Source: a virus
Taxonomy: Duplodnaviria; Caudoviricetes
Length of the DNA stretch: 58,296 bases
IMG/VR virus record: IMGVR_UViG_3300042889_002114
Coordinates: 1-58,296 of that record
Direction: 5' to 3' (one strand)
Shown here: piece by piece, positions 1-58,296 of the stretch
Layout of the letters: each line of letters starts with the position of its first letter
Numbering within the stretch: position 1 is the first letter of the stretch
Notes under the pieces: generated by a model
Told to the model about the DNA's origin: nothing
The model's input: only the letters and a program-made list of their open reading frames with translations
Database searches by the model: none
Position numbers and translations under genes: made by a program

Positions 1-519
1 GATCGTTACCTGACGCCGGAAGATCTAGGTATTGCCACGTTGAAGGTAGAGGATTTCGCAAGCGGTCCTGTGGTTGGGGGAGGTACTCTCGTGACTGAGC
101 TGCCAGGTGAGGCCGCTCTAGATGATCAAGCCAAAGAGGATCTAGCCCACTTCCATAGCCGTATGATGAAGCCTCTCTTCGTTCCCGCCGGCTATCCACC
201 AGAGGATAAGGCTGAAGAGCCAGAAGCTGCTTTCCCGTTCATGAAAGAGCTAGAAGAACATGGAACCGTACACGAGGAAGTTGCTGAAAATCCTGCAGCC
301 GTAAAACTAGAAATTGCAGAACAGACCGAGGCTCCAGTAGAGTCAGAAAATGAAGAGGGCACACCTCCTCTGACCGAGAAGGAAAAACTCCTCATCATGC
401 TGGAGAAGAATCCTGAGATTCTTCAAGACATTATCGAGGTAGTGGATACCTACCGGACTCCTACTAATCACACTGTTCAACTACGCGGAAGTCATGACCC
501 TACCAATACCAACGGATGA
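1..519 (+). CDS. hypothetical acidic protein, 5' truncated by window edge
   Basis: Frame is open from base 1 through the 40..519 ORF; Glu-rich. Confidence 0.6.
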   Translation, partial: DRYLTPEDLGIATLKVEDFASGPVVGGGTLVTELPGEAALDDQAKEDLAHFHSRMMKPLFVPAGYPPEDKAEEPEAAFPFMKELEEHGTVHEEVAENPAAVKLEIAEQTEAPVESENEEGTPPLTEKEKLLIMLEKNPEILQDIIEVVDTYRTPTNHTVQLRGSHDPTNTNG

Positions 520-925
520 TATCACTGTCGTAACCGCCCCTGACTTTGCGGAGCCCAGAGGTGGATCCACACTTCTGATACTGGGTGGTGTGGATCTAGA
601 TGCTGCTCCTATTCTGCAAGAGATCAATCGAGTCTGGGACGTCGAGGATCCTTTGGTGGTGTATGTCCAACCTGTGATCACGGCAAGCGATGTGAGCCGC
701 GCCGCGGCACTAGTCCACATTTGTGGCCAAGCGATTGTGATGCTGGATCCTTCCAATGCCTACCTATCTCTGTTGACTTCAACAATTCAATCCGAAATGG
801 GAGTGGTGGTCTCACCATCCGCCGAGCTCAACAACGTAGTGGCTTTCTTGGGCCTCCAGGCTACTTCTAGAATGGATGTCGCTGTCGCGTTCGCGGCGGG
901 CCACCTCAGAAACACGCCTAACTAA
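494..925 (+). CDS. hypothetical protein
   Basis: 143-aa ORF overlapping the upstream stop; co-directional. Confidence 0.6.
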   Translation: MTLPIPTDDITVVTAPDFAEPRGGSTLLILGGVDLDAAPILQEINRVWDVEDPLVVYVQPVITASDVSRAAALVHICGQAIVMLDPSNAYLSLLTSTIQSEMGVVVSPSAELNNVVAFLGLQATSRMDVAVAFAAGHLRNTPN

Positions 926-961
926 ATACCACCAGTACCCCAGCTTTCCCCGAGGCGGCTT

Positions 962-2206
962 ATGACATCCAAGAAAAAACTCAATTGTTCCTTCTGTGGC
1001 AAAACCCAAGATCAGGTAATCAAACTCATCGCCGGACCAGATGTCTTCATCTGCGATGAGTGCATCAAGCTTTGTACTGAAATTGTGGCCGCTGAAGACC
1101 CAGCAAAGGTATCTTTCGATGGCACGATTCCCAGCCCTCGTAAGATCAAAGAATTTCTGGATCAGTACATCATTGGACAAGAAGATGCCAAGCGGGTTAT
1201 GGCAGTCGCGGTGTACAATCATTATCAAAGATTGGCCAATCCCACGGTGGATGAGGTCGAACTCGAGAAGTCCAATATCCTCCTGCTTGGACCAACTGGT
1301 TCTGGTAAGACTCTCATTGCCCAGACCATTGCGAAACTCCTAGACGTTCCCTTTGCGATCGCAGATGCCACCTCGCTTACTGAGGCTGGTTATGTGGGTG
1401 ATGACGTCGAGACTATCATCACCCGCCTGGTACAGAATGCTGATGGTGATATCAGCAAAGCAGAACGTGGCATCATCTACCTCGATGAGGTAGACAAGAA
1501 AGCCAAACGTGGCGAAGGCGTGTCCATCACCCGTGATGTCTCGGGTGAAGGTGTACAACAGGCGTTGTTGAAAATTATCGAAGGCTCTGATGTCCGCGTA
1601 AGCCCCTCAGGTGGTCGCAAACACCCACAGAGTGAAATCATGCCCGTGAACACCAGAAATATTCTGTTCATTGTAGGCGGTGCGTTTGTGGGTCTAGATG
1701 ATATCGTTTCCAAGCGTCTGGACTCAGCGAACGTTTCCATCGGCTTCGGTGGCAAACTCAAAGACACTAAGAAGTCTAGAGAGACGGTAAACGACCTGTT
1801 GAGTCAAGTTGATACGGAAGATCTTGTGAAGTTTGGCCTTATACCAGAGCTGGTAGGTCGACTACCAGTGGTGACGGCCTTGCAAGAATTGAATGAACAA
1901 CAGCTCATTCAAGTTCTTACAGAACCCAAGAATGCCCTCGTGAAGCAATTCGTCAAACGCTTTAAGATTGAAGGTGTGGAACTTGAATTCACTGAAAAAG
2001 CGCTCCACATGATTGCGCATAATGCCGTTGAGCGCCGCACTGGCGCTCGTGGATTACGAGCAGTCATTGAACGCAAACTCATTCCCTTGCAATTCCAACT
2101 ACCTGATCTTGTGGTAGATGGACTTGTAAAGGTTATCATCACAGAAGAAGTCATTTTGGGAATAGGTGAACCTCGATTCACCTATGATACCAAAAAGGCT
2201 AAATGA
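962..2206 (+). CDS. clpX: ATP-dependent Clp protease ATP-binding subunit ClpX
   Basis: N-terminal C4 zinc finger (CSFCGK...ICDEC), Walker [33 protein letters not shown] loop, TGARGLR. Confidence 0.97.
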
Positions 2207-2254
2207 ATAGTGACACCTTGATGTCAGGGTGTCAGAATACAACAATCAAGGAGA

Positions 2255-2788
2255 TTGACGAACGTGAGTTTTGATTATGTCGTGAATAACGACATCCGTA
2301 GTAAGGACGTCCGACTGGTTGACGCCGGTGGAAACCAAATTGGAGTAGTGAGTCTCAATGACGCACTGAACCGTGCCCGTCAGGCTGGACTGGATCTTGT
2401 GGCCATCAATCCCAAGAGCACTCCGCCGGTTTGTAAGATCCTTGACTATGGTAAATTCAAGTTCGAACAAAGCAAGAAAGACAAAGAGCTTGCTAGGGCC
2501 GCGCGTGAATCTCGCATCGACGTCAAGGAAGTTCAACTCCGACCAGTCATCGATCAGCACGATCTAGAGACCAAAGCTCGCAAGGCGGTGGCGTTCTTGG
2601 CCGCAGGAGACAAAGTCAAGGTTGTCCTCAAATTCCGCGGCCGTGAGATCTCTCATAGTGAATTGGGCCGCAAGGTGATGAATGACTTCTTGGCTCTTCT
2701 GGGTGACCATAAACTGGAGCGCCCCATTACCTTTAACGAACGGCAGATGTTTGCACTGGCCGCGCCCATCGGGGTAAAGACGGACTAA
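2255..2788 (+). CDS. infC: translation initiation factor IF-3
   Basis: VRLVD..G.QIG, LDLV, PPVCKILDYGKFKFE, KEVQLRP, DKVKVVLKFRGRE; AAGGAG RBS before a TTG start. Confidence 0.95.
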   Translation: MTNVSFDYVVNNDIRSKDVRLVDAGGNQIGVVSLNDALNRARQAGLDLVAINPKSTPPVCKILDYGKFKFEQSKKDKELARAARESRIDVKEVQLRPVIDQHDLETKARKAVAFLAAGDKVKVVLKFRGREISHSELGRKVMNDFLALLGDHKLERPITFNERQMFALAAPIGVKTD

Positions 2789-2804
2789 CATTATTGCGTG
2801 AAAG

Positions 2805-2839
2805 CTAGGCCGAGGAGTATTTTTCACTCCTCGGCCTAG
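2805..2839. terminator. inverted-repeat terminator after infC
   Basis: CTAGGCCGAGGAGT...ACTCCTCGGCCTAG 14-bp stem. Confidence 0.65.
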
Positions 2840-2930
2840 TCATCTGTAAATAAAACACAGGAATCGTGCAACTTTTTATTGTGTGGCCAAAAAACAACCG
2901 TTGACGTGATGTCGTGTTCTGCATAGTCTC

Positions 2931-3392
2931 ATGATATCGAGATATTGTCTCCGGCACCCAAGCCCTAGATATCTTCTCGACCCTTTAGGGTGGGCGATAG
3001 ATTACAATCGAGGGCCAAAACCCTCTTGGGTGCGAGAGAATACATTGGTAGAGTCTGTCACTGGTGAGGTCATCGACCTCACCGAATATCGAAAAGGACT
3101 CGGCCGCACCCGTCAGCGCGTACAGATCCAACAAAGTTTTCAGCGTCTGTCTCGTATCGACCTTTTGAATGTCAGTCTCTCCGCCATTCAAGCTTGTAAG
3201 CAGGAATGTCAGGAGAAAGGAATTGACACATCCAAGGAAGGCTTTATTCAGGATATGGAGACGTTGGCGTATTTGATGCAAGGCGCACTTGAGCGTTCTA
3301 TTGCATTGGAGACCGACAACGTCCTCATGTTGGGTGCAATCCGCCTCAACATCCAAGATATGTTGGAGGTAGAAGCCAGTGGAAAAGGTTAA
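2931..3392 (+). CDS. hypothetical protein
   Basis: 153-aa ORF downstream of a TTGACG promoter-like site. Confidence 0.6.
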   Translation: MISRYCLRHPSPRYLLDPLGWAIDYNRGPKPSWVRENTLVESVTGEVIDLTEYRKGLGRTRQRVQIQQSFQRLSRIDLLNVSLSAIQACKQECQEKGIDTSKEGFIQDMETLAYLMQGALERSIALETDNVLMLGAIRLNIQDMLEVEASGKG

Positions 3393-3567
3393 CATTACTT
3401 GCACCCAGACCGGCGTGACGATTGGCGCCGATGTTCTCAAGCGCAGTGATCGCTCCATGCGGGTGGTACTCGATGGGACGAATATCACGCTCAACCTCTC
3501 ACGGGTTGATGCCCGGACGCCCTACATCGGCAACCACGTTGGTCTGGAATTCACCACCAATGGCTAA
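3379..3567 (+). CDS. small hypothetical protein
   Basis: GGAGG RBS, GTG start, overlaps both neighbours. Confidence 0.6.
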   Translation: MEKVNITCTQTGVTIGADVLKRSDRSMRVVLDGTNITLNLSRVDARTPYIGNHVGLEFTTNG

Positions 3568-4078
3568 GCCAATGGATGAATACACCGACGAGGAATGGGA
3601 GGCCGAGAAGGTCGAAGCCCGAGAACGTGCTGAAGCTGAAGCTGCGGCACGGCCGACACTGACGTTCATGGAACGTCTCGCTGAGTTGGCTCGTGAACTC
3701 GAACCTGATATGGATGGAGTCTGTACCGCCGATCAACTACTCAGTGGCATCGACATTCCTCGTAACCTCGCCTTTGAAGAGTTCTGTGTGTTCGCGCGCG
3801 AGTGCATGGAAGATCTTCTCACGCATATCACTCCAGATCCTCGCGCGTTCACTCCGATGGGAGAACTTCGGGTCAAACGCTTTCTCGTGTGGGTGATAGA
3901 TCAACAGCCTGAATTGGCTATCTTGAGTACCAAAGCCATGCTGTCTGTGTACCGGATGCCGATCAAATCAGGCTGGGATGAGTTCGAGGCTATCGCGGTG
4001 AAGTACAAGAAATTCATTGTCGATGCTTCCACCCCACAAGAGCGCAAAACTCCCATCGCTGAACTCATCGGCGAATAA
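3560..4078 (+). CDS. hypothetical protein
   Basis: Probable start MAKPMDEY at 3560, coupled to the upstream stop. Confidence 0.6.
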   Translation: MAKPMDEYTDEEWEAEKVEARERAEAEAAARPTLTFMERLAELARELEPDMDGVCTADQLLSGIDIPRNLAFEEFCVFARECMEDLLTHITPDPRAFTPMGELRVKRFLVWVIDQQPELAILSTKAMLSVYRMPIKSGWDEFEAIAVKYKKFIVDASTPQERKTPIAELIGE

Positions 4079-4644
4079 TGAGCGTCCGCCTCCCAGAGCC
4101 TAGCTTGCTCAGGCAAGTCGTGCCCCGTGATTGGGAACACGCCACGACTCTGAATGGTGTTGAGATCTGGCGGGGCCGAATCATCACCATGGCCGATGAA
4201 CTGCGGCAGCGCAGACTCTATGAACCCTCGGGCGGCTTCCGCTTCCTGTTCTCTGACAACGAGACCAGTAAGGTCGTGGCTGCCGTACGACACGAGGGAA
4301 GGATCGTCAGCTATGCCATGCTGAGTCAGGATGGCTACTATGGTACGGCGCTACCTATGGTGAAGACAGATGTCTGTTTGGGAAACCTAGGAATGTGGAG
4401 TGATCCCGATCACAGGGAACGTGGCCACGCTCGTAAGGCACTCGAGGGTATCTTTCATGCCATACAGGGCCTTATGGAGCTCAACCAGGGTAGGTTCCAC
4501 GTAGTGTGGGCTCAGGCGCATGTTGCTCACTATATGCGTTGTACGGCCCGTAGACGCTTAAGTGATTTCGACTTCGATATCTTGGCCTTCCAGCACCTAG
4601 ATACCAAGCCACGCCAATATCCCAATGGTGTGATTCTACCATAG
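4078..4644 (+). CDS. putative GNAT-family acetyltransferase
   Basis: DPDHRERGHARKAL resembles the acetyl-CoA-binding R/Q-x-x-G-x-A motif. Confidence 0.55.
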   Translation: MSVRLPEPSLLRQVVPRDWEHATTLNGVEIWRGRIITMADELRQRRLYEPSGGFRFLFSDNETSKVVAAVRHEGRIVSYAMLSQDGYYGTALPMVKTDVCLGNLGMWSDPDHRERGHARKALEGIFHAIQGLMELNQGRFHVVWAQAHVAHYMRCTARRRLSDFDFDILAFQHLDTKPRQYPNGVILP

Positions 4645-4699
4645 GTAGATTGACTCCAGATATCCAGAGTGTTAATCTCCAGTTCTCGTGCCATAAATA

Positions 4700-5160
4700 G
4701 GCATTGACATACCTGCCACACAAAAACCCACTCTCGAATACAGGACGGGATGGTTGAGCCGCAGGGGCGAACTGGATTTTCTTAAGTGGGTTGTAGAGCT
4801 CACGGGTGTCGATGCCTTGGGATGCGCCAGTATAAACAAACGCGCCAATGGATGTGAGCTCTCGTGCGACCACGAACTCACTGCTTGATTCGTGCTACTT
4901 GAAAGGTACGAGTCAGGACACCGCTACAAATGGATTCCTAACTGCAAAACCGACAGGGTAACCCCGGTGCTAGACAGCCTCTAGTGTTAGTTTCAAGGTA
5001 TATCAGCGACAGCCTCCAACTGCACCGCCCAACCGAATTCTCCGATACGATAATCGAGCAATACTCTTCTGAGTGACTCTTATCGTATCGGGGATAAAGG
5101 TATGGCTCCTGCCTACTGCAACCTATACTTCGCTTCGCTCTCGTCGCTTCGCCGTACCGG
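4700..5160 (+). ncRNA. candidate large structured non-coding RNA or cis element
   Basis: No credible ORF; TAAATA at 4694; stems GAGCTCAC/GTGAGCTC, TGATTCGT..GAAA..ACGAGTCA and CCGATACGATAA/TTATCGTATCGG. Confidence 0.45.
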
Positions 5161-5186
5161 CCATAATTCGAGAACCAGATCGAAGA

Positions 5187-5411
5187 CTATGGTACGCGAA
5201 CTCTGGCTTCAGATAAGGCTTTCTTCACAATGCACCAGATCACTAGAGTCAGACTCCAGTTGAAGAAAATACCAATGATGATGGCCACCCAAGCGGGTAC
5301 GTTGGTGGAGATCACAATAATCAGACTAACGATGAACTGGATCACAGCCAATCCCAAGCCTTGTAGGAGATCATAGCGCGTGAAGTCACCGAAGAACTTA
5401 CGAATAATCAT
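5187..5411 (-). CDS. small membrane protein
   Basis: Two hydrophobic segments; overlaps the next ORF by 4 nt. Confidence 0.6.
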   Translation of the reverse strand: MIIRKFFGDFTRYDLLQGLGLAVIQFIVSLIIVISTNVPAWVAIIIGIFFNWSLTLVIWCIVKKALSEARVRVP

Positions 5412-5611
5412 CCCTTATCCATCTTCATTTCCACGAGCGCATCCATATTGTTCAGACCCACAGTCATGAGCAGACCCATACTGATCGCTCCCAAGAGATC
5501 CATACCAGCATGTTGGGCAATGTTTGTTGTCACGAAGATCACGATTAGATTGCCTGTGATGTATCGCACTAGATTGAGCCAGGACATCTTCTTCATGCCC
5601 GCCGCATACAA
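5408..5611 (-). CDS. small membrane protein
   Basis: Two hydrophobic segments; purine-rich RBS. Confidence 0.55.
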   Translation of the reverse strand: MYAAGMKKMSWLNLVRYITGNLIVIFVTTNIAQHAGMDLLGAISMGLLMTVGLNNMDALVEMKMDKG

Positions 5612-5699
5612 CTTTCCTTCCTAGGCTACAACCTTTTTATTGAATCTGGATGAGAGTTTTTGTATATTCAGAGTGTTCAACACAAGGAGAAAGCCACCA

Positions 5700-5963
5700 A
5701 TGGCTCACGTAAAGAACAATGGCAAGGAAGTTCACAAGCGCGGTATGTCCGTGGATGTGAAACCGGGTCATACCCCCGATCAGCAGGCTCGTAATATGGA
5801 GAATGCGATCAAGACCCTGAAGCGTCGTATGATGCAAGAAGGCGTCCTTAAGGAACTCCGTGCTCGAGAGTATTTCGAGAGCAAGGGTATCAAGAAGCGC
5901 AAAGCTCTCGCTGAAGCTCGTTCACGCGAGAATAAAGCGCGTAGACTTGCACTTCAAAAGTAA
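5700..5963 (+). CDS. rpsU: ribosomal protein bS21 (phage-encoded)
   Basis: NMENAIKTLKRRMMQEGVLKELRAREYFESKGIKKRKALAEA matches the S21 pattern; AAGGAG RBS. Confidence 0.88.
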   Translation: MAHVKNNGKEVHKRGMSVDVKPGHTPDQQARNMENAIKTLKRRMMQEGVLKELRAREYFESKGIKKRKALAEARSRENKARRLALQK

Positions 5964-5990
5964 CTAGATAGGTTCTAAAGGAGACACCTC

Positions 5991-6137
5991 ATGTTCACAC
6001 TTCTACTCGGTATTGCTATCGGCCTCATCGTTGGCTGGAACTTCCTTCAACAGCCCATCTGGGCCGCGAAGATGGTCCATGACGTCAAGGCCAAGCTTGG
6101 CATGAATGATAACAGCATTCCGCCTTCGGTTAACTGA
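5991..6137 (+). CDS. 48-aa membrane-anchored protein (below ORF-track cutoff)
   Basis: AAGGAG RBS; MFTLLLGIAIGLIVGWNFLQQP... Confidence 0.65.
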   Translation: MFTLLLGIAIGLIVGWNFLQQPIWAAKMVHDVKAKLGMNDNSIPPSVN

Positions 6138-6190
6138 TCCTAGGATCAGTTAACGGGTGCGGCCAGTCCCCGTATAAATAACTGGCCAAT

Positions 6191-6265
6191 GCGGGAGTAG
6201 CTCAGTGGTAGAGCACTTGCTTGCCAAGCAAGATGTCGAGGGTTCGACCCCCTTCTCCCGCTCCA
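6191..6265 (+). tRNA. tRNA-Gly(GCC)
   Basis: Canonical cloverleaf, CTTGC-TTGCCAA-GCAAG, CCA end. Confidence 0.95.
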
Positions 6266-6267
6266 AA

Positions 6268-6292
6268 TGATCCCGGCCTTGTGCCGGGATCA
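6268..6292. terminator. hairpin after tRNA-Gly
   Basis: TGATCCCGGC/GCCGGGATCA. Confidence 0.55.
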
Positions 6293-6343
6293 GCCATATC
6301 AGCCCTTCGATAAATACCCTACAAGCTCTTGTAGGTGTAATCG

Positions 6344-9300
6344 ATGCTCCTCTACCCCATCAGATTTGATGTCTCCCTAAATCCAACCGACTACGTTGAT
6401 CTCGACAACGCTATGCGGTTGCGGATCCAAGACACGACTCTGATCATCAGTCTACAGGATGGCAAGGATACTCTTCTCAATCATGCCAATGTGGGCCTAG
6501 CCTACGCTACTCTGAATGCCATTCTAGTTGAACTGGCCAGTAGTATTGATGCGGCGGGTTGGTATGACATGAAACTGGTCAGCACTCAGCCGGTCGATGT
6601 TCTGAATCTCTACACTGTCGCTCGCTATCAGATCAAAAACAATTCACTGATCATCAGTCTGACAAATCAGGTTGAGATTACCTACAACTTCGCTGACCAA
6701 CCAACTCTGGCAGCGTTTGTGAGTGATTTTGCGGCTGCGCTGGCTGCTTTGCCTCCACAAGCGGCTGGCGGTCTACAACTGAGTGACATCGGCGTCACGG
6801 TTCAGGGCTATGATTCGGGCCTGGATTCTTTGTCTGGATTAACCGGCGCTGGTGTGGTCACCGCAACAGCAACCAACGTCTTCGCAATGCGAGCCATTGG
6901 AGTGTCCTCATCCACTGATATCTTGGATCGTGCCTCGGCAGATTCTCGATATGCTCTTGCGGCCTCATCTGGTGTAACAAGCTTCAACACTAGAACGGGT
7001 ATTGTGACTCTGACGAGTGGTGACGTGACGACCGCACTGACGTTCACTCCTTTGAATGCCGCGACCTACACGGCTGCTGATGTATTGTCCAAGCTTCTTA
7101 CCGTGGATGGTACTGGTTCGCTTCTAGATGCAGACCTCCTGGATGGACAAAACGGATCGTATTATCAGGATGCGGGTAATTTGAATGCCGGTACGATTCT
7201 GTCTGCAAGGCTAACTGGTACCTATGCGATCTCGGTCTCAGGATCAGCAGCAACGCTAACCACGCCTAGAACAATTGGTGGCGTGAGTTTTGATGGATCG
7301 GCCAATATCAACCTACCTGGTGTGAACACCACGGGTAGTCAAAATACCACGGGTTCAGCCGCGACACTGACTACTGGCCGCACGCTGGCCATTACAGGTG
7401 ACCTGACCTGGACATCTCCGTCATTTAACGGGTCTGGCAACGTCACGGCTGCTGGAACGCTAGCCACAGTTAACAGTAATGTGGGCTCATTTGGTTCTAC
7501 TTCTGCTGTTCCGATCATAACAGTCAATGCCAAAGGCCTCATCACTGCGGTGTCGACCGCCGCGTTGGGTACTGCGGCTGTCGCCAATATTGGAACATCC
7601 GGCGCCACCGTACCACTCCTCAATACCAGCAATACTTTCTCGGGTGCCACAACTACCTTTACCGGTAACGTCACCATGGCGAAGGCCTCTCCCACTTGGG
7701 TATTTGATGATACTGCTCAAATCGCACCATCACCCGTTGGTCTGTTCCGTCTCTATTCAGCGGCTGGTAACCTCTATTATACCCGCAACCTTTCTACCAC
7801 TCGTGATTTTTCATCAGAAGCCTCGGTACTTGTGATCAATGGAACCACTGGAGCGATCATATTCACATCCAGTGTTCTGACGGCGGCTGGTAATCAGATA
7901 TGGCACGGTGGTAACGACGGCGCGAGTTCCGGTCTCGATTCCGACCTCCTCGATGGCCAGCAGGGCTCTTTCTACCAGGACGCCGCCAACCTCAACGCAG
8001 GAACGATTCTCGCTGCCCGTATGCCCGCACACACGGGAGACGTTACAAGTTCGGCGGGTTCTGTTGCTCTCACTCTGGCTACGGTCAATAGCAATGTAGG
8101 CTCATTTGGTTCAGCTACGGCTGCTCCAACCTTCACGGTAAACGCCAAGGGTCTACTAACAGCCGCTGGATCGGTAGCTATTACGCCTGCTTGGAGCTCG
8201 ATCACTTCCAAGCCAACTACGATTTCTGGATTCGGTATCACCGACGCGGTTCTCAAGACCGGCGATACTATGACAGGTAACCTCCTGCTGACTGGCGGCG
8301 GCACCTATGCCGAACCGGCTACGATTGCCGGTGTGCTGTCGATGGACACGGTGGGTGGAGACTTCACCATTTCATCCCGATCCAATGGAGGCAGCACCGG
8401 AATTGCTTTCCGGACGTCCTCTTCTGGAACCGGGGCCGTACGGATGCGAATTTCATCGGCCGGAGATGTGGGTATCGGTGCATCTGCGCCCTCCCAGAAA
8501 TTTGCGGTTGATGTTGGTCGCGAACAAGTCTTCGGTGTTGACACACTCGGTTATGTGACAATGCCTCACGCAGACGCCTCTGGCTATTCAGTCTTGAAAG
8601 CTGCATCTGGCCGTGGCTTGCGCTTCATGAGCAATACCACCACGCTCTTTACCTTGCCGTCCAGCCCGGCATCAACTGTCAGTCTTGGATATGCAGCACT
8701 CCAGATCGGAGACTCATCTAGTTCGGGATATTCGATCTACTTGGGCTCAATCGGTAACTCGGATCTCAATCTCCGGGGCGGCGATGGCAACGTGGCACGC
8801 ACCGCTGATGTGATCATTTCTGTTAAGGACAACGTCGAAGTCGCTAGATTTACGGATACTGCTAGACTTGGTATTGGTACTAATGCTCCTAATGCCACTT
8901 TAGGTGTGGTCGGTAGAGCGTTGATCGGCAACGTCGATGTGGGTGGTGTACTTGGAGTCTACAATGCGTCGAGCGGCACCGTTGCCGCCTTCCAGTCTAA
9001 TGGTGCAGCCAACGGCGACACGATACTCGCAGTCAATCAAGGTGGGACCACTGTTACGGGCTCGGTCTATGGCTTCAAAGCCGGTATGTCCTGTACTTCA
9101 GACGCGTTGGCAACGGTTCAGCAGGGCGGTGCAGGTAATGCGGTGTTTGAGTCGCTCGTGCTTGGTGTTGGTGATGCTCTCTCAAGATACTCAATTAATG
9201 GTGGTGCAGCATGGTCTGTCGGACTTGATAATTCTGACGGCGATAAATTCAAAATTGCAGGGTCCGGTTCACTTGGTACTACAGACAGGCTGACTATTGA

Positions 9301-12300
9301 TTCTTCCGGTAATGTCGGTATCGGAACAACATCACCACTTGCCAAACTTCATGTTGACGCACATGGTTCTCTGACAGGTGGTGAACCCACTTACCGTGGC
9401 AATCTGATCATCTATCAGGGCAATAACATCGAAGCTGGTCACGGTGGTCTCGAATTCAAGGTCGACAATTCAAGTAGTGGGTACGGAAGTAGAATCCTGA
9501 ACGTATTCGACGGCAGCGCGTCATACGATGTGCGTTTCCAGACCCGCTCCAATTCGTCGGCGTGGACGACTCGTATGAGTATCGGAGGCTCCGCGGGTAG
9601 GGTGGGTGTTGGGACAACTTCACCCCTCACCCTATTCCACGCCGCAGGAACGGCAACATTTGGAGCCGGAAACCAAGGCTCACTCATTGGTAGCTCAGCG
9701 GTAAACATCCACAGTTCATCCGGTAGTGTTGCTTCGCTGACTATATGGCAAAATGGTGTCGCCTCTAGTCAGTTTGGACACAAAGCCAATGACACCAATC
9801 TGTATATCACGAACGATTATGCTGGTGCTGGACTTGGTTATGCGGTAACCTCGATAGCTCTTACAAGCGGTGGTGACGTCGGTGTCGGAACGACGACCCC
9901 GGCGCATAAGCTCGACGTCGCTGGAACTTTCCGACACACTGGTGTGATCACAAACGCCGCTGGGATAAAGACTTACAGCGTTGCGCCAGCCAACCAAGGC
10001 AACGTCAACTCCACCTATGAAATTATGCGGATCAGTAGAGACCCACTAAACTGGTCGAACAATATGCCGTATGAGATCACTGTCTACAGCAAGTATTACC
10101 AGTCTGGTGGTATGACTAAATGGCTTCTTTCGTATGGTTACGAATCTAATGGAACCCTCTCGTGTATTGATGCTCGTGGCGCACAGAAATTCAGGGTATA
10201 TTTGGGTGCGGAGGTTACCGTCAACGCCAACGTGGCGTATCGCCCAGTGTTCGTCGATATACCGAACTACTACGATGTGGCGATTGAAGTTAAGTTCAGT
10301 ACCAATGTCGTAACCAGCATCACTGACGAATCTCAGGTGCATTTCACCGGTACCATGGCTGTGGGCACGGGAACTCTTTACTCTGGCGACACCCACATCG
10401 TTCCTGATGGTGGAAATGTGGGTATTGGGACGACTTCTCCCGGCACCATTCTTGCTGTCCGAGATCCAGGTACCGGCCTCGGCTTTACAAACGCCGCTGG
10501 TGGTAACCTCAACATTGGTCTACTCGCCGGCACTGGATCTTCTCTGGGATACATCTTTCAGAGGGCTAATGCTGATCTAATCTTCGGGACGAACAATACT
10601 GAGACTTTACGCATCCTTGCAAACGGCAACGTGGGTATTGGGACGTCTTCACCGGATGCCAAACTCCACGTTGTGGGTTCTATTGCAGTTATTGACTCAA
10701 TATCAAACCCGGCAATCTACATTGGTGAAGCGTTTACGGGTGGCAACTACGGTTACCTTACTTGGGACAGGGCAAGTGATCTCCTCCAGCTAGGCACTCA
10801 AACATTCGGCCCCACCGTCACGATAAATGAATCTGGTAACGTGGGTATAGGAGAAAGCTCGCCATCTGAAAGATTAGTCGTCGCTGGCCAAGGAACTGGT
10901 CGAATGCTGGTGGGTGATGTTGGTTTTGGTGATGGCTACACCGGATTGAGCATGAACGGTGTGCTCTCATCCACGAATTACAATCTCTTGGGGTCGCCGG
11001 GCCAGAACCATCTTTGGATCAATAGAGCGACGGGTGGTAACATATATTTCCGTGAAGGGAATACTGATCAAGTAACCATTCAAGCCACCACGGGTAACGT
11101 GGGTATTGGTAATACGAATCCGGCCGCCGGAAAACTCCAAGTTTCTTATACCAACCCGGTTGGTGTACCAGCGGCGGGTATCGCAGGTCATGCTATCGCA
11201 GCAGGCACCTCTGGATATGGTGCGGCAATAGGCGTATTGACTAGTGGCAATGTTTACCTTCAAGCGACTCGTTGGGATGGTCTCGCCACGAATTACGATT
11301 TACTACTCCAACCCAATGGGGGTAACGTCGGAATAGGCATGACTGATCCTGCATACCAGTTTGAAGTTGGAAAGACTACTGGTGGAACTCTTGCTGTTTC
11401 TACTACCGGACAGGCAGGACTAAATGTTAGTCCTCTAATTCCAACTATCAACTTCCTTGGCTATCTCGATAAGGTCAAAGCCGCGATCACCGCAGAAGAT
11501 CGAGAAGGAAACGTTCTCGGCGGCTGGTTGAACTTCCATACGATGGATACCAGCAACGTGTCTCAAAAGCGCGTCACTATTGATCCATCGGGTAATTTTG
11601 GAATTGGCATTGCCGTTCCACTATCGAGGCTTCATACCTACAGAAATGGTTCAGCCGCTACCGCATCTCTCACTATTGAAGAAGCTGGAACTGGTGATGC
11701 CTCGCTGTCCTTCCTCCTAACAGGTGCAATCCAATGGAGCATGGGTCTCGATAACAGTGATTCTGATAAGTTCAAAATCTCTGCAAGTTCTGCATTGGGA
11801 ACGACTGACTACCTCTCGATTGACGGCGCGGGTGCAACTGCGTTCACATCCTCGACACTAACGGCTGGCGGGAACACTGTCTGGCACGCTGGTAATGATG
11901 GTGCTGGAACAGGTCTTGACGCTGACACCGTCGACGGCATTCAAGCAGCGGTTTTGGTCAGAACTAACGTAGATGCTCAGAATATTGGAGTCGCATCCCT
12001 ATACCTTAACGGAGGCCGTGGCCTCTCTATGGGTTACTCGGGTGGCAACTATGGCGGCATCGGTTACAACATCACTTATACGGGAACAAGTGATACTCAC
12101 ATTGCGCCATCCACCGACACCGCCTCGCGCTTGGATTTCACCTCCGGTGGTATGACCCTTTGGGGTAACGCGGCTGGCCTGGCTGGTCGAACTGTTACGT
12201 GGACTACTCTCCTTCAAGTACCACTTTCTGGAAACATGCTTCTCCGGGGTGATGCCGTTTGGACTGCAGGTAACGATGGCGCCTCATCTGGCCTAGATGC

Positions 12301-15300
12301 AGATCTCTTGGATGGTCAGCAAGGTTCCTTCTATCAAAACGCAGGTAATTTGAATGCTGGTACTCTGCTGGCTGCTCGTATGCCAGCCCTCGCAGGTGAC
12401 ATCACGACGTCGGCTGGTGCCGTTGCCACCACCTTGGCGACAGTGAACAGTAACGTGGGATCTTTTGGATCAGCTACCCAAGTAGCTACCTTTACGGTAA
12501 ATGCCAAGGGTTTGATCACGGCAGCCAGTAATACCACTATCGCCATTCCGTGGTCGGCGATCGCAAGCGGCAAGCCCACAACAATCAGTGGTTATGGTAT
12601 CACTGATGCTGTGGCGAGAGCTTCTTTTGCAGTCTCGCCTAACAGTTCAGTGGCGGCGGTTGATATTCGAAATATCACAAACCCCACAACGGGCATCGCG
12701 TATGTCGCCGGCGGCCGCTTCCGCTTCTCATCTCTGAATGATGATTCAACAACTCCGTATGCCGACGTCATCGACCTATCCACATATACCGACTCTAGCG
12801 GTGGCGGCTTCAACTCACTATACTTTGGGAAAAACTCCCAAGTCATTCTTCACAAGTATGCCGCGGCTGGTGGTACGTCTTGGACTACCAAGACTGTAGC
12901 TTATACTGATTCTGTTATTACTGGATCAGTGGCGACGCTGACCACTGGCCGTACTCTGACCATTACAGGTGACCTGACCTGGACATCTCCGTCATTTAAC
13001 GGGTCTGGAAACGTCACTGCCGCAGGCACGTTAGCTACCGTGAACTCCAATGTGGGCTCATTTGGTTCAGCAACTGCCGCTCCTACATTCACCGTCAATG
13101 GCAAAGGATTGATCACGGCGGCTGGTACCGTCACGATCACCCCGGCTTGGTCATCGGTCACATCCAAGCCGACGACACTTTCGGGCTTTGGCATTACAAA
13201 CGCTGTTTCGCAGCAAGATGGCTCCCGTACAAACCTTGACTTTAACGCCCAACTAACCAGCGGTTTCTACAACACAGACGCGTCGCCAACCAATGGGCCT
13301 TCTGCACATGCCTACGGTCAGTTAATTGTTGCCAAGGGCATTGATACCGGTTTGCAAATTGCAGGTGGCTATAACAATGCTCTGTATTTCCGTGGTTGGC
13401 ATAGCAGTGGCACCTTCTATGCATGGCAGAAAATTTGGACCGACAGTAATGATGGAGCCAGTTCGGGCCTCGATGCTGATCTTCTAGACGGTTATCAGTC
13501 GTCGTCGGCAGCAACGGGTAATACGATTGCTCTACGAGATAGTAGCGGCAACCTTTTTGCTCGAGACTTTACAGCATCTCGCGGAGACGGGACCGGTGTA
13601 ATCTATCTCAACGCTGCAGGAACTCGATACCTGTATTATGACGGGACGGCATACAACATGCCGAATGCCGCGTTAAATGTTGGTGGATCCCTTGGTGTTG
13701 GTGCAATCACATCCAGTGGAAGCATCACTGCATCGGGTGCTGGCGGGTTTATTAGTGCCACTTACCAGGCAGGAGCTCGCAACCCAATATGGAGATTTGG
13801 TGATGCTACTGGATATGGACTAAGTTATTTCCAAGGGAGTGCTGGTACTGGCGGCAGTGATAGTATTGGTTTCCACTTTGGAACTGCCACCTCTGCTGGC
13901 TCAATCGTTAATATAACTCCAACCGGCATTGTCATTAATGGTAATGCGGCATGGCATGCTGGTAATGATGGAGCCAGTTCGGGCCTCGATGCTGACCTCC
14001 TAGATGGCCAGCATGGATCGTTCTATCAATCAGCATCTAATATTAACGCGGGTACGCTTGGGTTAAGTTATGTGCCGTCTCAGCTGGTCAGATCAGGAAG
14101 CACTGGTGGAACAAACTGGAACGATGCATCAAGCGTACTGAATGGATTCTCAGGTCTCTTGCTGGGAACAGCGACCAATGGTCCCGGTGGTGGTGTGTAC
14201 TACCATCCTTGGACTATTGAATATTCGACTTCAGGCAATGTTACGCAATTCGCTATTCCATATAGTGATGCTAGTGCAATCCCAACAGGATTGCGATACC
14301 GTGGTCGATATGATGGGTCATGGACTAGCTGGAACACAATTTGGAGTTCTGGCAACGATGGTGCCAGTTCCGGCCTTGACGCGGACCTTCTGGATGGATT
14401 AGAGGCAACTCAATTTGCCCGTCTAGGAACGACTTCGACATTCACTACACAACAGATCATTAGCGGCCAAACTGTCGCCAACGACTGGACCAATTACGGC
14501 TTGCAAATTCGTGAAGTTGGGTTGGTCGGCGCAGCCCAATCATCGGGAAGCTACAACCCTGCCCTGACGTTCCATTGGGCGGGGAGATTCGCTAGACGCC
14601 TCCAAATGAACGCCAGCGGAATACTTCTTTGGGACAGCGATACTGTCTGGCACGCTGGTAACGACGGTTCGGGCTCGGGGCTTGACGCCGACCTCCTGGA
14701 TGGACTGAACTCATCCGCGACATCGGTGGCTAGCACAATTGCGGCCCGTGATGCGTCGGCCCAACTTACAGCCCACAGTTTCCACGTGGCCGCCGCGGCA
14801 GGGCTAGGCATCCGTTTCTGGGAGTCGTCGGATTACTCCATCTATATGTCTGATTCAGGAAACGGAACGTGGGGTGGCCGCGTCATCTCAGAAACCACGT
14901 CCGACTACAACATGTATTTCAAGATGACTTCTGGTACCAACCGCGGCTTCGTGTTTGAGAACGGAGCGACCTCGGTTGCTGGTATCGACGGTGCTGGTAA
15001 CATCAGAAGTGCGGCGGCATTGCGGTCCGTAAATGGACTGGTAAGTATTGGCTCCACTTCAGGATCGACCCATGCTACCCGTCACGTCAACCCAGGCGGT
15101 GGTAGTCGGACTACCGCTACGGCCACGGAAACAGGCGCAATTAAGATCAGACTTCCAAACCTACATTCGAACGCCATGTTCAGGATGCGAGTCGAAATCT
15201 ACAACTATAGTGCAGGGCAATCAGAAACGTTCGTAATTTCTGGATACCCATACAGTGCTACATGGGCCAACTGTTCCGCCGAACAATACACTGATTCGAA

Positions 15301-16489
15301 CGCGACTAAGAAGAGTGTCAGGTTTGGTAACGATGGTACCTATAACTGTGTCTGGATTGGTGAACTAACACAGACGTGGTCGCATCCACAGGTGTTCATC
15401 ACAGAATTCAATTATGGCTATTCTGGCTACACTCTTGATTACTCGTCTGGTTGGGATATTTCATTCGTGGCTTCGTTTGATACCGTTCAGATCACTCGCG
15501 CCGCCGCATATCATTGGAACGCTACCAACGATGGTGCTGGTTCTGGGCTAAACGCAGATCTTCTCGATGGATATGATTCTAGCCAAAATTCTGACACCGC
15601 CAATGCTGTTGCGGTGCGTGATGGTAGTGGTTATCTGAACCAACGTGTTATTCGAAACGCCGTTGGCGGTACTACTGACGGCATGTACGTTGGATATGGA
15701 AACGCAAGTAGCGGCGTGACGCGTCTTTATGGTGGTGGATCAACCAATGCGAGTATGCGAATCAACGCTGCCAACGCAACATGGTATGATGGTACGAGTG
15801 AACAAAATCTTTGGTATAAGGGCAACCTACCGCTCGATTCGTGGCAAACATCTACTGATGGCGTAGCTCGACTCTACTTTGAAGCGTCGTCCCACACCTA
15901 TCTGAGAAGCAACTCCAACATTTACTTCATGAATGCTGGTGGTTCAATTATTGCAACCTTTAACCCCAGCGGTAATTTTACCGCTGCTGGTACGATCGTT
16001 GCAACCAGTACGATCACCGGTACGGAATTTTATTCCGGATCAGGCAACTATTTCCGTGCTGGTGGTACCGGTGGGTTCTACTGCCAGACCTACGATGGTG
16101 GTTGGAATATGACCGATGGTACATGGATTCGTTCTATCGCCAACAAGGGTATTATTACCGGTGGCGCTATTCAAGGCGCCACCGTCACAGCAACATCTGA
16201 CCGTAGACTCAAGACTGAAATTGAACCACTCACGGGATTCAACGAAGTCATTGATTCCACCAATGTTTACAGCTTCATCAAGGATGGTATCCGCCAATGG
16301 GGTGTGATTGCCCAAGAAGTCCTAGAGACGCCGGCAGCACTTCTCGTCCATGAGGGCGGTACGGTGCATGAAGAAGACGGTGACGCTATTCTAACCGTAG
16401 ACTTCGCAGGGTTCACCTACGCTCTTCTTGCAGAAGTGAAGGAACTTCGTAAGCGTGTTGCGGTATTGGAAAACTCTTCCAGGGCTTGA
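6344..16489 (+). CDS. giant tail fibre protein with C-terminal intramolecular chaperone (peptidase S74-like)
   Basis: Repeated GNVGIGT and NDG.SSGLDADLLDG motifs; Gly/Ser/Thr-rich; C-terminal SDRRLK...WGVIAQEV followed by a coiled coil; TAAATA promoter upstream. Confidence 0.9.
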   Translation: MLLYPIRFDVSLNPTDYVDLDNAMRLRIQDTTLIISLQDGKDTLLNHANVGLAYATLNAILVELASSIDAAGWYDMKLVSTQPVDVLNLYTVARYQIKNNSLIISLTNQVEITYNFADQPTLAAFVSDFAAALAALPPQAAGGLQLSDIGVTVQGYDSGLDSLSGLTGAGVVTATATNVFAMRAIGVSSSTDILDRASADSRYALAASSGVTSFNTRTGIVTLTSGDVTTALTFTPLNAATYTAADVLSKLLTVDGTGSLLDADLLDGQNGSYYQDAGNLNAGTILSARLTGTYAISVSGSAATLTTPRTIGGVSFDGSANINLPGVNTTGSQNTTGSAATLTTGRTLAITGDLTWTSPSFNGSGNVTAAGTLATVNSNVGSFGSTSAVPIITVNAKGLITAVSTAALGTAAVANIGTSGATVPLLNTSNTFSGATTTFTGNVTMAKASPTWVFDDTAQIAPSPVGLFRLYSAAGNLYYTRNLSTTRDFSSEASVLVINGTTGAIIFTSSVLTAAGNQIWHGGNDGASSGLDSDLLDGQQGSFYQDAANLNAGTILAARMPAHTGDVTSSAGSVALTLATVNSNVGSFGSATAAPTFTVNAKGLLTAAGSVAITPAWSSITSKPTTISGFGITDAVLKTGDTMTGNLLLTGGGTYAEPATIAGVLSMDTVGGDFTISSRSNGGSTGIAFRTSSSGTGAVRMRISSAGDVGIGASAPSQKFAVDVGREQVFGVDTLGYVTMPHADASGYSVLKAASGRGLRFMSNTTTLFTLPSSPASTVSLGYAALQIGDSSSSGYSIYLGSIGNSDLNLRGGDGNVARTADVIISVKDNVEVARFTDTARLGIGTNAPNATLGVVGRALIGNVDVGGVLGVYNASSGTVAAFQSNGAANGDTILAVNQGGTTVTGSVYGFKAGMSCTSDALATVQQGGAGNAVFESLVLGVGDALSRYSINGGAAWSVGLDNSDGDKFKIAGSGSLGTTDRLTIDSSGNVGIGTTSPLAKLHVDAHGSLTGGEPTYRGNLIIYQGNNIEAGHGGLEFKVDNSSSGYGSRILNVFDGSASYDVRFQTRSNSSAWTTRMSIGGSAGRVGVGTTSPLTLFHAAGTATFGAGNQGSLIGSSAVNIHSSSGSVASLTIWQNGVASSQFGHKANDTNLYITNDYAGAGLGYAVTSIALTSGGDVGVGTTTPAHKLDVAGTFRHTGVITNAAGIKTYSVAPANQGNVNSTYEIMRISRDPLNWSNNMPYEITVYSKYYQSGGMTKWLLSYGYESNGTLSCIDARGAQKFRVYLGAEVTVNANVAYRPVFVDIPNYYDVAIEVKFSTNVVTSITDESQVHFTGTMAVGTGTLYSGDTHIVPDGGNVGIGTTSPGTILAVRDPGTGLGFTNAAGGNLNIGLLAGTGSSLGYIFQRANADLIFGTNNTETLRILANGNVGIGTSSPDAKLHVVGSIAVIDSISNPAIYIGEAFTGGNYGYLTWDRASDLLQLGTQTFGPTVTINESGNVGIGESSPSERLVVAGQGTGRMLVGDVGFGDGYTGLSMNGVLSSTNYNLLGSPGQNHLWINRATGGNIYFREGNTDQVTIQATTGNVGIGNTNPAAGKLQVSYTNPVGVPAAGIAGHAIAAGTSGYGAAIGVLTSGNVYLQATRWDGLATNYDLLLQPNGGNVGIGMTDPAYQFEVGKTTGGTLAVSTTGQAGLNVSPLIPTINFLGYLDKVKAAITAEDREGNVLGGWLNFHTMDTSNVSQKRVTIDPSGNFGIGIAVPLSRLHTYRNGSAATASLTIEEAGTGDASLSFLLTGAIQWSMGLDNSDSDKFKISASSALGTTDYLSIDGAGATAFTSSTLTAGGNTVWHAGNDGAGTGLDADTVDGIQAAVLVRTNVDAQNIGVASLYLNGGRGLSMGYSGGNYGGIGYNITYTGTSDTHIAPSTDTASRLDFTSGGMTLWGNAAGLAGRTVTWTTLLQVPLSGNMLLRGDAVWTAGNDGASSGLDADLLDGQQGSFYQNAGNLNAGTLLAARMPALAGDITTSAGAVATTLATVNSNVGSFGSATQVATFTVNAKGLITAASNTTIAIPWSAIASGKPTTISGYGITDAVARASFAVSPNSSVAAVDIRNITNPTTGIAYVAGGRFRFSSLNDDSTTPYADVIDLSTYTDSSGGGFNSLYFGKNSQVILHKYAAAGGTSWTTKTVAYTDSVITGSVATLTTGRTLTITGDLTWTSPSFNGSGNVTAAGTLATVNSNVGSFGSATAAPTFTVNGKGLITAAGTVTITPAWSSVTSKPTTLSGFGITNAVSQQDGSRTNLDFNAQLTSGFYNTDASPTNGPSAHAYGQLIVAKGIDTGLQIAGGYNNALYFRGWHSSGTFYAWQKIWTDSNDGASSGLDADLLDGYQSSSAATGNTIALRDSSGNLFARDFTASRGDGTGVIYLNAAGTRYLYYDGTAYNMPNAALNVGGSLGVGAITSSGSITASGAGGFISATYQAGARNPIWRFGDATGYGLSYFQGSAGTGGSDSIGFHFGTATSAGSIVNITPTGIVINGNAAWHAGNDGASSGLDADLLDGQHGSFYQSASNINAGTLGLSYVPSQLVRSGSTGGTNWNDASSVLNGFSGLLLGTATNGPGGGVYYHPWTIEYSTSGNVTQFAIPYSDASAIPTGLRYRGRYDGSWTSWNTIWSSGNDGASSGLDADLLDGLEATQFARLGTTSTFTTQQIISGQTVANDWTNYGLQIREVGLVGAAQSSGSYNPALTFHWAGRFARRLQMNASGILLWDSDTVWHAGNDGSGSGLDADLLDGLNSSATSVASTIAARDASAQLTAHSFHVAAAAGLGIRFWESSDYSIYMSDSGNGTWGGRVISETTSDYNMYFKMTSGTNRGFVFENGATSVAGIDGAGNIRSAAALRSVNGLVSIGSTSGSTHATRHVNPGGGSRTTATATETGAIKIRLPNLHSNAMFRMRVEIYNYSAGQSETFVISGYPYSATWANCSAEQYTDSNATKKSVRFGNDGTYNCVWIGELTQTWSHPQVFITEFNYGYSGYTLDYSSGWDISFVASFDTVQITRAAAYHWNATNDGAGSGLNADLLDGYDSSQNSDTANAVAVRDGSGYLNQRVIRNAVGGTTDGMYVGYGNASSGVTRLYGGGSTNASMRINAANATWYDGTSEQNLWYKGNLPLDSWQTSTDGVARLYFEASSHTYLRSNSNIYFMNAGGSIIATFNPSGNFTAAGTIVATSTITGTEFYSGSGNYFRAGGTGGFYCQTYDGGWNMTDGTWIRSIANKGIITGGAIQGATVTATSDRRLKTEIEPLTGFNEVIDSTNVYSFIKDGIRQWGVIAQEVLETPAALLVHEGGTVHEEDGDAILTVDFAGFTYALLAEVKELRKRVAVLENSSRA

Positions 16490-16532
16490 CATATAGGTGA
16501 GATTTGCTAAAACAGGCGTTCGAGGAGATCGA

Positions 16533-17033
16533 ATGTCTAAAGAATTAGTGGATTACGCCGTCTATGATGGTCGGCGCCGGCTTATTGAACACCTACACGT
16601 TCCCTCACCAGAGCTTCTGGGAGAGCTTCTTTATGAAGATGGCATTCGATCCATTCAGGATGAAGTGGAGGGTATGACCATCTTCCATGTGGGAGACCGT
16701 CGCTACATCACCATGGCCGGACGCGCTTCCAAGAACTCGGATTCATTATGGTCCTGGAGACTTCTTGAGTTTAGAGCACCACATGAAACGGGTGCTGCTA
16801 TGTCAGCATCAATGACTTTCGACACTGTGAAAGAACGTCATTATGCTCCTATTGCCTTCATGGACAAGGAACCTTTAGATGCTGATCACGAGATCACATT
16901 CCAGGTGTTTCGTCCCTCAGATACCATCCACTATCCATTGAGCTCAACGGGTTATGTGGTTCAGCGTACCATCATGGGTTTAGCCAGGACCAAGGGTCGT
17001 GGTATCTTCCCCTCTAAGTGGCTTGACAACTAG
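16533..17033 (+). CDS. hypothetical protein
   Basis: GAGGAG RBS before ATG at 16533. Confidence 0.6.
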   Translation: MSKELVDYAVYDGRRRLIEHLHVPSPELLGELLYEDGIRSIQDEVEGMTIFHVGDRRYITMAGRASKNSDSLWSWRLLEFRAPHETGAAMSASMTFDTVKERHYAPIAFMDKEPLDADHEITFQVFRPSDTIHYPLSSTGYVVQRTIMGLARTKGRGIFPSKWLDN

Positions 17034-17051
17034 TCGCGGTTGAGCTATGGT
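17023..17051 (+). promoter_or_regulatory. sigma70-like promoter
   Basis: TTGACA-17nt-TATGGT directly before the tRNA-like gene. Confidence 0.6.
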
Positions 17052-17062
17052 CTCATTCTACT

Positions 17063-17138
17063 GTCGAGGTGGCAGAGTGGTTATGCACTGTGTCGGAAGA
17101 CGCAGGGACAGGTGGTTCAAGTCCCCTCCTCGACGCCC
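17063..17138 (+). ncRNA. tRNA-like RNA with a GNRA-capped anticodon arm
   Basis: Acceptor GTCGAGG/CCTCGAC, D arm and T loop present; anticodon arm CTGTGTC-GGAA-GACGCAG. Confidence 0.7.
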
Positions 17139-17141
17139 AGG

Positions 17142-17169
17142 GCACTGTTGAAAACGACAGTGCCTTTTT
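17142..17169 (+). terminator. rho-independent terminator
   Basis: GGCACTGT...ACAGTGCC followed by TTTTT. Confidence 0.8.
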
Positions 17170-17195
17170 CGTGACTTCCTAGAGCTAAATAGGTT

Positions 17196-17244
17196 CTGGA
17201 TGCCTTCGGGGTCCATACATCAACCTTGCTCTATGGAGGTCTAT
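17196..17244 (+). promoter_or_regulatory. ROSE-like RNA thermometer leader
   Basis: UUCG hairpin, then ACCTTGCT pairing with the GGAGGT SD (UYGCU motif) before hsp20. Confidence 0.55.
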
Positions 17245-17691
17245 ATGACTAACTCACTACTCACCGCTGGTACCTATACGAGCGCCAGCCTACCCGATCT
17301 TATGAAGCGCCTTACTCGCTCAACTATCGGAAGCGATGCCTGGTTTGCATCGAACGATTTTGCTATCGACAACTATCCACCCTACAACCTAGAACGCTTC
17401 CTCGATGATAGCTATCGCTTGAGCTTCGCCGTGGCAGGTTTTGCCCGCGATGATCTGACTATCATGGTAAAGGATAACAACCTGATCATTCAGGGAAGTC
17501 GCACTGAAGACGATGCAGATCCTGAACAATTCATCCATCGTGGTATCGGACTTCGAGACTTCACTCGTACGTTCAAGCTAGACCGAGACGTAGAGGTCGA
17601 GAGTTCTCGCCTAGAGAATGGACTCTTGGTCGTAGTGCTACGGCGTAAAAAGGTTGAAGACGAAGATGGTGTAACCATTCAAATCGGCTAA
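17245..17691 (+). CDS. small heat shock protein (Hsp20/IbpA-like)
   Basis: YPPYN..., AVAGF, HRGI..RDFTRTF.L, LENGLL. Confidence 0.93.
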   Translation: MTNSLLTAGTYTSASLPDLMKRLTRSTIGSDAWFASNDFAIDNYPPYNLERFLDDSYRLSFAVAGFARDDLTIMVKDNNLIIQGSRTEDDADPEQFIHRGIGLRDFTRTFKLDRDVEVESSRLENGLLVVVLRRKKVEDEDGVTIQIG

Positions 17692-17692
17692 G

Positions 17693-17721
17693 GGAAGGCG
17701 GGACAAGTTCCCGCCTTTTCC
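17693..17721 (+). terminator. terminator after hsp20
   Basis: AAGGCGGGA/TCCCGCCTTTT. Confidence 0.7.
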
Positions 17722-17815
17722 ATGACTAATTTGTCTCCTGAATAATGACTCAGGAAGCCTCCAGGGTGCATAAACAGCGGATAGACCAGGTTAACTGGCG
17801 CCCCACGAGGTTGTT

Positions 17816-18658
17816 ATGATACTAGATAAGAATTTAGTTCAGGTGACTCCTGAACAGATGGTAGAAATCCGCAAAGCTATTAAGGCTAACGCGCGAGAGG
17901 ATGTGAGGCAAACTCGGAAGGGTATTCACTCTACCAATCTGTTTTGGATGTACGATACGCAGACCAAGACCGTGAAGAAATGCCACAAGCGCAGTACCGG
18001 TCGAAAGACAGATGACATCTATGCAGCCTCGGTAGTGGGTGCTCTGGTTATCCAAGGCAAGACAGGCGCTGACGCTGCCCTACCCATTAGTGATACCCTC
18101 TTGGAGCTCGTTGAGCTAAAGTTGTGCTACCGAAGTCTGGGTGAGTGTTGGGTGAGTAGTGAGATTCTCACTGACAAAAAGGTCCTTAGTTACACCAACC
18201 TGGAATATACCGTCTACGTTGGAGAGAATAAGTTTACGAGTAAGAAGAGCCTCAAGAGCAGCATCTGTGCTAGTTTTGAGATCTCTGAAGATGGCAATCT
18301 GGCTAGCAAGAACCGACGCACCTTTCTTTGCATTCGTGATGACGACAATGATGCGGTTATCGAGGTGGTTGAGCTAAGTGGTGATAAGGTTCATGAACTC
18401 CTGAAGGTTCGTTGTCAGGGGCGTAAGACCAAGACCGCGTTTAAGCCCAAGATCACATTCAATCAGTTCCTAGAACAAGGTTCGGTGTTTCACGGTCTCA
18501 TTCCCAGCGTGGGTATGGACAGGTGGAGCGAAGGATTGATTAAGAAGGCCGCAAAGAAGCACATGACACGCCGCGCTCGATTGATCAACAAACTGCCAGA
18601 GCTGCAGAAAGCCAAGCGGCTGAAGCGTGACCGAGATAACCGCCGCAAGGCGGCCTAA
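17816..18658 (+). CDS. hypothetical basic protein
   Basis: 280-aa Lys/Arg-rich ORF with GAGG RBS. Confidence 0.65.
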   Translation: MILDKNLVQVTPEQMVEIRKAIKANAREDVRQTRKGIHSTNLFWMYDTQTKTVKKCHKRSTGRKTDDIYAASVVGALVIQGKTGADAALPISDTLLELVELKLCYRSLGECWVSSEILTDKKVLSYTNLEYTVYVGENKFTSKKSLKSSICASFEISEDGNLASKNRRTFLCIRDDDNDAVIEVVELSGDKVHELLKVRCQGRKTKTAFKPKITFNQFLEQGSVFHGLIPSVGMDRWSEGLIKKAAKKHMTRRARLINKLPELQKAKRLKRDRDNRRKAA

Positions 18659-18713
18659 GAAGTTGACACTGGTAGGCTCTGGCGTTAAAAAGCGCGACAA
18701 ATAGGAGTACCAC

Positions 18714-19010
18714 TTGTCCAGCACCGACATCGCCACCGAAACTCGAGTCAAGATCAAAGAGCCAAGCCTCTATAAGGTGGTTCTTCAGAATGATAACTTC
18801 ACTCCCATGGAGTTCGTCATCCAGGTGCTGATGCAGATCTTTGCCATGGATGAGCCTACAGCCCACGAGGTTACGATGCAGATTCACAACAAGGGTCGTG
18901 GCGTCTGTGGTGTGTTCAGCAAAGAAGTCGCCGAGACCAAGGTCTATGAAACAATGATGGCCGCGAAATCCTATGGCTATCCCTTGGTCGCGCAGGTCGA
19001 GAAAGACTAA
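18714..19010 (+). CDS. clpS: Clp protease adaptor ClpS
   Basis: PSLYKVVLQNDNFTPMEFV...IHNKGRGVCG...EVAETK...YPL. Confidence 0.95.
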   Translation: MSSTDIATETRVKIKEPSLYKVVLQNDNFTPMEFVIQVLMQIFAMDEPTAHEVTMQIHNKGRGVCGVFSKEVAETKVYETMMAAKSYGYPLVAQVEKD

Positions 19011-19672
19011 TGACCATCAGGAGTAACCACGATCTACCAATGGTTCGTATGAGCCTGCAGGAGATTGAGGAGACCTTGAATTACATGGCGGGTGCGGTTA
19101 CCCTCCACAAGTCCAAAAAGAAAGCCAAGATTGGTATCACGCTGAATTCCACAGAGTTTGACTCTATAGAGAAGGCCAAGAAATTCATCGCCCATTATGA
19201 CTCCAACTACAGTCATAGTGGACAGAGTTTCGCGGACAAGATCGTCAATATCAAGCTTGAAGCCAAATGCACCGATGCTGACGAAGATTCCTACAGGGAT
19301 CGCGGCTATCGAAACATGGAAGTCGACATCAGAGAGAACCAGGTTCGCACCATGGTCTATGGCGATAACAACACGGATGTGTCTTGGGTTCACGGACAGG
19401 CTGAACTCTTTGATGCCCATATGCGACAATACGCCCTACCAGTCGCAGCTAAGGCCGTGAAGGTTGTGGGTCTGAGTAGCGCGGGTTTGATTTCCGTTGG
19501 CGGCCTTGTCGCCGGCCTTTTGATCTCGCCCTTTTTCCTACCCGTGATAGTTGTGGGAGGAGCAATCGCATTCGCGAGCCACAAAACCACACAGGGTAAG
19601 ATCATCAGCAAAGTCAGCTTCCTGCCTGCTCCTGAGCGGAACGCAGACGTGCTCGTGAACGTCGCCAGATAA
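19010..19672 (+). CDS. hypothetical membrane protein
   Basis: C-terminal hydrophobic hairpin; coupled to clpS. Confidence 0.65.
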   Translation: MTIRSNHDLPMVRMSLQEIEETLNYMAGAVTLHKSKKKAKIGITLNSTEFDSIEKAKKFIAHYDSNYSHSGQSFADKIVNIKLEAKCTDADEDSYRDRGYRNMEVDIRENQVRTMVYGDNNTDVSWVHGQAELFDAHMRQYALPVAAKAVKVVGLSSAGLISVGGLVAGLLISPFFLPVIVVGGAIAFASHKTTQGKIISKVSFLPAPERNADVLVNVAR

Positions 19673-19776
19673 ACATATTGCCCTGGCGGGTATTTCTACC
19701 GTATAAATAACGATGTTGGGATGACCCTGTTCCAGCACGTCTTAAGTCTCGCGCGTTAGCGAGCAGAAGGAATAAA

Positions 19777-20490
19777 ATGACTATAGTGAATGCCGTCGAG
19801 GTTGCCGCCTCGACTAAAAAGAACAATGGCGAAACCCTCATCAACATCGTACTAGACGAAACCGGCTCGATGAATTCGTGTTGGGACCCGACGATCAGTG
19901 CCTTCAATGACTATCTGGGAAGCCAGAAGTCTCTTGATGGTGTCTGCAAGGTGACGATGACGATGTTCAGTAATGCGGGTGGCTATGGCACCCGTGGCGC
20001 TGGTGCCAACATCCGTACCATCTACTCCAACACACCAGTGGCTGATGTGACACCGCTGAGCCGCACCAACTACCGTCCCAACGGTGGTACCAATCTCTAT
20101 GATGCGATTGGCACAGCCATCCGCAACACAGAGACGCAGCTTGCTGGTCAGGACACCGTCCCCAACGTGCTCATGGTTATCATCACCGATGGTGAAGAGA
20201 ACTGCTCAACTGAGTTTACGGTCAAGGGCATCAAGGACCTGGTGAAAGCCAAAGAAGCTGATGGTTGGACGTTCGTGTACCTGGGTGCAAACCAAGATGC
20301 ATGGAAGGTTGGCCAGGCCTTCGGACTTGCCAAGGGCCAGACCAAATCCTACGACACCGCCAACATGGCAGCCACCATGGCTGCCGTATCTGGCTCCACC
20401 ATGGCATACCGCAGCACTCGTGGTGCCTTTGGCTCCGCCAATGGCACGGTGGAGAAGGACTTCTTCAAGGGCGACACGGATGCGATCTAA
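19777..20490 (+). CDS. von Willebrand factor A (vWA) domain protein
   Basis: MIDAS motif LDETGSM, GGTNLYDAIG, IITDGEEN, FVYLGAN. Confidence 0.9.
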   Translation: MTIVNAVEVAASTKKNNGETLINIVLDETGSMNSCWDPTISAFNDYLGSQKSLDGVCKVTMTMFSNAGGYGTRGAGANIRTIYSNTPVADVTPLSRTNYRPNGGTNLYDAIGTAIRNTETQLAGQDTVPNVLMVIITDGEENCSTEFTVKGIKDLVKAKEADGWTFVYLGANQDAWKVGQAFGLAKGQTKSYDTANMAATMAAVSGSTMAYRSTRGAFGSANGTVEKDFFKGDTDAI

Positions 20491-21445
20491 GGATTACGTC
20501 CTAAGCGTCATCGTCAAGGATCACCACATCGACGAATACAACCACGAGGGTTCTACCTTTGTGGAGGGTCGCAAGGGTAGTGACTTTGAGCTCTCGTTCA
20601 AGAACGCCAGCAAGGGCAGGGTTCTTGTCGTACCGAGTGTGGATGGATTGAGTCCTTTGGATGGCCTTGCGGCTGGTCCAGAGAGCCGAGGCTATGTGGT
20701 GGCCGCCGGCGCAACTCTAATCATTCCGGGCTGGACCTTCAATGATGAACAAGTGGCCAGGTTCATGTTCGAGAACAAGGATAAAAGCTACGGTAGTCAT
20801 ACCGAGGGTGGTACTGCGAACAGCGGAGTTGTTGGCGTTCTGGTCTATGCTGAAAAGCAAGAAGAGAAGCCCAAAGAAATCCACCATCATCACACTACCA
20901 TCGTTCAGCCGCCGGCTAGGATTCTACCAGTCTATCCCTCACCGATCTGGCCGCATTATCCCTACAATGGCTCACCAGTCTGGTATGGGAGTCAACCAGT
21001 AGGAACCTGTGCGGCCGGACAAGCTGGAAGTCTCACAGCTAGTTCTATCCGATCCATGCGAGATTCTGCAACCACCTCACACATGAGTGGCACAGCCATA
21101 CCTACCAGCAATGTGGTATCTCAGGATGCTATCTTTAGTAGTCAGGTTAGCGACACGCTTGCTCGTTATGGAGCAAAGGGAGAGCCACTGAGTAAAGAGG
21201 AATTCGAAGGCTCTGATGAAGCCTTTGGTCTCGGCACCGGTTGGGGTGAAAAAGTGGATTTCAAGATCAACCACGTCACATTCAACCGTGGTGACTTAGT
21301 TGCTCAGATGTTGATCTATTACGACACGCGTCGTAATCTAGAGAAACGTGGGATCGTCATCCGTCCACAACGAGCCTTACCTGAAGAGCTGCCACAAGCC
21401 TTTGTGGGGTTGGGTTGCAAGCCCCCGCCGGGCTGGACTGGCTAA
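20480..21445 (+). CDS. hypothetical protein (frequent vWA partner type)
   Basis: Probable start MRSKDY at 20480, overlapping the vWA stop. Confidence 0.65.
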   Translation: MRSKDYVLSVIVKDHHIDEYNHEGSTFVEGRKGSDFELSFKNASKGRVLVVPSVDGLSPLDGLAAGPESRGYVVAAGATLIIPGWTFNDEQVARFMFENKDKSYGSHTEGGTANSGVVGVLVYAEKQEEKPKEIHHHHTTIVQPPARILPVYPSPIWPHYPYNGSPVWYGSQPVGTCAAGQAGSLTASSIRSMRDSATTSHMSGTAIPTSNVVSQDAIFSSQVSDTLARYGAKGEPLSKEEFEGSDEAFGLGTGWGEKVDFKINHVTFNRGDLVAQMLIYYDTRRNLEKRGIVIRPQRALPEELPQAFVGLGCKPPPGWTG

Positions 21446-21513
21446 ACTCTGAATTGACAAACTGGACATCATGAGTGCAGACTGGGAGGAGTAAAAACTT
21501 CCCAGTCTGTGCC

Positions 21514-21759
21514 ATGATACCACCTCCGTTTTCTCTAAATCCCAGTGATTCCAACTTAGTAGCGCTCGCGGTTGATTTCTATATCAGCAACATTGGTGAC
21601 TTGACTCCTGACCAATATACAAAGCTGGAATCACTATTGATGTTGTTTGATGACTATCTCGATGCCCATGAAGACAAAGTCGTTGAAAAGCAACATGAAA
21701 AGATCCTGGAAACTCAGGGTAATCTTATCAGGGTAGACTTTGGTGAGAATTTAGATTGA
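21514..21759 (+). CDS. hypothetical protein
   Basis: ORF ending in an NLIRVDF motif. Confidence 0.5.
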   Translation: MIPPPFSLNPSDSNLVALAVDFYISNIGDLTPDQYTKLESLLMLFDDYLDAHEDKVVEKQHEKILETQGNLIRVDFGENLD

Positions 21760-21820
21760 CATGAGTGCCAATCCGTTACACTAACGACTCCTAGGACTTA
21801 ACCCTACGGAGAAATGTGAA

Positions 21821-22531
21821 ATGAAGCGGAGTCAACGGATCACGCTGACGATGCTGGCCACGGTGAGTATGGTCAGTATGGTCGCAGCATGTGATGATCA
21901 ACCACAGACCAAGGCACCGGCGGCTCAGGATGTGGCGGTCACCAGTGCGGTGTACAGCAATCTCACTGAATGCAAGGCCGACGGCAACACTGACGAGGCC
22001 TGTAACGCGCTGGTGAACCTGGTCAGCACGGCCCCGCAATTCACTTCGCAGCAATCCTGTGAAGCGCAGTTCGGTCCGGCGGCATGTACGCCCCGCACTG
22101 ACAGTTCGGGCAACAGCTTCTTTGGCCCGATGATGATGGGCTACATGCTGGGAAGCATCGGCAACGGCGGTGGTTACGACTACGATCGTGACTATAATCG
22201 CTACCGCAACTCGTCCTACTACAACCGGGACCGTGAGCGCACCCGTTCGGGTTATTACGCCGGCGGCGGTGGTGCTCGCGCCGTTCCCAACAGTGGCCGC
22301 TATTCGCAGGCCAACCCGGCACCCTCGGCACCCCGCAGCGTTCCTGTCACTCCGCCGGCTTCGGTACGTGGCGGCTTCAACAGCACCTCTGACAAAGCGG
22401 TCCTGAACCGCACCACGTCGCCCCGGGCGATCAACGCTGGTCAGTCGGCTCCTCGTTCCACTGCTTCGCGCGGCAACAGCTCGCGTGGTGGTTTCGGTGG
22501 CAGCTCGCGCGGCTTCGGCGGTGGCGGCTGA
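21821..22531 (+). CDS. DUF1190 (YgiB/YjfM-like) lipoprotein
   Basis: MKRS..I.L signal, lipobox AAC, CEAQFG...C...FFGPMMMGYMLG, RGGFG tail. Confidence 0.85.
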   Translation: MKRSQRITLTMLATVSMVSMVAACDDQPQTKAPAAQDVAVTSAVYSNLTECKADGNTDEACNALVNLVSTAPQFTSQQSCEAQFGPAACTPRTDSSGNSFFGPMMMGYMLGSIGNGGGYDYDRDYNRYRNSSYYNRDRERTRSGYYAGGGGARAVPNSGRYSQANPAPSAPRSVPVTPPASVRGGFNSTSDKAVLNRTTSPRAINAGQSAPRSTASRGNSSRGGFGGSSRGFGGGG

Positions 22532-22956
22532 TGATTCGCAGGTTATACGTTCTGGCGGGGGCTCTGGCCCTCGCTGCCTGCGGACCCTCTGAACCCGCAC
22601 CCGCGTCGGTTACGATTCCTCCGGCTACCACAACGCAGAACGCCGCCGGCTCCACCGTGGCTTGTGTGAACGGTGGAGAAGTGGGTATCTCTTCCTACGG
22701 CGAGCTACTGTCTCCCTACAGAGAAAAACTGCTCACTCCGGCAGCGCAGGCTCAGGGCATCAAGGTGTTCCGCAACGCCTGGACCGAGAACCAATACGGC
22801 AGCATCACGCTTACCTATTGGGATGGTACGGGGCAATGTTTTCTTTGGGGAGAAACATTGACAATTCAGGAATATAGCGTAAGATTAGGAATGAGCCCGG
22901 TTGGGATCAGCCCGTTTTACGAAGCCGATACGTCGGCACCTGCAGGAGGAAACTAA
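22531..22956 (+). CDS. putative lipoprotein
   Basis: LALAAC lipobox. Confidence 0.65.
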   Translation: MIRRLYVLAGALALAACGPSEPAPASVTIPPATTTQNAAGSTVACVNGGEVGISSYGELLSPYREKLLTPAAQAQGIKVFRNAWTENQYGSITLTYWDGTGQCFLWGETLTIQEYSVRLGMSPVGISPFYEADTSAPAGGN

Positions 22957-24171
22957 ATGGAACGCATCAGCGTAACGCGACGTCCGGACTGGAAAAAGAA
23001 GTGCGAGGAAATCGGCTTCACTTTCCACACCATCGACACCGAGGTTCCCGTTGATGCCTCCAAGGGCGAGGCCGGTGGCACTGAACTGGTGCCGCTTCCC
23101 TATTGGGATGAAGACCACGCCTACAAGTTCACCTCCCTGGAGATCGACACCATCGAGGAAGCCAGCCAAACGCTGTACCGTCTCTGTCTCGCGGCCGTCC
23201 AGCACGTCATCGACAACAACCTGCAGGGCAAACTCGGTATCCCACCACAGTTTCACGACGTCGTGAAGCGTAGCTGGGAGAATCAGGACCTCGATATGTA
23301 CGGTCGGTTCGACCTCGCCTTCGACGCCCAGGGCGTTCCGAAGATGCTGGAATTCAACGCCGACACGCCCACCTCCCTCTATGAGGCCGGTGCCGTTCAG
23401 TGGTTCTGGCTCGAAGACCACATGCGGGCCAACAACATCTCGCTGGATCAGTTCAACTCCATCCAGGAAAAGCTGGAATGTGTTCTGAAGGATATCGGCT
23501 CCAAGTATATGGGTGGTGCAAGCCAGAAAATGTACTTCGCCTGCGTGGCCAACAACACCGAGGACCGCGTGACTGCCGACTATCTGCAGGACATCGCTCA
23601 GCAGGTGGGCATTAACACTGCCCATATCGATATGGAAGACATCGGTTGGAACGGCGAGGTCTTCACCGACCTTGACGAACAGCCCATCACAACCATCTTC
23701 AAGCTCTATCCCTGGGAATGGATGATCGCCGACGAGTTCGGTGCGAACATGATCAAGGCGCCCTGGGACGTCGTGGAGCCGGCCTGGAAGCTCATCCTGA
23801 GCAACAAGGGCATCCTCCCTATCCTGTGGGAGCTCTTCCCCAATCACCCCAACCTGCTTCCCACCTATTGGGACTCGTCCAAGCTGGGCGGTGACTATGT
23901 GGAGAAGCCCATGTTCTCCCGCGAAGGTGCCGACGTGGTCATCGTGAAGAACGGTGTGGTGCAGAACACGGTGCTGAATCGCGGCTATGGTCGCGAGGGA
24001 CACATCTACCAAGCCTACCTTCCCCTGCAAAAGTTTGATGGTATGACGCCCATCCTGGGCAGCTGGATCGTTGGTGGCAAATCCTGTGGCATGGGTATCC
24101 GTGAGGATGTCAACGAGGTCACCGGCAACACGTCTCGGTTCCTTCCCCACTTCTTTACCCCCGAGGCATAA
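22957..24171 (+). CDS. glutathionylspermidine synthase family ATP-grasp protein (YgiC/YjfC-like)
   Basis: YGRFD, EFNADTPTSLYE, FKLYPWEW, EPAWKLILSNKG, KPMFSREG, GIRED. Confidence 0.93.
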   Translation: MERISVTRRPDWKKKCEEIGFTFHTIDTEVPVDASKGEAGGTELVPLPYWDEDHAYKFTSLEIDTIEEASQTLYRLCLAAVQHVIDNNLQGKLGIPPQFHDVVKRSWENQDLDMYGRFDLAFDAQGVPKMLEFNADTPTSLYEAGAVQWFWLEDHMRANNISLDQFNSIQEKLECVLKDIGSKYMGGASQKMYFACVANNTEDRVTADYLQDIAQQVGINTAHIDMEDIGWNGEVFTDLDEQPITTIFKLYPWEWMIADEFGANMIKAPWDVVEPAWKLILSNKGILPILWELFPNHPNLLPTYWDSSKLGGDYVEKPMFSREGADVVIVKNGVVQNTVLNRGYGREGHIYQAYLPLQKFDGMTPILGSWIVGGKSCGMGIREDVNEVTGNTSRFLPHFFTPEA

Positions 24172-24236
24172 CAGATTGGGGGCCAGCTCAAGGGAGTGGC
24201 TGGCCCCCATTAATCAACTCCCAGGAGATCGCATAA

Positions 24237-24641
24237 ATGTTTGACTACTTCATCGCGGCCGCGCCGCACACCCTGCTCTATCTCGCCGTCACCCTGACTC
24301 TGGTCCTGGGTTTCCTCGCCGCCTACACGCTGGTCACTCCTCTGAATGAGTTCAAGCTCATCCAGGAAGGCAAACTCGCGCCGGCGGTCTCGCTGATCGG
24401 AGCCCTGCTGGGCTTTGTGATTCCTCTGAGTGCTGTGGTCACCCACAGTGAAAACATCCTCGATGTTACGCTCTGGGGTGCCCTTGTGCTCGCGGTGCAG
24501 ATCGCTGTGTTCTTCGTTGCCAATGCAATCCTGGGCCGCACGGCTGTTAAGATTGCCGATAACTGTCTGTCCACGGCGGCCTTCACGGGTGGCCTGGGTC
24601 TCGCGGTCGGCATCCTGATGGCGGGTTGCCTGGTTCCTTAA
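24237..24641 (+). CDS. DUF350 (YjfL-like) membrane protein
   Basis: Four TM helices; TP.NE..LI..G..A.A.SL.GALLG pattern. Confidence 0.85.
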   Translation: MFDYFIAAAPHTLLYLAVTLTLVLGFLAAYTLVTPLNEFKLIQEGKLAPAVSLIGALLGFVIPLSAVVTHSENILDVTLWGALVLAVQIAVFFVANAILGRTAVKIADNCLSTAAFTGGLGLAVGILMAGCLVP

Positions 24642-24644
24642 GAC

Positions 24645-24674
24645 TTGACACCAAGCACCACGCTATGGTATGTT
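24645..24674 (+). promoter_or_regulatory. sigma70-like promoter
   Basis: TTGACA-18nt-TATGTT. Confidence 0.5.
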
Positions 24675-24679
24675 GAGTG

Positions 24680-25330
24680 ATGCTGGTGGGGAGGTTGATT
24701 CCTCCCCATCGGTACTAAAGTTTTGTCTGTCCCCGAAGCCCTCCACCGTCCAGGTACCTTTAGGACACGGAGAGCAGGCCAATACTGGAGCCCAACAGGT
24801 GGCAAGGTATGGGAGGTGGATCGTTGGGAAGCATCTATACTTGCTCGACGATGAAGCAGCCAGCACGTTGTAGATCGCGCACGGTCAGACAAATTCAAAA
24901 CCCAACCCTACCCTTATACGGTTGGCGCGGGCTTCCCCAGCCAGGGAAAGGCTAAGTGATGGCCAGATATCACGGATTGACGCGGGACGATGGCATGGTG
25001 ACCGCAGCTTGGCAAAGTGAGCTATATCACTAAGCGTGAGCGCAACGTATTGGCGTGGCGAATGTGGGCGTGTAGGCAGACCACCAGTTTGTGAGTGTAG
25101 TAGGATAACGCATCAGAGGCTAGACTAGCTGGTCGAGGCCTAGGTTAAACGGATCTGTACTGTTAAAAACTCTCAAGTGAGATCCCCTGGGGTCTCCGGT
25201 TTGTGGGTGAAGTAAAGAGGATACAGGAGTTCAGGAATGAAGCAGATTGCCTGGACCAAGAGATACTCGGATCTGTAAAAACCCTCAGGGACGTGGAACC
25301 GTGCCCTTAAGTTGGCTACAACGGTTCACT
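24680..25330 (+). ncRNA. candidate large structured ncRNA (~650 nt)
   Basis: No credible ORF; 5' hairpin TGGGGAGG/CCTCCCCA, 3' stem GAACCGT/ACGGTTC. Confidence 0.45.
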
Positions 25331-25347
25331 TTATTCTAAAAGAGTGG

Positions 25348-25376
25348 TTGACGCTATCCAGCTTCCACTCTATGTT
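25348..25376 (+). promoter_or_regulatory. sigma70-like promoter
   Basis: TTGACG-17nt-TATGTT. Confidence 0.55.
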
Positions 25377-25386
25377 GTGAATGAGA

Positions 25387-25441
25387 CGACGATAGGGACC
25401 CGGCAATAGGCGGCAAGCCGACGATAGGGACCCGGCAATAG
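25387..25441 (+). repeat. 23-bp direct repeat, two copies
   Basis: CGACGATAGGGACCCGGCAATAG at 25387 and 25419. Confidence 0.9.
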
Positions 25442-25715
25442 TCTTGGGGAGAGGCTCAGTAGAAACCCACCGGGTAACTGCAATCGCCTCTCTCCCACCG
25501 ATTCGTCCTTAGGGACAAAGAGTTTAGGGACCGGGATGGCCGGCTAAAGGGTTCAAGTCCTGATTCCCTAAAGAAACGGAGTGGACCCGCTGGCGGCGGC
25601 TAGTCCCTCACTTTCCGGCCATTCCCGTGGCCAGCGGACGAGGCACTGCTCTTGTCTAAGGCGCTGATGAAGCGTCACGGGACTCATAGGGGTCGAGCGA
25701 AACCTCCCCCTCACT

Positions 25716-25757
25716 GGCCTCCGGATAGCTTCCTCCTTGCTATCCGGAGGTCCTTTT
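25716..25757 (+). terminator. rho-independent terminator
   Basis: CCTCCGGATAGC/GCTATCCGGAGG followed by a T run. Confidence 0.75.
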
Positions 25758-25793
25758 CGTTTGACATTGGTGCTATTCCTGCTAGGATTGGGT

Positions 25794-26393
25794 ATGACTC
25801 AAATACCCATTGGCGCCATGGTTGACGTACGGTTTCCAAGTGATGCCCGCGCATTTCGATATGGATATTTCCTTGGCTTGGATGATCACTTCCAAGGATT
25901 TCTGTTCTGCGTGGATGGGTTGAGTGATCACCCAATCTGTAGCTACAAGATGTCAGCTTTTGAGATCCGTGGCTCCCGTGGTATTAAGCCAAAGACGCTC
26001 ACTGTGGGTGACAAGCTCATCCGTGCAATACAGGGTAAACGCGATCCCATGGACCTCTACGAGTCCACCACGTGGCCCGTTGACATGGAGATGGCGGCTC
26101 CCGAGGATTGGACCAATAACTTCGCTATGGGTGAGAAAGTCTACATCACCTGCAGGGGAAGCCGTGAGCGCGTGACCGTGGTGACATGCTTCAGAGACTA
26201 CGTGGCCTTCCGTTGGCCTGTGGGTACTTTGGATTGCCGCCCAGCTCATGAGGTCTCCTCGGAACATGGTGAGATCAACACCGACATCATGCTTCGCATT
26301 CAAGACATCACCAGGGAATGGGGGGAAGGCAATTCTGCTTCCCCCGCATTGTCAGCCGCGGCCGTGTCCGCGATCAGGAAGGCTCTCAAATGA
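25794..26393 (+). CDS. hypothetical protein
   Basis: Probable ATG at 25794 after a TTGACA promoter. Confidence 0.6.
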   Translation: MTQIPIGAMVDVRFPSDARAFRYGYFLGLDDHFQGFLFCVDGLSDHPICSYKMSAFEIRGSRGIKPKTLTVGDKLIRAIQGKRDPMDLYESTTWPVDMEMAAPEDWTNNFAMGEKVYITCRGSRERVTVVTCFRDYVAFRWPVGTLDCRPAHEVSSEHGEINTDIMLRIQDITREWGEGNSASPALSAAAVSAIRKALK

Positions 26394-27889
26394 ACAGACT
26401 TCAAAAAGGCACTTGGGTCAAGGTTCCCAAGGGTACCAAACTGCTCAACCATAGCGGCGAATACGAGGGTGAGACCTCTCGTGATGTTGTCGTGGAGGTC
26501 AAGGACACCAACTGGGTGAATTGGGCTGACAACGGACGATGGCTCACTATGATGGGCTACGCAGAACCGGATTATTGGGCCGCCCAACGCGCGGCCTATG
26601 GTGCTCGGAATACCGATGCCAAGCCCTTCATGGATAAAATCGCAGCCAAGATGGGCGTGAAGTCTCTGGAAAGCTTTAGCTGGTCTGACAAGACTACATT
26701 TGTGGAATTCTTGGAAGTGGTGCCCGCCCCGCCGCCAAAGAAAAAGTCAGAACCCAAGATCAACAAGAAGCAGCAGATGGTTCCCAAATCTAAGTGGAAG
26801 GTCACCAAAGATTTGGACCTTGCGATTGATATACCCAACACCGCCGTCGAATCAGCAATGGCCGCATGGGATCGTGCCCACAAGTCTACATGGCCCAACA
26901 CCTACACCCCAGGCGGCAAAGCCGCCTACGATGCTCACTTCAAGGCTCGTGATGCTGAGCGTGATCGTCTCAACGCCACGCTAGGTGAATTTTCTTCCCG
27001 CCCAATTCGCTCACTCAAAGCCGGGGAGGTATTTGAGGTAATGGGTAAATGGTCCACCTATTGTCCCTACAACTACTCAGTGCGTGGTGAGAGCTGGGTG
27101 GATGTTCAGTTCGACGGTGCCACTAAGACGCTGGCGATTCCCTACAAATCGGTGGAACCCGTGATCGAAGTTGAGAGCATTCCCACCGTGGACGTGTTCG
27201 TTATCCGCCAAAAGAGCACCGGGCTGTTCTACAAGGCTTATGACTGGGGTGCCTATCACGACAACGGTGACCACAAGGTGGAGTACGCTGACTCCTTCAT
27301 GAAAGCCAAGCAATACGACGGTGTGAGTCGGGCCAAATCTAGCGTGTTGGAACTCTCGGGTTACTACGCTGGTTTGCCCGGCAGTGAGAACCTGCCGGAA
27401 TGGATGGGTCATGGCAAGGTAGTCACGTTCACTGACGACTACGAGTTCGTGAAGTTTGACAAGTTAGGCCGCAAGGAAGTCGAGACTATCGACCTCTGGT
27501 CTTGGTTCCAGCGCGCCTGGGAGCTCAGGAAGCTCACCGTGGCGTTCGGCTCCAGTGTCCGCACTGTTTACAATGATCTGGATAAGCGAGGCGAGCTGGA
27601 CGAACAGAAGGGACTCTTGGTGTTCAAGGCTCCTGATGAACAAGACCAAGACTGGCGCACGGTTAATGACAAGAGTGTGTTCACCCCCGAACAACAGAAG
27701 AGCGTTGATGACCTTGTGAGCGCACTGAACCTCAAGCGTGGTAGCTTCCGTAAGGCACAGGACTTCCGCAGTTTCTCGATGTCCTTTAAGGACAAGGGTG
27801 CGGCGATGATTGCCAAACTGACCTACGGTGGCAACCTGAAGATGCACGTTTTGGATCTCGAGACCCTCAAGGAAGTCGCCGAGGGTTGA
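26390..27889 (+). CDS. hypothetical protein (~499 aa)
   Basis: ATGA overlap with the upstream stop; long ORF. Confidence 0.75.
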   Translation: MNRLQKGTWVKVPKGTKLLNHSGEYEGETSRDVVVEVKDTNWVNWADNGRWLTMMGYAEPDYWAAQRAAYGARNTDAKPFMDKIAAKMGVKSLESFSWSDKTTFVEFLEVVPAPPPKKKSEPKINKKQQMVPKSKWKVTKDLDLAIDIPNTAVESAMAAWDRAHKSTWPNTYTPGGKAAYDAHFKARDAERDRLNATLGEFSSRPIRSLKAGEVFEVMGKWSTYCPYNYSVRGESWVDVQFDGATKTLAIPYKSVEPVIEVESIPTVDVFVIRQKSTGLFYKAYDWGAYHDNGDHKVEYADSFMKAKQYDGVSRAKSSVLELSGYYAGLPGSENLPEWMGHGKVVTFTDDYEFVKFDKLGRKEVETIDLWSWFQRAWELRKLTVAFGSSVRTVYNDLDKRGELDEQKGLLVFKAPDEQDQDWRTVNDKSVFTPEQQKSVDDLVSALNLKRGSFRKAQDFRSFSMSFKDKGAAMIAKLTYGGNLKMHVLDLETLKEVAEG

Positions 27890-27923
27890 CGCTAAATATA
27901 GCTGCACTTAACCGGAGGCAGCT

Positions 27924-28409
27924 ATGCGGGCACACGAATACCTCTTTGAAGCTTCTGACGTGCGCACCACGCTGGAAAAGCTCAGAGATGTAATCGATCA
28001 TCCTGCCACTGAAGCTACCATCCGTGAAGTCGCCCAGCGGAAATACGATCTTCTCTCCAGTCAGATTGTGGATGAAGAGGAAATCAATCTCCCGGTAGTT
28101 AACCGAATCAATATTCCAGTGAATGTTGATGAGGAAATGTTGGACAAACAATTCATTGCCGGTGTGACGATCTACGACATATATCAGAGTCTGTGTGATA
28201 CTCTACCCAGTCCATCATCAATTGAATTTTCACGCATGGGCACCGTCACCATAGTGGTGCCACCGCCGTATCATGGCTATACCAAGCTTGAGTTTGCACA
28301 ACACCTTAGAGCGAACATACCCGGTGTGCGTAGCGTTACTGGTGGAGCCCAAAGGGTAGACAAAATGGGTGAAATGGAGGGCTATATCTTCATCCTCCAT
28401 TACGTCTAG
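27924..28409 (+). CDS. hypothetical late protein
   Basis: TAAATA promoter and GGAGG RBS. Confidence 0.7.
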   Translation: MRAHEYLFEASDVRTTLEKLRDVIDHPATEATIREVAQRKYDLLSSQIVDEEEINLPVVNRINIPVNVDEEMLDKQFIAGVTIYDIYQSLCDTLPSPSSIEFSRMGTVTIVVPPPYHGYTKLEFAQHLRANIPGVRSVTGGAQRVDKMGEMEGYIFILHYV

Positions 28410-28459
28410 GCGTTGACCTACTCTCCACAAGTTTGTAGATAGAAGATAGTTCAAAATTA

Positions 28460-28804
28460 TTGGGTGGGCGCATGGCTATCGCTGGTTACGCAGAAACGAG
28501 TCTGACAGATTCCAAGATCAAAGAGCTGGTTGAAGGCTTGTTGACTCGTCAAGGGTTCGTGACGACATTGGACGTCGAGACCCCAATGGGCCGAAGAAAA
28601 CAAAGAGTTGTGACGGTGGCCTCTCTTGGTCTGGGTATTCGTGCCCAAACCGGCCGTACCCTTTCAAAGTCACAACTGGTTGAACGCCTCGAGAAGGTAG
28701 GGTATGAAACTTTCACCGCATATCGTGGCACCACACCTATGACGGTCGTACTGACCAGCCATAACACTAAGGCGCTCCATAAAGAATTGGAAATGACTGG
28801 TTGA
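28460..28804 (+). CDS. hypothetical protein
   Basis: 114-aa ORF after a TTGACC promoter-like site. Confidence 0.55.
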   Translation: MGGRMAIAGYAETSLTDSKIKELVEGLLTRQGFVTTLDVETPMGRRKQRVVTVASLGLGIRAQTGRTLSKSQLVERLEKVGYETFTAYRGTTPMTVVLTSHNTKALHKELEMTG

Positions 28805-28835
28805 CGTATAGCCAGTTTGTGGTCATACTCCTACT

Positions 28836-29468
28836 ATGACCCATAAAGAACGCTACGCCAAGAAGCTACTCACCCTCCGGAGTCACCTCACAGGGGCTCG
28901 GTACTTCAACGCACTAGCGGCTCTAGAGTTTGCCCTGCGCTACCACGTGGGAACGCGCAAAGATGGTCTCACTCCTGAATTTCAACACCAGGTAGAGATC
29001 GCACTCTATACCCTTACCCTTCCTGATCTGCAATATCGCGAAGAAGCGATCGCAACAATCTTCCTCCACGATGTCAGGGAAGACTACGGGGTCTCCGACG
29101 GAGAGGTCCGTGCGATCTTCGACAACGACGAGTTTGCATCCAGGGTGGCAACTGCCGTGGATGCAATGACCAAGGAGTTTCGAGGGGTCAAGCGCAACGA
29201 GGAAGAGGTCTTTGCTGCCATTGCTGCAGATGCCATCGCGAGCATTGCCAAGGGCGCAGACCGGGTTCACAACCTCAACTCCATGCTGGGTGTGTTCACG
29301 GTGAAGAAGCAGAAGGAATACGTCGAAGAGGTACGGGTGTTCTTCCTACCCATGCTCAAGACAGCCCGCCGCCTCTTTCCCCACCAGGTCAACGCCTACG
29401 AGAATATCAAGTTCGTTCTTGAGACACAACTCGCGATGATCCAGGCCACCTGGCCAGCCGAGAAATAA
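28836..29468 (+). CDS. HD-domain phosphohydrolase, (p)ppGpp hydrolase/Mesh1-like
   Basis: H.GTRKDG.TP...H, LHDVRED, MTK, K.ADR.HNL. Confidence 0.8.
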   Translation: MTHKERYAKKLLTLRSHLTGARYFNALAALEFALRYHVGTRKDGLTPEFQHQVEIALYTLTLPDLQYREEAIATIFLHDVREDYGVSDGEVRAIFDNDEFASRVATAVDAMTKEFRGVKRNEEEVFAAIAADAIASIAKGADRVHNLNSMLGVFTVKKQKEYVEEVRVFFLPMLKTARRLFPHQVNAYENIKFVLETQLAMIQATWPAEK

Positions 29469-29550
29469 ATTTACACCAGAGCGCCACTGAGCTTATGAAT
29501 TAATCTGAGCTCACGAGATACTTGAGATCGAACACCAATGGTGAGATCTC

Positions 29551-30201
29551 ATGAGCTATACTGGACGAGTCCATTATCTGGGCTATTACAACCGCAGTGG
29601 TGACACTGAACATCAGCGCGTCTTCAAGGTTCTAAGCGATAGGCTAGGCGCAGGCCAGCCCATCTACGTTCGTTGGCGTTCCGATGATCGCCGCGAAGGA
29701 AGCGTGGGTCTCCTGAGCAAGTTTGAAGTGGAGGATATCTCCCACTGGTACTCACCGAGGTGGGGTCCCACTACCTCGACCAAGGGTCTGTATTTTCAGA
29801 TCAATGATTGCGAAGTGACCTGGACGGGTCGCCGCAATGTTGTGAAGCCTATGGCACATGAATTGGAGTTCCTAGAAGACTGGGAAGAGGGTTCCGTGTG
29901 GGCTTGGAATACCGCCCCTGCTCAACCCAAGCCTCCCATTCCCACAATCACAGGTCACTTGGGTGAAGAGATCGTCATTGATGATTTCGTGAGCTTCGTG
30001 AGTCGCCGGTATGGCACAGTCAAACTCCACTTCGGAAACGTGGCCCGCATCAACCATAACGGTACGGTTTGGGTCAACACATTGAAACTCCGTGACGATG
30101 ATTCTCCCCAGGAAGTAAAGGTCCATGATCCCGACACAATCGTGAAGATTGGCAAGGACCTCATTGATCGCCTCATGATGGCAAGGTTGGCAGTGCGATG
30201 A
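29551..30201 (+). CDS. hypothetical protein, tandem paralogue 1
   Basis: Shares C-terminal G.EI...DF...FG.V..I...G.VW...KDL.D.LM...L with the next two ORFs. Confidence 0.75.
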   Translation: MSYTGRVHYLGYYNRSGDTEHQRVFKVLSDRLGAGQPIYVRWRSDDRREGSVGLLSKFEVEDISHWYSPRWGPTTSTKGLYFQINDCEVTWTGRRNVVKPMAHELEFLEDWEEGSVWAWNTAPAQPKPPIPTITGHLGEEIVIDDFVSFVSRRYGTVKLHFGNVARINHNGTVWVNTLKLRDDDSPQEVKVHDPDTIVKIGKDLIDRLMMARLAVR

Positions 30202-30854
30202 AAAGCTGGAGTCTACGAAACAACAGCACCGTACCAACCGTGATCGCCGCTCACGATGAGAAAATCCGTGATATGCATCGTCGGGTAATGGCTGACGAGA
30301 AGGTCTATGTGAAGTTCACGAAATCACACGACGAACGACGCACCGGTAGCATTGGATACCTGTCCAATTTTGATATCAAAGAACGTGCCGTCTATTCGGG
30401 CTATTCTCGTAGTTTCTTTTCGGGAAGGACCGCCCCACCGGATAGTATCCGTCCCCAAGTAGTCCATATGGAAGTCATGTGGGAAGGACGTAAGAACGTC
30501 ATCCGAGTATGGGACTATGACATTGAGATTCTAGATGGCTACACGGGTGGCAGTGTTTGGAAGTGGGAGAAGCCACAGGGGCCGCTCGTAGAGGCCAAGG
30601 ACCGTACAGGACGTGAGATTAAGAAGGGTGACTTCATCAATTACGTCTTGCACCACCATGTCTCCTACGGGACCACGATCCATTTCGGTACCGTTTCTAA
30701 AGTGGACAGGGATGGTACGGTATGGGCCAAGAACGTGAAAGTGGATGACAAGGAGACTGTTGCGGAAAAGCGCATTAAGAACAATGAAAACATTGTGGTA
30801 TTGACAAAGGACCTCCTGGATCGTTTAATGCTGCTCAAACTGGCATCAGCATAG
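30198..30854 (+). CDS. hypothetical protein, tandem paralogue 2
   Basis: Same C-terminal pattern. Confidence 0.75.
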   Translation: MKSWSLRNNSTVPTVIAAHDEKIRDMHRRVMADEKVYVKFTKSHDERRTGSIGYLSNFDIKERAVYSGYSRSFFSGRTAPPDSIRPQVVHMEVMWEGRKNVIRVWDYDIEILDGYTGGSVWKWEKPQGPLVEAKDRTGREIKKGDFINYVLHHHVSYGTTIHFGTVSKVDRDGTVWAKNVKVDDKETVAEKRIKNNENIVVLTKDLLDRLMLLKLASA

Positions 30855-30861
30855 GCAACCC

Positions 30862-31596
30862 GTGACTCCCATCAAGCTCTACAAACCCAGCAGGACAACC
30901 GCCGGGGTCCTTGCCTCGGATGCAGTCTTCAAAGAGATGTGGGAAATCCTGTTACGGGGCGACCCTGTCTATCTAGAGTACGACTGCCCCGCGGGATGGC
31001 CCGACGCCATGCGGAATGGTACTATCGGCAAGGTCACTTTTGATCCCAAGGAGAATGCGAGTGCATTCATCTCCTACAACTACAGCATCACGTCGACGTG
31101 GGAAGATCAGGTAGATCAGTTTGTAGAGGACTTCCACCTGGGCAAATACACCCTGGCGGATCTCATCAAGCACCGAGCCCATGGTTCGTGGGGTCCGCCC
31201 AATTTCGTGGTCAAGTTTGATGACCGTCGAAATGCGCTGAAGCCCAACTGGACGCACCTACTCTGGCTCAAGGACTACAAGGGTCCTACCATTTGGAAGA
31301 ACGCCACGCCACTCAAGAAAAAGCAGCCACCCAAAAAGGTTTACGATCGATTGGGCCGTGAGATAAATGTAGGTGACTTTGCGAACTATATCCTGTATCA
31401 TTATACGGTTACAGGCGCTGGTTCCTATTTTGGGGCCATCACTAAGATTACTGATTCGGGTAAGGTGTTTGCCAAGAACATCAAGCTAGGATCCAAGGAT
31501 CGATCGGAAGACAAACAAATCAAAGACCCAAGTCAGATTACGATCATGACAAAGGATCTTATGGATCAGCTCGTGCTGGCAAAGTTGAGAATGTGA
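30862..31596 (+). CDS. hypothetical protein, tandem paralogue 3
   Basis: Same C-terminal pattern. Confidence 0.75.
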   Translation: MTPIKLYKPSRTTAGVLASDAVFKEMWEILLRGDPVYLEYDCPAGWPDAMRNGTIGKVTFDPKENASAFISYNYSITSTWEDQVDQFVEDFHLGKYTLADLIKHRAHGSWGPPNFVVKFDDRRNALKPNWTHLLWLKDYKGPTIWKNATPLKKKQPPKKVYDRLGREINVGDFANYILYHYTVTGAGSYFGAITKITDSGKVFAKNIKLGSKDRSEDKQIKDPSQITIMTKDLMDQLVLAKLRM

Positions 31597-31847
31597 AGTC
31601 CCTACCAGTATTTGTGCGTAAACATGGACCTTTGTTTGTAGTGGTCCTCCTTGCTACTTGGGTGGCCTACCATATAGGCCACCGAGATGGCTATTCTAAG
31701 GCTAGTGAACAGGTAGCCGTGGTGACTCAACTCCTGCTCATGGAGAACTGCTTGGCCTTCAATGCCAATCTCGAACAGTTGGGCAAATCCGAGCGGATGG
31801 ATTGTAGCCTGTTCAGCGATCTCAATCCCAGCGCGATGGTCCTATGA
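31593..31847 (+). CDS. small membrane-anchored protein
   Basis: N-terminal TM segment; GTGA overlap. Confidence 0.55.
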   Translation: MKSLPVFVRKHGPLFVVVLLATWVAYHIGHRDGYSKASEQVAVVTQLLLMENCLAFNANLEQLGKSERMDCSLFSDLNPSAMVL

Positions 31848-31993
31848 AGAAGCGTCTAGAAGATTTTCAATCCGAACGTGAATACCTAGCCTATCGTGAT
31901 AAACAGAATGGTTGGTTTGATTTCACGATGACCGTGGGTTTGCTGACGGTGGGCTTTGGCTCAATGATTCTCATCATGGTCCTAGGTAAATAG
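31844..31993 (+). CDS. 49-aa membrane protein
   Basis: ATGA overlap; C-terminal TM segment. Confidence 0.5.
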   Translation: MKKRLEDFQSEREYLAYRDKQNGWFDFTMTVGLLTVGFGSMILIMVLGK

Positions 31994-32030
31994 TTGACGT
32001 AATGGTTAGCCTACTCTAGGTTGAATTTAC

Positions 32031-32118
32031 GGAAGGTGGGCAGGCCGGTAATGCAGCAGATTGCTAATCTGTAGAACCCGCAAGGGTTCAGAGGGTTCGA
32101 TTCCCTCATCTTCCGCCA
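32031..32118 (+). tRNA. tRNA-Ser(GCT)
   Basis: GCAGA-TTGCTAA-TCTGT, long variable arm, GCCA end. Confidence 0.93.
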
Positions 32119-32155
32119 AACATTCCAGCAAGAGATCGAACCGATCTGGAATGCT

Positions 32156-32605
32156 ATGTACTCCTCCAAGCAAGACTTGTTCTACGAGCAGGTAGGTAAG
32201 AACCTCTTTGCGGTGATGATCCGTGCAGATATCTATGTGGGCAAGCCCAACGTAGCCGCACATCAATTCACTTCCTGGATGGCCGACACAATCCCTGAAC
32301 GTCTACGCATCATCGAAACGAGAGTGGATCACTTCTTCGGTGACGGTCGTTTCATGCTTTGGTACGTCAACAAGTCTGAGCTCACACTGATCAAACTCGT
32401 CCACCCCATCAAGACTAAAGATCAATGGGTAGATGAGTATCATGATCGTACACGAAAGCTTATGGAAAAGATCAAAGAGGATATGGATCTTATCCTCAAT
32501 ACGAGTTTGACCCGCAATCTTGAAAATGCTTGGATCGAATCTGCGTTCACCACGAAGGCAGTGAATCAACTCTCAACCATGATAGGGAAGACCACCGATG
32601 AGTAA
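32156..32605 (+). CDS. hypothetical protein
   Basis: 149-aa ORF. Confidence 0.6.
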   Translation: MYSSKQDLFYEQVGKNLFAVMIRADIYVGKPNVAAHQFTSWMADTIPERLRIIETRVDHFFGDGRFMLWYVNKSELTLIKLVHPIKTKDQWVDEYHDRTRKLMEKIKEDMDLILNTSLTRNLENAWIESAFTTKAVNQLSTMIGKTTDE

Positions 32606-32918
32606 CCACGCCGCCGTTATTGTTGATGCAATCAACAATCGCTTGCAGGTGACCTTCCGGTACCGAAGCAACGAAGAGACTGAATCCACCGAACGTGTGG
32701 TAGAGCCTTGGATCTACGGCACTCGAAACGGCAAGGAATGCCTCTATGGTTATGCTGTCTCTGGTGGCAGTGGTCCGGGGATGAAGCGTTTCAACCTTGA
32801 GAAGGTCAGGGGCATCTCTCTCAATGGCAATCTCATGGAGAACCATCCCGAGGGTGTCACGGATGTGACGAAATGGGATGAAGTCATTGCAGCATGGGAT
32901 CACAAGATCGCTGCATAA
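32598..32918 (+). CDS. stand-alone WYL-like domain protein
   Basis: AI..R..V.FRY...R.VEP...LYGY...KRFNLEKV. Confidence 0.7.
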   Translation: MSNHAAVIVDAINNRLQVTFRYRSNEETESTERVVEPWIYGTRNGKECLYGYAVSGGSGPGMKRFNLEKVRGISLNGNLMENHPEGVTDVTKWDEVIAAWDHKIAA

Positions 32919-32927
32919 ATAGGGTTT

Positions 32928-33122
32928 ATGAAGGAACCCTCGCTCGAAAACCTCACCTTAGTTCGTCTCTTGCAACTGCAACGGGCATGGGAGGCTGGTG
33001 CCAAGTCAGCTTTTGAAGCGGGTAGGCTCAATCTAGCGGCTAGTCTTGTAGCCAAGGTAGATCTTCTTCTACCCCTTATAGCAGCTAGACGAGCAGAGAA
33101 CCTCAACGACCTTTTCGCCTAA
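32928..33122 (+). CDS. small hypothetical protein
   Basis: TAAATA directly upstream; terminator downstream. Confidence 0.5.
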   Translation: MKEPSLENLTLVRLLQLQRAWEAGAKSAFEAGRLNLAASLVAKVDLLLPLIAARRAENLNDLFA

Positions 33123-33128
33123 GACATG

Positions 33129-33167
33129 ACCACCGCGCTCGGCTTGCCCACGCGGTGGTTTTCTTTT
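33129..33167 (+). terminator. rho-independent terminator
   Basis: ACCACCGCG/CGCGGTGGT followed by a T run. Confidence 0.7.
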
Positions 33168-33199
33168 GACTTTGGTGCCAATATGTCTAGTATCTAGGC

Positions 33200-33721
33200 A
33201 TGTGTGAACAATGTCTTACCTGGCCAGTTAGCTTCGGTGACCCACTTCCCGGCTATGTGCTCATGCGAGCGCGCCGTGATGGTAACGACTGGATGAAGGG
33301 TGAATGGGGTCTCGTTGAATGTAACGATCCCACTTATATCTGGAAAAAGACACCCACCCCTAGCCCCGTGTGGGGGATGACGGATGATGAAGAAGAGATC
33401 TTCATCAATGGTTTAACTAAAGATGACCCGCGGCGTGATCGCGCCCTTGGTCTCAACCAGGCAGCATTCTCTGAATCATTTTACGGCACACCGGAGCAGG
33501 GACATCGTCTCATTGAAGCCGCCAAGACTGTGGGTTTTGATAGAGAGAAGCATGGATCGTTCACCTACTGGTTCTTCGACTACCTGGGTGAATATCTCAA
33601 GACCGCTGTAATGGTAGATGAGGGTGATCCCTTTCCCAAACGCGAGGAGTTTGCTCCCGTGGATCTTACCATTGGCCGTGACCCCATTCCAGGAGAAGAC
33701 GATGAAGCTAACAATCGGTGA
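33200..33721 (+). CDS. hypothetical protein (N-terminal CxxC)
   Basis: 173-aa ORF. Confidence 0.65.
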   Translation: MCEQCLTWPVSFGDPLPGYVLMRARRDGNDWMKGEWGLVECNDPTYIWKKTPTPSPVWGMTDDEEEIFINGLTKDDPRRDRALGLNQAAFSESFYGTPEQGHRLIEAAKTVGFDREKHGSFTYWFFDYLGEYLKTAVMVDEGDPFPKREEFAPVDLTIGRDPIPGEDDEANNR

Positions 33722-34067
33722 AGCCATCGTGGATCGTAATCCACGGGACGCATTCGTACTCTATCTCAAGGTCATGCACGGTGACGCCGATGGCTACTCG
33801 ACCGAGGAGATCATGCGCGTACCCAATGACGAAGCCAACCTCGAGGACCTATATGAGGCTTTGCGGCTTATTGACGAAGTTGCTGAAGCGGATGATCAGG
33901 AGGCCATTCCTGGCATCATGGATAGTCACACGAAGTTGGATCAAGAGTGGCCCTACGACAGTACATGCGCCGGCAATGGCGATGGCACTCGGGCGAGCTA
34001 CGAGGAACATTGGGTTCGCTACTATGACACGGCGGGCGTTGAATTCTCGGTAAAGGTTGAGATCTAA
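33702..34067 (+). CDS. hypothetical protein, MHGDAD paralogue 1
   Basis: AGGAG RBS; MHGDAD...WP.D...VRY.D..GVE shared with the next ORF. Confidence 0.7.
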   Translation: MKLTIGEAIVDRNPRDAFVLYLKVMHGDADGYSTEEIMRVPNDEANLEDLYEALRLIDEVAEADDQEAIPGIMDSHTKLDQEWPYDSTCAGNGDGTRASYEEHWVRYYDTAGVEFSVKVEI

Positions 34068-34438
34068 TGCTATTCATGATTGGTAATCCTGTTCCCGCTG
34101 AAACCATAGAACCGGGATTCTATCTCGTCATGGACTTCATGCACGGAGACGCTGACAAGTACGAAACCCTGCGAGTCCTTCATGTGGATGATACTGACCA
34201 GGGCCGCCAGGAACTCGAGGAGGCCATTGAGCTTACCATACGGGCTCAAAAACTCATGGCGCCGGGTGGCGGCTGTGATGCTGAAGCTGGTAGTGAGATA
34301 CTCTACGATACCGTGGTGGGAGACGAATGGCCCGGTGATGTGACAGCGGATCACCAGTTCAAGGCAAGATGTCAGGCCTACTACGTCCGCTACTTCGATG
34401 ACTGCGGCGTGGAATACGAAGTGGATCTGGAAGACTAA
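34067..34438 (+). CDS. hypothetical protein, MHGDAD paralogue 2
   Basis: Same motif set. Confidence 0.7.
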   Translation: MLFMIGNPVPAETIEPGFYLVMDFMHGDADKYETLRVLHVDDTDQGRQELEEAIELTIRAQKLMAPGGGCDAEAGSEILYDTVVGDEWPGDVTADHQFKARCQAYYVRYFDDCGVEYEVDLED

Positions 34439-35313
34439 TGCTCGTTGAGATGGCAGTTGGCGATGCCTATGGCATTGGCTTTGAGTTCGTGGACCGGGAG
34501 AACTGGCCAGGCCCCAACGACCTCTCGCAGATGTACCAGCATCCCACTTACGCAGAACTCCTACCAGGCATGTACACCGACGACACCCAGAGGGCGCTCG
34601 CCAATGCCGAAGTGGTGCTCGCTGGCAGCTATCTCGATGTGAGGGCCTACGCGGAAGCCTATGTCAATGCCTACCAGCGTGACCCCCGTGAGGGCTATTC
34701 TAGACGCTATCAGGAGTACTTGAAGGCTCATCCCAACGCCAAAGAGTTTCTACTGGATCTAGATCGTACTGCGGTCTCCAACGGAAGTCTCATGGGTGTG
34801 GCTCCCCTGGGTTTCATTGGAGACATCCGTGAACTCAAACTGGCTGCGATGATCCAAGCCATTTCCACCCACAGCCCTGAGACGGCCATTCATGCTCAGG
34901 TCGTGGCCCTGACAGCTCACTACTTCCTATATGAACTCGGTGAGAAAAAGGATCTCATTGATTTCCTGCAGATCAACAGTGATGTCAGGGAATGGGACTA
35001 CATCACAACCAAGACGAGCAAGACCACCATCCGGGCCAAGAGTGTGGTGAATACAATGCTCACTGGCATCCTGATGCACGATGATCTATGTAGCCTATTG
35101 AAGTGGTCGGTTGATCTTGAGGGCGACACCGATAGCGCGGCGGCTACCTGCATGGCTATCGGTGCGGTTATGCGGCCTGCCATGAAGAATAATCTAGGGA
35201 TTGGGCCAACCACGGTGGAGCAACATTATTCACTCTATCATCCCCTCGAGGATGGCGAGTATGGCAAGTCCTACCTACTCAGTATGGACAACATGCTCCA
35301 CGATCTACTTTAG
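34438..35313 (+). CDS. ADP-ribosylglycohydrolase (ARH/DraG family)
   Basis: AVGDAYG..FEF, YTDDTQ, SNGSLM, STH, GDTDS. Confidence 0.9.
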   Translation: MLVEMAVGDAYGIGFEFVDRENWPGPNDLSQMYQHPTYAELLPGMYTDDTQRALANAEVVLAGSYLDVRAYAEAYVNAYQRDPREGYSRRYQEYLKAHPNAKEFLLDLDRTAVSNGSLMGVAPLGFIGDIRELKLAAMIQAISTHSPETAIHAQVVALTAHYFLYELGEKKDLIDFLQINSDVREWDYITTKTSKTTIRAKSVVNTMLTGILMHDDLCSLLKWSVDLEGDTDSAAATCMAIGAVMRPAMKNNLGIGPTTVEQHYSLYHPLEDGEYGKSYLLSMDNMLHDLL

Positions 35314-35369
35314 GTAGACAAGACTGGTTCTCCAGTTATACTGACATCAAGACAACCTAGGAGGGCTCC

Positions 35370-35849
35370 ATGGCCACGATGCACATTCTTGTTGGTCTAC
35401 CTGGTTCGGGTAAGTCCACCTGGCGCACCAAGCACCTGTTGACCAATCCTGATGCCGTCACCGTCTCGACAGATGACATGATCGAGGAGTATGCGGCCGA
35501 GAAGGGTCTGACCTATTCGGAGGCTTGGGACAAGGTTGACATGAAGTCGTTCAACACCCGCTTCAAGTATGCCATCAAGGCCGCTGTCGACGCTGGCCGG
35601 GACATCATCATCGACCGCACCAACATGGGTGTGAAGGCTCGGCGTGAACTCTTGAAGCACCTGACCGAGGACTACGATGCTCACGCCGTGGTGTTCGTGG
35701 TCACTGACGCCGTGCTCAAGGAACGGCTGAAGACTCGTGCTGAAAAGACGGGTAAGGTCATTCCTGAATTTGTGCTGAAGAGCATGGCCAACAACTACGT
35801 CGCCCCCACCCGTGAAGAGGGCTTCACGAGTGTTACCTACGTTCGTTAA
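35370..35849 (+). CDS. P-loop kinase (AAA_33 / polynucleotide kinase-like)
   Basis: GLPGSGKST, STDD, IIDRTN....R, R...R. Confidence 0.85.
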   Translation: MATMHILVGLPGSGKSTWRTKHLLTNPDAVTVSTDDMIEEYAAEKGLTYSEAWDKVDMKSFNTRFKYAIKAAVDAGRDIIIDRTNMGVKARRELLKHLTEDYDAHAVVFVVTDAVLKERLKTRAEKTGKVIPEFVLKSMANNYVAPTREEGFTSVTYVR

Positions 35850-36622
35850 TTCTTGCTGGCGCGGAGGCCGATGCTATCGGCGCCAGCGGAATACGCTGCC
35901 GATACGTCGGTGAGTGGTCCACTCGCCCAGTCATCCTTGGTCATCCTGACCTTGTATGTCTTAGCTAGTTTGGCCCACATGGCCTGACTACCAGGTGTCT
36001 GAACACTGTCGGCATCTAGGATTACTCCCTGATCAAGAAGCCAAGCGTAGAAGGCGAAGCCATACCCTCGGCTCTGAAAGAGTGGTGAGATCCAAATATG
36101 GCCAATCTTGTAGTGGTTGGTCTGTGCATCAATGGTGGTAAGTCTCGCACTACCAACGGGCCGCCCGTTGTTTACGAAGTAGAATCGAGGACGATCCGTG
36201 CTTGAATTGGGCCAATCCTCACAGTGTATGGTCCAGTCCTTGATCTTACCAACCTGAGCGGGAATACCATCTCGGGTCCATTGCATCAGACGGGAGTCGT
36301 TGTCACCGTCGTGCTTGGGATCGAAGGGTTCAATAGTTTGTACCTCCTCGATGTCCTGCTCGTTGATGCTCTCTTTGAGTTTGGTCCCGTCAGGCCCCAT
36401 CCAGTCATCGCCACCATTGACGGTATCTTTGGCATTGGTGAAATGTCTGGCACCCTTTTGGAATGTGGGCGGGCACCCATTGGCATCGAGTACGAAGCCC
36501 ATTTTGGCAGCTTGTCTTTGAGTCTCACCTGGTTGAACATCCACCGTGGTATTCACATTGGGAACGATCTTGCCCTCTTCAAAAAGCACATCGAGGCTTG
36601 AATACAACTGCCAAATCTTCAT
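35846..36622 (-). CDS. late protein with a C-terminal GNAT-like domain
   Basis: IWISPLFQSRGYG motif; TAAATA on the minus strand upstream. Confidence 0.6.
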   Translation of the reverse strand: MKIWQLYSSLDVLFEEGKIVPNVNTTVDVQPGETQRQAAKMGFVLDANGCPPTFQKGARHFTNAKDTVNGGDDWMGPDGTKLKESINEQDIEEVQTIEPFDPKHDGDNDSRLMQWTRDGIPAQVGKIKDWTIHCEDWPNSSTDRPRFYFVNNGRPVGSARLTTIDAQTNHYKIGHIWISPLFQSRGYGFAFYAWLLDQGVILDADSVQTPGSQAMWAKLAKTYKVRMTKDDWASGPLTDVSAAYSAGADSIGLRASKN

Positions 36623-36768
36623 TCCAAACCTCGTTATCTACTGGCTTAATGTGTATTTACCACAAATAAGTAAGAGTGTCTCGAGGGGCGCGGTTTGCCC
36701 CACCGGAAGATCGACCATCCTGAACCAGTTCAAAAGCTACGTCGTTCCTCGAGACTATAAATACCTGT

Positions 36769-37146
36769 ATGGCACTACCTGAAGGCGTATCAATAATCCA
36801 AGAAGATGACAGGGATCAAGATGGTCTCTACGTCATTCATAGTGGATGTACGCACATTCACCCTTTCATCGTTCCAATTCTAGGCAGCATCAAACTCACA
36901 ATCATTCATGCAGTGGGTGGTCAGGATCACAGTATCAGATGTTGGTTGGGATATGAGCCACTCAATGATACTATCGCGGCCGTCATGGGCTTGGTGGAAC
37001 TGGACAGAACCCCTCTGGTCTATGAGATATTTGATGAATTGAATGCCGAGGAAGGCACGGATTCTCTACCCAGCGCCCGAACGATTTATCTCAACATTTT
37101 GAATAGACAGAATAGCCCCAACAATTATCGGCTAGTGTTCGAGTGA
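36769..37146 (+). CDS. hypothetical late protein
   Basis: TATAAATA just before ATG. Confidence 0.6.
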   Translation: MALPEGVSIIQEDDRDQDGLYVIHSGCTHIHPFIVPILGSIKLTIIHAVGGQDHSIRCWLGYEPLNDTIAAVMGLVELDRTPLVYEIFDELNAEEGTDSLPSARTIYLNILNRQNSPNNYRLVFE

Positions 37147-37213
37147 TAACCAAATAGGTTGACAATAGGAGCCCTGGTGCTAGGATGATAGAAATCATTC
37201 CATTGGAGCATCC

Positions 37214-38554
37214 ATGTCTGTTTACGGTCTCAAAGAAAGCGTCGATAATCGGATTGCAACCCTTGTGGTAGCAGCTGATACGGTCGAGGAGTACGGCAAG
37301 TGGTACACGGATCTGCAGGCGCTCGAGGGTGACGAACGCCTCTTTGAGGAAGAGATTCTCAGCCAGGTCATGGCTCATCTCTTGGAGCCGGTCTACAAAG
37401 GCTTCAAGAAGCCCGTTCATGTCATCTTCCACAAGGACGAGGCACAACGTGACGCCTTCTTCGAACAACAGAAGTTGGTAGAGCAGAAGAGCAACCCCGC
37501 CCGTGACAGACAGGCTGACATGCTTCATCGTCACAAGGAAGCGGTACGAGAGGAAACCGAAAGCGACGAAGACCGGAACCGCACCATCGAGGAGCGTACG
37601 GGTCTGGACAAGGTCGATCCCTTCGATCGTCGTTCTGAAGAAGAAGTCCAGGCCGATCAGGCCATGAAGGACGAGATGAAGAAGCAACGTGCCGCCGGTA
37701 CGGTATCCAGTGACAGCTTCGCAGACCCCGACGCTATCCGCGCTCAGCGCAAAACGGATCGCCTCAAGGATGCCCTGGGTGGCAAGATGAGCGAGACGAT
37801 GGCGCGTGAACAGCTCAAGGAACTCATCGACCCCACCGATGCCAAGTATGGCGAACTCGACGGCATGACCGCTGATGAGCTCATCGACATCCTGGCTGAA
37901 CACGACATCGAAGGTGTTGAGGTCCTCCCGGATGCGGACTACAATGAGATCCGCAAGGGCATCATGGGTGATGAAACCCCGAGTGCCGATGGCGGTGATC
38001 TGCAGATTCGTGAAATCGGTGTCTCCCACAACGCCGATGGTAGCATCAATGTTGAGACTATCCGCGCTACCAAGACCGGCGGCGAGGTCGACACTGAACT
38101 GGCAGAGGCACGCCAAGAGGATTATGATCGGCGCGCCGAAGAGGCCAAGGGTGGCAAGCGATCCTTCCACCCCGACGACTTCGAGAAAGTCCTGCGTGGC
38201 GATGGACGCGGCGATGCGGTCATCAACCAAGAGGGTGACAAGGCCAACCCTGCTGGTCCGGGCCACTCGCGCCCCTCACTGAGTGACCACGCCGAGGCTG
38301 CTCGTCGGGAACACCAGGCTGCTCAGGATGCGTTGCGTCAACAGCGTGAGGACAACGAGCGCGAGGAAGCCATCCGCAATGGAAGCTTGCGTCCGACGCA
38401 GGAAGGCCAAGAGGAGACCCGCACTTCCAACACCCGTGACGTCACCCTCACTCCCAAGATGTGGGACGAGATTGATGCACTGGTCAAGGGTGGTGACTAC
38501 GCGGATGTCAGTGAAGTCATCCGCGAGGCTATTCGCGCCTACAAGGCTCGGTGA
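37214..38554 (+). CDS. acidic protein with a C-terminal ribbon-helix-helix (ParD/CopG-like) domain
   Basis: C-terminus VTLTPKMWDEIDALVKGGDYADVSEVIREAIR. Confidence 0.7.
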   Translation: MSVYGLKESVDNRIATLVVAADTVEEYGKWYTDLQALEGDERLFEEEILSQVMAHLLEPVYKGFKKPVHVIFHKDEAQRDAFFEQQKLVEQKSNPARDRQADMLHRHKEAVREETESDEDRNRTIEERTGLDKVDPFDRRSEEEVQADQAMKDEMKKQRAAGTVSSDSFADPDAIRAQRKTDRLKDALGGKMSETMAREQLKELIDPTDAKYGELDGMTADELIDILAEHDIEGVEVLPDADYNEIRKGIMGDETPSADGGDLQIREIGVSHNADGSINVETIRATKTGGEVDTELAEARQEDYDRRAEEAKGGKRSFHPDDFEKVLRGDGRGDAVINQEGDKANPAGPGHSRPSLSDHAEAARREHQAAQDALRQQREDNEREEAIRNGSLRPTQEGQEETRTSNTRDVTLTPKMWDEIDALVKGGDYADVSEVIREAIRAYKAR

Positions 38555-38895
38555 GCTACGCGGTATATCATATCGCTAGGTTTTACGAAGGGGAGCAGGA
38601 AACTCTCCCCTTCGTTTCTAGCCATCCTAGTCTTACTCCGGTGTATGAACTCTTTGAGAGCAACGTCACACTCCGACAGAAGTACATAGGTCTTTATGAA
38701 CACCGGGCCAGAATCACAGAACTTACGCAAAAGCGTGAGTACATGCGATCTCGTGGCTACAAGGTTGAAGAATACAGGCTTAATGAAATCGACCTAGAGA
38801 TTGGTCAGGCCGTTTTTGAAGAACAGAAGATTCACAAAGACTATGAGATGATCCGTAGACTTTGGGCCTATGAAGAGTCCGCTCTGAAACTTTAG
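38551..38895 (+). CDS. hypothetical protein
   Basis: GTGA overlap. Confidence 0.6.
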   Translation: MSYAVYHIARFYEGEQETLPFVSSHPSLTPVYELFESNVTLRQKYIGLYEHRARITELTQKREYMRSRGYKVEEYRLNEIDLEIGQAVFEEQKIHKDYEMIRRLWAYEESALKL

Positions 38896-38935
38896 TCGAT
38901 TTGAATAATGACGCCATGGGTACCGCTCATCCACT

Positions 38936-39583
38936 ATGAAGTGGATTGGAGCACTTATGTACCTCTTCCTCTTCCAGGCCCCCAAGCACGGCAACGTCTA
39001 TACCTACTATCGGTATAAGAAGTCCAACACCCGTGGTGAGTTTGATTTACGGTCCCTGCGCAAGGCCACCAAGGGCGCCGTGAAGATTTGGGGACACGGT
39101 ACCCATCCGGCGCATCTCATCCTACAGGACCATGGTTTGAGTAGAGCTCTCAACGGCCACCTTCTAGAAGTCGAAGATCCTAAGACAGCGGTTTGGATCA
39201 AACTCAACTACGACCTCTTGGGTAAATCGGGTGTCAAGTACGTCGGTGGCTTCAAAGACCTGGATGTGGAAGTCATGCGTGAGATGAGCAAGACTATCAC
39301 CGCCTTGGATGCGAAGAAGCGTGAGGTTGCTCAACACCAATGGACTGTGAACAACGCCACCGTGGCTCTGGATCGCCTCATTAGTAACTTTGGAAACGAT
39401 AACACTCACGCATATCTGAGCAAGGATACCGCAGAATCCGCCCGACAATTCTATGGTCTTCTGCGAGCTGACACGGATGTGAGGCGCCTCGAAGATCTAG
39501 ATCTTACCAACAACCTACACAATGCCAAGGTTGCGCTGGAGGACTACGTCAAGAGTTGTGGTATGGATCCAGGTGCTCGCTAA
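38936..39583 (+). CDS. hypothetical protein
   Basis: 215-aa ORF. Confidence 0.6.
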   Translation: MKWIGALMYLFLFQAPKHGNVYTYYRYKKSNTRGEFDLRSLRKATKGAVKIWGHGTHPAHLILQDHGLSRALNGHLLEVEDPKTAVWIKLNYDLLGKSGVKYVGGFKDLDVEVMREMSKTITALDAKKREVAQHQWTVNNATVALDRLISNFGNDNTHAYLSKDTAESARQFYGLLRADTDVRRLEDLDLTNNLHNAKVALEDYVKSCGMDPGAR

Positions 39584-39640
39584 ACGGTAGACAAATCTTC
39601 CCTATGTGTTAATCTGGCAGTTCAGTAGGGAGGCCATTGA

Positions 39641-40411
39641 TTGACAGATCTACCCACCAAACAGGAAGTTGAATCCCACGCACGCCAGGCCGTTGAACGG
39701 ATGACTGAGTGGGCCTGTAAGGAGTTTGGGTTCACGAGTTTTGATCCCATGGATCTCTACATCACATTTCAGAATAACTACTACCGGAGTAAGGGTGGTC
39801 GTGGATTCAGGGACGGCAAACAACACGCCGTTATCTCTCTGCATCTTCATCAATTCACCGCATTGAAGTCCAGAGGTCACTATGAATATGTGGCCTTTGG
39901 TGGTGATCTAGAGATCGGCAGTTTCATCCACCCCGATTGGAGGGTGAACCTGGAAGCCCTGATCGCCCATGAGGTCAGTCACGCAATTCAACATCTCCTT
40001 CCCTATTGGCCTAGCCGCTTCCAAGCAAGCGGTAAAAGTGCCAGATATGGGGACCTGGGTTTGTGGGAAGCCAATCATGGTGACTTCTTTCAAAACATCT
40101 ATCGTAAGATGCGCAAAGAATTCATTAATCACAAGCTGGAATACTACCAGTTGGGTTGCCCAGGATTGAGCTTTGAACTTGATCTCCTTCCCAGTGATGC
40201 TGTGGGAGAACGCATCGTGGGTCTGAACAATCGAGCCTATGAGGTTTTGGGTCGTCGCCCTCGTGCTCGTGTTCAAGTCTATTGGTTGCGAGACCTCAAA
40301 ACCAATGATCTAGCCACGGTATCAGCACAAGAGCTTTATGATTGGTGGCCAACCATTCTTCCCAGTCTACAAGTTGACGGCTATTCAGTTGTCACTAAAA
40401 TGACTGCATGA
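39641..40411 (+). CDS. SprT-like HExxH zinc metalloprotein
   Basis: IAHEVSHAIQH...HGDFF. Confidence 0.6.
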   Translation: MTDLPTKQEVESHARQAVERMTEWACKEFGFTSFDPMDLYITFQNNYYRSKGGRGFRDGKQHAVISLHLHQFTALKSRGHYEYVAFGGDLEIGSFIHPDWRVNLEALIAHEVSHAIQHLLPYWPSRFQASGKSARYGDLGLWEANHGDFFQNIYRKMRKEFINHKLEYYQLGCPGLSFELDLLPSDAVGERIVGLNNRAYEVLGRRPRARVQVYWLRDLKTNDLATVSAQELYDWWPTILPSLQVDGYSVVTKMTA

Positions 40412-40866
40412 TCCAAAAATATACCAGGGAGGATATTTGGAATATCCTCACTCGTCCCGACGATCCAAAGAACGACAGGCAGGATCGACAGAGGATGCAC
40501 ACGATTGGTAGGGCTCTCGTGGCTGTTGCCTCTCGGCGTCACCTTAGACACACGATTGAAATCACACGGGAACCCTGCGGTTTTGCCGGGCAGGAGGCCG
40601 AGCGTGGTGAGAGTATGGCTAGGTATTATACCGAGAAGGGTCGCCTAACCGACCTGCAGGTCAAATGGTGGTTGGTTCCCGACGCCAAGGGTGTTCCGAG
40701 GATCTGCAAATACTGGCGACAGCTTCTCCTAATCGCCAATGAAAAGCTTCGAGTCATGGAATATCGTAGGAGCAAATACCTACCCGATCAAATGGATCTC
40801 TTTGATTGTGATGAAGTGGTGATGGATCGTTCCGAAGCGATTGAAAGACGAAGCAATGAACGGTGA
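40408..40866 (+). CDS. hypothetical protein
   Basis: ATGA overlap. Confidence 0.6.
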   Translation: MIQKYTREDIWNILTRPDDPKNDRQDRQRMHTIGRALVAVASRRHLRHTIEITREPCGFAGQEAERGESMARYYTEKGRLTDLQVKWWLVPDAKGVPRICKYWRQLLLIANEKLRVMEYRRSKYLPDQMDLFDCDEVVMDRSEAIERRSNER

Positions 40867-40960
40867 TGCAGTTCTTACTGGTTGCGATCTTGTCTTTTGC
40901 GTATATGCTTTCAGGAATGGTTGAATACCAATTCGAGACTTCTTGGGAGAACAAAACGCA

Positions 40961-41389
40961 ATGCAGGTACTCATAACGACGGTTCAAGCTATCAGGCCAC
41001 ATGGCGACAGCTTGAGCATCGTAACCGTGGATGGCCATGAAGTGGTGGCCAACCGCCTCGAGGACGGCAGCTTCCGTTGGACCGAGGGCGAAGTCTGCGT
41101 CTACGTTCCCGAGAACGCCATCATCCCCGAGGACGTACTCAAGGAGCGCGGCTATTGGAACGACGAAAAGAACAAGGGACTGCTCGGCGGCAGCAAAGGC
41201 AACCGTGTGAAGATGCAACGCTTCGCCGGTCACGAGTCGCGTGGGCTTCTGTTCAAAGTCGAGACCTCAGGCGAAGCCAACCCCAGCCTTTGGTTGGAGC
41301 GTGGTGAGGAAGATGTCTGGGAAGACATCGAGGTCGGTGACAATGTCAAGGATTACCTGGGCATCACAGAATACATTCCGGAGAGCTGA
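40961..41389 (+). CDS. OB-fold/tRNA-binding-like protein resembling the N-terminal domain of DRB0094-type RNA ligases
   Basis: I.PH.D.L....VDG..VV...GE.CVY.PE...RVK..RF.G..SRGLL; no ligase domain follows. Confidence 0.6.
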   Translation: MQVLITTVQAIRPHGDSLSIVTVDGHEVVANRLEDGSFRWTEGEVCVYVPENAIIPEDVLKERGYWNDEKNKGLLGGSKGNRVKMQRFAGHESRGLLFKVETSGEANPSLWLERGEEDVWEDIEVGDNVKDYLGITEYIPES

Positions 41390-41391
41390 AT

Positions 41392-41580
41392 ATGGACGAC
41401 GTAATCTACGCTGAACTCGCAGAGGTGGCACGTCACGCCATGCTTGAGCAGTCGGAGGTGGCCATCTCGGCTGCTATCATCCAGGCCTATGCGGTGCTCC
41501 GTGCGGCCAACATCACGGCTGAAATGGCTTGGCCAGGTGTGGTAGAGGCTGGTATCACGACTCCGATCACGGCCGCCTAG
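41392..41580 (+). CDS. small hypothetical protein
   Basis: Tightly packed operon ORF. Confidence 0.5.
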   Translation: MDDVIYAELAEVARHAMLEQSEVAISAAIIQAYAVLRAANITAEMAWPGVVEAGITTPITAA

Positions 41581-41581
41581 A

Positions 41582-41953
41582 ATGATCGACACAGAGCGAC
41601 AAATCGCTGTCTGCAATGTGCTGGGTTGGGGTATCGAACGCCGCCTCGATGATAGCTGGATGGTGGTCGACCGCAGCAAGGGTAGAGAGATCAACTACAC
41701 ACGATTGGGAAACAAAGGTTTCCCAAGCCGAGATACGGCGATCATGGCGTGCTGGTCATTCGTACTGAAAGAGCATGACCTCTACCTGCACAAAAAGGGT
41801 GGCATCTACCGCAAACAGGATGAGCGTCTGGTTCATGACACGGATATCACAGTCGTCAACTACGAGCACATCCACCCACACGAACGCGCTCCGGGATGCC
41901 GGACCAAATCCGAGTGGGAGACTCCTGGCCGCTTCGTGAAGATCACCCTATGA
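41582..41953 (+). CDS. hypothetical protein
   Basis: Tightly packed operon ORF. Confidence 0.6.
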   Translation: MIDTERQIAVCNVLGWGIERRLDDSWMVVDRSKGREINYTRLGNKGFPSRDTAIMACWSFVLKEHDLYLHKKGGIYRKQDERLVHDTDITVVNYEHIHPHERAPGCRTKSEWETPGRFVKITL

Positions 41954-42399
41954 GTCGGCTGGATACTGCTCGTTCAATCCTGCAGGGTGAGACACTTCAC
42001 GCCCCACGCGGTGTTGCTGCGGTTCCCTTGTTGGTTGCTGACTATACCTGGTACAGCCTCGAGGAACTCACAAGGCGTCATGCCGCCGATGTCAGACAAA
42101 TGGCCGATGTCAGTGCCAGTATGGCATACAACCAGGCCGTGAGTGTCGCCCAGAGCATTTTACGGGCACAGGGTGGTACACATTATTATGACGCGGGCCG
42201 CAAGGAACCAGAGGAGCACCTAGGCCTCCACGTGGGTGACTACGTGACTTGGGACAATTGGTCAGGTCGAATCAAAGAACTGGACAGTTTCGGTTGGGCA
42301 TTTGTTTCTGTACGGATCAAAGAGCCTAATGGTAAGCGAGGCCATCAGGTAAGCATCCGCATCAAGAGAAACAAACTCCAGAGACTCACGCTGGACTGA
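41950..42399 (+). CDS. hypothetical protein
   Basis: ATGA overlap; start at MSRLD. Confidence 0.6.
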   Translation: MSRLDTARSILQGETLHAPRGVAAVPLLVADYTWYSLEELTRRHAADVRQMADVSASMAYNQAVSVAQSILRAQGGTHYYDAGRKEPEEHLGLHVGDYVTWDNWSGRIKELDSFGWAFVSVRIKEPNGKRGHQVSIRIKRNKLQRLTLD

Positions 42400-42935
42400 T
42401 GATCCTTATCACCCGAAAGCAAGGTGATACTCGTAAAGCGACCAGTTCACACCTGGGCCTAATATGGCAGCTTTTCCGCTGGTGGTATGAACTCAAGCGG
42501 AATCTTCCATCCTCTAAATATAGGATGGACCATAGGATACCACCTAAACCCACTAGCTATGACTCTGCCCCCAAGGGCACTTGTCGCTGGTGCAACAATC
42601 CCATCCTGGGGAAAACTGGTAAGCCAAACGTGAGAGCGTCTTGGCATCCCAAATGTGTGAATGAGTACAAGTTGATTCACTGGCCGGGTGTAACCCGCCG
42701 CGCAGTCTTCAAGCGTGACCGTGGTGTCTGTGCATCATGTGGACATCAATGTGCCCGTAAGGGCAAGGACGTCTGGCATATGGACCACATCAAGCCTCTG
42801 ATTGAGTCGCTCGGTGATCTCAAGTTTTGGAAGTTGCCGAATCTACAGACGTTGTGTCAACGATGCCACTTCGCGAAGACGGGACGAGAAGCGACCGCCA
42901 GAGCCGAGGCCAGACGACAAGAAAAGCAATCATAA
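42399..42935 (+). CDS. HNH endonuclease
   Basis: RD.GVCASC...HMDHIKPL...NLQTLCQRCH..KT. Confidence 0.85.
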   Translation: MILITRKQGDTRKATSSHLGLIWQLFRWWYELKRNLPSSKYRMDHRIPPKPTSYDSAPKGTCRWCNNPILGKTGKPNVRASWHPKCVNEYKLIHWPGVTRRAVFKRDRGVCASCGHQCARKGKDVWHMDHIKPLIESLGDLKFWKLPNLQTLCQRCHFAKTGREATARAEARRQEKQS

Positions 42936-43091
42936 GCCCTTCTTTTCACGACGAAGGTTCTTGATGTCAGTCTCGATGCTTTCCGTGGAATCCGAGGCTA
43001 CTTCCTCGTCCGCGTTGTAGCCCATAACGGCTAGGCAGTTCACTGGTAGATCTTTCCACCAACTCTCCGGCATGATTTCTAGTGCTCTCAT
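42930..43091 (-). CDS. small late protein (MRALEI...)
   Basis: TAAATA on the minus strand just before ATG at 43091. Confidence 0.5.
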   Translation of the reverse strand: MRALEIMPESWWKDLPVNCLAVMGYNADEEVASDSTESIETDIKNLRREKKGL

Positions 43092-43154
43092 GTGGGTATT
43101 TATCACAGTATTTAATGGCTTGCTCTGAAGCTGCTTTTCGCATACATTGGCACC

Positions 43155-43625
43155 ATGCAAGCCAGATCAGCAAACGTCGTTAACTATCGCCATCGAGTCT
43201 CGCTGGACCTTCTAGCTAGGGACCTCGATCGGGTGCTATCCAAACAGCAGAAGCAAGTCATCACCCTCGAGTTGATCGAGAAGGGATTGATGTTGATGCC
43301 TTGGTGGCTCCGGCTTATTAAGCTCGCCTGCTCAGCTGACAAGTGGAAGTTGGTCATGTACCGCGTGTGGGATCAACACGATGACCTCCTGGATTCGATG
43401 TGGCGCGACTCAATGACCCACATGACTCGGGGCAAGGATCGTGTGGACCCCAAGAGTGCTGGTGGCTACAACGGTGACGAGATGAAGATCTTCACTGATC
43501 TATTGGACCGAGTGGGTTACATGCCGGGTAACAACCTGGTGATGACCGCGTTGCGGGATGGCTTCTTCCAGGACAGCGGACTGGCCACAGCCCAGCAACT
43601 CAAGGAAGAATTCAGCCTTGCTTGA
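43155..43625 (+). CDS. hypothetical protein
   Basis: 156-aa ORF. Confidence 0.6.
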   Translation: MQARSANVVNYRHRVSLDLLARDLDRVLSKQQKQVITLELIEKGLMLMPWWLRLIKLACSADKWKLVMYRVWDQHDDLLDSMWRDSMTHMTRGKDRVDPKSAGGYNGDEMKIFTDLLDRVGYMPGNNLVMTALRDGFFQDSGLATAQQLKEEFSLA

Positions 43626-43926
43626 ATGGGGTGAACCCCGTGACATGTTGCTGGCTCCCAGAGACGGGAGGCAGATCATGTTGCTACTCAGTAATGGCTG
43701 GTTGGCACTGGCCCGCTATCCTCGCACTGAAACCGATAAGCCAGCAAGCGACCGCTATAATGTATGGTGGCAACTTACTGGCCAAGGCGATGTCATTGAT
43801 GCCTCGACATTCAAGGGACAGCCCACTGGATTATACCCAGTGGGCTGGTGGAATGTTCCTGATCAAGACTGGGCCTGGGAGACCGCCCAACGGCTTAGGC
43901 CTGAAGGATCATCTGGGCAACCTTAG
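43618..43926 (+). CDS. hypothetical protein (APRDG...P..W, DUF551-like)
   Basis: APRDG..I motif and YPVGWW; start uncertain. Confidence 0.5.
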   Translation: MLEWGEPRDMLLAPRDGRQIMLLLSNGWLALARYPRTETDKPASDRYNVWWQLTGQGDVIDASTFKGQPTGLYPVGWWNVPDQDWAWETAQRLRPEGSSGQP

Positions 43927-44398
43927 TGCCCGCTTCTTCGGCATCCATCGAGACATTGATTTCACCGCGGCTGTCTAGACCGGAAACGAAATCCAGCATG
44001 TCATCTTCACTATATAGCGCATCAATGCCCTCGTAGGACATCGCTACGTTGGCGACAGCCATCTGCCATTCGCGAGCATCAACGTTCTCGGCAACCGTTT
44101 CCATTTGACGGGGACGGGCCTTGAGGTGAACCTGGACCTGATACTCCGAACCATCTTGGAGATCGATGTTGATGTAGTTCATGCCGCTGCTACCATCGAC
44201 GTGGCCCACACGCGAGACATTGATATCGTTCTCGCCGTACTGATAGCCTTGTAGAAGTTCACGAATGGCCATGGTGACCTCTTCCGTGGTCAAGCCCTCA
44301 CCCTCGAATTCTTCGTCATCGCCGAATTCCAAGACTACTTGGTTGAAAGCATTCTCGAGAAGAGCTAGTGCTCTGTTAATCTTATCTGAATTGGCCAT
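43895..44398 (-). CDS. acidic late protein
   Basis: AGGAG RBS and TAAATA on the minus strand. Confidence 0.7.
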   Translation of the reverse strand: MANSDKINRALALLENAFNQVVLEFGDDEEFEGEGLTTEEVTMAIRELLQGYQYGENDINVSRVGHVDGSSGMNYINIDLQDGSEYQVQVHLKARPRQMETVAENVDAREWQMAVANVAMSYEGIDALYSEDDMLDFVSGLDSRGEINVSMDAEEAGTKVAQMILQA

Positions 44399-44465
44399 GG
44401 TGTCTCCTAGGGTTCAGGATATTTATCCAGAATAGGTAGAGTGGTAGATTTAGATAAATAGGAAC

Positions 44466-45053
44466 ATGAAACGAGTGTTCCTAAAAGACTTTGACTGGGT
44501 TGGGATTCAATCAGCATACGATTCAGGAATATCATGGCAAGGAATCATCGAGAAATTCAAGACGACTCCCACTAGCTTGAACAAAGCTGCGAAGCTTGGA
44601 TTGTTCAAAACTAGATCACAGAAGGAAGGTTCTGTGAGAGCGGCCGCCAGCCGTCCCAAACAAGTTCACACCGATGAATTCTGTCAGGCACAATCCCGTC
44701 GAGCCAAAGAACGTGGGTTGGGTGGTCAACGGAACAGTCACAAGATAGAATACAAGGGTGTGGTTTTAGATTCATCTTACGAGCTAGAGATGGCACAGAA
44801 TCTAGATGCTGCGGGTGTAAAATGGTCTCGCCCTGGCCGCTTCAAATGGATTGATGATTCGGGTGTGGATCACCATTATACGCCGGATTTCTACCTTCCC
44901 CATTATAATGTGTATCTCGATCCCAAACACAAGGGTTTGATTCCTCTCCACGCTAGGAAAATTGAATTGGTCCAGGAGCAGAATGACATAAGAGTTCTGG
45001 TTCTTACAAAAGAACAGTTGACGTGGGCTGCCGTACTCAGTTACGTTGGATAA
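44466..45053 (+). CDS. free-standing PD-(D/E)XK (TnsA_N-like) putative homing endonuclease
   Basis: SSYE...W.RP...YTPDFYLP...YLDPK; N-terminal HTH-like module. Confidence 0.8.
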   Translation: MKRVFLKDFDWVGIQSAYDSGISWQGIIEKFKTTPTSLNKAAKLGLFKTRSQKEGSVRAAASRPKQVHTDEFCQAQSRRAKERGLGGQRNSHKIEYKGVVLDSSYELEMAQNLDAAGVKWSRPGRFKWIDDSGVDHHYTPDFYLPHYNVYLDPKHKGLIPLHARKIELVQEQNDIRVLVLTKEQLTWAAVLSYVG

Positions 45054-45066
45054 ATAGGAACACACC

Positions 45067-45141
45067 GGGGACTTAGTGATAACGGTAGCACGCCAGATTT
45101 GCATTCTGGATGTAGGGGTTCGATTCCCCTAGTCTCCACCA
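45067..45141 (+). tRNA. tRNA-Ala(TGC)
   Basis: G3:U70; CCAGA-TTTGCAT-TCTGG; CCA. Confidence 0.92.
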
Positions 45142-45179
45142 ATACTGGATGTCATCGGTTCGAATCCGTTATTCTCCAC
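45142..45179 (+). pseudogene. 3' half remnant of a tRNA (Ala-like)
   Basis: CTGG-ATGTC-ATCGGTTCGAATCCG-TTATTCTCCAC with no 5' half attached. Confidence 0.7.
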
Positions 45180-45237
45180 TTAGGTTCCACGCCAAGAGAT
45201 GCGTCTCTTGGCCCACTCCTGCTTTCGGGCGGAGATA

Positions 45238-45267
45238 GATAGCCCGGCGTGGCCACGCCGGGCTATC
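45238..45267. terminator. perfect 30-bp palindrome
   Basis: GATAGCCCGGCGTGGCCACGCCGGGCTATC. Confidence 0.6.
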
Positions 45268-45501
45268 GCCATATAATGAGAGCCCTAGTGGTTTTCAAAG
45301 AATTCAGAAACATATTGCAACGCCACACACGGTAGTGCATTATGGATCAGTAGTCGGACGGAGACGCCCGGCGGACTTGGACGCAGAAAAGTTTCTGTAG
45401 AAAAGTTGAATTAAACGGTTGACGTATCATCCGTTTGGTATAAATAGAAATAACAGTCCAAGCCATTCCGGCGCGGACAACCTAAGGATTCGTAATCTAC
45501 T

Positions 45502-45681
45502 ATGTTCGACTCGTCCACCCTCTTTAGCAAAAAGCTCGCCGGTGCAAACCGTCGCGGCTGGTCGGCTGAGCGCGGCGGATGCGAACATAATGTGATTATG
45601 CCGTCCGCCTTGTATCAAAATCAGCCTACACAGCTGGTCAGCGATACAGGCACCCGGGGTTCTCCTGGAGGTTCTTGCTAA
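45502..45681 (+). CDS. candidate 59-aa leader peptide
   Basis: TATAAATA at 45439, AAGGA RBS; followed by a GC-rich hairpin. Confidence 0.45.
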   Translation: MFDSSTLFSKKLAGANRRGWSAERGGCEHNVIMPSALYQNQPTQLVSDTGTRGSPGGSC

Positions 45682-45717
45682 GAGGTAACTTTAAGCAAAA
45701 CACTTCTAGTAGTAAAC

Positions 45718-45749
45718 GCCCCGGGCACCGAAAGGTCCCGGGGCTTCTT
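45718..45749 (+). terminator. terminator-like hairpin (possible attenuator)
   Basis: GCCCCGGG-c-ACC-GAAA-GGT-CCCGGGGC-TTCTT. Confidence 0.6.
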
Positions 45750-45808
45750 GCATCTGGACCCGACGGTAACGGGGCAGAAAATAAAATGCGGAAAACTTAA
45801 AAAGTTAG

Positions 45809-45837
45809 TTGACAGTGTTTTAGAAGTATGCTAAAAT
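45809..45837 (+). promoter_or_regulatory. near-consensus sigma70 promoter for the tRNA array
   Basis: TTGACA-17nt-TAAAAT. Confidence 0.75.
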
Positions 45838-46098
45838 AGAATTCCGAAGGACTTAGGTCCCAAGGAGCAGTTGCTGGACTTAAACCAGCAGTGGTAAACG
45901 CGGAACGAGACTGCGGGATAGCCACTCAAAATAAACCCGAATGGGCGGTGCCGAGGATGAAACCCAGGTGATGGGGAGTAAAAATAGGTGGATGTATTGA
46001 ATCCACCGTGGGCAGTGAGAGGGAAACCTCTCGCAAGCGGATCCGTCTAAAGTGCTAGACAACATATTCCGCTTATCAATAAAAAAGGCCAAAGTTTT

Positions 46099-46176
46099 CA
46101 GCGTGTAGGGGAGTCTGGAGTCCCTGCCACCTCGGGAAGGTGGAGATCGCAGGTTCAAATCCTGCTACGCTGACCA
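46099..46176 (+). tRNA. tRNA-Pro(GGG)
   Basis: CCACC-TCGGGAA-GGTGG (C33); CCA. Confidence 0.88.
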
Positions 46177-46222
46177 AGATTTATATCCAGGCTGAGCGGC
46201 ACTCATAAGTCCTGGACGATAT

Positions 46223-46297
46223 GCTTCTGTAGCACAATGGCTAGTGCAACGAGCTGATAACTCGTAGATTCAGGTTCGATTCCTGGCAGAAGTACCA
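46223..46297 (+). tRNA. tRNA-Ile(GAT)
   Basis: ACGAG-CTGATAA-CTCGT; CCA. Confidence 0.93.
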
Positions 46298-46306
46298 ACA
46301 CAATAT

Positions 46307-46391
46307 GCGGTTGTGATGAAACTGGTAGACTTGCTGCACTCAGAATGCAGTGCCTTCGGGCGTGGTGGTTCGAATCCACTCAGCCGCACCA
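46307..46391 (+). tRNA. tRNA-Leu(CAG)
   Basis: CTGCA-CTCAGAA-TGCAG; variable arm; CCA. Confidence 0.93.
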
Positions 46392-46395
46392 ACAC

Positions 46396-46469
46396 GTGAT
46401 CATAGTTCAATTTCAGAGAACGCCGGCCCTGGGCTGGAAGTGCGGGGGAAGATCCCGCTGATTGCACCA
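46396..46469 (+). ncRNA. tRNA-like RNA with a truncated anticodon loop
   Basis: Acceptor GTGATCA/TGATTGC, ACCA end, 3-5 nt anticodon loop, atypical T loop. Confidence 0.6.
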
Positions 46470-46479
46470 ACTCTTTCAT

Positions 46480-46556
46480 TCCCATTGGTCCCTGTCGGTA
46501 GGGGAGCGACACTGTTAATGTCGATGTTGTAGGTTCGAGTCCTACATTGGGAGCCA
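46480..46556 (+). tRNA. tRNA-Asn(GTT)
   Basis: CGACA-CTGTTAA-TGTCG; GCCA. Confidence 0.9.
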
Positions 46557-46571
46557 ACATTCACCTTTTAT

Positions 46572-46647
46572 TCCTGTTTAGTCATCTTGGTGAGGGCGTC
46601 CGGCTGTTAACCGGAATAGGCTGGTTCGAACCCAGCAACAGGAGCCA
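46572..46647 (+). tRNA. tRNA-Asn(GTT)
   Basis: TCCGG-CTGTTAA-CCGGA; GCCA. Confidence 0.92.
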
Positions 46648-46654
46648 ACATTTA

Positions 46655-46690
46655 TGCGCGGTCGACAGGAGGTGGTTCCTGCCAGGTCTC
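46655..46690 (+). pseudogene. 5' half remnant of a tRNA (Met-like) ending in the anticodon loop
   Basis: TGCGCGG...GGTGGT...CAGGT-CTC followed by CGCTAAATA. Confidence 0.65.
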
Positions 46691-46704
46691 CGCTAAATAC
46701 TGGT

Positions 46705-47259
46705 ATGCGATATACCATTTACAAAATCACGAATTTGCTCAACGGTAAGTTCTATATCGGGAAGCACCAAACCTCTAATCCACTTGATGGATATTTTGGT
46801 TCGGGGCGGGCACTGAAGAGTGCCATCAAGCTTCACGGTAAAGAGAACTTCACCAAAGAGATACTCTTCGAGTTTGACTCAGAAGAGGAAATGAATGCCA
46901 AGGAGCGCGATCTCATTACCCTAGAGTTGGTTAATGATCCAGCATCCTATAACATGGCAGTTGGTGGTGAAGGTGGTCCTCACTTCAAAGGGCGACAACA
47001 TTCATCGGAAACCAAAGAACGAATTAGCCAGAGCTTAACAGGAAAGCAAGCCGCCTCGGTGTCCGAAGAGACCCGAGCAAAGCTTTCGGAGAAGAGCAAG
47101 GGTAACAAAAGTAAAACTGGTCAACAGACCTCGGAAGAGGTTAAGGCTAAGATAGCCAAGTCAATGACCGGTAAGAAACACAGTGAAGAAACCAAACAGA
47201 AGCTGCGAGAAGCTCGTTTGAGAACACTGGACAAGTCGCGGGTAGGACAAGACAGTTAG
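46705..47259 (+). CDS. GIY-YIG homing endonuclease (Seg-like, NUMOD3 repeats)
   Basis: TIYKITN..NGKFYIG...YFGSG...YN...GG; HS.ETK repeats; probable start at 46705. Confidence 0.9.
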   Translation: MRYTIYKITNLLNGKFYIGKHQTSNPLDGYFGSGRALKSAIKLHGKENFTKEILFEFDSEEEMNAKERDLITLELVNDPASYNMAVGGEGGPHFKGRQHSSETKERISQSLTGKQAASVSEETRAKLSEKSKGNKSKTGQQTSEEVKAKIAKSMTGKKHSEETKQKLREARLRTLDKSRVGQDS

Positions 47260-47314
47260 TCGCCAGCCTCATAAGCTGGATATCTGGTAGTTGCGAGCAC
47301 TACACCCGCTCCCA
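47237..47314 (+). tRNA. tRNA-Met(CAT), overlapping the endonuclease stop
   Basis: CCAGC-CTCATAA-GCTGG; 1:72 mismatch; atypical T loop; CCA. Confidence 0.82.
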
Positions 47315-47344
47315 TTCCAAGCTGGAGATGACAACCAGCTTTAT

Positions 47345-47419
47345 ACCACTGTACGCATCTGGTGAGGCGACTCCCCTGTCACGGGAATGAGGCGGGTTCG
47401 ATTCCCGTCAGTGGTGCCA
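47345..47419 (+). tRNA. tRNA-Asp(GTC)
   Basis: TCCC-CTGTCAC-GGGA; GCCA. Confidence 0.88.
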
Positions 47420-47427
47420 ACTTCTCT

Positions 47428-47504
47428 GCCCGTATCGTTCTTCTGGAGAGGTCACCTGCTCGACACGCAGGGTTAGGTGAGTTCGATTCTCACTGCGGGC
47501 ACCA
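47428..47504 (+). tRNA. tRNA-Val(GAC)
   Basis: CCTGC-TCGACAC-GCAGG (C33); ACCA. Confidence 0.85.
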
Positions 47505-47517
47505 ACAAGTCATTCAT

Positions 47518-47591
47518 GGCTCGCGCGATGGAGTCGCGGCTGATCCTTACAAGATCGGCGTCACAGGGTTCGATTCCCTGACGGGCTACCA
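47518..47591 (+). tRNA. tRNA-Val(TAC)
   Basis: TGATC-CTTACAA-GATCG; ACCA. Confidence 0.85.
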
Positions 47592-47597
47592 AATACT

Positions 47598-47672
47598 GGA
47601 CTGGGGTCCCCATGGTGGGGAAGCACACTCTTAATGTGCCCGTCGAGGGTTCGATCCCCTCCTAGTCCTCCA
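47598..47672 (+). tRNA. tRNA-Lys(CTT)
   Basis: GCACA-CTCTTAA-TGTGC; CCA. Confidence 0.87.
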
Positions 47673-47679
47673 ACATCAC

Positions 47680-47756
47680 GGACCTGTAGCACAATTGGTA
47701 GTTGCGGGGGCCTCTTAAGCCCTAGGTTGTCGGTTCGACCCCGACCAGGTTCACCA
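47680..47756 (+). tRNA. tRNA-Lys(CTT)
   Basis: GGGGC-CTCTTAA-GCCCT; ACCA. Confidence 0.9.
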
Positions 47757-47782
47757 AAGACCTAGCTCTGCTAGGCACTAAC

Positions 47783-47865
47783 GGGAAGGTAAAGCCGATG
47801 GTTTCGGCAGGCAGTCTGTAAAACTGCTCTTTCGGGGAGTGGATCGTAACCGCACCTTCCCACCA
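47783..47865 (+). tRNA. tRNA-Tyr(GTA)
   Basis: GCAGT-CTGTAAA-ACTGC; variable arm; ATCGTAA T loop. Confidence 0.85.
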
Positions 47866-47869
47866 ATAT

Positions 47870-47952
47870 GCACCAGTAACCGAGAGTCATATGGGTATGG
47901 CGGGAGGCTTTTAATCTCCTGGTAGGGGGATCGTAACCTCACTGGTGTGCCA
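47870..47952 (+). tRNA. tRNA-Lys(TTT), atypical D and T arms
   Basis: GGAGG-CTTTTAA-TCTCC; GCCA. Confidence 0.75.
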
Positions 47953-47964
47953 ATAAAATCAAAT

Positions 47965-48035
47965 GGCTAGGGTACTGGGTACGCGAGACTCTCATAAGGT
48001 CTTGTTGCCGGGATCGTAACCCGGACTAGCCTCCA
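47965..48035 (+). tRNA. tRNA with CAT anticodon (Met or Ile2)
   Basis: AGACT-CTCATAA-GGTCT; short D arm; CCA. Confidence 0.75.
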
Positions 48036-48039
48036 ACAT

Positions 48040-48116
48040 GCCCGCGTGACGTAACTGGTAAACGTGTCACGCTTAGACCGTGAATTCTGGAGGTTCGAAT
48101 CCTCTCGCGGGCACCA
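48040..48116 (+). tRNA. tRNA-Leu(TAG), short variable arm
   Basis: TCACG-CTTAGAC-CGTGA; ACCA. Confidence 0.88.
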
Positions 48117-48123
48117 AAGCTGA

Positions 48124-48156
48124 TGGAGATTAGTGTAGCTGGTAACATACCGCACT
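48124..48156 (+). pseudogene. 5' half remnant of tRNA-Gln ending at U33
   Basis: TGGAGATTAGTGTAGCTGGTAACATACCGCACT; closely resembles the 5' half of the tRNA at 48773. Confidence 0.85.
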
Positions 48157-48165
48157 AAATACAGT

Positions 48166-48768
48166 ATGATCATACAGCTCAAAAACAAATCATTGGTCCT
48201 TGAAGACCTGCAGAAATACTATGATGAAGGTCATAGTGTTGCGGCAACTGCCAAAGAGTTTGGTATTTCAAGTAGAACATTGATGAGGTTAAAAGCTAGT
48301 CACGGGTTTGTAACCAGGGACAAGTCAGCTGCATTGGTAGTATCCAATGCAAAGTATCCTAGAACCTTCAGCGAAGCTCAACGTGGTGTGCTTAGAACTC
48401 ACATGGAACGTCGGCTTGCTAATGGAACATATCCAACTCTTGGTAGGTCAAATCGGAAGATCGGGAAGCCATCATATCCGGAGACCTTCTTCAAGGAAGT
48501 GATCGAAAACGAGTTTACAGACAAACGCTACGAGGCGGAACATCCATTTGGATCCTTCTCCTTAGATTTTGCCTGGTTGCACTTGAAGAAGTGCATTGAG
48601 ATTGACGGTGAACAACATTTTGCTTCGCAAGAAGCGATTGATCGTGACTGTCGAAAAGATGCTTTCCTCGCCACAAACGGCTGGAAAGTATTTAGAATAC
48701 GGTGGAAGGATTTCTACAAAGATCCAAAGCCGCTCATCCTTCTTGTGAAGCAATTCATAGAAGAATGA
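48166..48768 (+). CDS. DUF559/Vsr-like putative homing endonuclease
   Basis: SYPE...FSLDFA...IEIDGEQH...D..KD.FL...GWKVFRI; N-terminal HTH-like module. Confidence 0.85.
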   Translation: MIIQLKNKSLVLEDLQKYYDEGHSVAATAKEFGISSRTLMRLKASHGFVTRDKSAALVVSNAKYPRTFSEAQRGVLRTHMERRLANGTYPTLGRSNRKIGKPSYPETFFKEVIENEFTDKRYEAEHPFGSFSLDFAWLHLKKCIEIDGEQHFASQEAIDRDCRKDAFLATNGWKVFRIRWKDFYKDPKPLILLVKQFIEE

Positions 48769-48772
48769 TTAT

Positions 48773-48847
48773 TGGAGATTGGTGTAAACGGTAACATCGA
48801 CGCCTCTGAAGCGTTTGTCCTAGGTTCGAACCCTAGATCTCCAGCCA
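48773..48847 (+). tRNA. tRNA-Gln(CTG)
   Basis: GACGC-CTCTGAA-GCGTT; U1:A72; GCCA. Confidence 0.93.
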
Positions 48848-48860
48848 ACTAGTCATTCAT

Positions 48861-48934
48861 TGGGGAATGGTGTAAAGGTAGCATAACTGACTTTGAATCA
48901 GTTGGATCACGTTCGATACGTGGTTCCCCAGCCA
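48861..48934 (+). tRNA. tRNA-Gln(TTG)
   Basis: ACTGA-CTTTGAA-TCAGT; GCCA. Confidence 0.92.
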
Positions 48935-49013
48935 ATAGGCCTTAGAGGATTTAGGGGATTAGGCACCCCACACCGGGATCACGAAAGTGACCGCATCTAC
49001 GGTTCCTCACTAT

Positions 49014-49085
49014 GCTGTTGTGGGGTGGCTCTCACGCTTGGTTGTGTCCCAGGTGGTTTCGGTTCGACTCCGAACAACAGTACCA
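49014..49085 (+). tRNA. tRNA-His(GTG), no G-1, G1:U72, A73
   Basis: CTTGG-TTGTGTC-CCAGG; short D arm; ACCA. Confidence 0.75.
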
Positions 49086-49092
49086 ATATCAT

Positions 49093-49125
49093 GCGTCTAT
49101 AGCTCAATGGTAGAGCCACTGCCTT
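49093..49125 (+). pseudogene. 5' half remnant of tRNA-Gly
   Basis: GCGTCTATAGCTCAATGGTAGAGCCACTGCCTT. Confidence 0.85.
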
Positions 49126-49142
49126 GGTCAACTAAATAGAGT

Positions 49143-49712
49143 ATGATCAAGAAGATATTTAATTGGCCCGAGATCCAAGCTTTTTACGATACTGGTAACA
49201 GTAGCGGAAAAACTGCCAAGCAATTTGGAATGTCAGGTAAAACTTTGTTCCTCGCGGCAAAACGTGGTGATTTTGTTACTCGATCCAGAAGTGAGGCGGC
49301 GACGGTTGGTTCAACAACCCGTCCACCTCATTCTCAGGTCACCAAAGACAAGTTGAGTAAGATTGCTTCCGACAGAGAATTTGGTGGCAAGAACTACCGT
49401 AAAACTTTCCCCTACAAGGGCGTTGTGTTGGAGAGCTCATACGAGCTTGCACTTGCACAAGAACTTGATGGTGAGGGTATTGCTTGGGTGCGTCCCAAGC
49501 GTTTCTACTGGACTGATGACACTGGTAGGCGTAGACACTACACACCAGACTTCTTCCTTCCAGACTACGGGATTTATCTAGATCCCAAAAACGACTACCT
49601 GATCAAGATAGATAGTGATAAGATCAACCGAGTGATGTTACAAAATGACATACGGGTGTTGGTGTTGTCTAAGAGTCAACTGTCCTGGTCATACATTGCA
49701 TCTGTAGTATAG
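49143..49712 (+). CDS. free-standing PD-(D/E)XK (TnsA_N-like) putative homing endonuclease
   Basis: ESSYE...WVRP...YTPDFFLP...YLDPKN; paralogue of the ORF at 44466. Confidence 0.82.
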   Translation: MIKKIFNWPEIQAFYDTGNSSGKTAKQFGMSGKTLFLAAKRGDFVTRSRSEAATVGSTTRPPHSQVTKDKLSKIASDREFGGKNYRKTFPYKGVVLESSYELALAQELDGEGIAWVRPKRFYWTDDTGRRRHYTPDFFLPDYGIYLDPKNDYLIKIDSDKINRVMLQNDIRVLVLSKSQLSWSYIASVV

Positions 49713-49772
49713 TGGCTATTATGTTTGGCTTCCAACCAGAAGATGTGGGTTCGATTCCCACCAGATGCTCCA
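49698..49772 (+). tRNA. tRNA-Gly(TCC), overlapping the endonuclease stop
   Basis: TTTGG-CTTCCAA-CCAGA; TCCA. Confidence 0.92.
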
Positions 49773-49812
49773 AGGAATGGCTAGCAGGGTTCGATCCTCT
49801 CTAGACGCTCCA
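49773..49812 (+). pseudogene. 3' half remnant of tRNA-Gly
   Basis: T loop GGTTCGATCC; TAGACGC-TCCA complementary to GCGTCTA at 49093. Confidence 0.85.
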
Positions 49813-49819
49813 ACTTTAT

Positions 49820-49895
49820 CCTGGCAAAGTCTTTGCGGTGGAGGCGCTGGTTTGTGGAGCCGGATGGCTAGGTTCGAATCCTAGTGCCAGGACCA
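49820..49895 (+). tRNA. tRNA-His(GTG), A73
   Basis: CTGGT-TTGTGGA-GCCGG; ACCA. Confidence 0.85.
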
Positions 49896-49902
49896 AGTTT
49901 AT

Positions 49903-49976
49903 GCGAATATAGCTCAAGGGTAGAGCAGAGCGTTGCCAACGCTCCGATAGGGGTTCGAATCCCCTTATTCGCTCCA
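49903..49976 (+). tRNA. tRNA-Gly(GCC)
   Basis: GAGCG-TTGCCAA-CGCTC; TCCA. Confidence 0.93.
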
Positions 49977-49983
49977 ACACAAT

Positions 49984-50059
49984 GCGGCATTAGTATATTG
50001 GTTGATTGCATCACCTTGCCATGGTGAGAAGATGGGTTCGATTCCCATATGCCGCTCCA
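49984..50059 (+). tRNA. tRNA-Gly(GCC)
   Basis: TCACC-TTGCCAT-GGTGA; TCCA. Confidence 0.9.
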
Positions 50060-50221
50060 AAGACGTTGTACGAAGCAGGGCTGCAAACCCTGAGCGAGAG
50101 GCCTTTAATGCGCGGGACAGTCTATCCCGAGAACTGTGAACAGCTTCACGGCGGGGGCCAAGAACCCCTAGTAGCATAGGAGAGGCGGAGTGGGGTGTGG
50201 ATACCCATTGCAAAGGAATAT

Positions 50222-50297
50222 GTGTAGTTGGTGAAGCTGGAGCTCACATTGGCTTGAAACCCCAAAGAACTAGGTTCGATCCCTAGACTACACACCA
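50222..50297 (+). tRNA. tRNA-Phe(GAA)
   Basis: TTGGC-TTGAAAC-CCCAA (one mismatch); ACCA. Confidence 0.82.
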
Positions 50298-50506
50298 AGT
50301 TCTCCTAGGAGGACGGAGCCTACTTACGCCCTAGGCTCGTAAAATATGGAGACGTTCTGCACTGTGGAGCGTTGGGACCTCGCAGCGCCGGGCGGCCAGT
50401 TCGTAAGGAACAAGTAGCTCATTACCTGGAAGGGGCAGGTTACCGATTATAATGGTTGCGCGTTTCTAGTTGGCAACATAGAGTGCTTTTTTAACAGGAG
50501 CACCAC

Positions 50507-50827
50507 ATGAACCAGCAACAAGGTTTTCTCGCGCACGCCGACGGCACGATTGCCGGACTGAAGTCCCAGCAAGTTGCGATCGAATATCGCAAGACGATCT
50601 GCCCCAAGGACCAAGTCGAGATCCTCGACCTGGACGTGGCGCGCCTGCAACGCGAGATTGACCGGCTGGTCATCATCCGCACTGACGTTGAGTCCAAGCT
50701 GAGCAAGGAAGAGATCGCCCAGTATGAAGCGTCGCGGGTCAAGCCCAAGACGGAACTCGAGAAGCGCGCCGAGATTGAAGAAATGAATCGGCGCATGAAC
50801 GAGAACAAGGACCGGCCGGGGATCTAA
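50507..50827 (+). CDS. hypothetical coiled-coil protein inside the tRNA array
   Basis: AGGAG RBS; 106 aa. Confidence 0.7.
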   Translation: MNQQQGFLAHADGTIAGLKSQQVAIEYRKTICPKDQVEILDLDVARLQREIDRLVIIRTDVESKLSKEEIAQYEASRVKPKTELEKRAEIEEMNRRMNENKDRPGI

Positions 50828-50839
50828 TCCCCTGCCTAT

Positions 50840-50962
50840 GTGAAGGTAGTGTGAGGACGTGCTAGGATGCAGGGGACCGGAAAACTCTGCAGGGGATCAC
50901 GGACGGGATAACACAACGGGGAGGACCCGGAGATGTTGGTTCAAATCCAACCCTTTACACCA
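50840..50962 (+). ncRNA. tRNA-scaffolded GGA-rich RNA
   Basis: Acceptor GTGAAGG/CCTTTAC (G3:U70), canonical T arm and ACCA, enclosing ~85 nt with ten GGA triplets. Confidence 0.7.
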
Positions 50963-50969
50963 ACTACAT

Positions 50970-51071
50970 CGAGAGGTAGTTTAAGGACGCGACGGGGTCG
51001 ACACCAAGCGGACTGGTAAAATGGGCGTGTGAGAACGTCAGATGTAGGCTCGAAACCTTCCCTCTCGGCCA
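50970..51071 (+). ncRNA. tRNA-like RNA with an expanded D loop
   Basis: Acceptor CGAGAGG/CCTCTCG-GCCA; ~25-nt D-loop insert; 6-nt anticodon loop. Confidence 0.6.
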
Positions 51072-51072
51072 T

Positions 51073-51148
51073 GTACCTGTAGCTCAGTTGGTAGAGCAAC
51101 GCACTGAAAATGCGTGTGTCGGTGGTTCGAGTCCACCTAGGTGCACCA
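51073..51148 (+). tRNA. tRNA-Phe(GAA)
   Basis: ACGCA-CTGAAAA-TGCGT; ACCA. Confidence 0.94.
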
Positions 51149-51271
51149 ATACCAAAATCCACCCTTTGAGGTGGCACCCAGGGTGGGTGGTTAACGTGAA
51201 GCGGGGTTCGATGCCCTAAACGATCGGGTTCGACTCCCCTTCGTGCTTGGCTGCAATATCGTTAATGAAAC

Positions 51272-51347
51272 GGGGTATGCTCTGGGTTAAGCGGATTAGT
51301 TTTGCAAACTGATTGTCTGAAGGGTTCGATTCCCTTATATTCCACCA
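51272..51347 (+). tRNA. tRNA-Ala(TGC)
   Basis: G3:U70; TTAGT-TTTGCAA-ACTGA; atypical D arm. Confidence 0.8.
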
Positions 51348-51410
51348 ACGAGCCGAAGACAATGGGTTATCTTTTGCTGATAAACACCCACCGTCATTTA
51401 CTTGCTCGTT
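51347..51410 (+). ncRNA. minimal Y RNA (Ro60-binding stem only)
   Basis: AACGAGC-CGA...GGGTTAT...ACTT-GCTCGTT. Confidence 0.7.
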
Positions 51411-51415
51411 ACCAT

Positions 51416-51490
51416 GGCGCATTAGTTCACTGGCTAGAATACCGCTCTTTCACAGCGGGGAAACGAGATCGATACTCGTATGCGTCACCA
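51416..51490 (+). tRNA. tRNA-Glu(TTC)
   Basis: CCGCT-CTTTCAC-AGCGG; ACCA. Confidence 0.9.
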
Positions 51491-51494
51491 ACAT

Positions 51495-51568
51495 GCTTCT
51501 GCCGGCGGATTCCGGCATTTGGACTTCTAATCCGAAATGCGAGGGTTCGACTCCTTCCAGAAGCGCCA
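51495..51568 (+). tRNA. tRNA-Arg(TCT)
   Basis: TTGGA-CTTCTAA-TCCGA; GCCA. Confidence 0.87.
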
Positions 51569-51606
51569 AGCATTTCATATGCCTCTGATGATGGATTTCA
51601 TACCCC

Positions 51607-51679
51607 GACCTTGCCAACGGATTTTGGCCCCGACGCTTCGAACGTCAGGTATCGAGTTCGACTCTCGACAGGGTCTCCA
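51607..51679 (+). tRNA. tRNA-Arg(TCG)
   Basis: GACG-CTTCGAA-CGTC; TCCA. Confidence 0.82.
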
Positions 51680-51687
51680 ACCATATT

Positions 51688-51759
51688 GTCTCCGCTAGTG
51701 GATCTAGTCTGTTCCCTGCGAAGGAAGAGAAGCCTGTTCGACTCAGGCCGGAGACGCCA
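51688..51759 (+). tRNA. tRNA-Arg(GCG)
   Basis: TTCC-CTGCGAA-GGAA; GCCA. Confidence 0.8.
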
Positions 51760-51766
51760 ATTAAAT

Positions 51767-51840
51767 ACCCGCGCCGAGGGATTGCGGCACAGGCCCTGCG
51801 AAGGCTTGATGTTCAGGTTCGACTCCTGACGTGGGTGCCA
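51767..51840 (+). tRNA. tRNA-Arg(GCG), overlapping the antisense endonuclease stop
   Basis: AGGCC-CTGCGAA-GGCTT; GCCA. Confidence 0.85.
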
Positions 51841-52448
51841 ACTGCATCAAAGATTTCTTGAGGAGTACCGTAGATTAGGTCAACTGATCCTACGAGTGCA
51901 TCAAGTTTCTCTTGTTGTTTTTCAACTACGATCCTGTTCTTAGGATCAAGGTAGAGATTGAATTCTGGTAGATAGAAATCTGCAAAGTATTTGTGTGGTT
52001 TGCCTTTTTGGTCATACCAAACGATTGCATCAGTGGGTCGAAGCCAACTTATGGAATGCTCATTGAGCCACTTAGCAACAATGACTTCCCATCCTGAATC
52101 AAACATCTCTCCCTCGTATTCTTGTTTCTTGACACCTGATGCGTTCTTACGCTTTGACGAAATAAAGCATTGGTCAGAACATAGAAGACCATACCATCCA
52201 CTGTCAGTTCGTTGACTCCAGAATTGATTAGAGCAAAACGAACAGTTGGATCGTTTTATTTTGGTGTGTTGATACTTGGTGGGTTGTTTCCGAATAAAGG
52301 ATCTACCCTTCAAAGATTCAGAAGTTTTTGATTTGCTACTAATGGTTCTAGGTGCTCTGTTTGTATTATTGAATACAGCGGCGCATGAACAAGAACAGAA
52401 TTTGTTCTTGTTGGGAATTGGTTTGGCACAAGTGATACAGTATTTCAT
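51813..52448 (-). CDS. PD-(D/E)XK putative homing endonuclease with N-terminal zinc-finger motifs
   Basis: CxxC...FCS..C twice; DSGWE...WLRP...YFADFYLP...YLDPKN; TAAATA on the minus strand before ATG. Confidence 0.82.
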   Translation of the reverse strand: MKYCITCAKPIPNKNKFCSCSCAAVFNNTNRAPRTISSKSKTSESLKGRSFIRKQPTKYQHTKIKRSNCSFCSNQFWSQRTDSGWYGLLCSDQCFISSKRKNASGVKKQEYEGEMFDSGWEVIVAKWLNEHSISWLRPTDAIVWYDQKGKPHKYFADFYLPEFNLYLDPKNRIVVEKQQEKLDALVGSVDLIYGTPQEIFDAVGTHVRSRT

Positions 52449-52458
52449 GTTGTATTTA

Positions 52459-52498
52459 GCGAAACCGAAAATCTAGGTTCGATCCCTAGTGGAACCGC
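52459..52498 (+). pseudogene. 3' half remnant of tRNA-Arg(GCG) starting at the anticodon
   Basis: GCG-AA-ACCGA-AAAT-CTAGGTTCGATCCCTAG-TGGAAC. Confidence 0.8.
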
Positions 52499-52748
52499 TT
52501 AATCGGAGACACCCACAGGCCCTAGGGCTCGTGACGTGAGCTTGGCGCTAGAGGGCTTACCGCGTGTAGCGGATGAGTCCGGAGTGGGAGTGTGGAAACC
52601 CACCGATTGAAGATACTCCTTGTAAATGACCCTTCCTAGTCCGGTTGCAAACGGACGACGTGGGAGGCAGTTTAGATGAGCGGACTTGCGGCGTTTGGAG
52701 CCGAGGTAGTCTAGGAGCCGGGTGAGGAAACCGGCCTTGGAGCATAAT

Positions 52749-52823
52749 GGGCTGTTAGTGATAACGGTAGCACGGGACAATGGCATTGTCTTAGCAGGGG
52801 TTCGATTCCCCTACAGTCCACCA
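52749..52823 (+). tRNA. tRNA-Ala(GGC)
   Basis: G3:U70; GGACA-ATGGCAT-TGTCT; ACCA. Confidence 0.92.
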
Positions 52824-52836
52824 ACTGATATTCTTT

Positions 52837-52910
52837 GGCCCATTAGTTTAATGGTAGAATACCGCCCTCTCACGGCGTCAGCAGGGGTTCGATTCCCCTA
52901 TGGGTCACCA
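52837..52910 (+). tRNA. tRNA-Glu(CTC)
   Basis: CGCC-CTCTCAC-GGCG; ACCA. Confidence 0.9.
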
Positions 52911-53020
52911 ACTACTACCTCACGGAGGTGGTGCTTTAGAGACGCTCCCGCTTTGTTTGGAGCCAGGGAAACCTGTGGCGGTCTCGGAGGGGAATGTGGA
53001 CCTCCCCAGTAGTTGAATAT

Positions 53021-53096
53021 GGCGCATTAGTTTATAGGGTGAAAATACTGGGCTTTCAATCCGGAGTGGTGGGTTCGATCCCCACATGCGTCGCCA
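53021..53096 (+). tRNA. tRNA-Glu(TTC)
   Basis: CTGGG-CTTTCAA-TCCGG; GCCA. Confidence 0.9.
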
Positions 53097-53189
53097 AACT
53101 TGTTGACACTCTGGAGACAGGGTGTTACATTGATTCTACCAACTAGTCCCTCCCTGTAGCTGTTTCTAGCAACAGAAGGAGATAAGACG

Positions 53190-53450
53190 ATGAAGGTATA
53201 TGTGGTTCTGCACAATAACTGGCAACACTACGAAGGTGGTGGAGCGGAGATTGTTTCGATTCATGCTTCCACGAACTGAGCGTTGGCGGAAGTCAAAGCT
53301 CAGTTCGTGGAACTGAATAAAAATCGCTACTCGTATCAACCCGAGTATGTGATGGTGGATCGTGAAAACGAGTCCGATTGTTGGTACTACCAGGAAACTG
53401 GTGGGGCTGACTATTGGTACTCCATCGAGGAACACAAGATTGAGGACTAG
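53190..53450 (+). pseudogene. small phage protein gene with an in-frame TGA at codon 30
   Basis: TTGACA promoter, AAGGAG RBS; MKVYVV...IVSIHASTN*ALAEVK...YSIEEHKIED. Confidence 0.65.
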
Positions 53451-53653
53451 GAAACTGGTCCTCCGATCTAATACTCTGGTATGCAGTAACCAAAGCATAC
53501 TCCCGCCACACGGGAAACGTGGCCCTGCATGACTCCGGCAATCGGTAGTGGAGGAATTTCATCCCCTTGATGCAAAGGGGGTCGGCACGGGTATGATGGC
53601 ACTCTACGTTAGTGAGCCCATTAGTCGGGTGGGGATGGTACCCCACCCGCTTT

Positions 53654-53731
53654 TCCTAGCTAGTCATCTTGGTGATGGCGCTCCGCTGTTAACGGAGATT
53701 GAGCTCAGTTCGAATCTGAGGCTAGGAGCCA
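53654..53731 (+). tRNA. tRNA-Asn(GTT)
   Basis: CTCCG-CTGTTAA-CGGAG; GCCA. Confidence 0.92.
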
Positions 53732-53773
53732 ATAATATAGACGCCATCGAAGCAGTAATGCTTTACTCTGGAA

Positions 53774-54196
53774 ATGAACTTTCGAGGCGTCAAGGATTCA
53801 ACCTTTGTTTGTGGGTTTTGTGAGAAGTCTTTCTCTTGGAGAGGCTACTCCACCTCCCACAAGTTTTGTTCTACAGACTGTGCTCACTCTAACAGGGTGA
53901 AGATGACTAGAGAACGAGACGACGCGCTCTTCGATACTGGCCAGTTAACAAGTCGGCCATCAATCTACCAAATACTTGTTACCCGTCGTGGTAACAAGTG
54001 TGAGAGTTGTAATATTCAAGACTGGATGGGCAAAGCAATCCGATTTTGGGTCGACCACATTGATGGGTGTGCAACCAATAATGATCCATCAAACTTGAGA
54101 TTGGTCTGTCCCAACTGTGATAGTCAATCTGCCACATTCGGTGGTAAAAATAGAGGTAGTGGCCGTAAGTCCCTAGGGCTTGCGCCATACAGTTAA
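53774..54196 (+). CDS. HNH homing endonuclease
   Basis: CxxC..., CESC...VDHIDG...NN...NLRLVCPNC. Confidence 0.85.
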   Translation: MNFRGVKDSTFVCGFCEKSFSWRGYSTSHKFCSTDCAHSNRVKMTRERDDALFDTGQLTSRPSIYQILVTRRGNKCESCNIQDWMGKAIRFWVDHIDGCATNNDPSNLRLVCPNCDSQSATFGGKNRGSGRKSLGLAPYS

Positions 54197-54201
54197 ACAA
54201 T

Positions 54202-54277
54202 CCCCTCGGACCCAGCTGGTGACGGGAGCCGCTTGTCAGGCGGATGCGGGCGAGTTCAATTCTCGTCGAGGGGGCCA
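54202..54277 (+). tRNA. tRNA-Asp(GTC)
   Basis: CCGC-TTGTCAG-GCGG; GCCA. Confidence 0.87.
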
Positions 54278-54403
54278 ACTTAGAGCCGATTGATTCGGGT
54301 TATCTTTCTGTGAAAAAGCGATGGAGGGTTCGATTCCCTTGCCGGGGCTCACGCCTTGGTCCTTGGATGGCTGGCAACGTCCGGTTCTCCACTTGCTCTA
54401 AGT
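54278..54403 (+). ncRNA. Y RNA (YrlA-like) with a permuted tRNA-like domain
   Basis: ACTTAGAGC-CGA..GGGTTAT..T arm GAGGGTTCGATTCCCTT..CCACTT-GCTCTAAGT. Confidence 0.78.
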
Positions 54404-54407
54404 CTTT

Positions 54408-54488
54408 AGTTCTGTAGCTCAGTGGCCAGAGCATTCCTGTGTATCGCTACGCTGGGAAGGGCCAGAGGTTCGAATCCTCTCAGAACTG
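54408..54488 (+). ncRNA. tRNA-like RNA with an elongated anticodon arm
   Basis: Canonical acceptor, D and T arms; anticodon arm TTCCTGTGTA-TCGC-TACGCTGGGAA; no CCA. Confidence 0.7.
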
Positions 54489-54490
54489 CT

Positions 54491-54635
54491 AAACGGGCCG
54501 ATTTGTAAGGGTTATTGCATATGAAGCCGATGGCGGGAGTTCGATTCTCCCACCCCCGACCAACACGTTAGACCTCCGGGGGTTAGTTTAATGGTAGAAC
54601 AGCGAAAAACGTCCTTGCTACCACTTGCCCGTTTT
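54491..54635 (+). ncRNA. Y RNA (YrlA-like) with a permuted tRNA-like domain
   Basis: AAACGGGC-CGA..GGGTTAT..T arm, loop-closed acceptor ACCCCCG/CGGGGGT, D arm, then CCACTT-GCCCGTTT. Confidence 0.85.
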
Positions 54636-54638
54636 ATT

Positions 54639-54728
54639 GGATAGTAGACCAGGTGGGACCTGGCGGCGCCTGGAAAGCGTCTGGAGCCCTTTACCGGGCT
54701 TGTGGATCGAGACCACTGCTGTCCGCCA
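54639..54728 (+). tRNA. tRNA-Ser(GGA)
   Basis: GGCGC-CTGGAAA-GCGTC; long variable arm; GCCA. Confidence 0.88.
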
Positions 54729-54734
54729 ACTCAT

Positions 54735-54825
54735 GGAGAGTTAAGCAGAGCGGCCTCTGCACCTGCCTCGAAAACAGTGTGTGCCCGTAGAACGGCATGG
54801 GAATCGACATCTCAGCTCTCCGCCA
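54735..54825 (+). tRNA. tRNA-Ser(CGA)
   Basis: CTCGAAA loop with an imperfect stem; long variable arm; GCCA. Confidence 0.78.
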
Positions 54826-54831
54826 ATAAAT

Positions 54832-54936
54832 GGGCCAGAACCCTGTGGACTTAGATCCACTTACCGTGAAAGTCGGTGGAGGTATGGAGACGGGAGTAGC
54901 TCTCCCATGCGGGTTCAAATCCCCACTGGTCCACTA
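54832..54936 (+). ncRNA. atypical tRNA-like RNA
   Basis: Acceptor GGGCCAG/CTGGTCC, T loop TTCAAAT, three internal hairpins, no standard anticodon loop. Confidence 0.55.
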
Positions 54937-54942
54937 AACCTT

Positions 54943-55029
54943 GGATGGTTAAACGGGGAGGTCCCCGTACCTGTTTGCTAAACAGTGGGTGCCGAAAGGC
55001 ATGGGTTTCGAGTACTCAGCCATCCGCCA
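54943..55029 (+). tRNA. tRNA-Ser(GCT)
   Basis: CTGT-TTGCTAA-ACAG; long variable arm; GCCA. Confidence 0.85.
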
Positions 55030-55139
55030 ACGTACGAGCCGACCGAGAACGAAACCATCGTCCGGAACCTCGGTCTAATCCCGGTCAACCCTAGCAAGCT
55101 ACTAGGGCGAAGGGGGTGCTCGTACGCCCAATACATCAT

Positions 55140-55213
55140 CAGGGTGTAAGATAGTGGTAGTCGCGAACCCTCGGACGGTGCGAGTGCTGGTTCGATTCCA
55201 GCTACCCTGACCA
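55140..55213 (+). tRNA. tRNA-Pro(CGG)
   Basis: CTCGGAC loop; C1:G72; ACCA. Confidence 0.85.
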
Positions 55214-55240
55214 CTGACTAAGTATCGAACTAAATAGAGT

Positions 55241-55897
55241 ATGTTCTACTTGGTCTATAAAATCACCAACACGGTGAATGGTAAAATCTACATCGGCGCC
55301 CATAAGACTGCTGATGTAAATGACAACTATATGGGATCTGGTTCCATCTTGAAGATGGCCCAAGAGAAATATGGCACGTCAAACTTCACCAAAGAGATTC
55401 TGTTTGTCTTCAGCTCACCAGAAGAGATGTTCCTTATGGAAGCTCAACTGGTCAATGAAGACTTTGTATCTAGAGCAGATACCTACAACCTAAAAGAGGG
55501 TGGTACCGGTGGCTTTGGCTTCATTCACCAACACAATCTACACCTTAATGGGGTTCCCAACTTCACAAAGGACAATGCCAAGGCGTTAAGCATCAAAGGT
55601 AACGGGAGGAAGGAAATCCTCCATGCTACTGATCCAGAGTGGAGGCAGAGATACTTGGACAGAATGTCCAAGTCCATGCGCGGCCATCAAGGTTTCCTGG
55701 GTAAGACCCATAGTGCTGAGACACTAGAAAAGATGCGGCAGGCTAAAACTGCTCATGGTTTAGGAAAGAACAATTCGCAATTCGGCTCCTTCTGGATCTA
55801 TAATGAGACTACTGGAGAATCCTGTAAAACCAAGGGTGATATCCCGGAAGGTTGGATTCGTGGTCGAAAGATAGGAACCCGAAGAAATGATCTTTGA
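55241..55897 (+). CDS. GIY-YIG homing endonuclease (Seg-like)
   Basis: LVYKITNTVNGKIYIG...YMGSG...YNLKEGG; NUMOD3-like GKTHSAET. Confidence 0.9.
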   Translation: MFYLVYKITNTVNGKIYIGAHKTADVNDNYMGSGSILKMAQEKYGTSNFTKEILFVFSSPEEMFLMEAQLVNEDFVSRADTYNLKEGGTGGFGFIHQHNLHLNGVPNFTKDNAKALSIKGNGRKEILHATDPEWRQRYLDRMSKSMRGHQGFLGKTHSAETLEKMRQAKTAHGLGKNNSQFGSFWIYNETTGESCKTKGDIPEGWIRGRKIGTRRNDL

Positions 55898-56147
55898 AAA
55901 AGTTGAAGTCACAGAACATCAGTTTAGCACAATCAAAAATGACTATGATTTGAAAATCATGTTCAGAAGTGGTGGATGGCCATCAGATGATGAACAATAT
56001 CTTGGCATGATTGAGCTCAGACTAGATTGTGGCAATAGCCTACTCACCGATTCAGTCAATGACTGCCTTAGATTGACTAAAGAAGATGCCATCCTTCAAC
56101 TTCGAAGGGCAGCTGATTTTCTAGAATCAGAACTAAACGGGGAGTGA
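55887..56147 (+). CDS. hypothetical protein
   Basis: 86-aa ORF overlapping the endonuclease stop. Confidence 0.55.
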   Translation: MIFEKVEVTEHQFSTIKNDYDLKIMFRSGGWPSDDEQYLGMIELRLDCGNSLLTDSVNDCLRLTKEDAILQLRRAADFLESELNGE

Positions 56148-56157
56148 TCCCCACAAT

Positions 56158-56232
56158 GGGCCCTTAGTGGTAATGGTAAAACGACGCTTTCGCACGGCGT
56201 AGATAAGGGTTCGATTCCCTTAGGGTCCACCA
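56158..56232 (+). tRNA. tRNA-Ala(CGC)
   Basis: G3:U70; ACGCT-TTCGCAC-GGCGT; ACCA. Confidence 0.9.
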
Positions 56233-56282
56233 ATATAATCAGCTCATCGGGGTAGGATCAGCTGGGTAAGACAACCTATCAT

Positions 56283-56357
56283 CAGGGTAGGATCGGCAAG
56301 TGAAGAGGTCACGCTTGGAACGTGGCAGGCCAGGAGCGTTACCTGGTACCCTGACCA
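56283..56357 (+). tRNA. tRNA-Pro(TGG), atypical T loop
   Basis: TCACG-CTTGGAA-CGTGG; ACCA. Confidence 0.8.
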
Positions 56358-56596
56358 ACATATTGACTAGTAGTTCTGTTCACTATAAGATGTGTTTAGT
56401 TCTCGGACTTAAACCGAGTGGCGAGGATGAGAAATCATTCCCGACGTTCTTGGACGTAAACCAAGTGGTGGAGCGCCTTGAATCTTGGTTCACGGCTCCA
56501 GTCCTGGCAGGGGACTTTAACTCTGCCCACAATACGGCGGGATCAAGGCGGCAGTCTCATGGGGTGACCCTGTAGCAACGGCCTCCCGTGCGTTAT

Positions 56597-56671
56597 AGGG
56601 GTGTAGTAAAGTGGCCTATACACCGGTCTCCAAAACCGAGCATGGGGGTTCGATTCCCTCCACCCTTGCCA
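56597..56671 (+). tRNA. tRNA-Trp(CCA)
   Basis: CGGT-CTCCAAA-ACCG; GCCA. Confidence 0.9.
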
Positions 56672-56789
56672 AATAGATCTTACGAAGGCCTGGGGTGTGG
56701 TTGAAAGATGGGCCCCTTGGACTCGAGACTTCGTGAGTAAAGGTGTAGCTGCCCTCGACACAACTAAAGGCGCACCAATAATTTCCCAT

Positions 56790-56880
56790 AGGGGTGGGAC
56801 TGGCGATCGGATTCCAAACCCGATGACGTTTAACCTAAGCCAGTGGTAGTCTACGGGTTCAATTCCTGCCACCCTTGCCA
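56790..56880 (+). tRNA. atypical tRNA-Trp(CCA): no D hairpin, ~29-nt variable region
   Basis: Same acceptor stem as the tRNA at 56597; TTCCAAA loop; GCCA. Confidence 0.65.
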
Positions 56881-56887
56881 ACTCAAT

Positions 56888-56921
56888 GGTCCTATAGCTT
56901 AATGGCAGAGCCCTCCGCTTG
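56888..56921 (+). pseudogene. 5' half remnant of a tRNA (Ile-like) ending at G34
   Basis: GGTCCTATAGCTTAATGGCAGAGCCCTCCGCTTG followed by CTAAATA. Confidence 0.82.
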
Positions 56922-56932
56922 CTAAATACGGC

Positions 56933-57574
56933 ATGAACCGTAAACGTAAATATGACTACCAACAGATCCAAGAACTGTATGACAGTGGTTTTTCAATTAA
57001 GATTACCTGTAAAATTTCAGGTATGTCACCGGCTAGATTCAATGCTCTTGTAAAGCAAGGATTTCTTGTTACTAGGACACAATCAGAAGCCGCTATACTT
57101 ACTGGAGGATCAGGCTTTTGTTCTCCTGATTATGTGGGTTCTGAGAAACATAGACAGTCCTCGGCAAAGGGTGGTGGATATAAAGAGCGAGCGGGACGTT
57201 CCAAGGGTGCATTCCGTATAGACGGCTATGGTGTCAAAACCTGGCTACAATCAAGCTATGAGACGCAACTAGCAGATATCATGACGCAAAATGATATTCT
57301 ATGGTGTCGCCCCAAAGCACTCTCCTATAATGATGGAGATCGGGATAGGAAATACTATCCTGATTTCTTCCTTCCAGACTATGATTTGTATCTGGATACG
57401 AAGAACGACTACTTGGCTAAAGTGGACGCGGGTAAGATTGAACTGGTTCGAAACCAACATGGTATTCAACTGTTCATCATCACGCAGAAGCAAATCACAC
57501 TGGAGTATCTCCAGTCATTATGGTCTCATCGTACAATGGCTCAGTACGCTCGGCTGATAACCGGGAAATCGTAG
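56933..57574 (+). CDS. free-standing PD-(D/E)XK (TnsA_N-like) putative homing endonuclease
   Basis: QSSYE...WCRP...YYPDFFLP...YLDTKN; N-terminal HTH-like module. Confidence 0.82.
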   Translation: MNRKRKYDYQQIQELYDSGFSIKITCKISGMSPARFNALVKQGFLVTRTQSEAAILTGGSGFCSPDYVGSEKHRQSSAKGGGYKERAGRSKGAFRIDGYGVKTWLQSSYETQLADIMTQNDILWCRPKALSYNDGDRDRKYYPDFFLPDYDLYLDTKNDYLAKVDAGKIELVRNQHGIQLFIITQKQITLEYLQSLWSHRTMAQYARLITGKS

Positions 57575-57598
57575 GTTCAATTCCTCGTGGGACTACCA
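57522..57598 (+). tRNA. tRNA-Ile(GAT), largely inside the 3' end of the endonuclease ORF
   Basis: CTCGG-CTGATAA-CCGGG; ACCA. Confidence 0.88.
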
Positions 57599-57687
57599 AG
57601 CAGACGCGGTGTCTGTTTGTTACGATCTTGAATCTCTAGGATGTGTGGGCTCATTACCCACCAGGATCTCTAACTAAGGTGAACGCT

Positions 57688-57966
57688 ATGGTTGGTAGGA
57701 TTGAAACCTACATCCACAGTGACAACATCACGCCCAACAAGGGTGGTGTGTTGATCTATGTGAAATGTGATACAGACTTCGCGGCTAGAACCCCGGAGTT
57801 CATCGAGTTCTCTGAGATGGCTGCAAAGCGCGTCTATGGTGCGGATGCACTCTCTTGGGAAGACACCATCGCGGTGTTTCCCGATATGGAGGAGCGCCGT
57901 ATAGAACTCCAGAAGAAGATTCGGGAGACGGTTGCCGTTGAGGCGATTCAGATCTTGAAGCTTTGA
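57688..57966 (+). CDS. minimal EF-Ts-like protein (core subdomain only)
   Basis: GRIETYIH...GVLIYVKCDTDFAARTPEF matches the EF-Ts TDFV motif; ends KIRE.V.V. Confidence 0.75.
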   Translation: MVGRIETYIHSDNITPNKGGVLIYVKCDTDFAARTPEFIEFSEMAAKRVYGADALSWEDTIAVFPDMEERRIELQKKIRETVAVEAIQILKL

Positions 57967-58013
57967 TCTTGACTGTGGCCCTGAGACTAAATATCTTGGG
58001 GCCACGGTCTCAT

Positions 58014-58096
58014 GCCCTTGTGGTGGAATTGGTAGACGCGCTGCACTCAAAACGCAGTTCTTCGGAGTGTCGGTTCGAGTCCGACCAGGGGCACCA
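58014..58096 (+). tRNA. tRNA-Leu(CAA)
   Basis: CTCAAAA loop; variable arm; ACCA. Confidence 0.92.
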
Positions 58097-58106
58097 ATCC
58101 AACGAC

Positions 58107-58180
58107 GCTCCAGTCGTATAGTGGTATTACGCCGCCTTCGTAACGCGGATACAGGGGTTCAATTCCTCTTTGGAGCACCA
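58107..58180 (+). tRNA. tRNA-Thr(CGT)
   Basis: TTCGTAA loop; C2:G71; ACCA. Confidence 0.88.
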
Positions 58181-58184
58181 ATAC

Positions 58185-58261
58185 GCCCTTGTAGTCCAAC
58201 GGTAGAGGCAACCGGTTTAAGCCCGGTAAAGGTGATGGGTTCGAATCCCTCCAGGGGCACC
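58185..58261 (+). tRNA. tRNA-Leu(TAA), short variable arm
   Basis: ACCGG-TTTAAGC-CCGGT. Confidence 0.85.
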
Positions 58262-58296
58262 GATTGACAAAACTCAACCACCCAGCTAAGTAGGTC

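Follow-up and report, generated by a model that had tools for sequence, protein, structure and literature searches.

Why does a nuclease gene in a phage tRNA array lie, facing against the array, between a complete tRNA gene and the 3' half of a tRNA gene? The locus that raises this question belongs to an uncultured freshwater phage and lies in its tRNA gene cluster; a stretch of 58,296 nucleotides (the window) was analysed. Its elements follow each other in the order tRNA-Arg(GCG) on the plus strand (51767-51840), nuclease ORF on the minus strand, CTAAATA motif and displaced 3' tRNA half (52459-52497, hereafter the relic), so that the ORF is enclosed by a whole tRNA and a displaced half. The initial annotation had named the ORF, the tRNA, a TAAATA motif and a half starting with GCG-AA, and all four were found where it had placed them. 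It had also located the nuclease stop codon TGA antisense within the T-arm region of the tRNA, as is indeed the case: TCA on the plus strand (51813-51815) forms the first three bases of the T stem, and the 3' end of the ORF overlaps the T arm, acceptor strand and CCA of the tRNA by 28 bases in antisense (51813-51840). On the right-hand flank, a G+C-rich spacer (52499-52748; fold z-score -2.0) with no Rfam match at E<=1 leads from the relic to tRNA-Ala(GGC). The array is rich in tRNAs, orphan T arms and odd tRNA-like pieces, and at such a density some adjacency of these elements is to be expected.

The ORF (51813-52448, minus strand; start codon CAT on the plus strand at 52446-52448) is a free-standing gene for a nuclease of 211 amino acids. 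Two CxxC...CxxxC zinc-ribbon-like motifs at the N-terminus are followed by a C-terminal PD-(D/E)XK nuclease domain (about residues 103-211) that is related to T7 endonuclease I. The ORF matches a PHROG endonuclease (E 2.2e-11), and a nuclease profile built from 26 sequences matches T7 endonuclease I over about 70 residues (E 1.9e-4) with E...PD...DxK conserved, a link that was reached only with this profile. E121, D157 and K170 are invariant in the nuclease alignment and D168 is nearly so. The structure of the nuclease domain was predicted with confidence and has a restriction-endonuclease-like fold; a Foldseek search with the model retrieved no PDB entry at E<=0.001. We regard the fold and the catalytic residues as established. 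Pfam PF05367 (Phage_endo_I) has no match to the 211-residue ORF at E<=1 and matches two of the four paralogs in the window (best E 0.014). The PHROG and Pfam scans of this ORF returned no GIY-YIG match. Two other ORFs of the array are GIY-YIG matches (phrog_314, E 4.8e-47 and 8.2e-44).

At the stop end of the nuclease lies a block of four tRNA-Arg genes, all on the plus strand. The first, tRNA-Arg(TCT) (51495-51568), is missed by ARAGORN but found with the Rfam tRNA model (51495-51565, 30.6 bits, gathering score 29); its loop reads CTTCTAA and it has the cloverleaf common to the block. It is followed by a tRNA-Arg(TCG)-like gene (51607-51679) called by neither ARAGORN nor Rfam, which was recognized by eye from its acceptor strands GACCTTG/CAGGGTC, its loop CTTCGAA, a T arm and CCA, and which agrees with the consensus structure of the block. 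The first copy of tRNA-Arg(GCG) (51688-51759), called by ARAGORN, has a non-canonical D arm and a cloverleaf as minimum-energy fold (-28.6 kcal/mol). The second copy (51767-51840), also called by ARAGORN, is the one at the nuclease stop end and has its CCA encoded; the call itself spans 51765-51840, and the acceptor stem forms seven of seven pairs only if the gene starts at 51767. Its minimum-energy fold is again a cloverleaf, compensatory changes affect 17 of the 20 consensus pairs among the four Arg paralogs, and a 7-nt anticodon loop, U33, a purine at position 37, the T loop and CCA are all present. Its D stem directly follows the acceptor stem, without positions 8-9, and a 381-base search with the Rfam tRNA model (RF00005) gave no match in 51688-51840, which holds both GCG copies, even at E<=10. 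The description of this tRNA as intact is thus upheld by ARAGORN, the cloverleaf fold and the compensatory pairs, but needs the qualification that the tRNA is non-canonical and scores below the RF00005 gathering score.

At the start end, CTAAATA (52453-52459, minus strand; the TATTTA at 52453-52458 of the plus strand reads TAAATA on the minus strand) lies 4 nt upstream of the nuclease ATG. T4-type late promoters consist of a TATAAATA-like motif just upstream of late genes and are served by a gp55-type sigma factor. CTAAATA itself appears as the predicted late promoter of phage Aeh1 in the portion of PMC1524935 consulted here. The window holds 12 copies of the motif against 3.22 expected, a number reached in none of 100 shuffles, and six of the eight nuclease genes have it 4-5 nt before the ATG, with ATAAATA at that place in a seventh. 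One metagenome contig has TATAAATA at the position of CTAAATA with unchanged spacing. No sigma factor was found in PHROG scans of 35 window ORFs. By its placement and enrichment CTAAATA is a candidate T4-type late promoter, whose distance to the ATG would give a leaderless or nearly leaderless mRNA.

The relic (52459-52497, plus strand) extends from the anticodon position to the discriminator. In a search of 52459-52520, the Rfam tRNA model aligned it 5'-truncated to columns 33-71 of 71 with 20.5 bits (E 0.012, a value that refers to the 62-base search). It comprises a T arm with a perfect 5-bp stem (CTAGG/TTCGATC/CCTAG), the acceptor strand TGGAACC and G73, without CCA. That TAAATA adjoins a 3' tRNA half beginning with GCG-AA is therefore correct, with GCGAA running from 52459. 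The assertion that this half has the same anticodon as the whole tRNA-Arg stands in one respect, GCG occupying the three anticodon columns, but the rest of the relic is unlike any Arg 3' half. In a comparison with 453 tRNAs outside GCG, the highest-placed Arg comes 20th and the median rank of Arg is 198.5, and no 5' strand of the window's four Arg tRNAs pairs with the relic. Given this lack of Arg pairing and likeness, neither a recent simple insertion nor an Arg target identity is supported for the Arg cassette. A degenerate pattern of the relic's T loop and acceptor strand occurs at 47 places in bacterial genomes, only one of which is a tRNA (Leu-caa), so that bacterial genomes give no clue to its identity. 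A sequence-only HMM of 433 tRNAs for finding halves was dropped for its poor alignment (94 model positions from 199 columns).

The GCG itself deserves caution. G52459 doubles as the first base of GCG and as the complement of the C of CTAAATA; the same TATTTAG-CG junction is present in locus L062 of our survey (see below), there two bases further from the T stem, and CG-CTAAATA also precedes the GIY-YIG gene at 46705. The GCG of the relic may thus belong to the promoter junction.

A 5' partner of the relic was likewise sought in the window, and no site with both an acceptor and an anticodon-stem complement was found. This speaks against the explanation that the nuclease resides in a tRNA gene's group I intron, or that the relic is the 3' half of a split tRNA joined at the RNA level. 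Furthermore, the stretch from 51841 to 52458 yielded neither a group I intron nor any other Rfam match at E<=1, the nuclease ORF runs antisense to the tRNAs, and on its other side stands a complete tRNA instead of a 5' exon. We consider an intron or split gene extremely improbable.

The elements could also be unrelated neighbours, the 3' half being debris of decay or the leftover of a local deletion or inversion, the nuclease having landed or been inverted beside tRNA-Arg, and the GCG being a coincidence. The array has many orphan T arms and odd tRNA-like pieces, and both the missing Arg likeness of the relic and the membership of G52459 in CTAAATA would fit. So would the closest relatives of the nuclease, which groups with those of L001, L002, L003 and L005 (SH-aLRT 94). 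In L001-L003, three of the five clade members, the nuclease adjoins tRNA-Arg(ACG) on its promoter side, and no Arg tRNA stands at the stop end. Starting from their order of tRNA-Arg, promoter and nuclease, a single inversion of the promoter-nuclease module would yield the layout of the window, so that an inversion beside a pre-existing tRNA is conceivable. The rule put forward initially, with a remnant at the promoter end and a whole tRNA at the stop end, is consequently not universal, failing within the clade of the window nuclease itself. What speaks against mere neighbourhood is that the relic breaks off at the anticodon loop and has the promoter next to it, as in other cassettes of the window and of other phages, and that the mirror cases of L062 and L005 have the same layout. 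On balance we regard it as unlikely. The GGTTCGATT before the ATG of L001 was considered as a T-loop relic and dropped for the simpler reading of GGTTCGATT as a ribosome-binding region, as L003 has GAGG there.

Elsewhere in the window, three nuclease ORFs on the plus strand (at 48166, 49143 and 56933) are preceded by 5' halves that are broken near tRNA position 33-35 directly before CTAAATA. Around the nuclease at 49143-49712, the acceptor strands of a 5' relic (GCGTCTA, 49093-49099) and of a 3' relic behind the whole tRNA-Gly(TCC) (TAGACGC, 49802-49808, before T-CCA) are exact complements, with the promoter, the nuclease and tRNA-Gly(TCC) between them.

We surveyed 78 IMG/VR loci with 83 distinct related nucleases in phage tRNA arrays. 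A tRNA end lies within -60 to +30 nt of the nuclease stop in 40 of the 83 (33 on the same strand, 7 antisense), and in the same range before the first ATG in only 8. Fifteen nucleases have an upstream tRNA-like orphan stretch, and ten of these stretches, with identity taken as the best match in a tRNA library, agree with the stop-end tRNA in amino-acid identity, where 0.95 would be expected. At the window's own cassettes 49143, 51813 and 56933 this automatic call of identity was unsuccessful. The matched orphan blocks mostly stop at tRNA position 33-38, and in L051 and L053 the relics retain the anticodon GAT, the carried tRNA being Ile(GAT). Split halves with seven of seven acceptor pairs flank nuclease and tRNA in L062 (Ile) and L034 (Ile-tat). 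A second cassette of L062 has the mirror order of 5' relic GCAGGGT, tRNA-Phe, antisense nuclease, TATTTAG and 3' relic ACCCTGC-A-CCA, each of the two 7-mers occurring once in the locus, which brings the cassettes with fully paired relic halves to four (49143, L062 Ile, L034 and the L062 mirror). L005 has a T-arm relic on the start side. The recurrence of the layout in other phages and the pairing of split halves are matters of direct observation, and the initial proposal that relic and whole tRNA take the promoter and stop ends in both orientations beyond chance is supported by the window, the other phage contigs and the L062 mirror.

The paired halves also help to judge a different kind of element, consisting of promoter, nuclease and a single tRNA half, whose insertion into the anticodon loop would create a chimeric working tRNA and displace the native half. 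The end layout expected from it, namely whole tRNA, nuclease and displaced half, is the observed one. The cassettes at 48166 and 56933 have no second relic after the whole tRNA, and between the 5' relic at 56888-56921 and the whole tRNA-Ile's 3' acceptor strand seven of seven pairs (with G-U) are possible. A precedent exists in the replacement C-terminus of mitochondrial atp6 and cox2, as far as presented in the part of PMC3630166 considered. Both halves around a complete carried tRNA, as in the four cassettes above, are not predicted by such an element, and in the Arg cassette neither of the whole tRNA's 5' strands, acceptor or anticodon stem, pairs with the relic. We therefore hold a half-carrying element to be distinctly unlikely.

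Instead, we consider that the ORF probably represents a free-standing homing-endonuclease gene from a PD-(D/E)XK lineage that inhabits phage tRNA arrays and travels with a tRNA gene. In the mobile unit, the nuclease gene would be framed by a short late promoter on one side and, at its stop end, by a complete tRNA that is carried along. For the Arg cassette this tRNA would be the odd tRNA-Arg(GCG), and the nuclease is inverted relative to the array. We posit that the nuclease cuts a resident tRNA gene within the DNA of the anticodon loop, that repair of the break copies the cassette in and splits the resident gene into two halves, and that the carried tRNA takes over the function of the split gene. 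The half beside the carried tRNA would be lost later because it adjoins a direct repeat of itself, and the half beyond the promoter would be kept because the same route of loss would remove the nuclease gene too. The stretch 52459-52497 would be such a kept 3' half. Since the carried tRNA stays with the stop end in either direction of the nuclease, the relic should come to lie at the promoter end in both orientations.

On the nuclease tree, tRNA identity changes 19 times, whereas 500 shuffles gave 31.4 changes on average and never fewer than 27 (48 labelled rows, 9 near-identical twins dropped), a statistic that is inflated by relatedness among loci. Judged from these sequences, nuclease lineage tracks tRNA identity. 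No close relative and no empty site turned up in phage, viral, metagenome or genome collections, whether by megablast of 44000-58296 against phages, by searching viral and metagenome contigs with the nuclease protein, by queries with two neighbouring proteins or by exact patterns from the relic. Contigs of four other runs have the same junctions in the occupied form only, with no skipped form and no joint across the cassette. Joints seen in these contigs have sides of 20-30 nt, link distant tRNAs and were taken as cross-matches of tRNAs of other organisms.

A description of this layout of nuclease, tRNA and relic was not found in our literature searches, but several known systems are comparable. 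T7 endonuclease I (PDB 1M0D, 1FZR, 3CAE and 2PFJ) is a junction-resolving enzyme that is not known to have sequence-specific DNA-binding domains. The phage nucleases have the catalytic core and the motif E...PDF...(D/E)xK in common with it, but combine the core with N-terminal zinc-ribbon or helix-turn-helix modules and occur in mobile cassettes. I-Ssp6803I is a PD-(D/E)XK homing endonuclease of a tRNA-fMet group I intron (PDB 2OST); it is intron-encoded and the tRNA is restored by splicing, whereas here there is no intron and the carried copy would replace the tRNA. When an integrase places an element in a tRNA gene, the 3' end is rebuilt from attP, and the insert likewise ends up between a whole tRNA and a displaced partial 3' copy. 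In contrast to such insertions, the insert here has no integrase and measures about 0.65 kb, its break point is in the anticodon loop, and the duplicated parts are diverged, not identical.

The mobile endonuclease ORFs of fungal mitochondria, on which Paquin et al. 1994 is reportedly a reference, provide another parallel. They are known from atp6 of Allomyces macrogynus and from atp6, atp9, cox2 and nad3 of Glomus, and, in the part of PMC3630166 considered, are described as carrying a replacement gene end, with the native part left as a displaced relic and the copies diverged. As proposed for our cassettes, the gene into which the endonuclease element inserts is supplied by it with a copy of the interrupted part. 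According to the same part of that source, the mitochondrial targets are protein genes of which only the C-terminal part is duplicated, in frame, while here the target is a phage tRNA gene, the whole tRNA is carried in at least four cassettes, and both orientations occur.

SegB of phages T4 and T6 is a free-standing GIY-YIG homing endonuclease in a tRNA gene cluster, which cuts tRNA genes of phages without segB, drives the co-inheritance and even amplification of neighbouring tRNA genes, and recognizes a conserved T-loop motif of many tRNA genes with relaxed specificity, as the consulted parts of PMC2330249 and PMC13096335 state. Like this account of SegB, the window nuclease is free-standing inside a phage tRNA array. 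It differs from a GIY-YIG enzyme directed to the T loop in its PD-(D/E)XK fold and in breaks that lie in the anticodon loop, in lineages that track single tRNA identities, and in relic halves that flank the cassette; the same parts of PMC2330249 and PMC13096335 contain no mention of tRNA halves beside SegB.

We speculate, with considerable reservation, that tRNA-carrying homing cassettes form a distinct class of mobile elements, in which modular PD-(D/E)XK nucleases read and cut the anticodon stem-loop DNA of one isoacceptor gene and swap in their own, cleavage-resistant odd tRNA. If this were true, selfish nucleases would be the chief force behind turnover, duplication and anticodon switching of tRNAs in the arrays of large phages, and replacement tRNAs such as the four-member Arg series with its odd D arms might escape host anticodon nucleases and thereby serve in counter-defence.

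Phage tRNA arrays are usually attributed to codon usage or to escape from host tRNA-cleaving defences. The layout described here suggests that their content and order may largely be written by selfish nucleases that swap tRNA genes like for like and leave datable scars. It offers a testable rule (a break in the anticodon loop, a carried tRNA at the stop end and a relic at the promoter end), points to a compact nuclease family that may be specific for single tRNA genes, and would account for many 'pseudo-tRNA' calls in phage genomes. The Arg cassette itself adds modestly to this, as one further, mirror-oriented instance. Terminator-like hairpins on the minus strand, formed by the T arm of the relic and by the antisense tRNA, give a weak signal, with 3 sites against 1.3 expected.

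The complete 58.3-kb virus record carries 39 tRNAs according to ARAGORN, and its plus-strand tRNA array, which spans from about 45 kb to the window end, is interspersed with eight nuclease-type ORFs identified by PHROG matches. Four are paralogs of the PD-(D/E)XK family: three on the plus strand (44466-45053, 49143-49712 and 56933-57574) and that of the Arg cassette (51813-52448), the only one of the eight on the minus strand. The others are two GIY-YIG genes (46654-47259, with its GIY-YIG domain beginning at an internal ATG at 46705, and 55241-55897), an HNH gene (53774-54196) and an ORF matching phrog_559 ('HNH endonuclease', E 1.2e-6; 48166-48768). According to our analysis, the Arg cassette belongs, in mirror orientation, to a recurrent nuclease-plus-tRNA cassette architecture in which a displaced tRNA half (the relic) lies at the promoter end of the nuclease gene and a complete, carried tRNA at its stop end.

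Every coordinate cited for the Arg cassette in the initial annotation holds. On the plus strand, the nuclease stop (TCA, 51813-51815) lies inside the T stem of tRNA-Arg(GCG), the start (CAT) is found at 52446-52448, TATTTA occupies 52453-52458 and GCGAA starts at 52459. The nuclease matches a PHROG 'endonuclease' (E 2.2e-11), with the PD-(D/E)XK domain at residues ~103-211, and a 26-member family profile matched T7 endonuclease I chains (E 1.9e-4) with the PDF...DxK core aligned. Residues E121, D157 and K170 are invariant in the family, D168 nearly so, and the AlphaFold2 model is confident in the nuclease domain (pLDDT 89-98 for 10-residue blocks 111 to 210; whole-model mean 74.5). The N-terminus carries two CxxC...CxxxC motifs (Pfam treble clef, E 5.9e-5, under the cut-off), unlike those of the other three window paralogs, which are helix-turn-helix-like regions. 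Such a modular build would be anticipated for a homing enzyme with sequence specificity.

The carried tRNA-Arg(GCG), reported by ARAGORN at 51765-51840 with correct acceptor pairing beginning at 51767, belongs to a tandem plus-strand series of four Arg genes. These are tRNA-Arg(TCT) at 51495-51568 (reported by Rfam alone), tRNA-Arg(TCG) at 51607-51679 (read by eye) and two tRNA-Arg(GCG) copies at 51688-51759 and 51767-51840 (both ARAGORN). Common to all four are an unusual cloverleaf, with the D stem directly after the acceptor stem and no positions 8-9, the T loop TTCGACT and an encoded CCA, and compensatory changes occur in 17 of the 20 consensus pairs. ARAGORN missed two of the four and Rfam three; neither GCG copy was reported by the Rfam tRNA model, even at E<=10. 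Given the shared cloverleaf and the compensatory changes, the tRNA previously called intact is structurally whole but non-canonical, and the two GCG genes are not the product of random decay.

The relic at 52459-52497 aligns to Rfam tRNA columns 33-71 as a 5'-truncated match (20.5 bits, E 0.012, query 52459-52520), its GCG falling on the anticodon columns. The covariance model therefore upholds its annotation as a tRNA 3' half, but not its proposed Arg identity: with the anticodon omitted, the best Arg 3' half ranked 20th among 453 distinct halves (median Arg rank 198.5). The tRNAs it most resembles are Ile, Gln, Gly and Phe. The relic is without CCA, differs from the Arg series in its T loop and pairs with the 5' strand of none of the four Arg genes. 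Furthermore, G52459 doubles as the complement of the C in the late-promoter-like motif CTAAATA. The same TATTTAG-CG junction occurs in another phage (L062), two bases farther from the T stem, and CG-CTAAATA is also found ahead of the GIY-YIG gene starting at 46705. The claim that relic and carried tRNA share an Arg anticodon is accordingly not borne out. In a metagenome contig of run X2 (706 nt, depth ~4), ATAA is inserted behind 52457, with 52449 G>T and 52450 T>A, which on the minus strand turns CTAAATA-CAAC-ATG into TATAAATA-CATA-ATG at the same spacing to the ATG. TATAAATA is the T4 late-promoter consensus. Since AGCGAA is kept while the motif is altered, the motif by itself does not account for the GCG. 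An origin of the relic from an Arg(NCG) gene is somewhat less likely than not.

The decisive case for the promoter-end/stop-end rule, and the clearest insertion scar in the window, is the cassette of the nuclease at 49143-49712. A complete tRNA-Gly(TCC) (49698-49772) overlaps the nuclease stop and is followed by an orphan T arm with TAGACGC-T-CCA (49785-49812); U73 is typical of tRNA-Gly. TAGACGC is the exact complement of GCGTCTA, the first seven bases of a 5' half at 49093-49131, and these complementary acceptor strands indicate one resident, Gly-like tRNA gene split by promoter, nuclease and complete tRNA-Gly. This 5' half directly precedes CTAAATA, as do those at 48124-48154 and 56888-56921, the former being most like the tRNA-Gln(CTG) downstream of ORF 48166-48768 (21/25 bases). 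The nuclease at 44466-45053 is followed by tRNA-Ala(TGC), immediately after which comes an orphan 3' piece (45154-45178; T arm and acceptor strand with U70 and A73, Ala-like).

Searching IMG/VR with an alignment of the four window paralogs recovered 78 loci, nearly all within tRNA arrays. For 40 of 83 distinct nucleases, a tRNA end falls between -60 and +30 nt from the stop codon (33 same strand, 7 antisense); only 8 have one in the equal range before the first ATG. An upstream tRNA-like orphan stretch was found at 15 of the 83. Its best match among 533 library tRNAs shares amino-acid identity with the stop-end tRNA in 10 of these (0.95 expected); all three window cassettes are among the five misses. 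The matched blocks end mostly at tRNA position 33-38, and the relics of L051 and L053 retain the anticodon GAT ahead of a carried Ile(GAT). Split halves that pair around nuclease and tRNA were seen at 3 of 20 same-strand places examined (L062, L034 and the window Gly cassette). Of eight mirror-oriented places, seven called by ARAGORN and L005 by eye, three have a start-side T-arm relic (window, L062 and L005). The mirror cassette of L062, a 323-kb viral contig, has both halves, reading 5' relic, tRNA-Phe(GAA), antisense nuclease, TATTTAG and 3' relic (tRNA-strand 1438-2427) with exactly complementary acceptor strands (GCAGGGT/ACCCTGC); a second cassette on this contig, same-strand and with tRNA-Ile, likewise retains its two relic halves. 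The arrangement of a remnant at the promoter end and a whole tRNA at the stop end thus recurs in both orientations. Overall, the observation of the initial annotation is confirmed and its interpretation partly supported.

Nuclease lineage and neighbouring tRNA identity appear to go together. On a tree of 79 nucleases with Ile, Thr, Gly, Met and Arg clades, this identity changes 19 times, against an average of 31.4 and no fewer than 27 across 500 shuffles; such counts are inflated by shared descent and are read as association, not proof of specificity. The Arg-cassette nuclease groups with L001, L002, L003 and L005 (SH-aLRT 94), of which the first three adjoin tRNA-Arg(ACG), and a separate clade of 15 (SH-aLRT 100) has tRNA-Arg(TCT) beside 10 members. 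In four loci of the latter (L013, L022, L023, L025), TATAAATA lies a few bases ahead of the tRNA and the nuclease ORF begins 15-22 nt past it, giving the order promoter, tRNA, nuclease. In L001, whose nuclease is the closest relative of that in the Arg cassette, CAGAGGC-G-CCA right past the stop (3158-3178) resembles the acceptor end CAGAGAT-A-CCA of the upstream tRNA-Arg(ACG) and may be a tiny stop-side relic, the reverse of the rule.

Most simply, late promoter, nuclease and carried tRNA would together form a compact cassette. Its nuclease would make a double-strand break in a resident tRNA gene of like kind, within the anticodon-loop DNA, and the cassette would be copied into the break. Of the two relic halves, the one next to the carried tRNA forms a direct repeat with part of this neighbour and would readily recombine away, whereas losing the other half in this manner would cost the nuclease gene as well. 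With the carried tRNA at the stop end irrespective of ORF orientation, the relic that survives would lie at the promoter end in both orientations, and the asymmetry would follow from insertion and half loss. The Arg cassette shows the end state only: the 5' half is gone and the target identity is not recoverable, and neither an empty site nor a close relative was found in phage, viral, metagenome and genome collections. A half-carrying element of the Allomyces type would yield the same end state. The nearest parallel in logic comes from fungal mitochondria, where endonuclease ORFs supply a replacement gene end (PMC3630166). Alternatively, a promoter-nuclease module may have been inverted next to tRNA-Arg with an unrelated decayed tRNA alongside, for which the arrangement in L001-L003 offers a starting layout. 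An intron or split-tRNA reading was rejected, with no Rfam intron match (E<=1) and no pairing 5' half in the window. As SegB of T4/T6 shows, free-standing nucleases within phage tRNA clusters can cut tRNA genes and spread or amplify them; SegB, though, is a GIY-YIG enzyme reading the T loop (PMC2330249, PMC13096335), and the Arg-cassette nuclease is PD-(D/E)XK. The open full-text literature, searched for tRNA halves or relics beside phage homing endonucleases, yielded no description of this layout.

CTAAATA occurs 12 times in the window (3.22 expected; 12 reached in 0/100 shuffles). It lies 4-5 nt ahead of the ATG in six nuclease genes (46705, 48166, 49143, 52448 on the minus strand, 55241 and 56933), with ATAAATA in the same position at 44466 and no such motif before the ATG of the HNH gene at 53774-54196. 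In the T4-like phage Aeh1, CTAAATA is a predicted late promoter beginning at -12 (PMC1524935); with this geometry, mRNAs of the nuclease genes preceded by it would begin at or next to the AUG.

Ahead of the CTAAATA that precedes the GIY-YIG ATG at 46705, 46655-46692 reads like a 5' tRNA half (D arm CAGG/CCTG) ending in CT-CCG, where CCG may be an Arg anticodon; the stop end of this gene has no tRNA to match. A 67-nt tRNA-like piece at 51346-51412 shows 7 bp of acceptor-like pairing (AACGAGC/GCTCGTT), with ACCA behind it, and a loop reading CTGATAA; it is without a normal T arm, and its sole Rfam match is a weak one to an unrelated nematode sRNA family. The G+C-rich, hairpin-rich spacers between tRNAs at 52499-52748 (fold z-score -2.0) and 52911-53020 have no Rfam match at E<=1. 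At 17062-17139, well outside the main array, ARAGORN reports a tRNA that it leaves untyped, its anticodon having four bases (ggaa). An additional HNH gene lies at 42399-42935, and a 3381-aa tail-fibre-like protein is encoded at 6344-16489. PHROG matches to a translation initiation factor (2255-2788), Hsp20 (17200-17691) and a polynucleotide kinase of RNA-repair type (35370-35849) suggest a large phage investing in translation and RNA repair.
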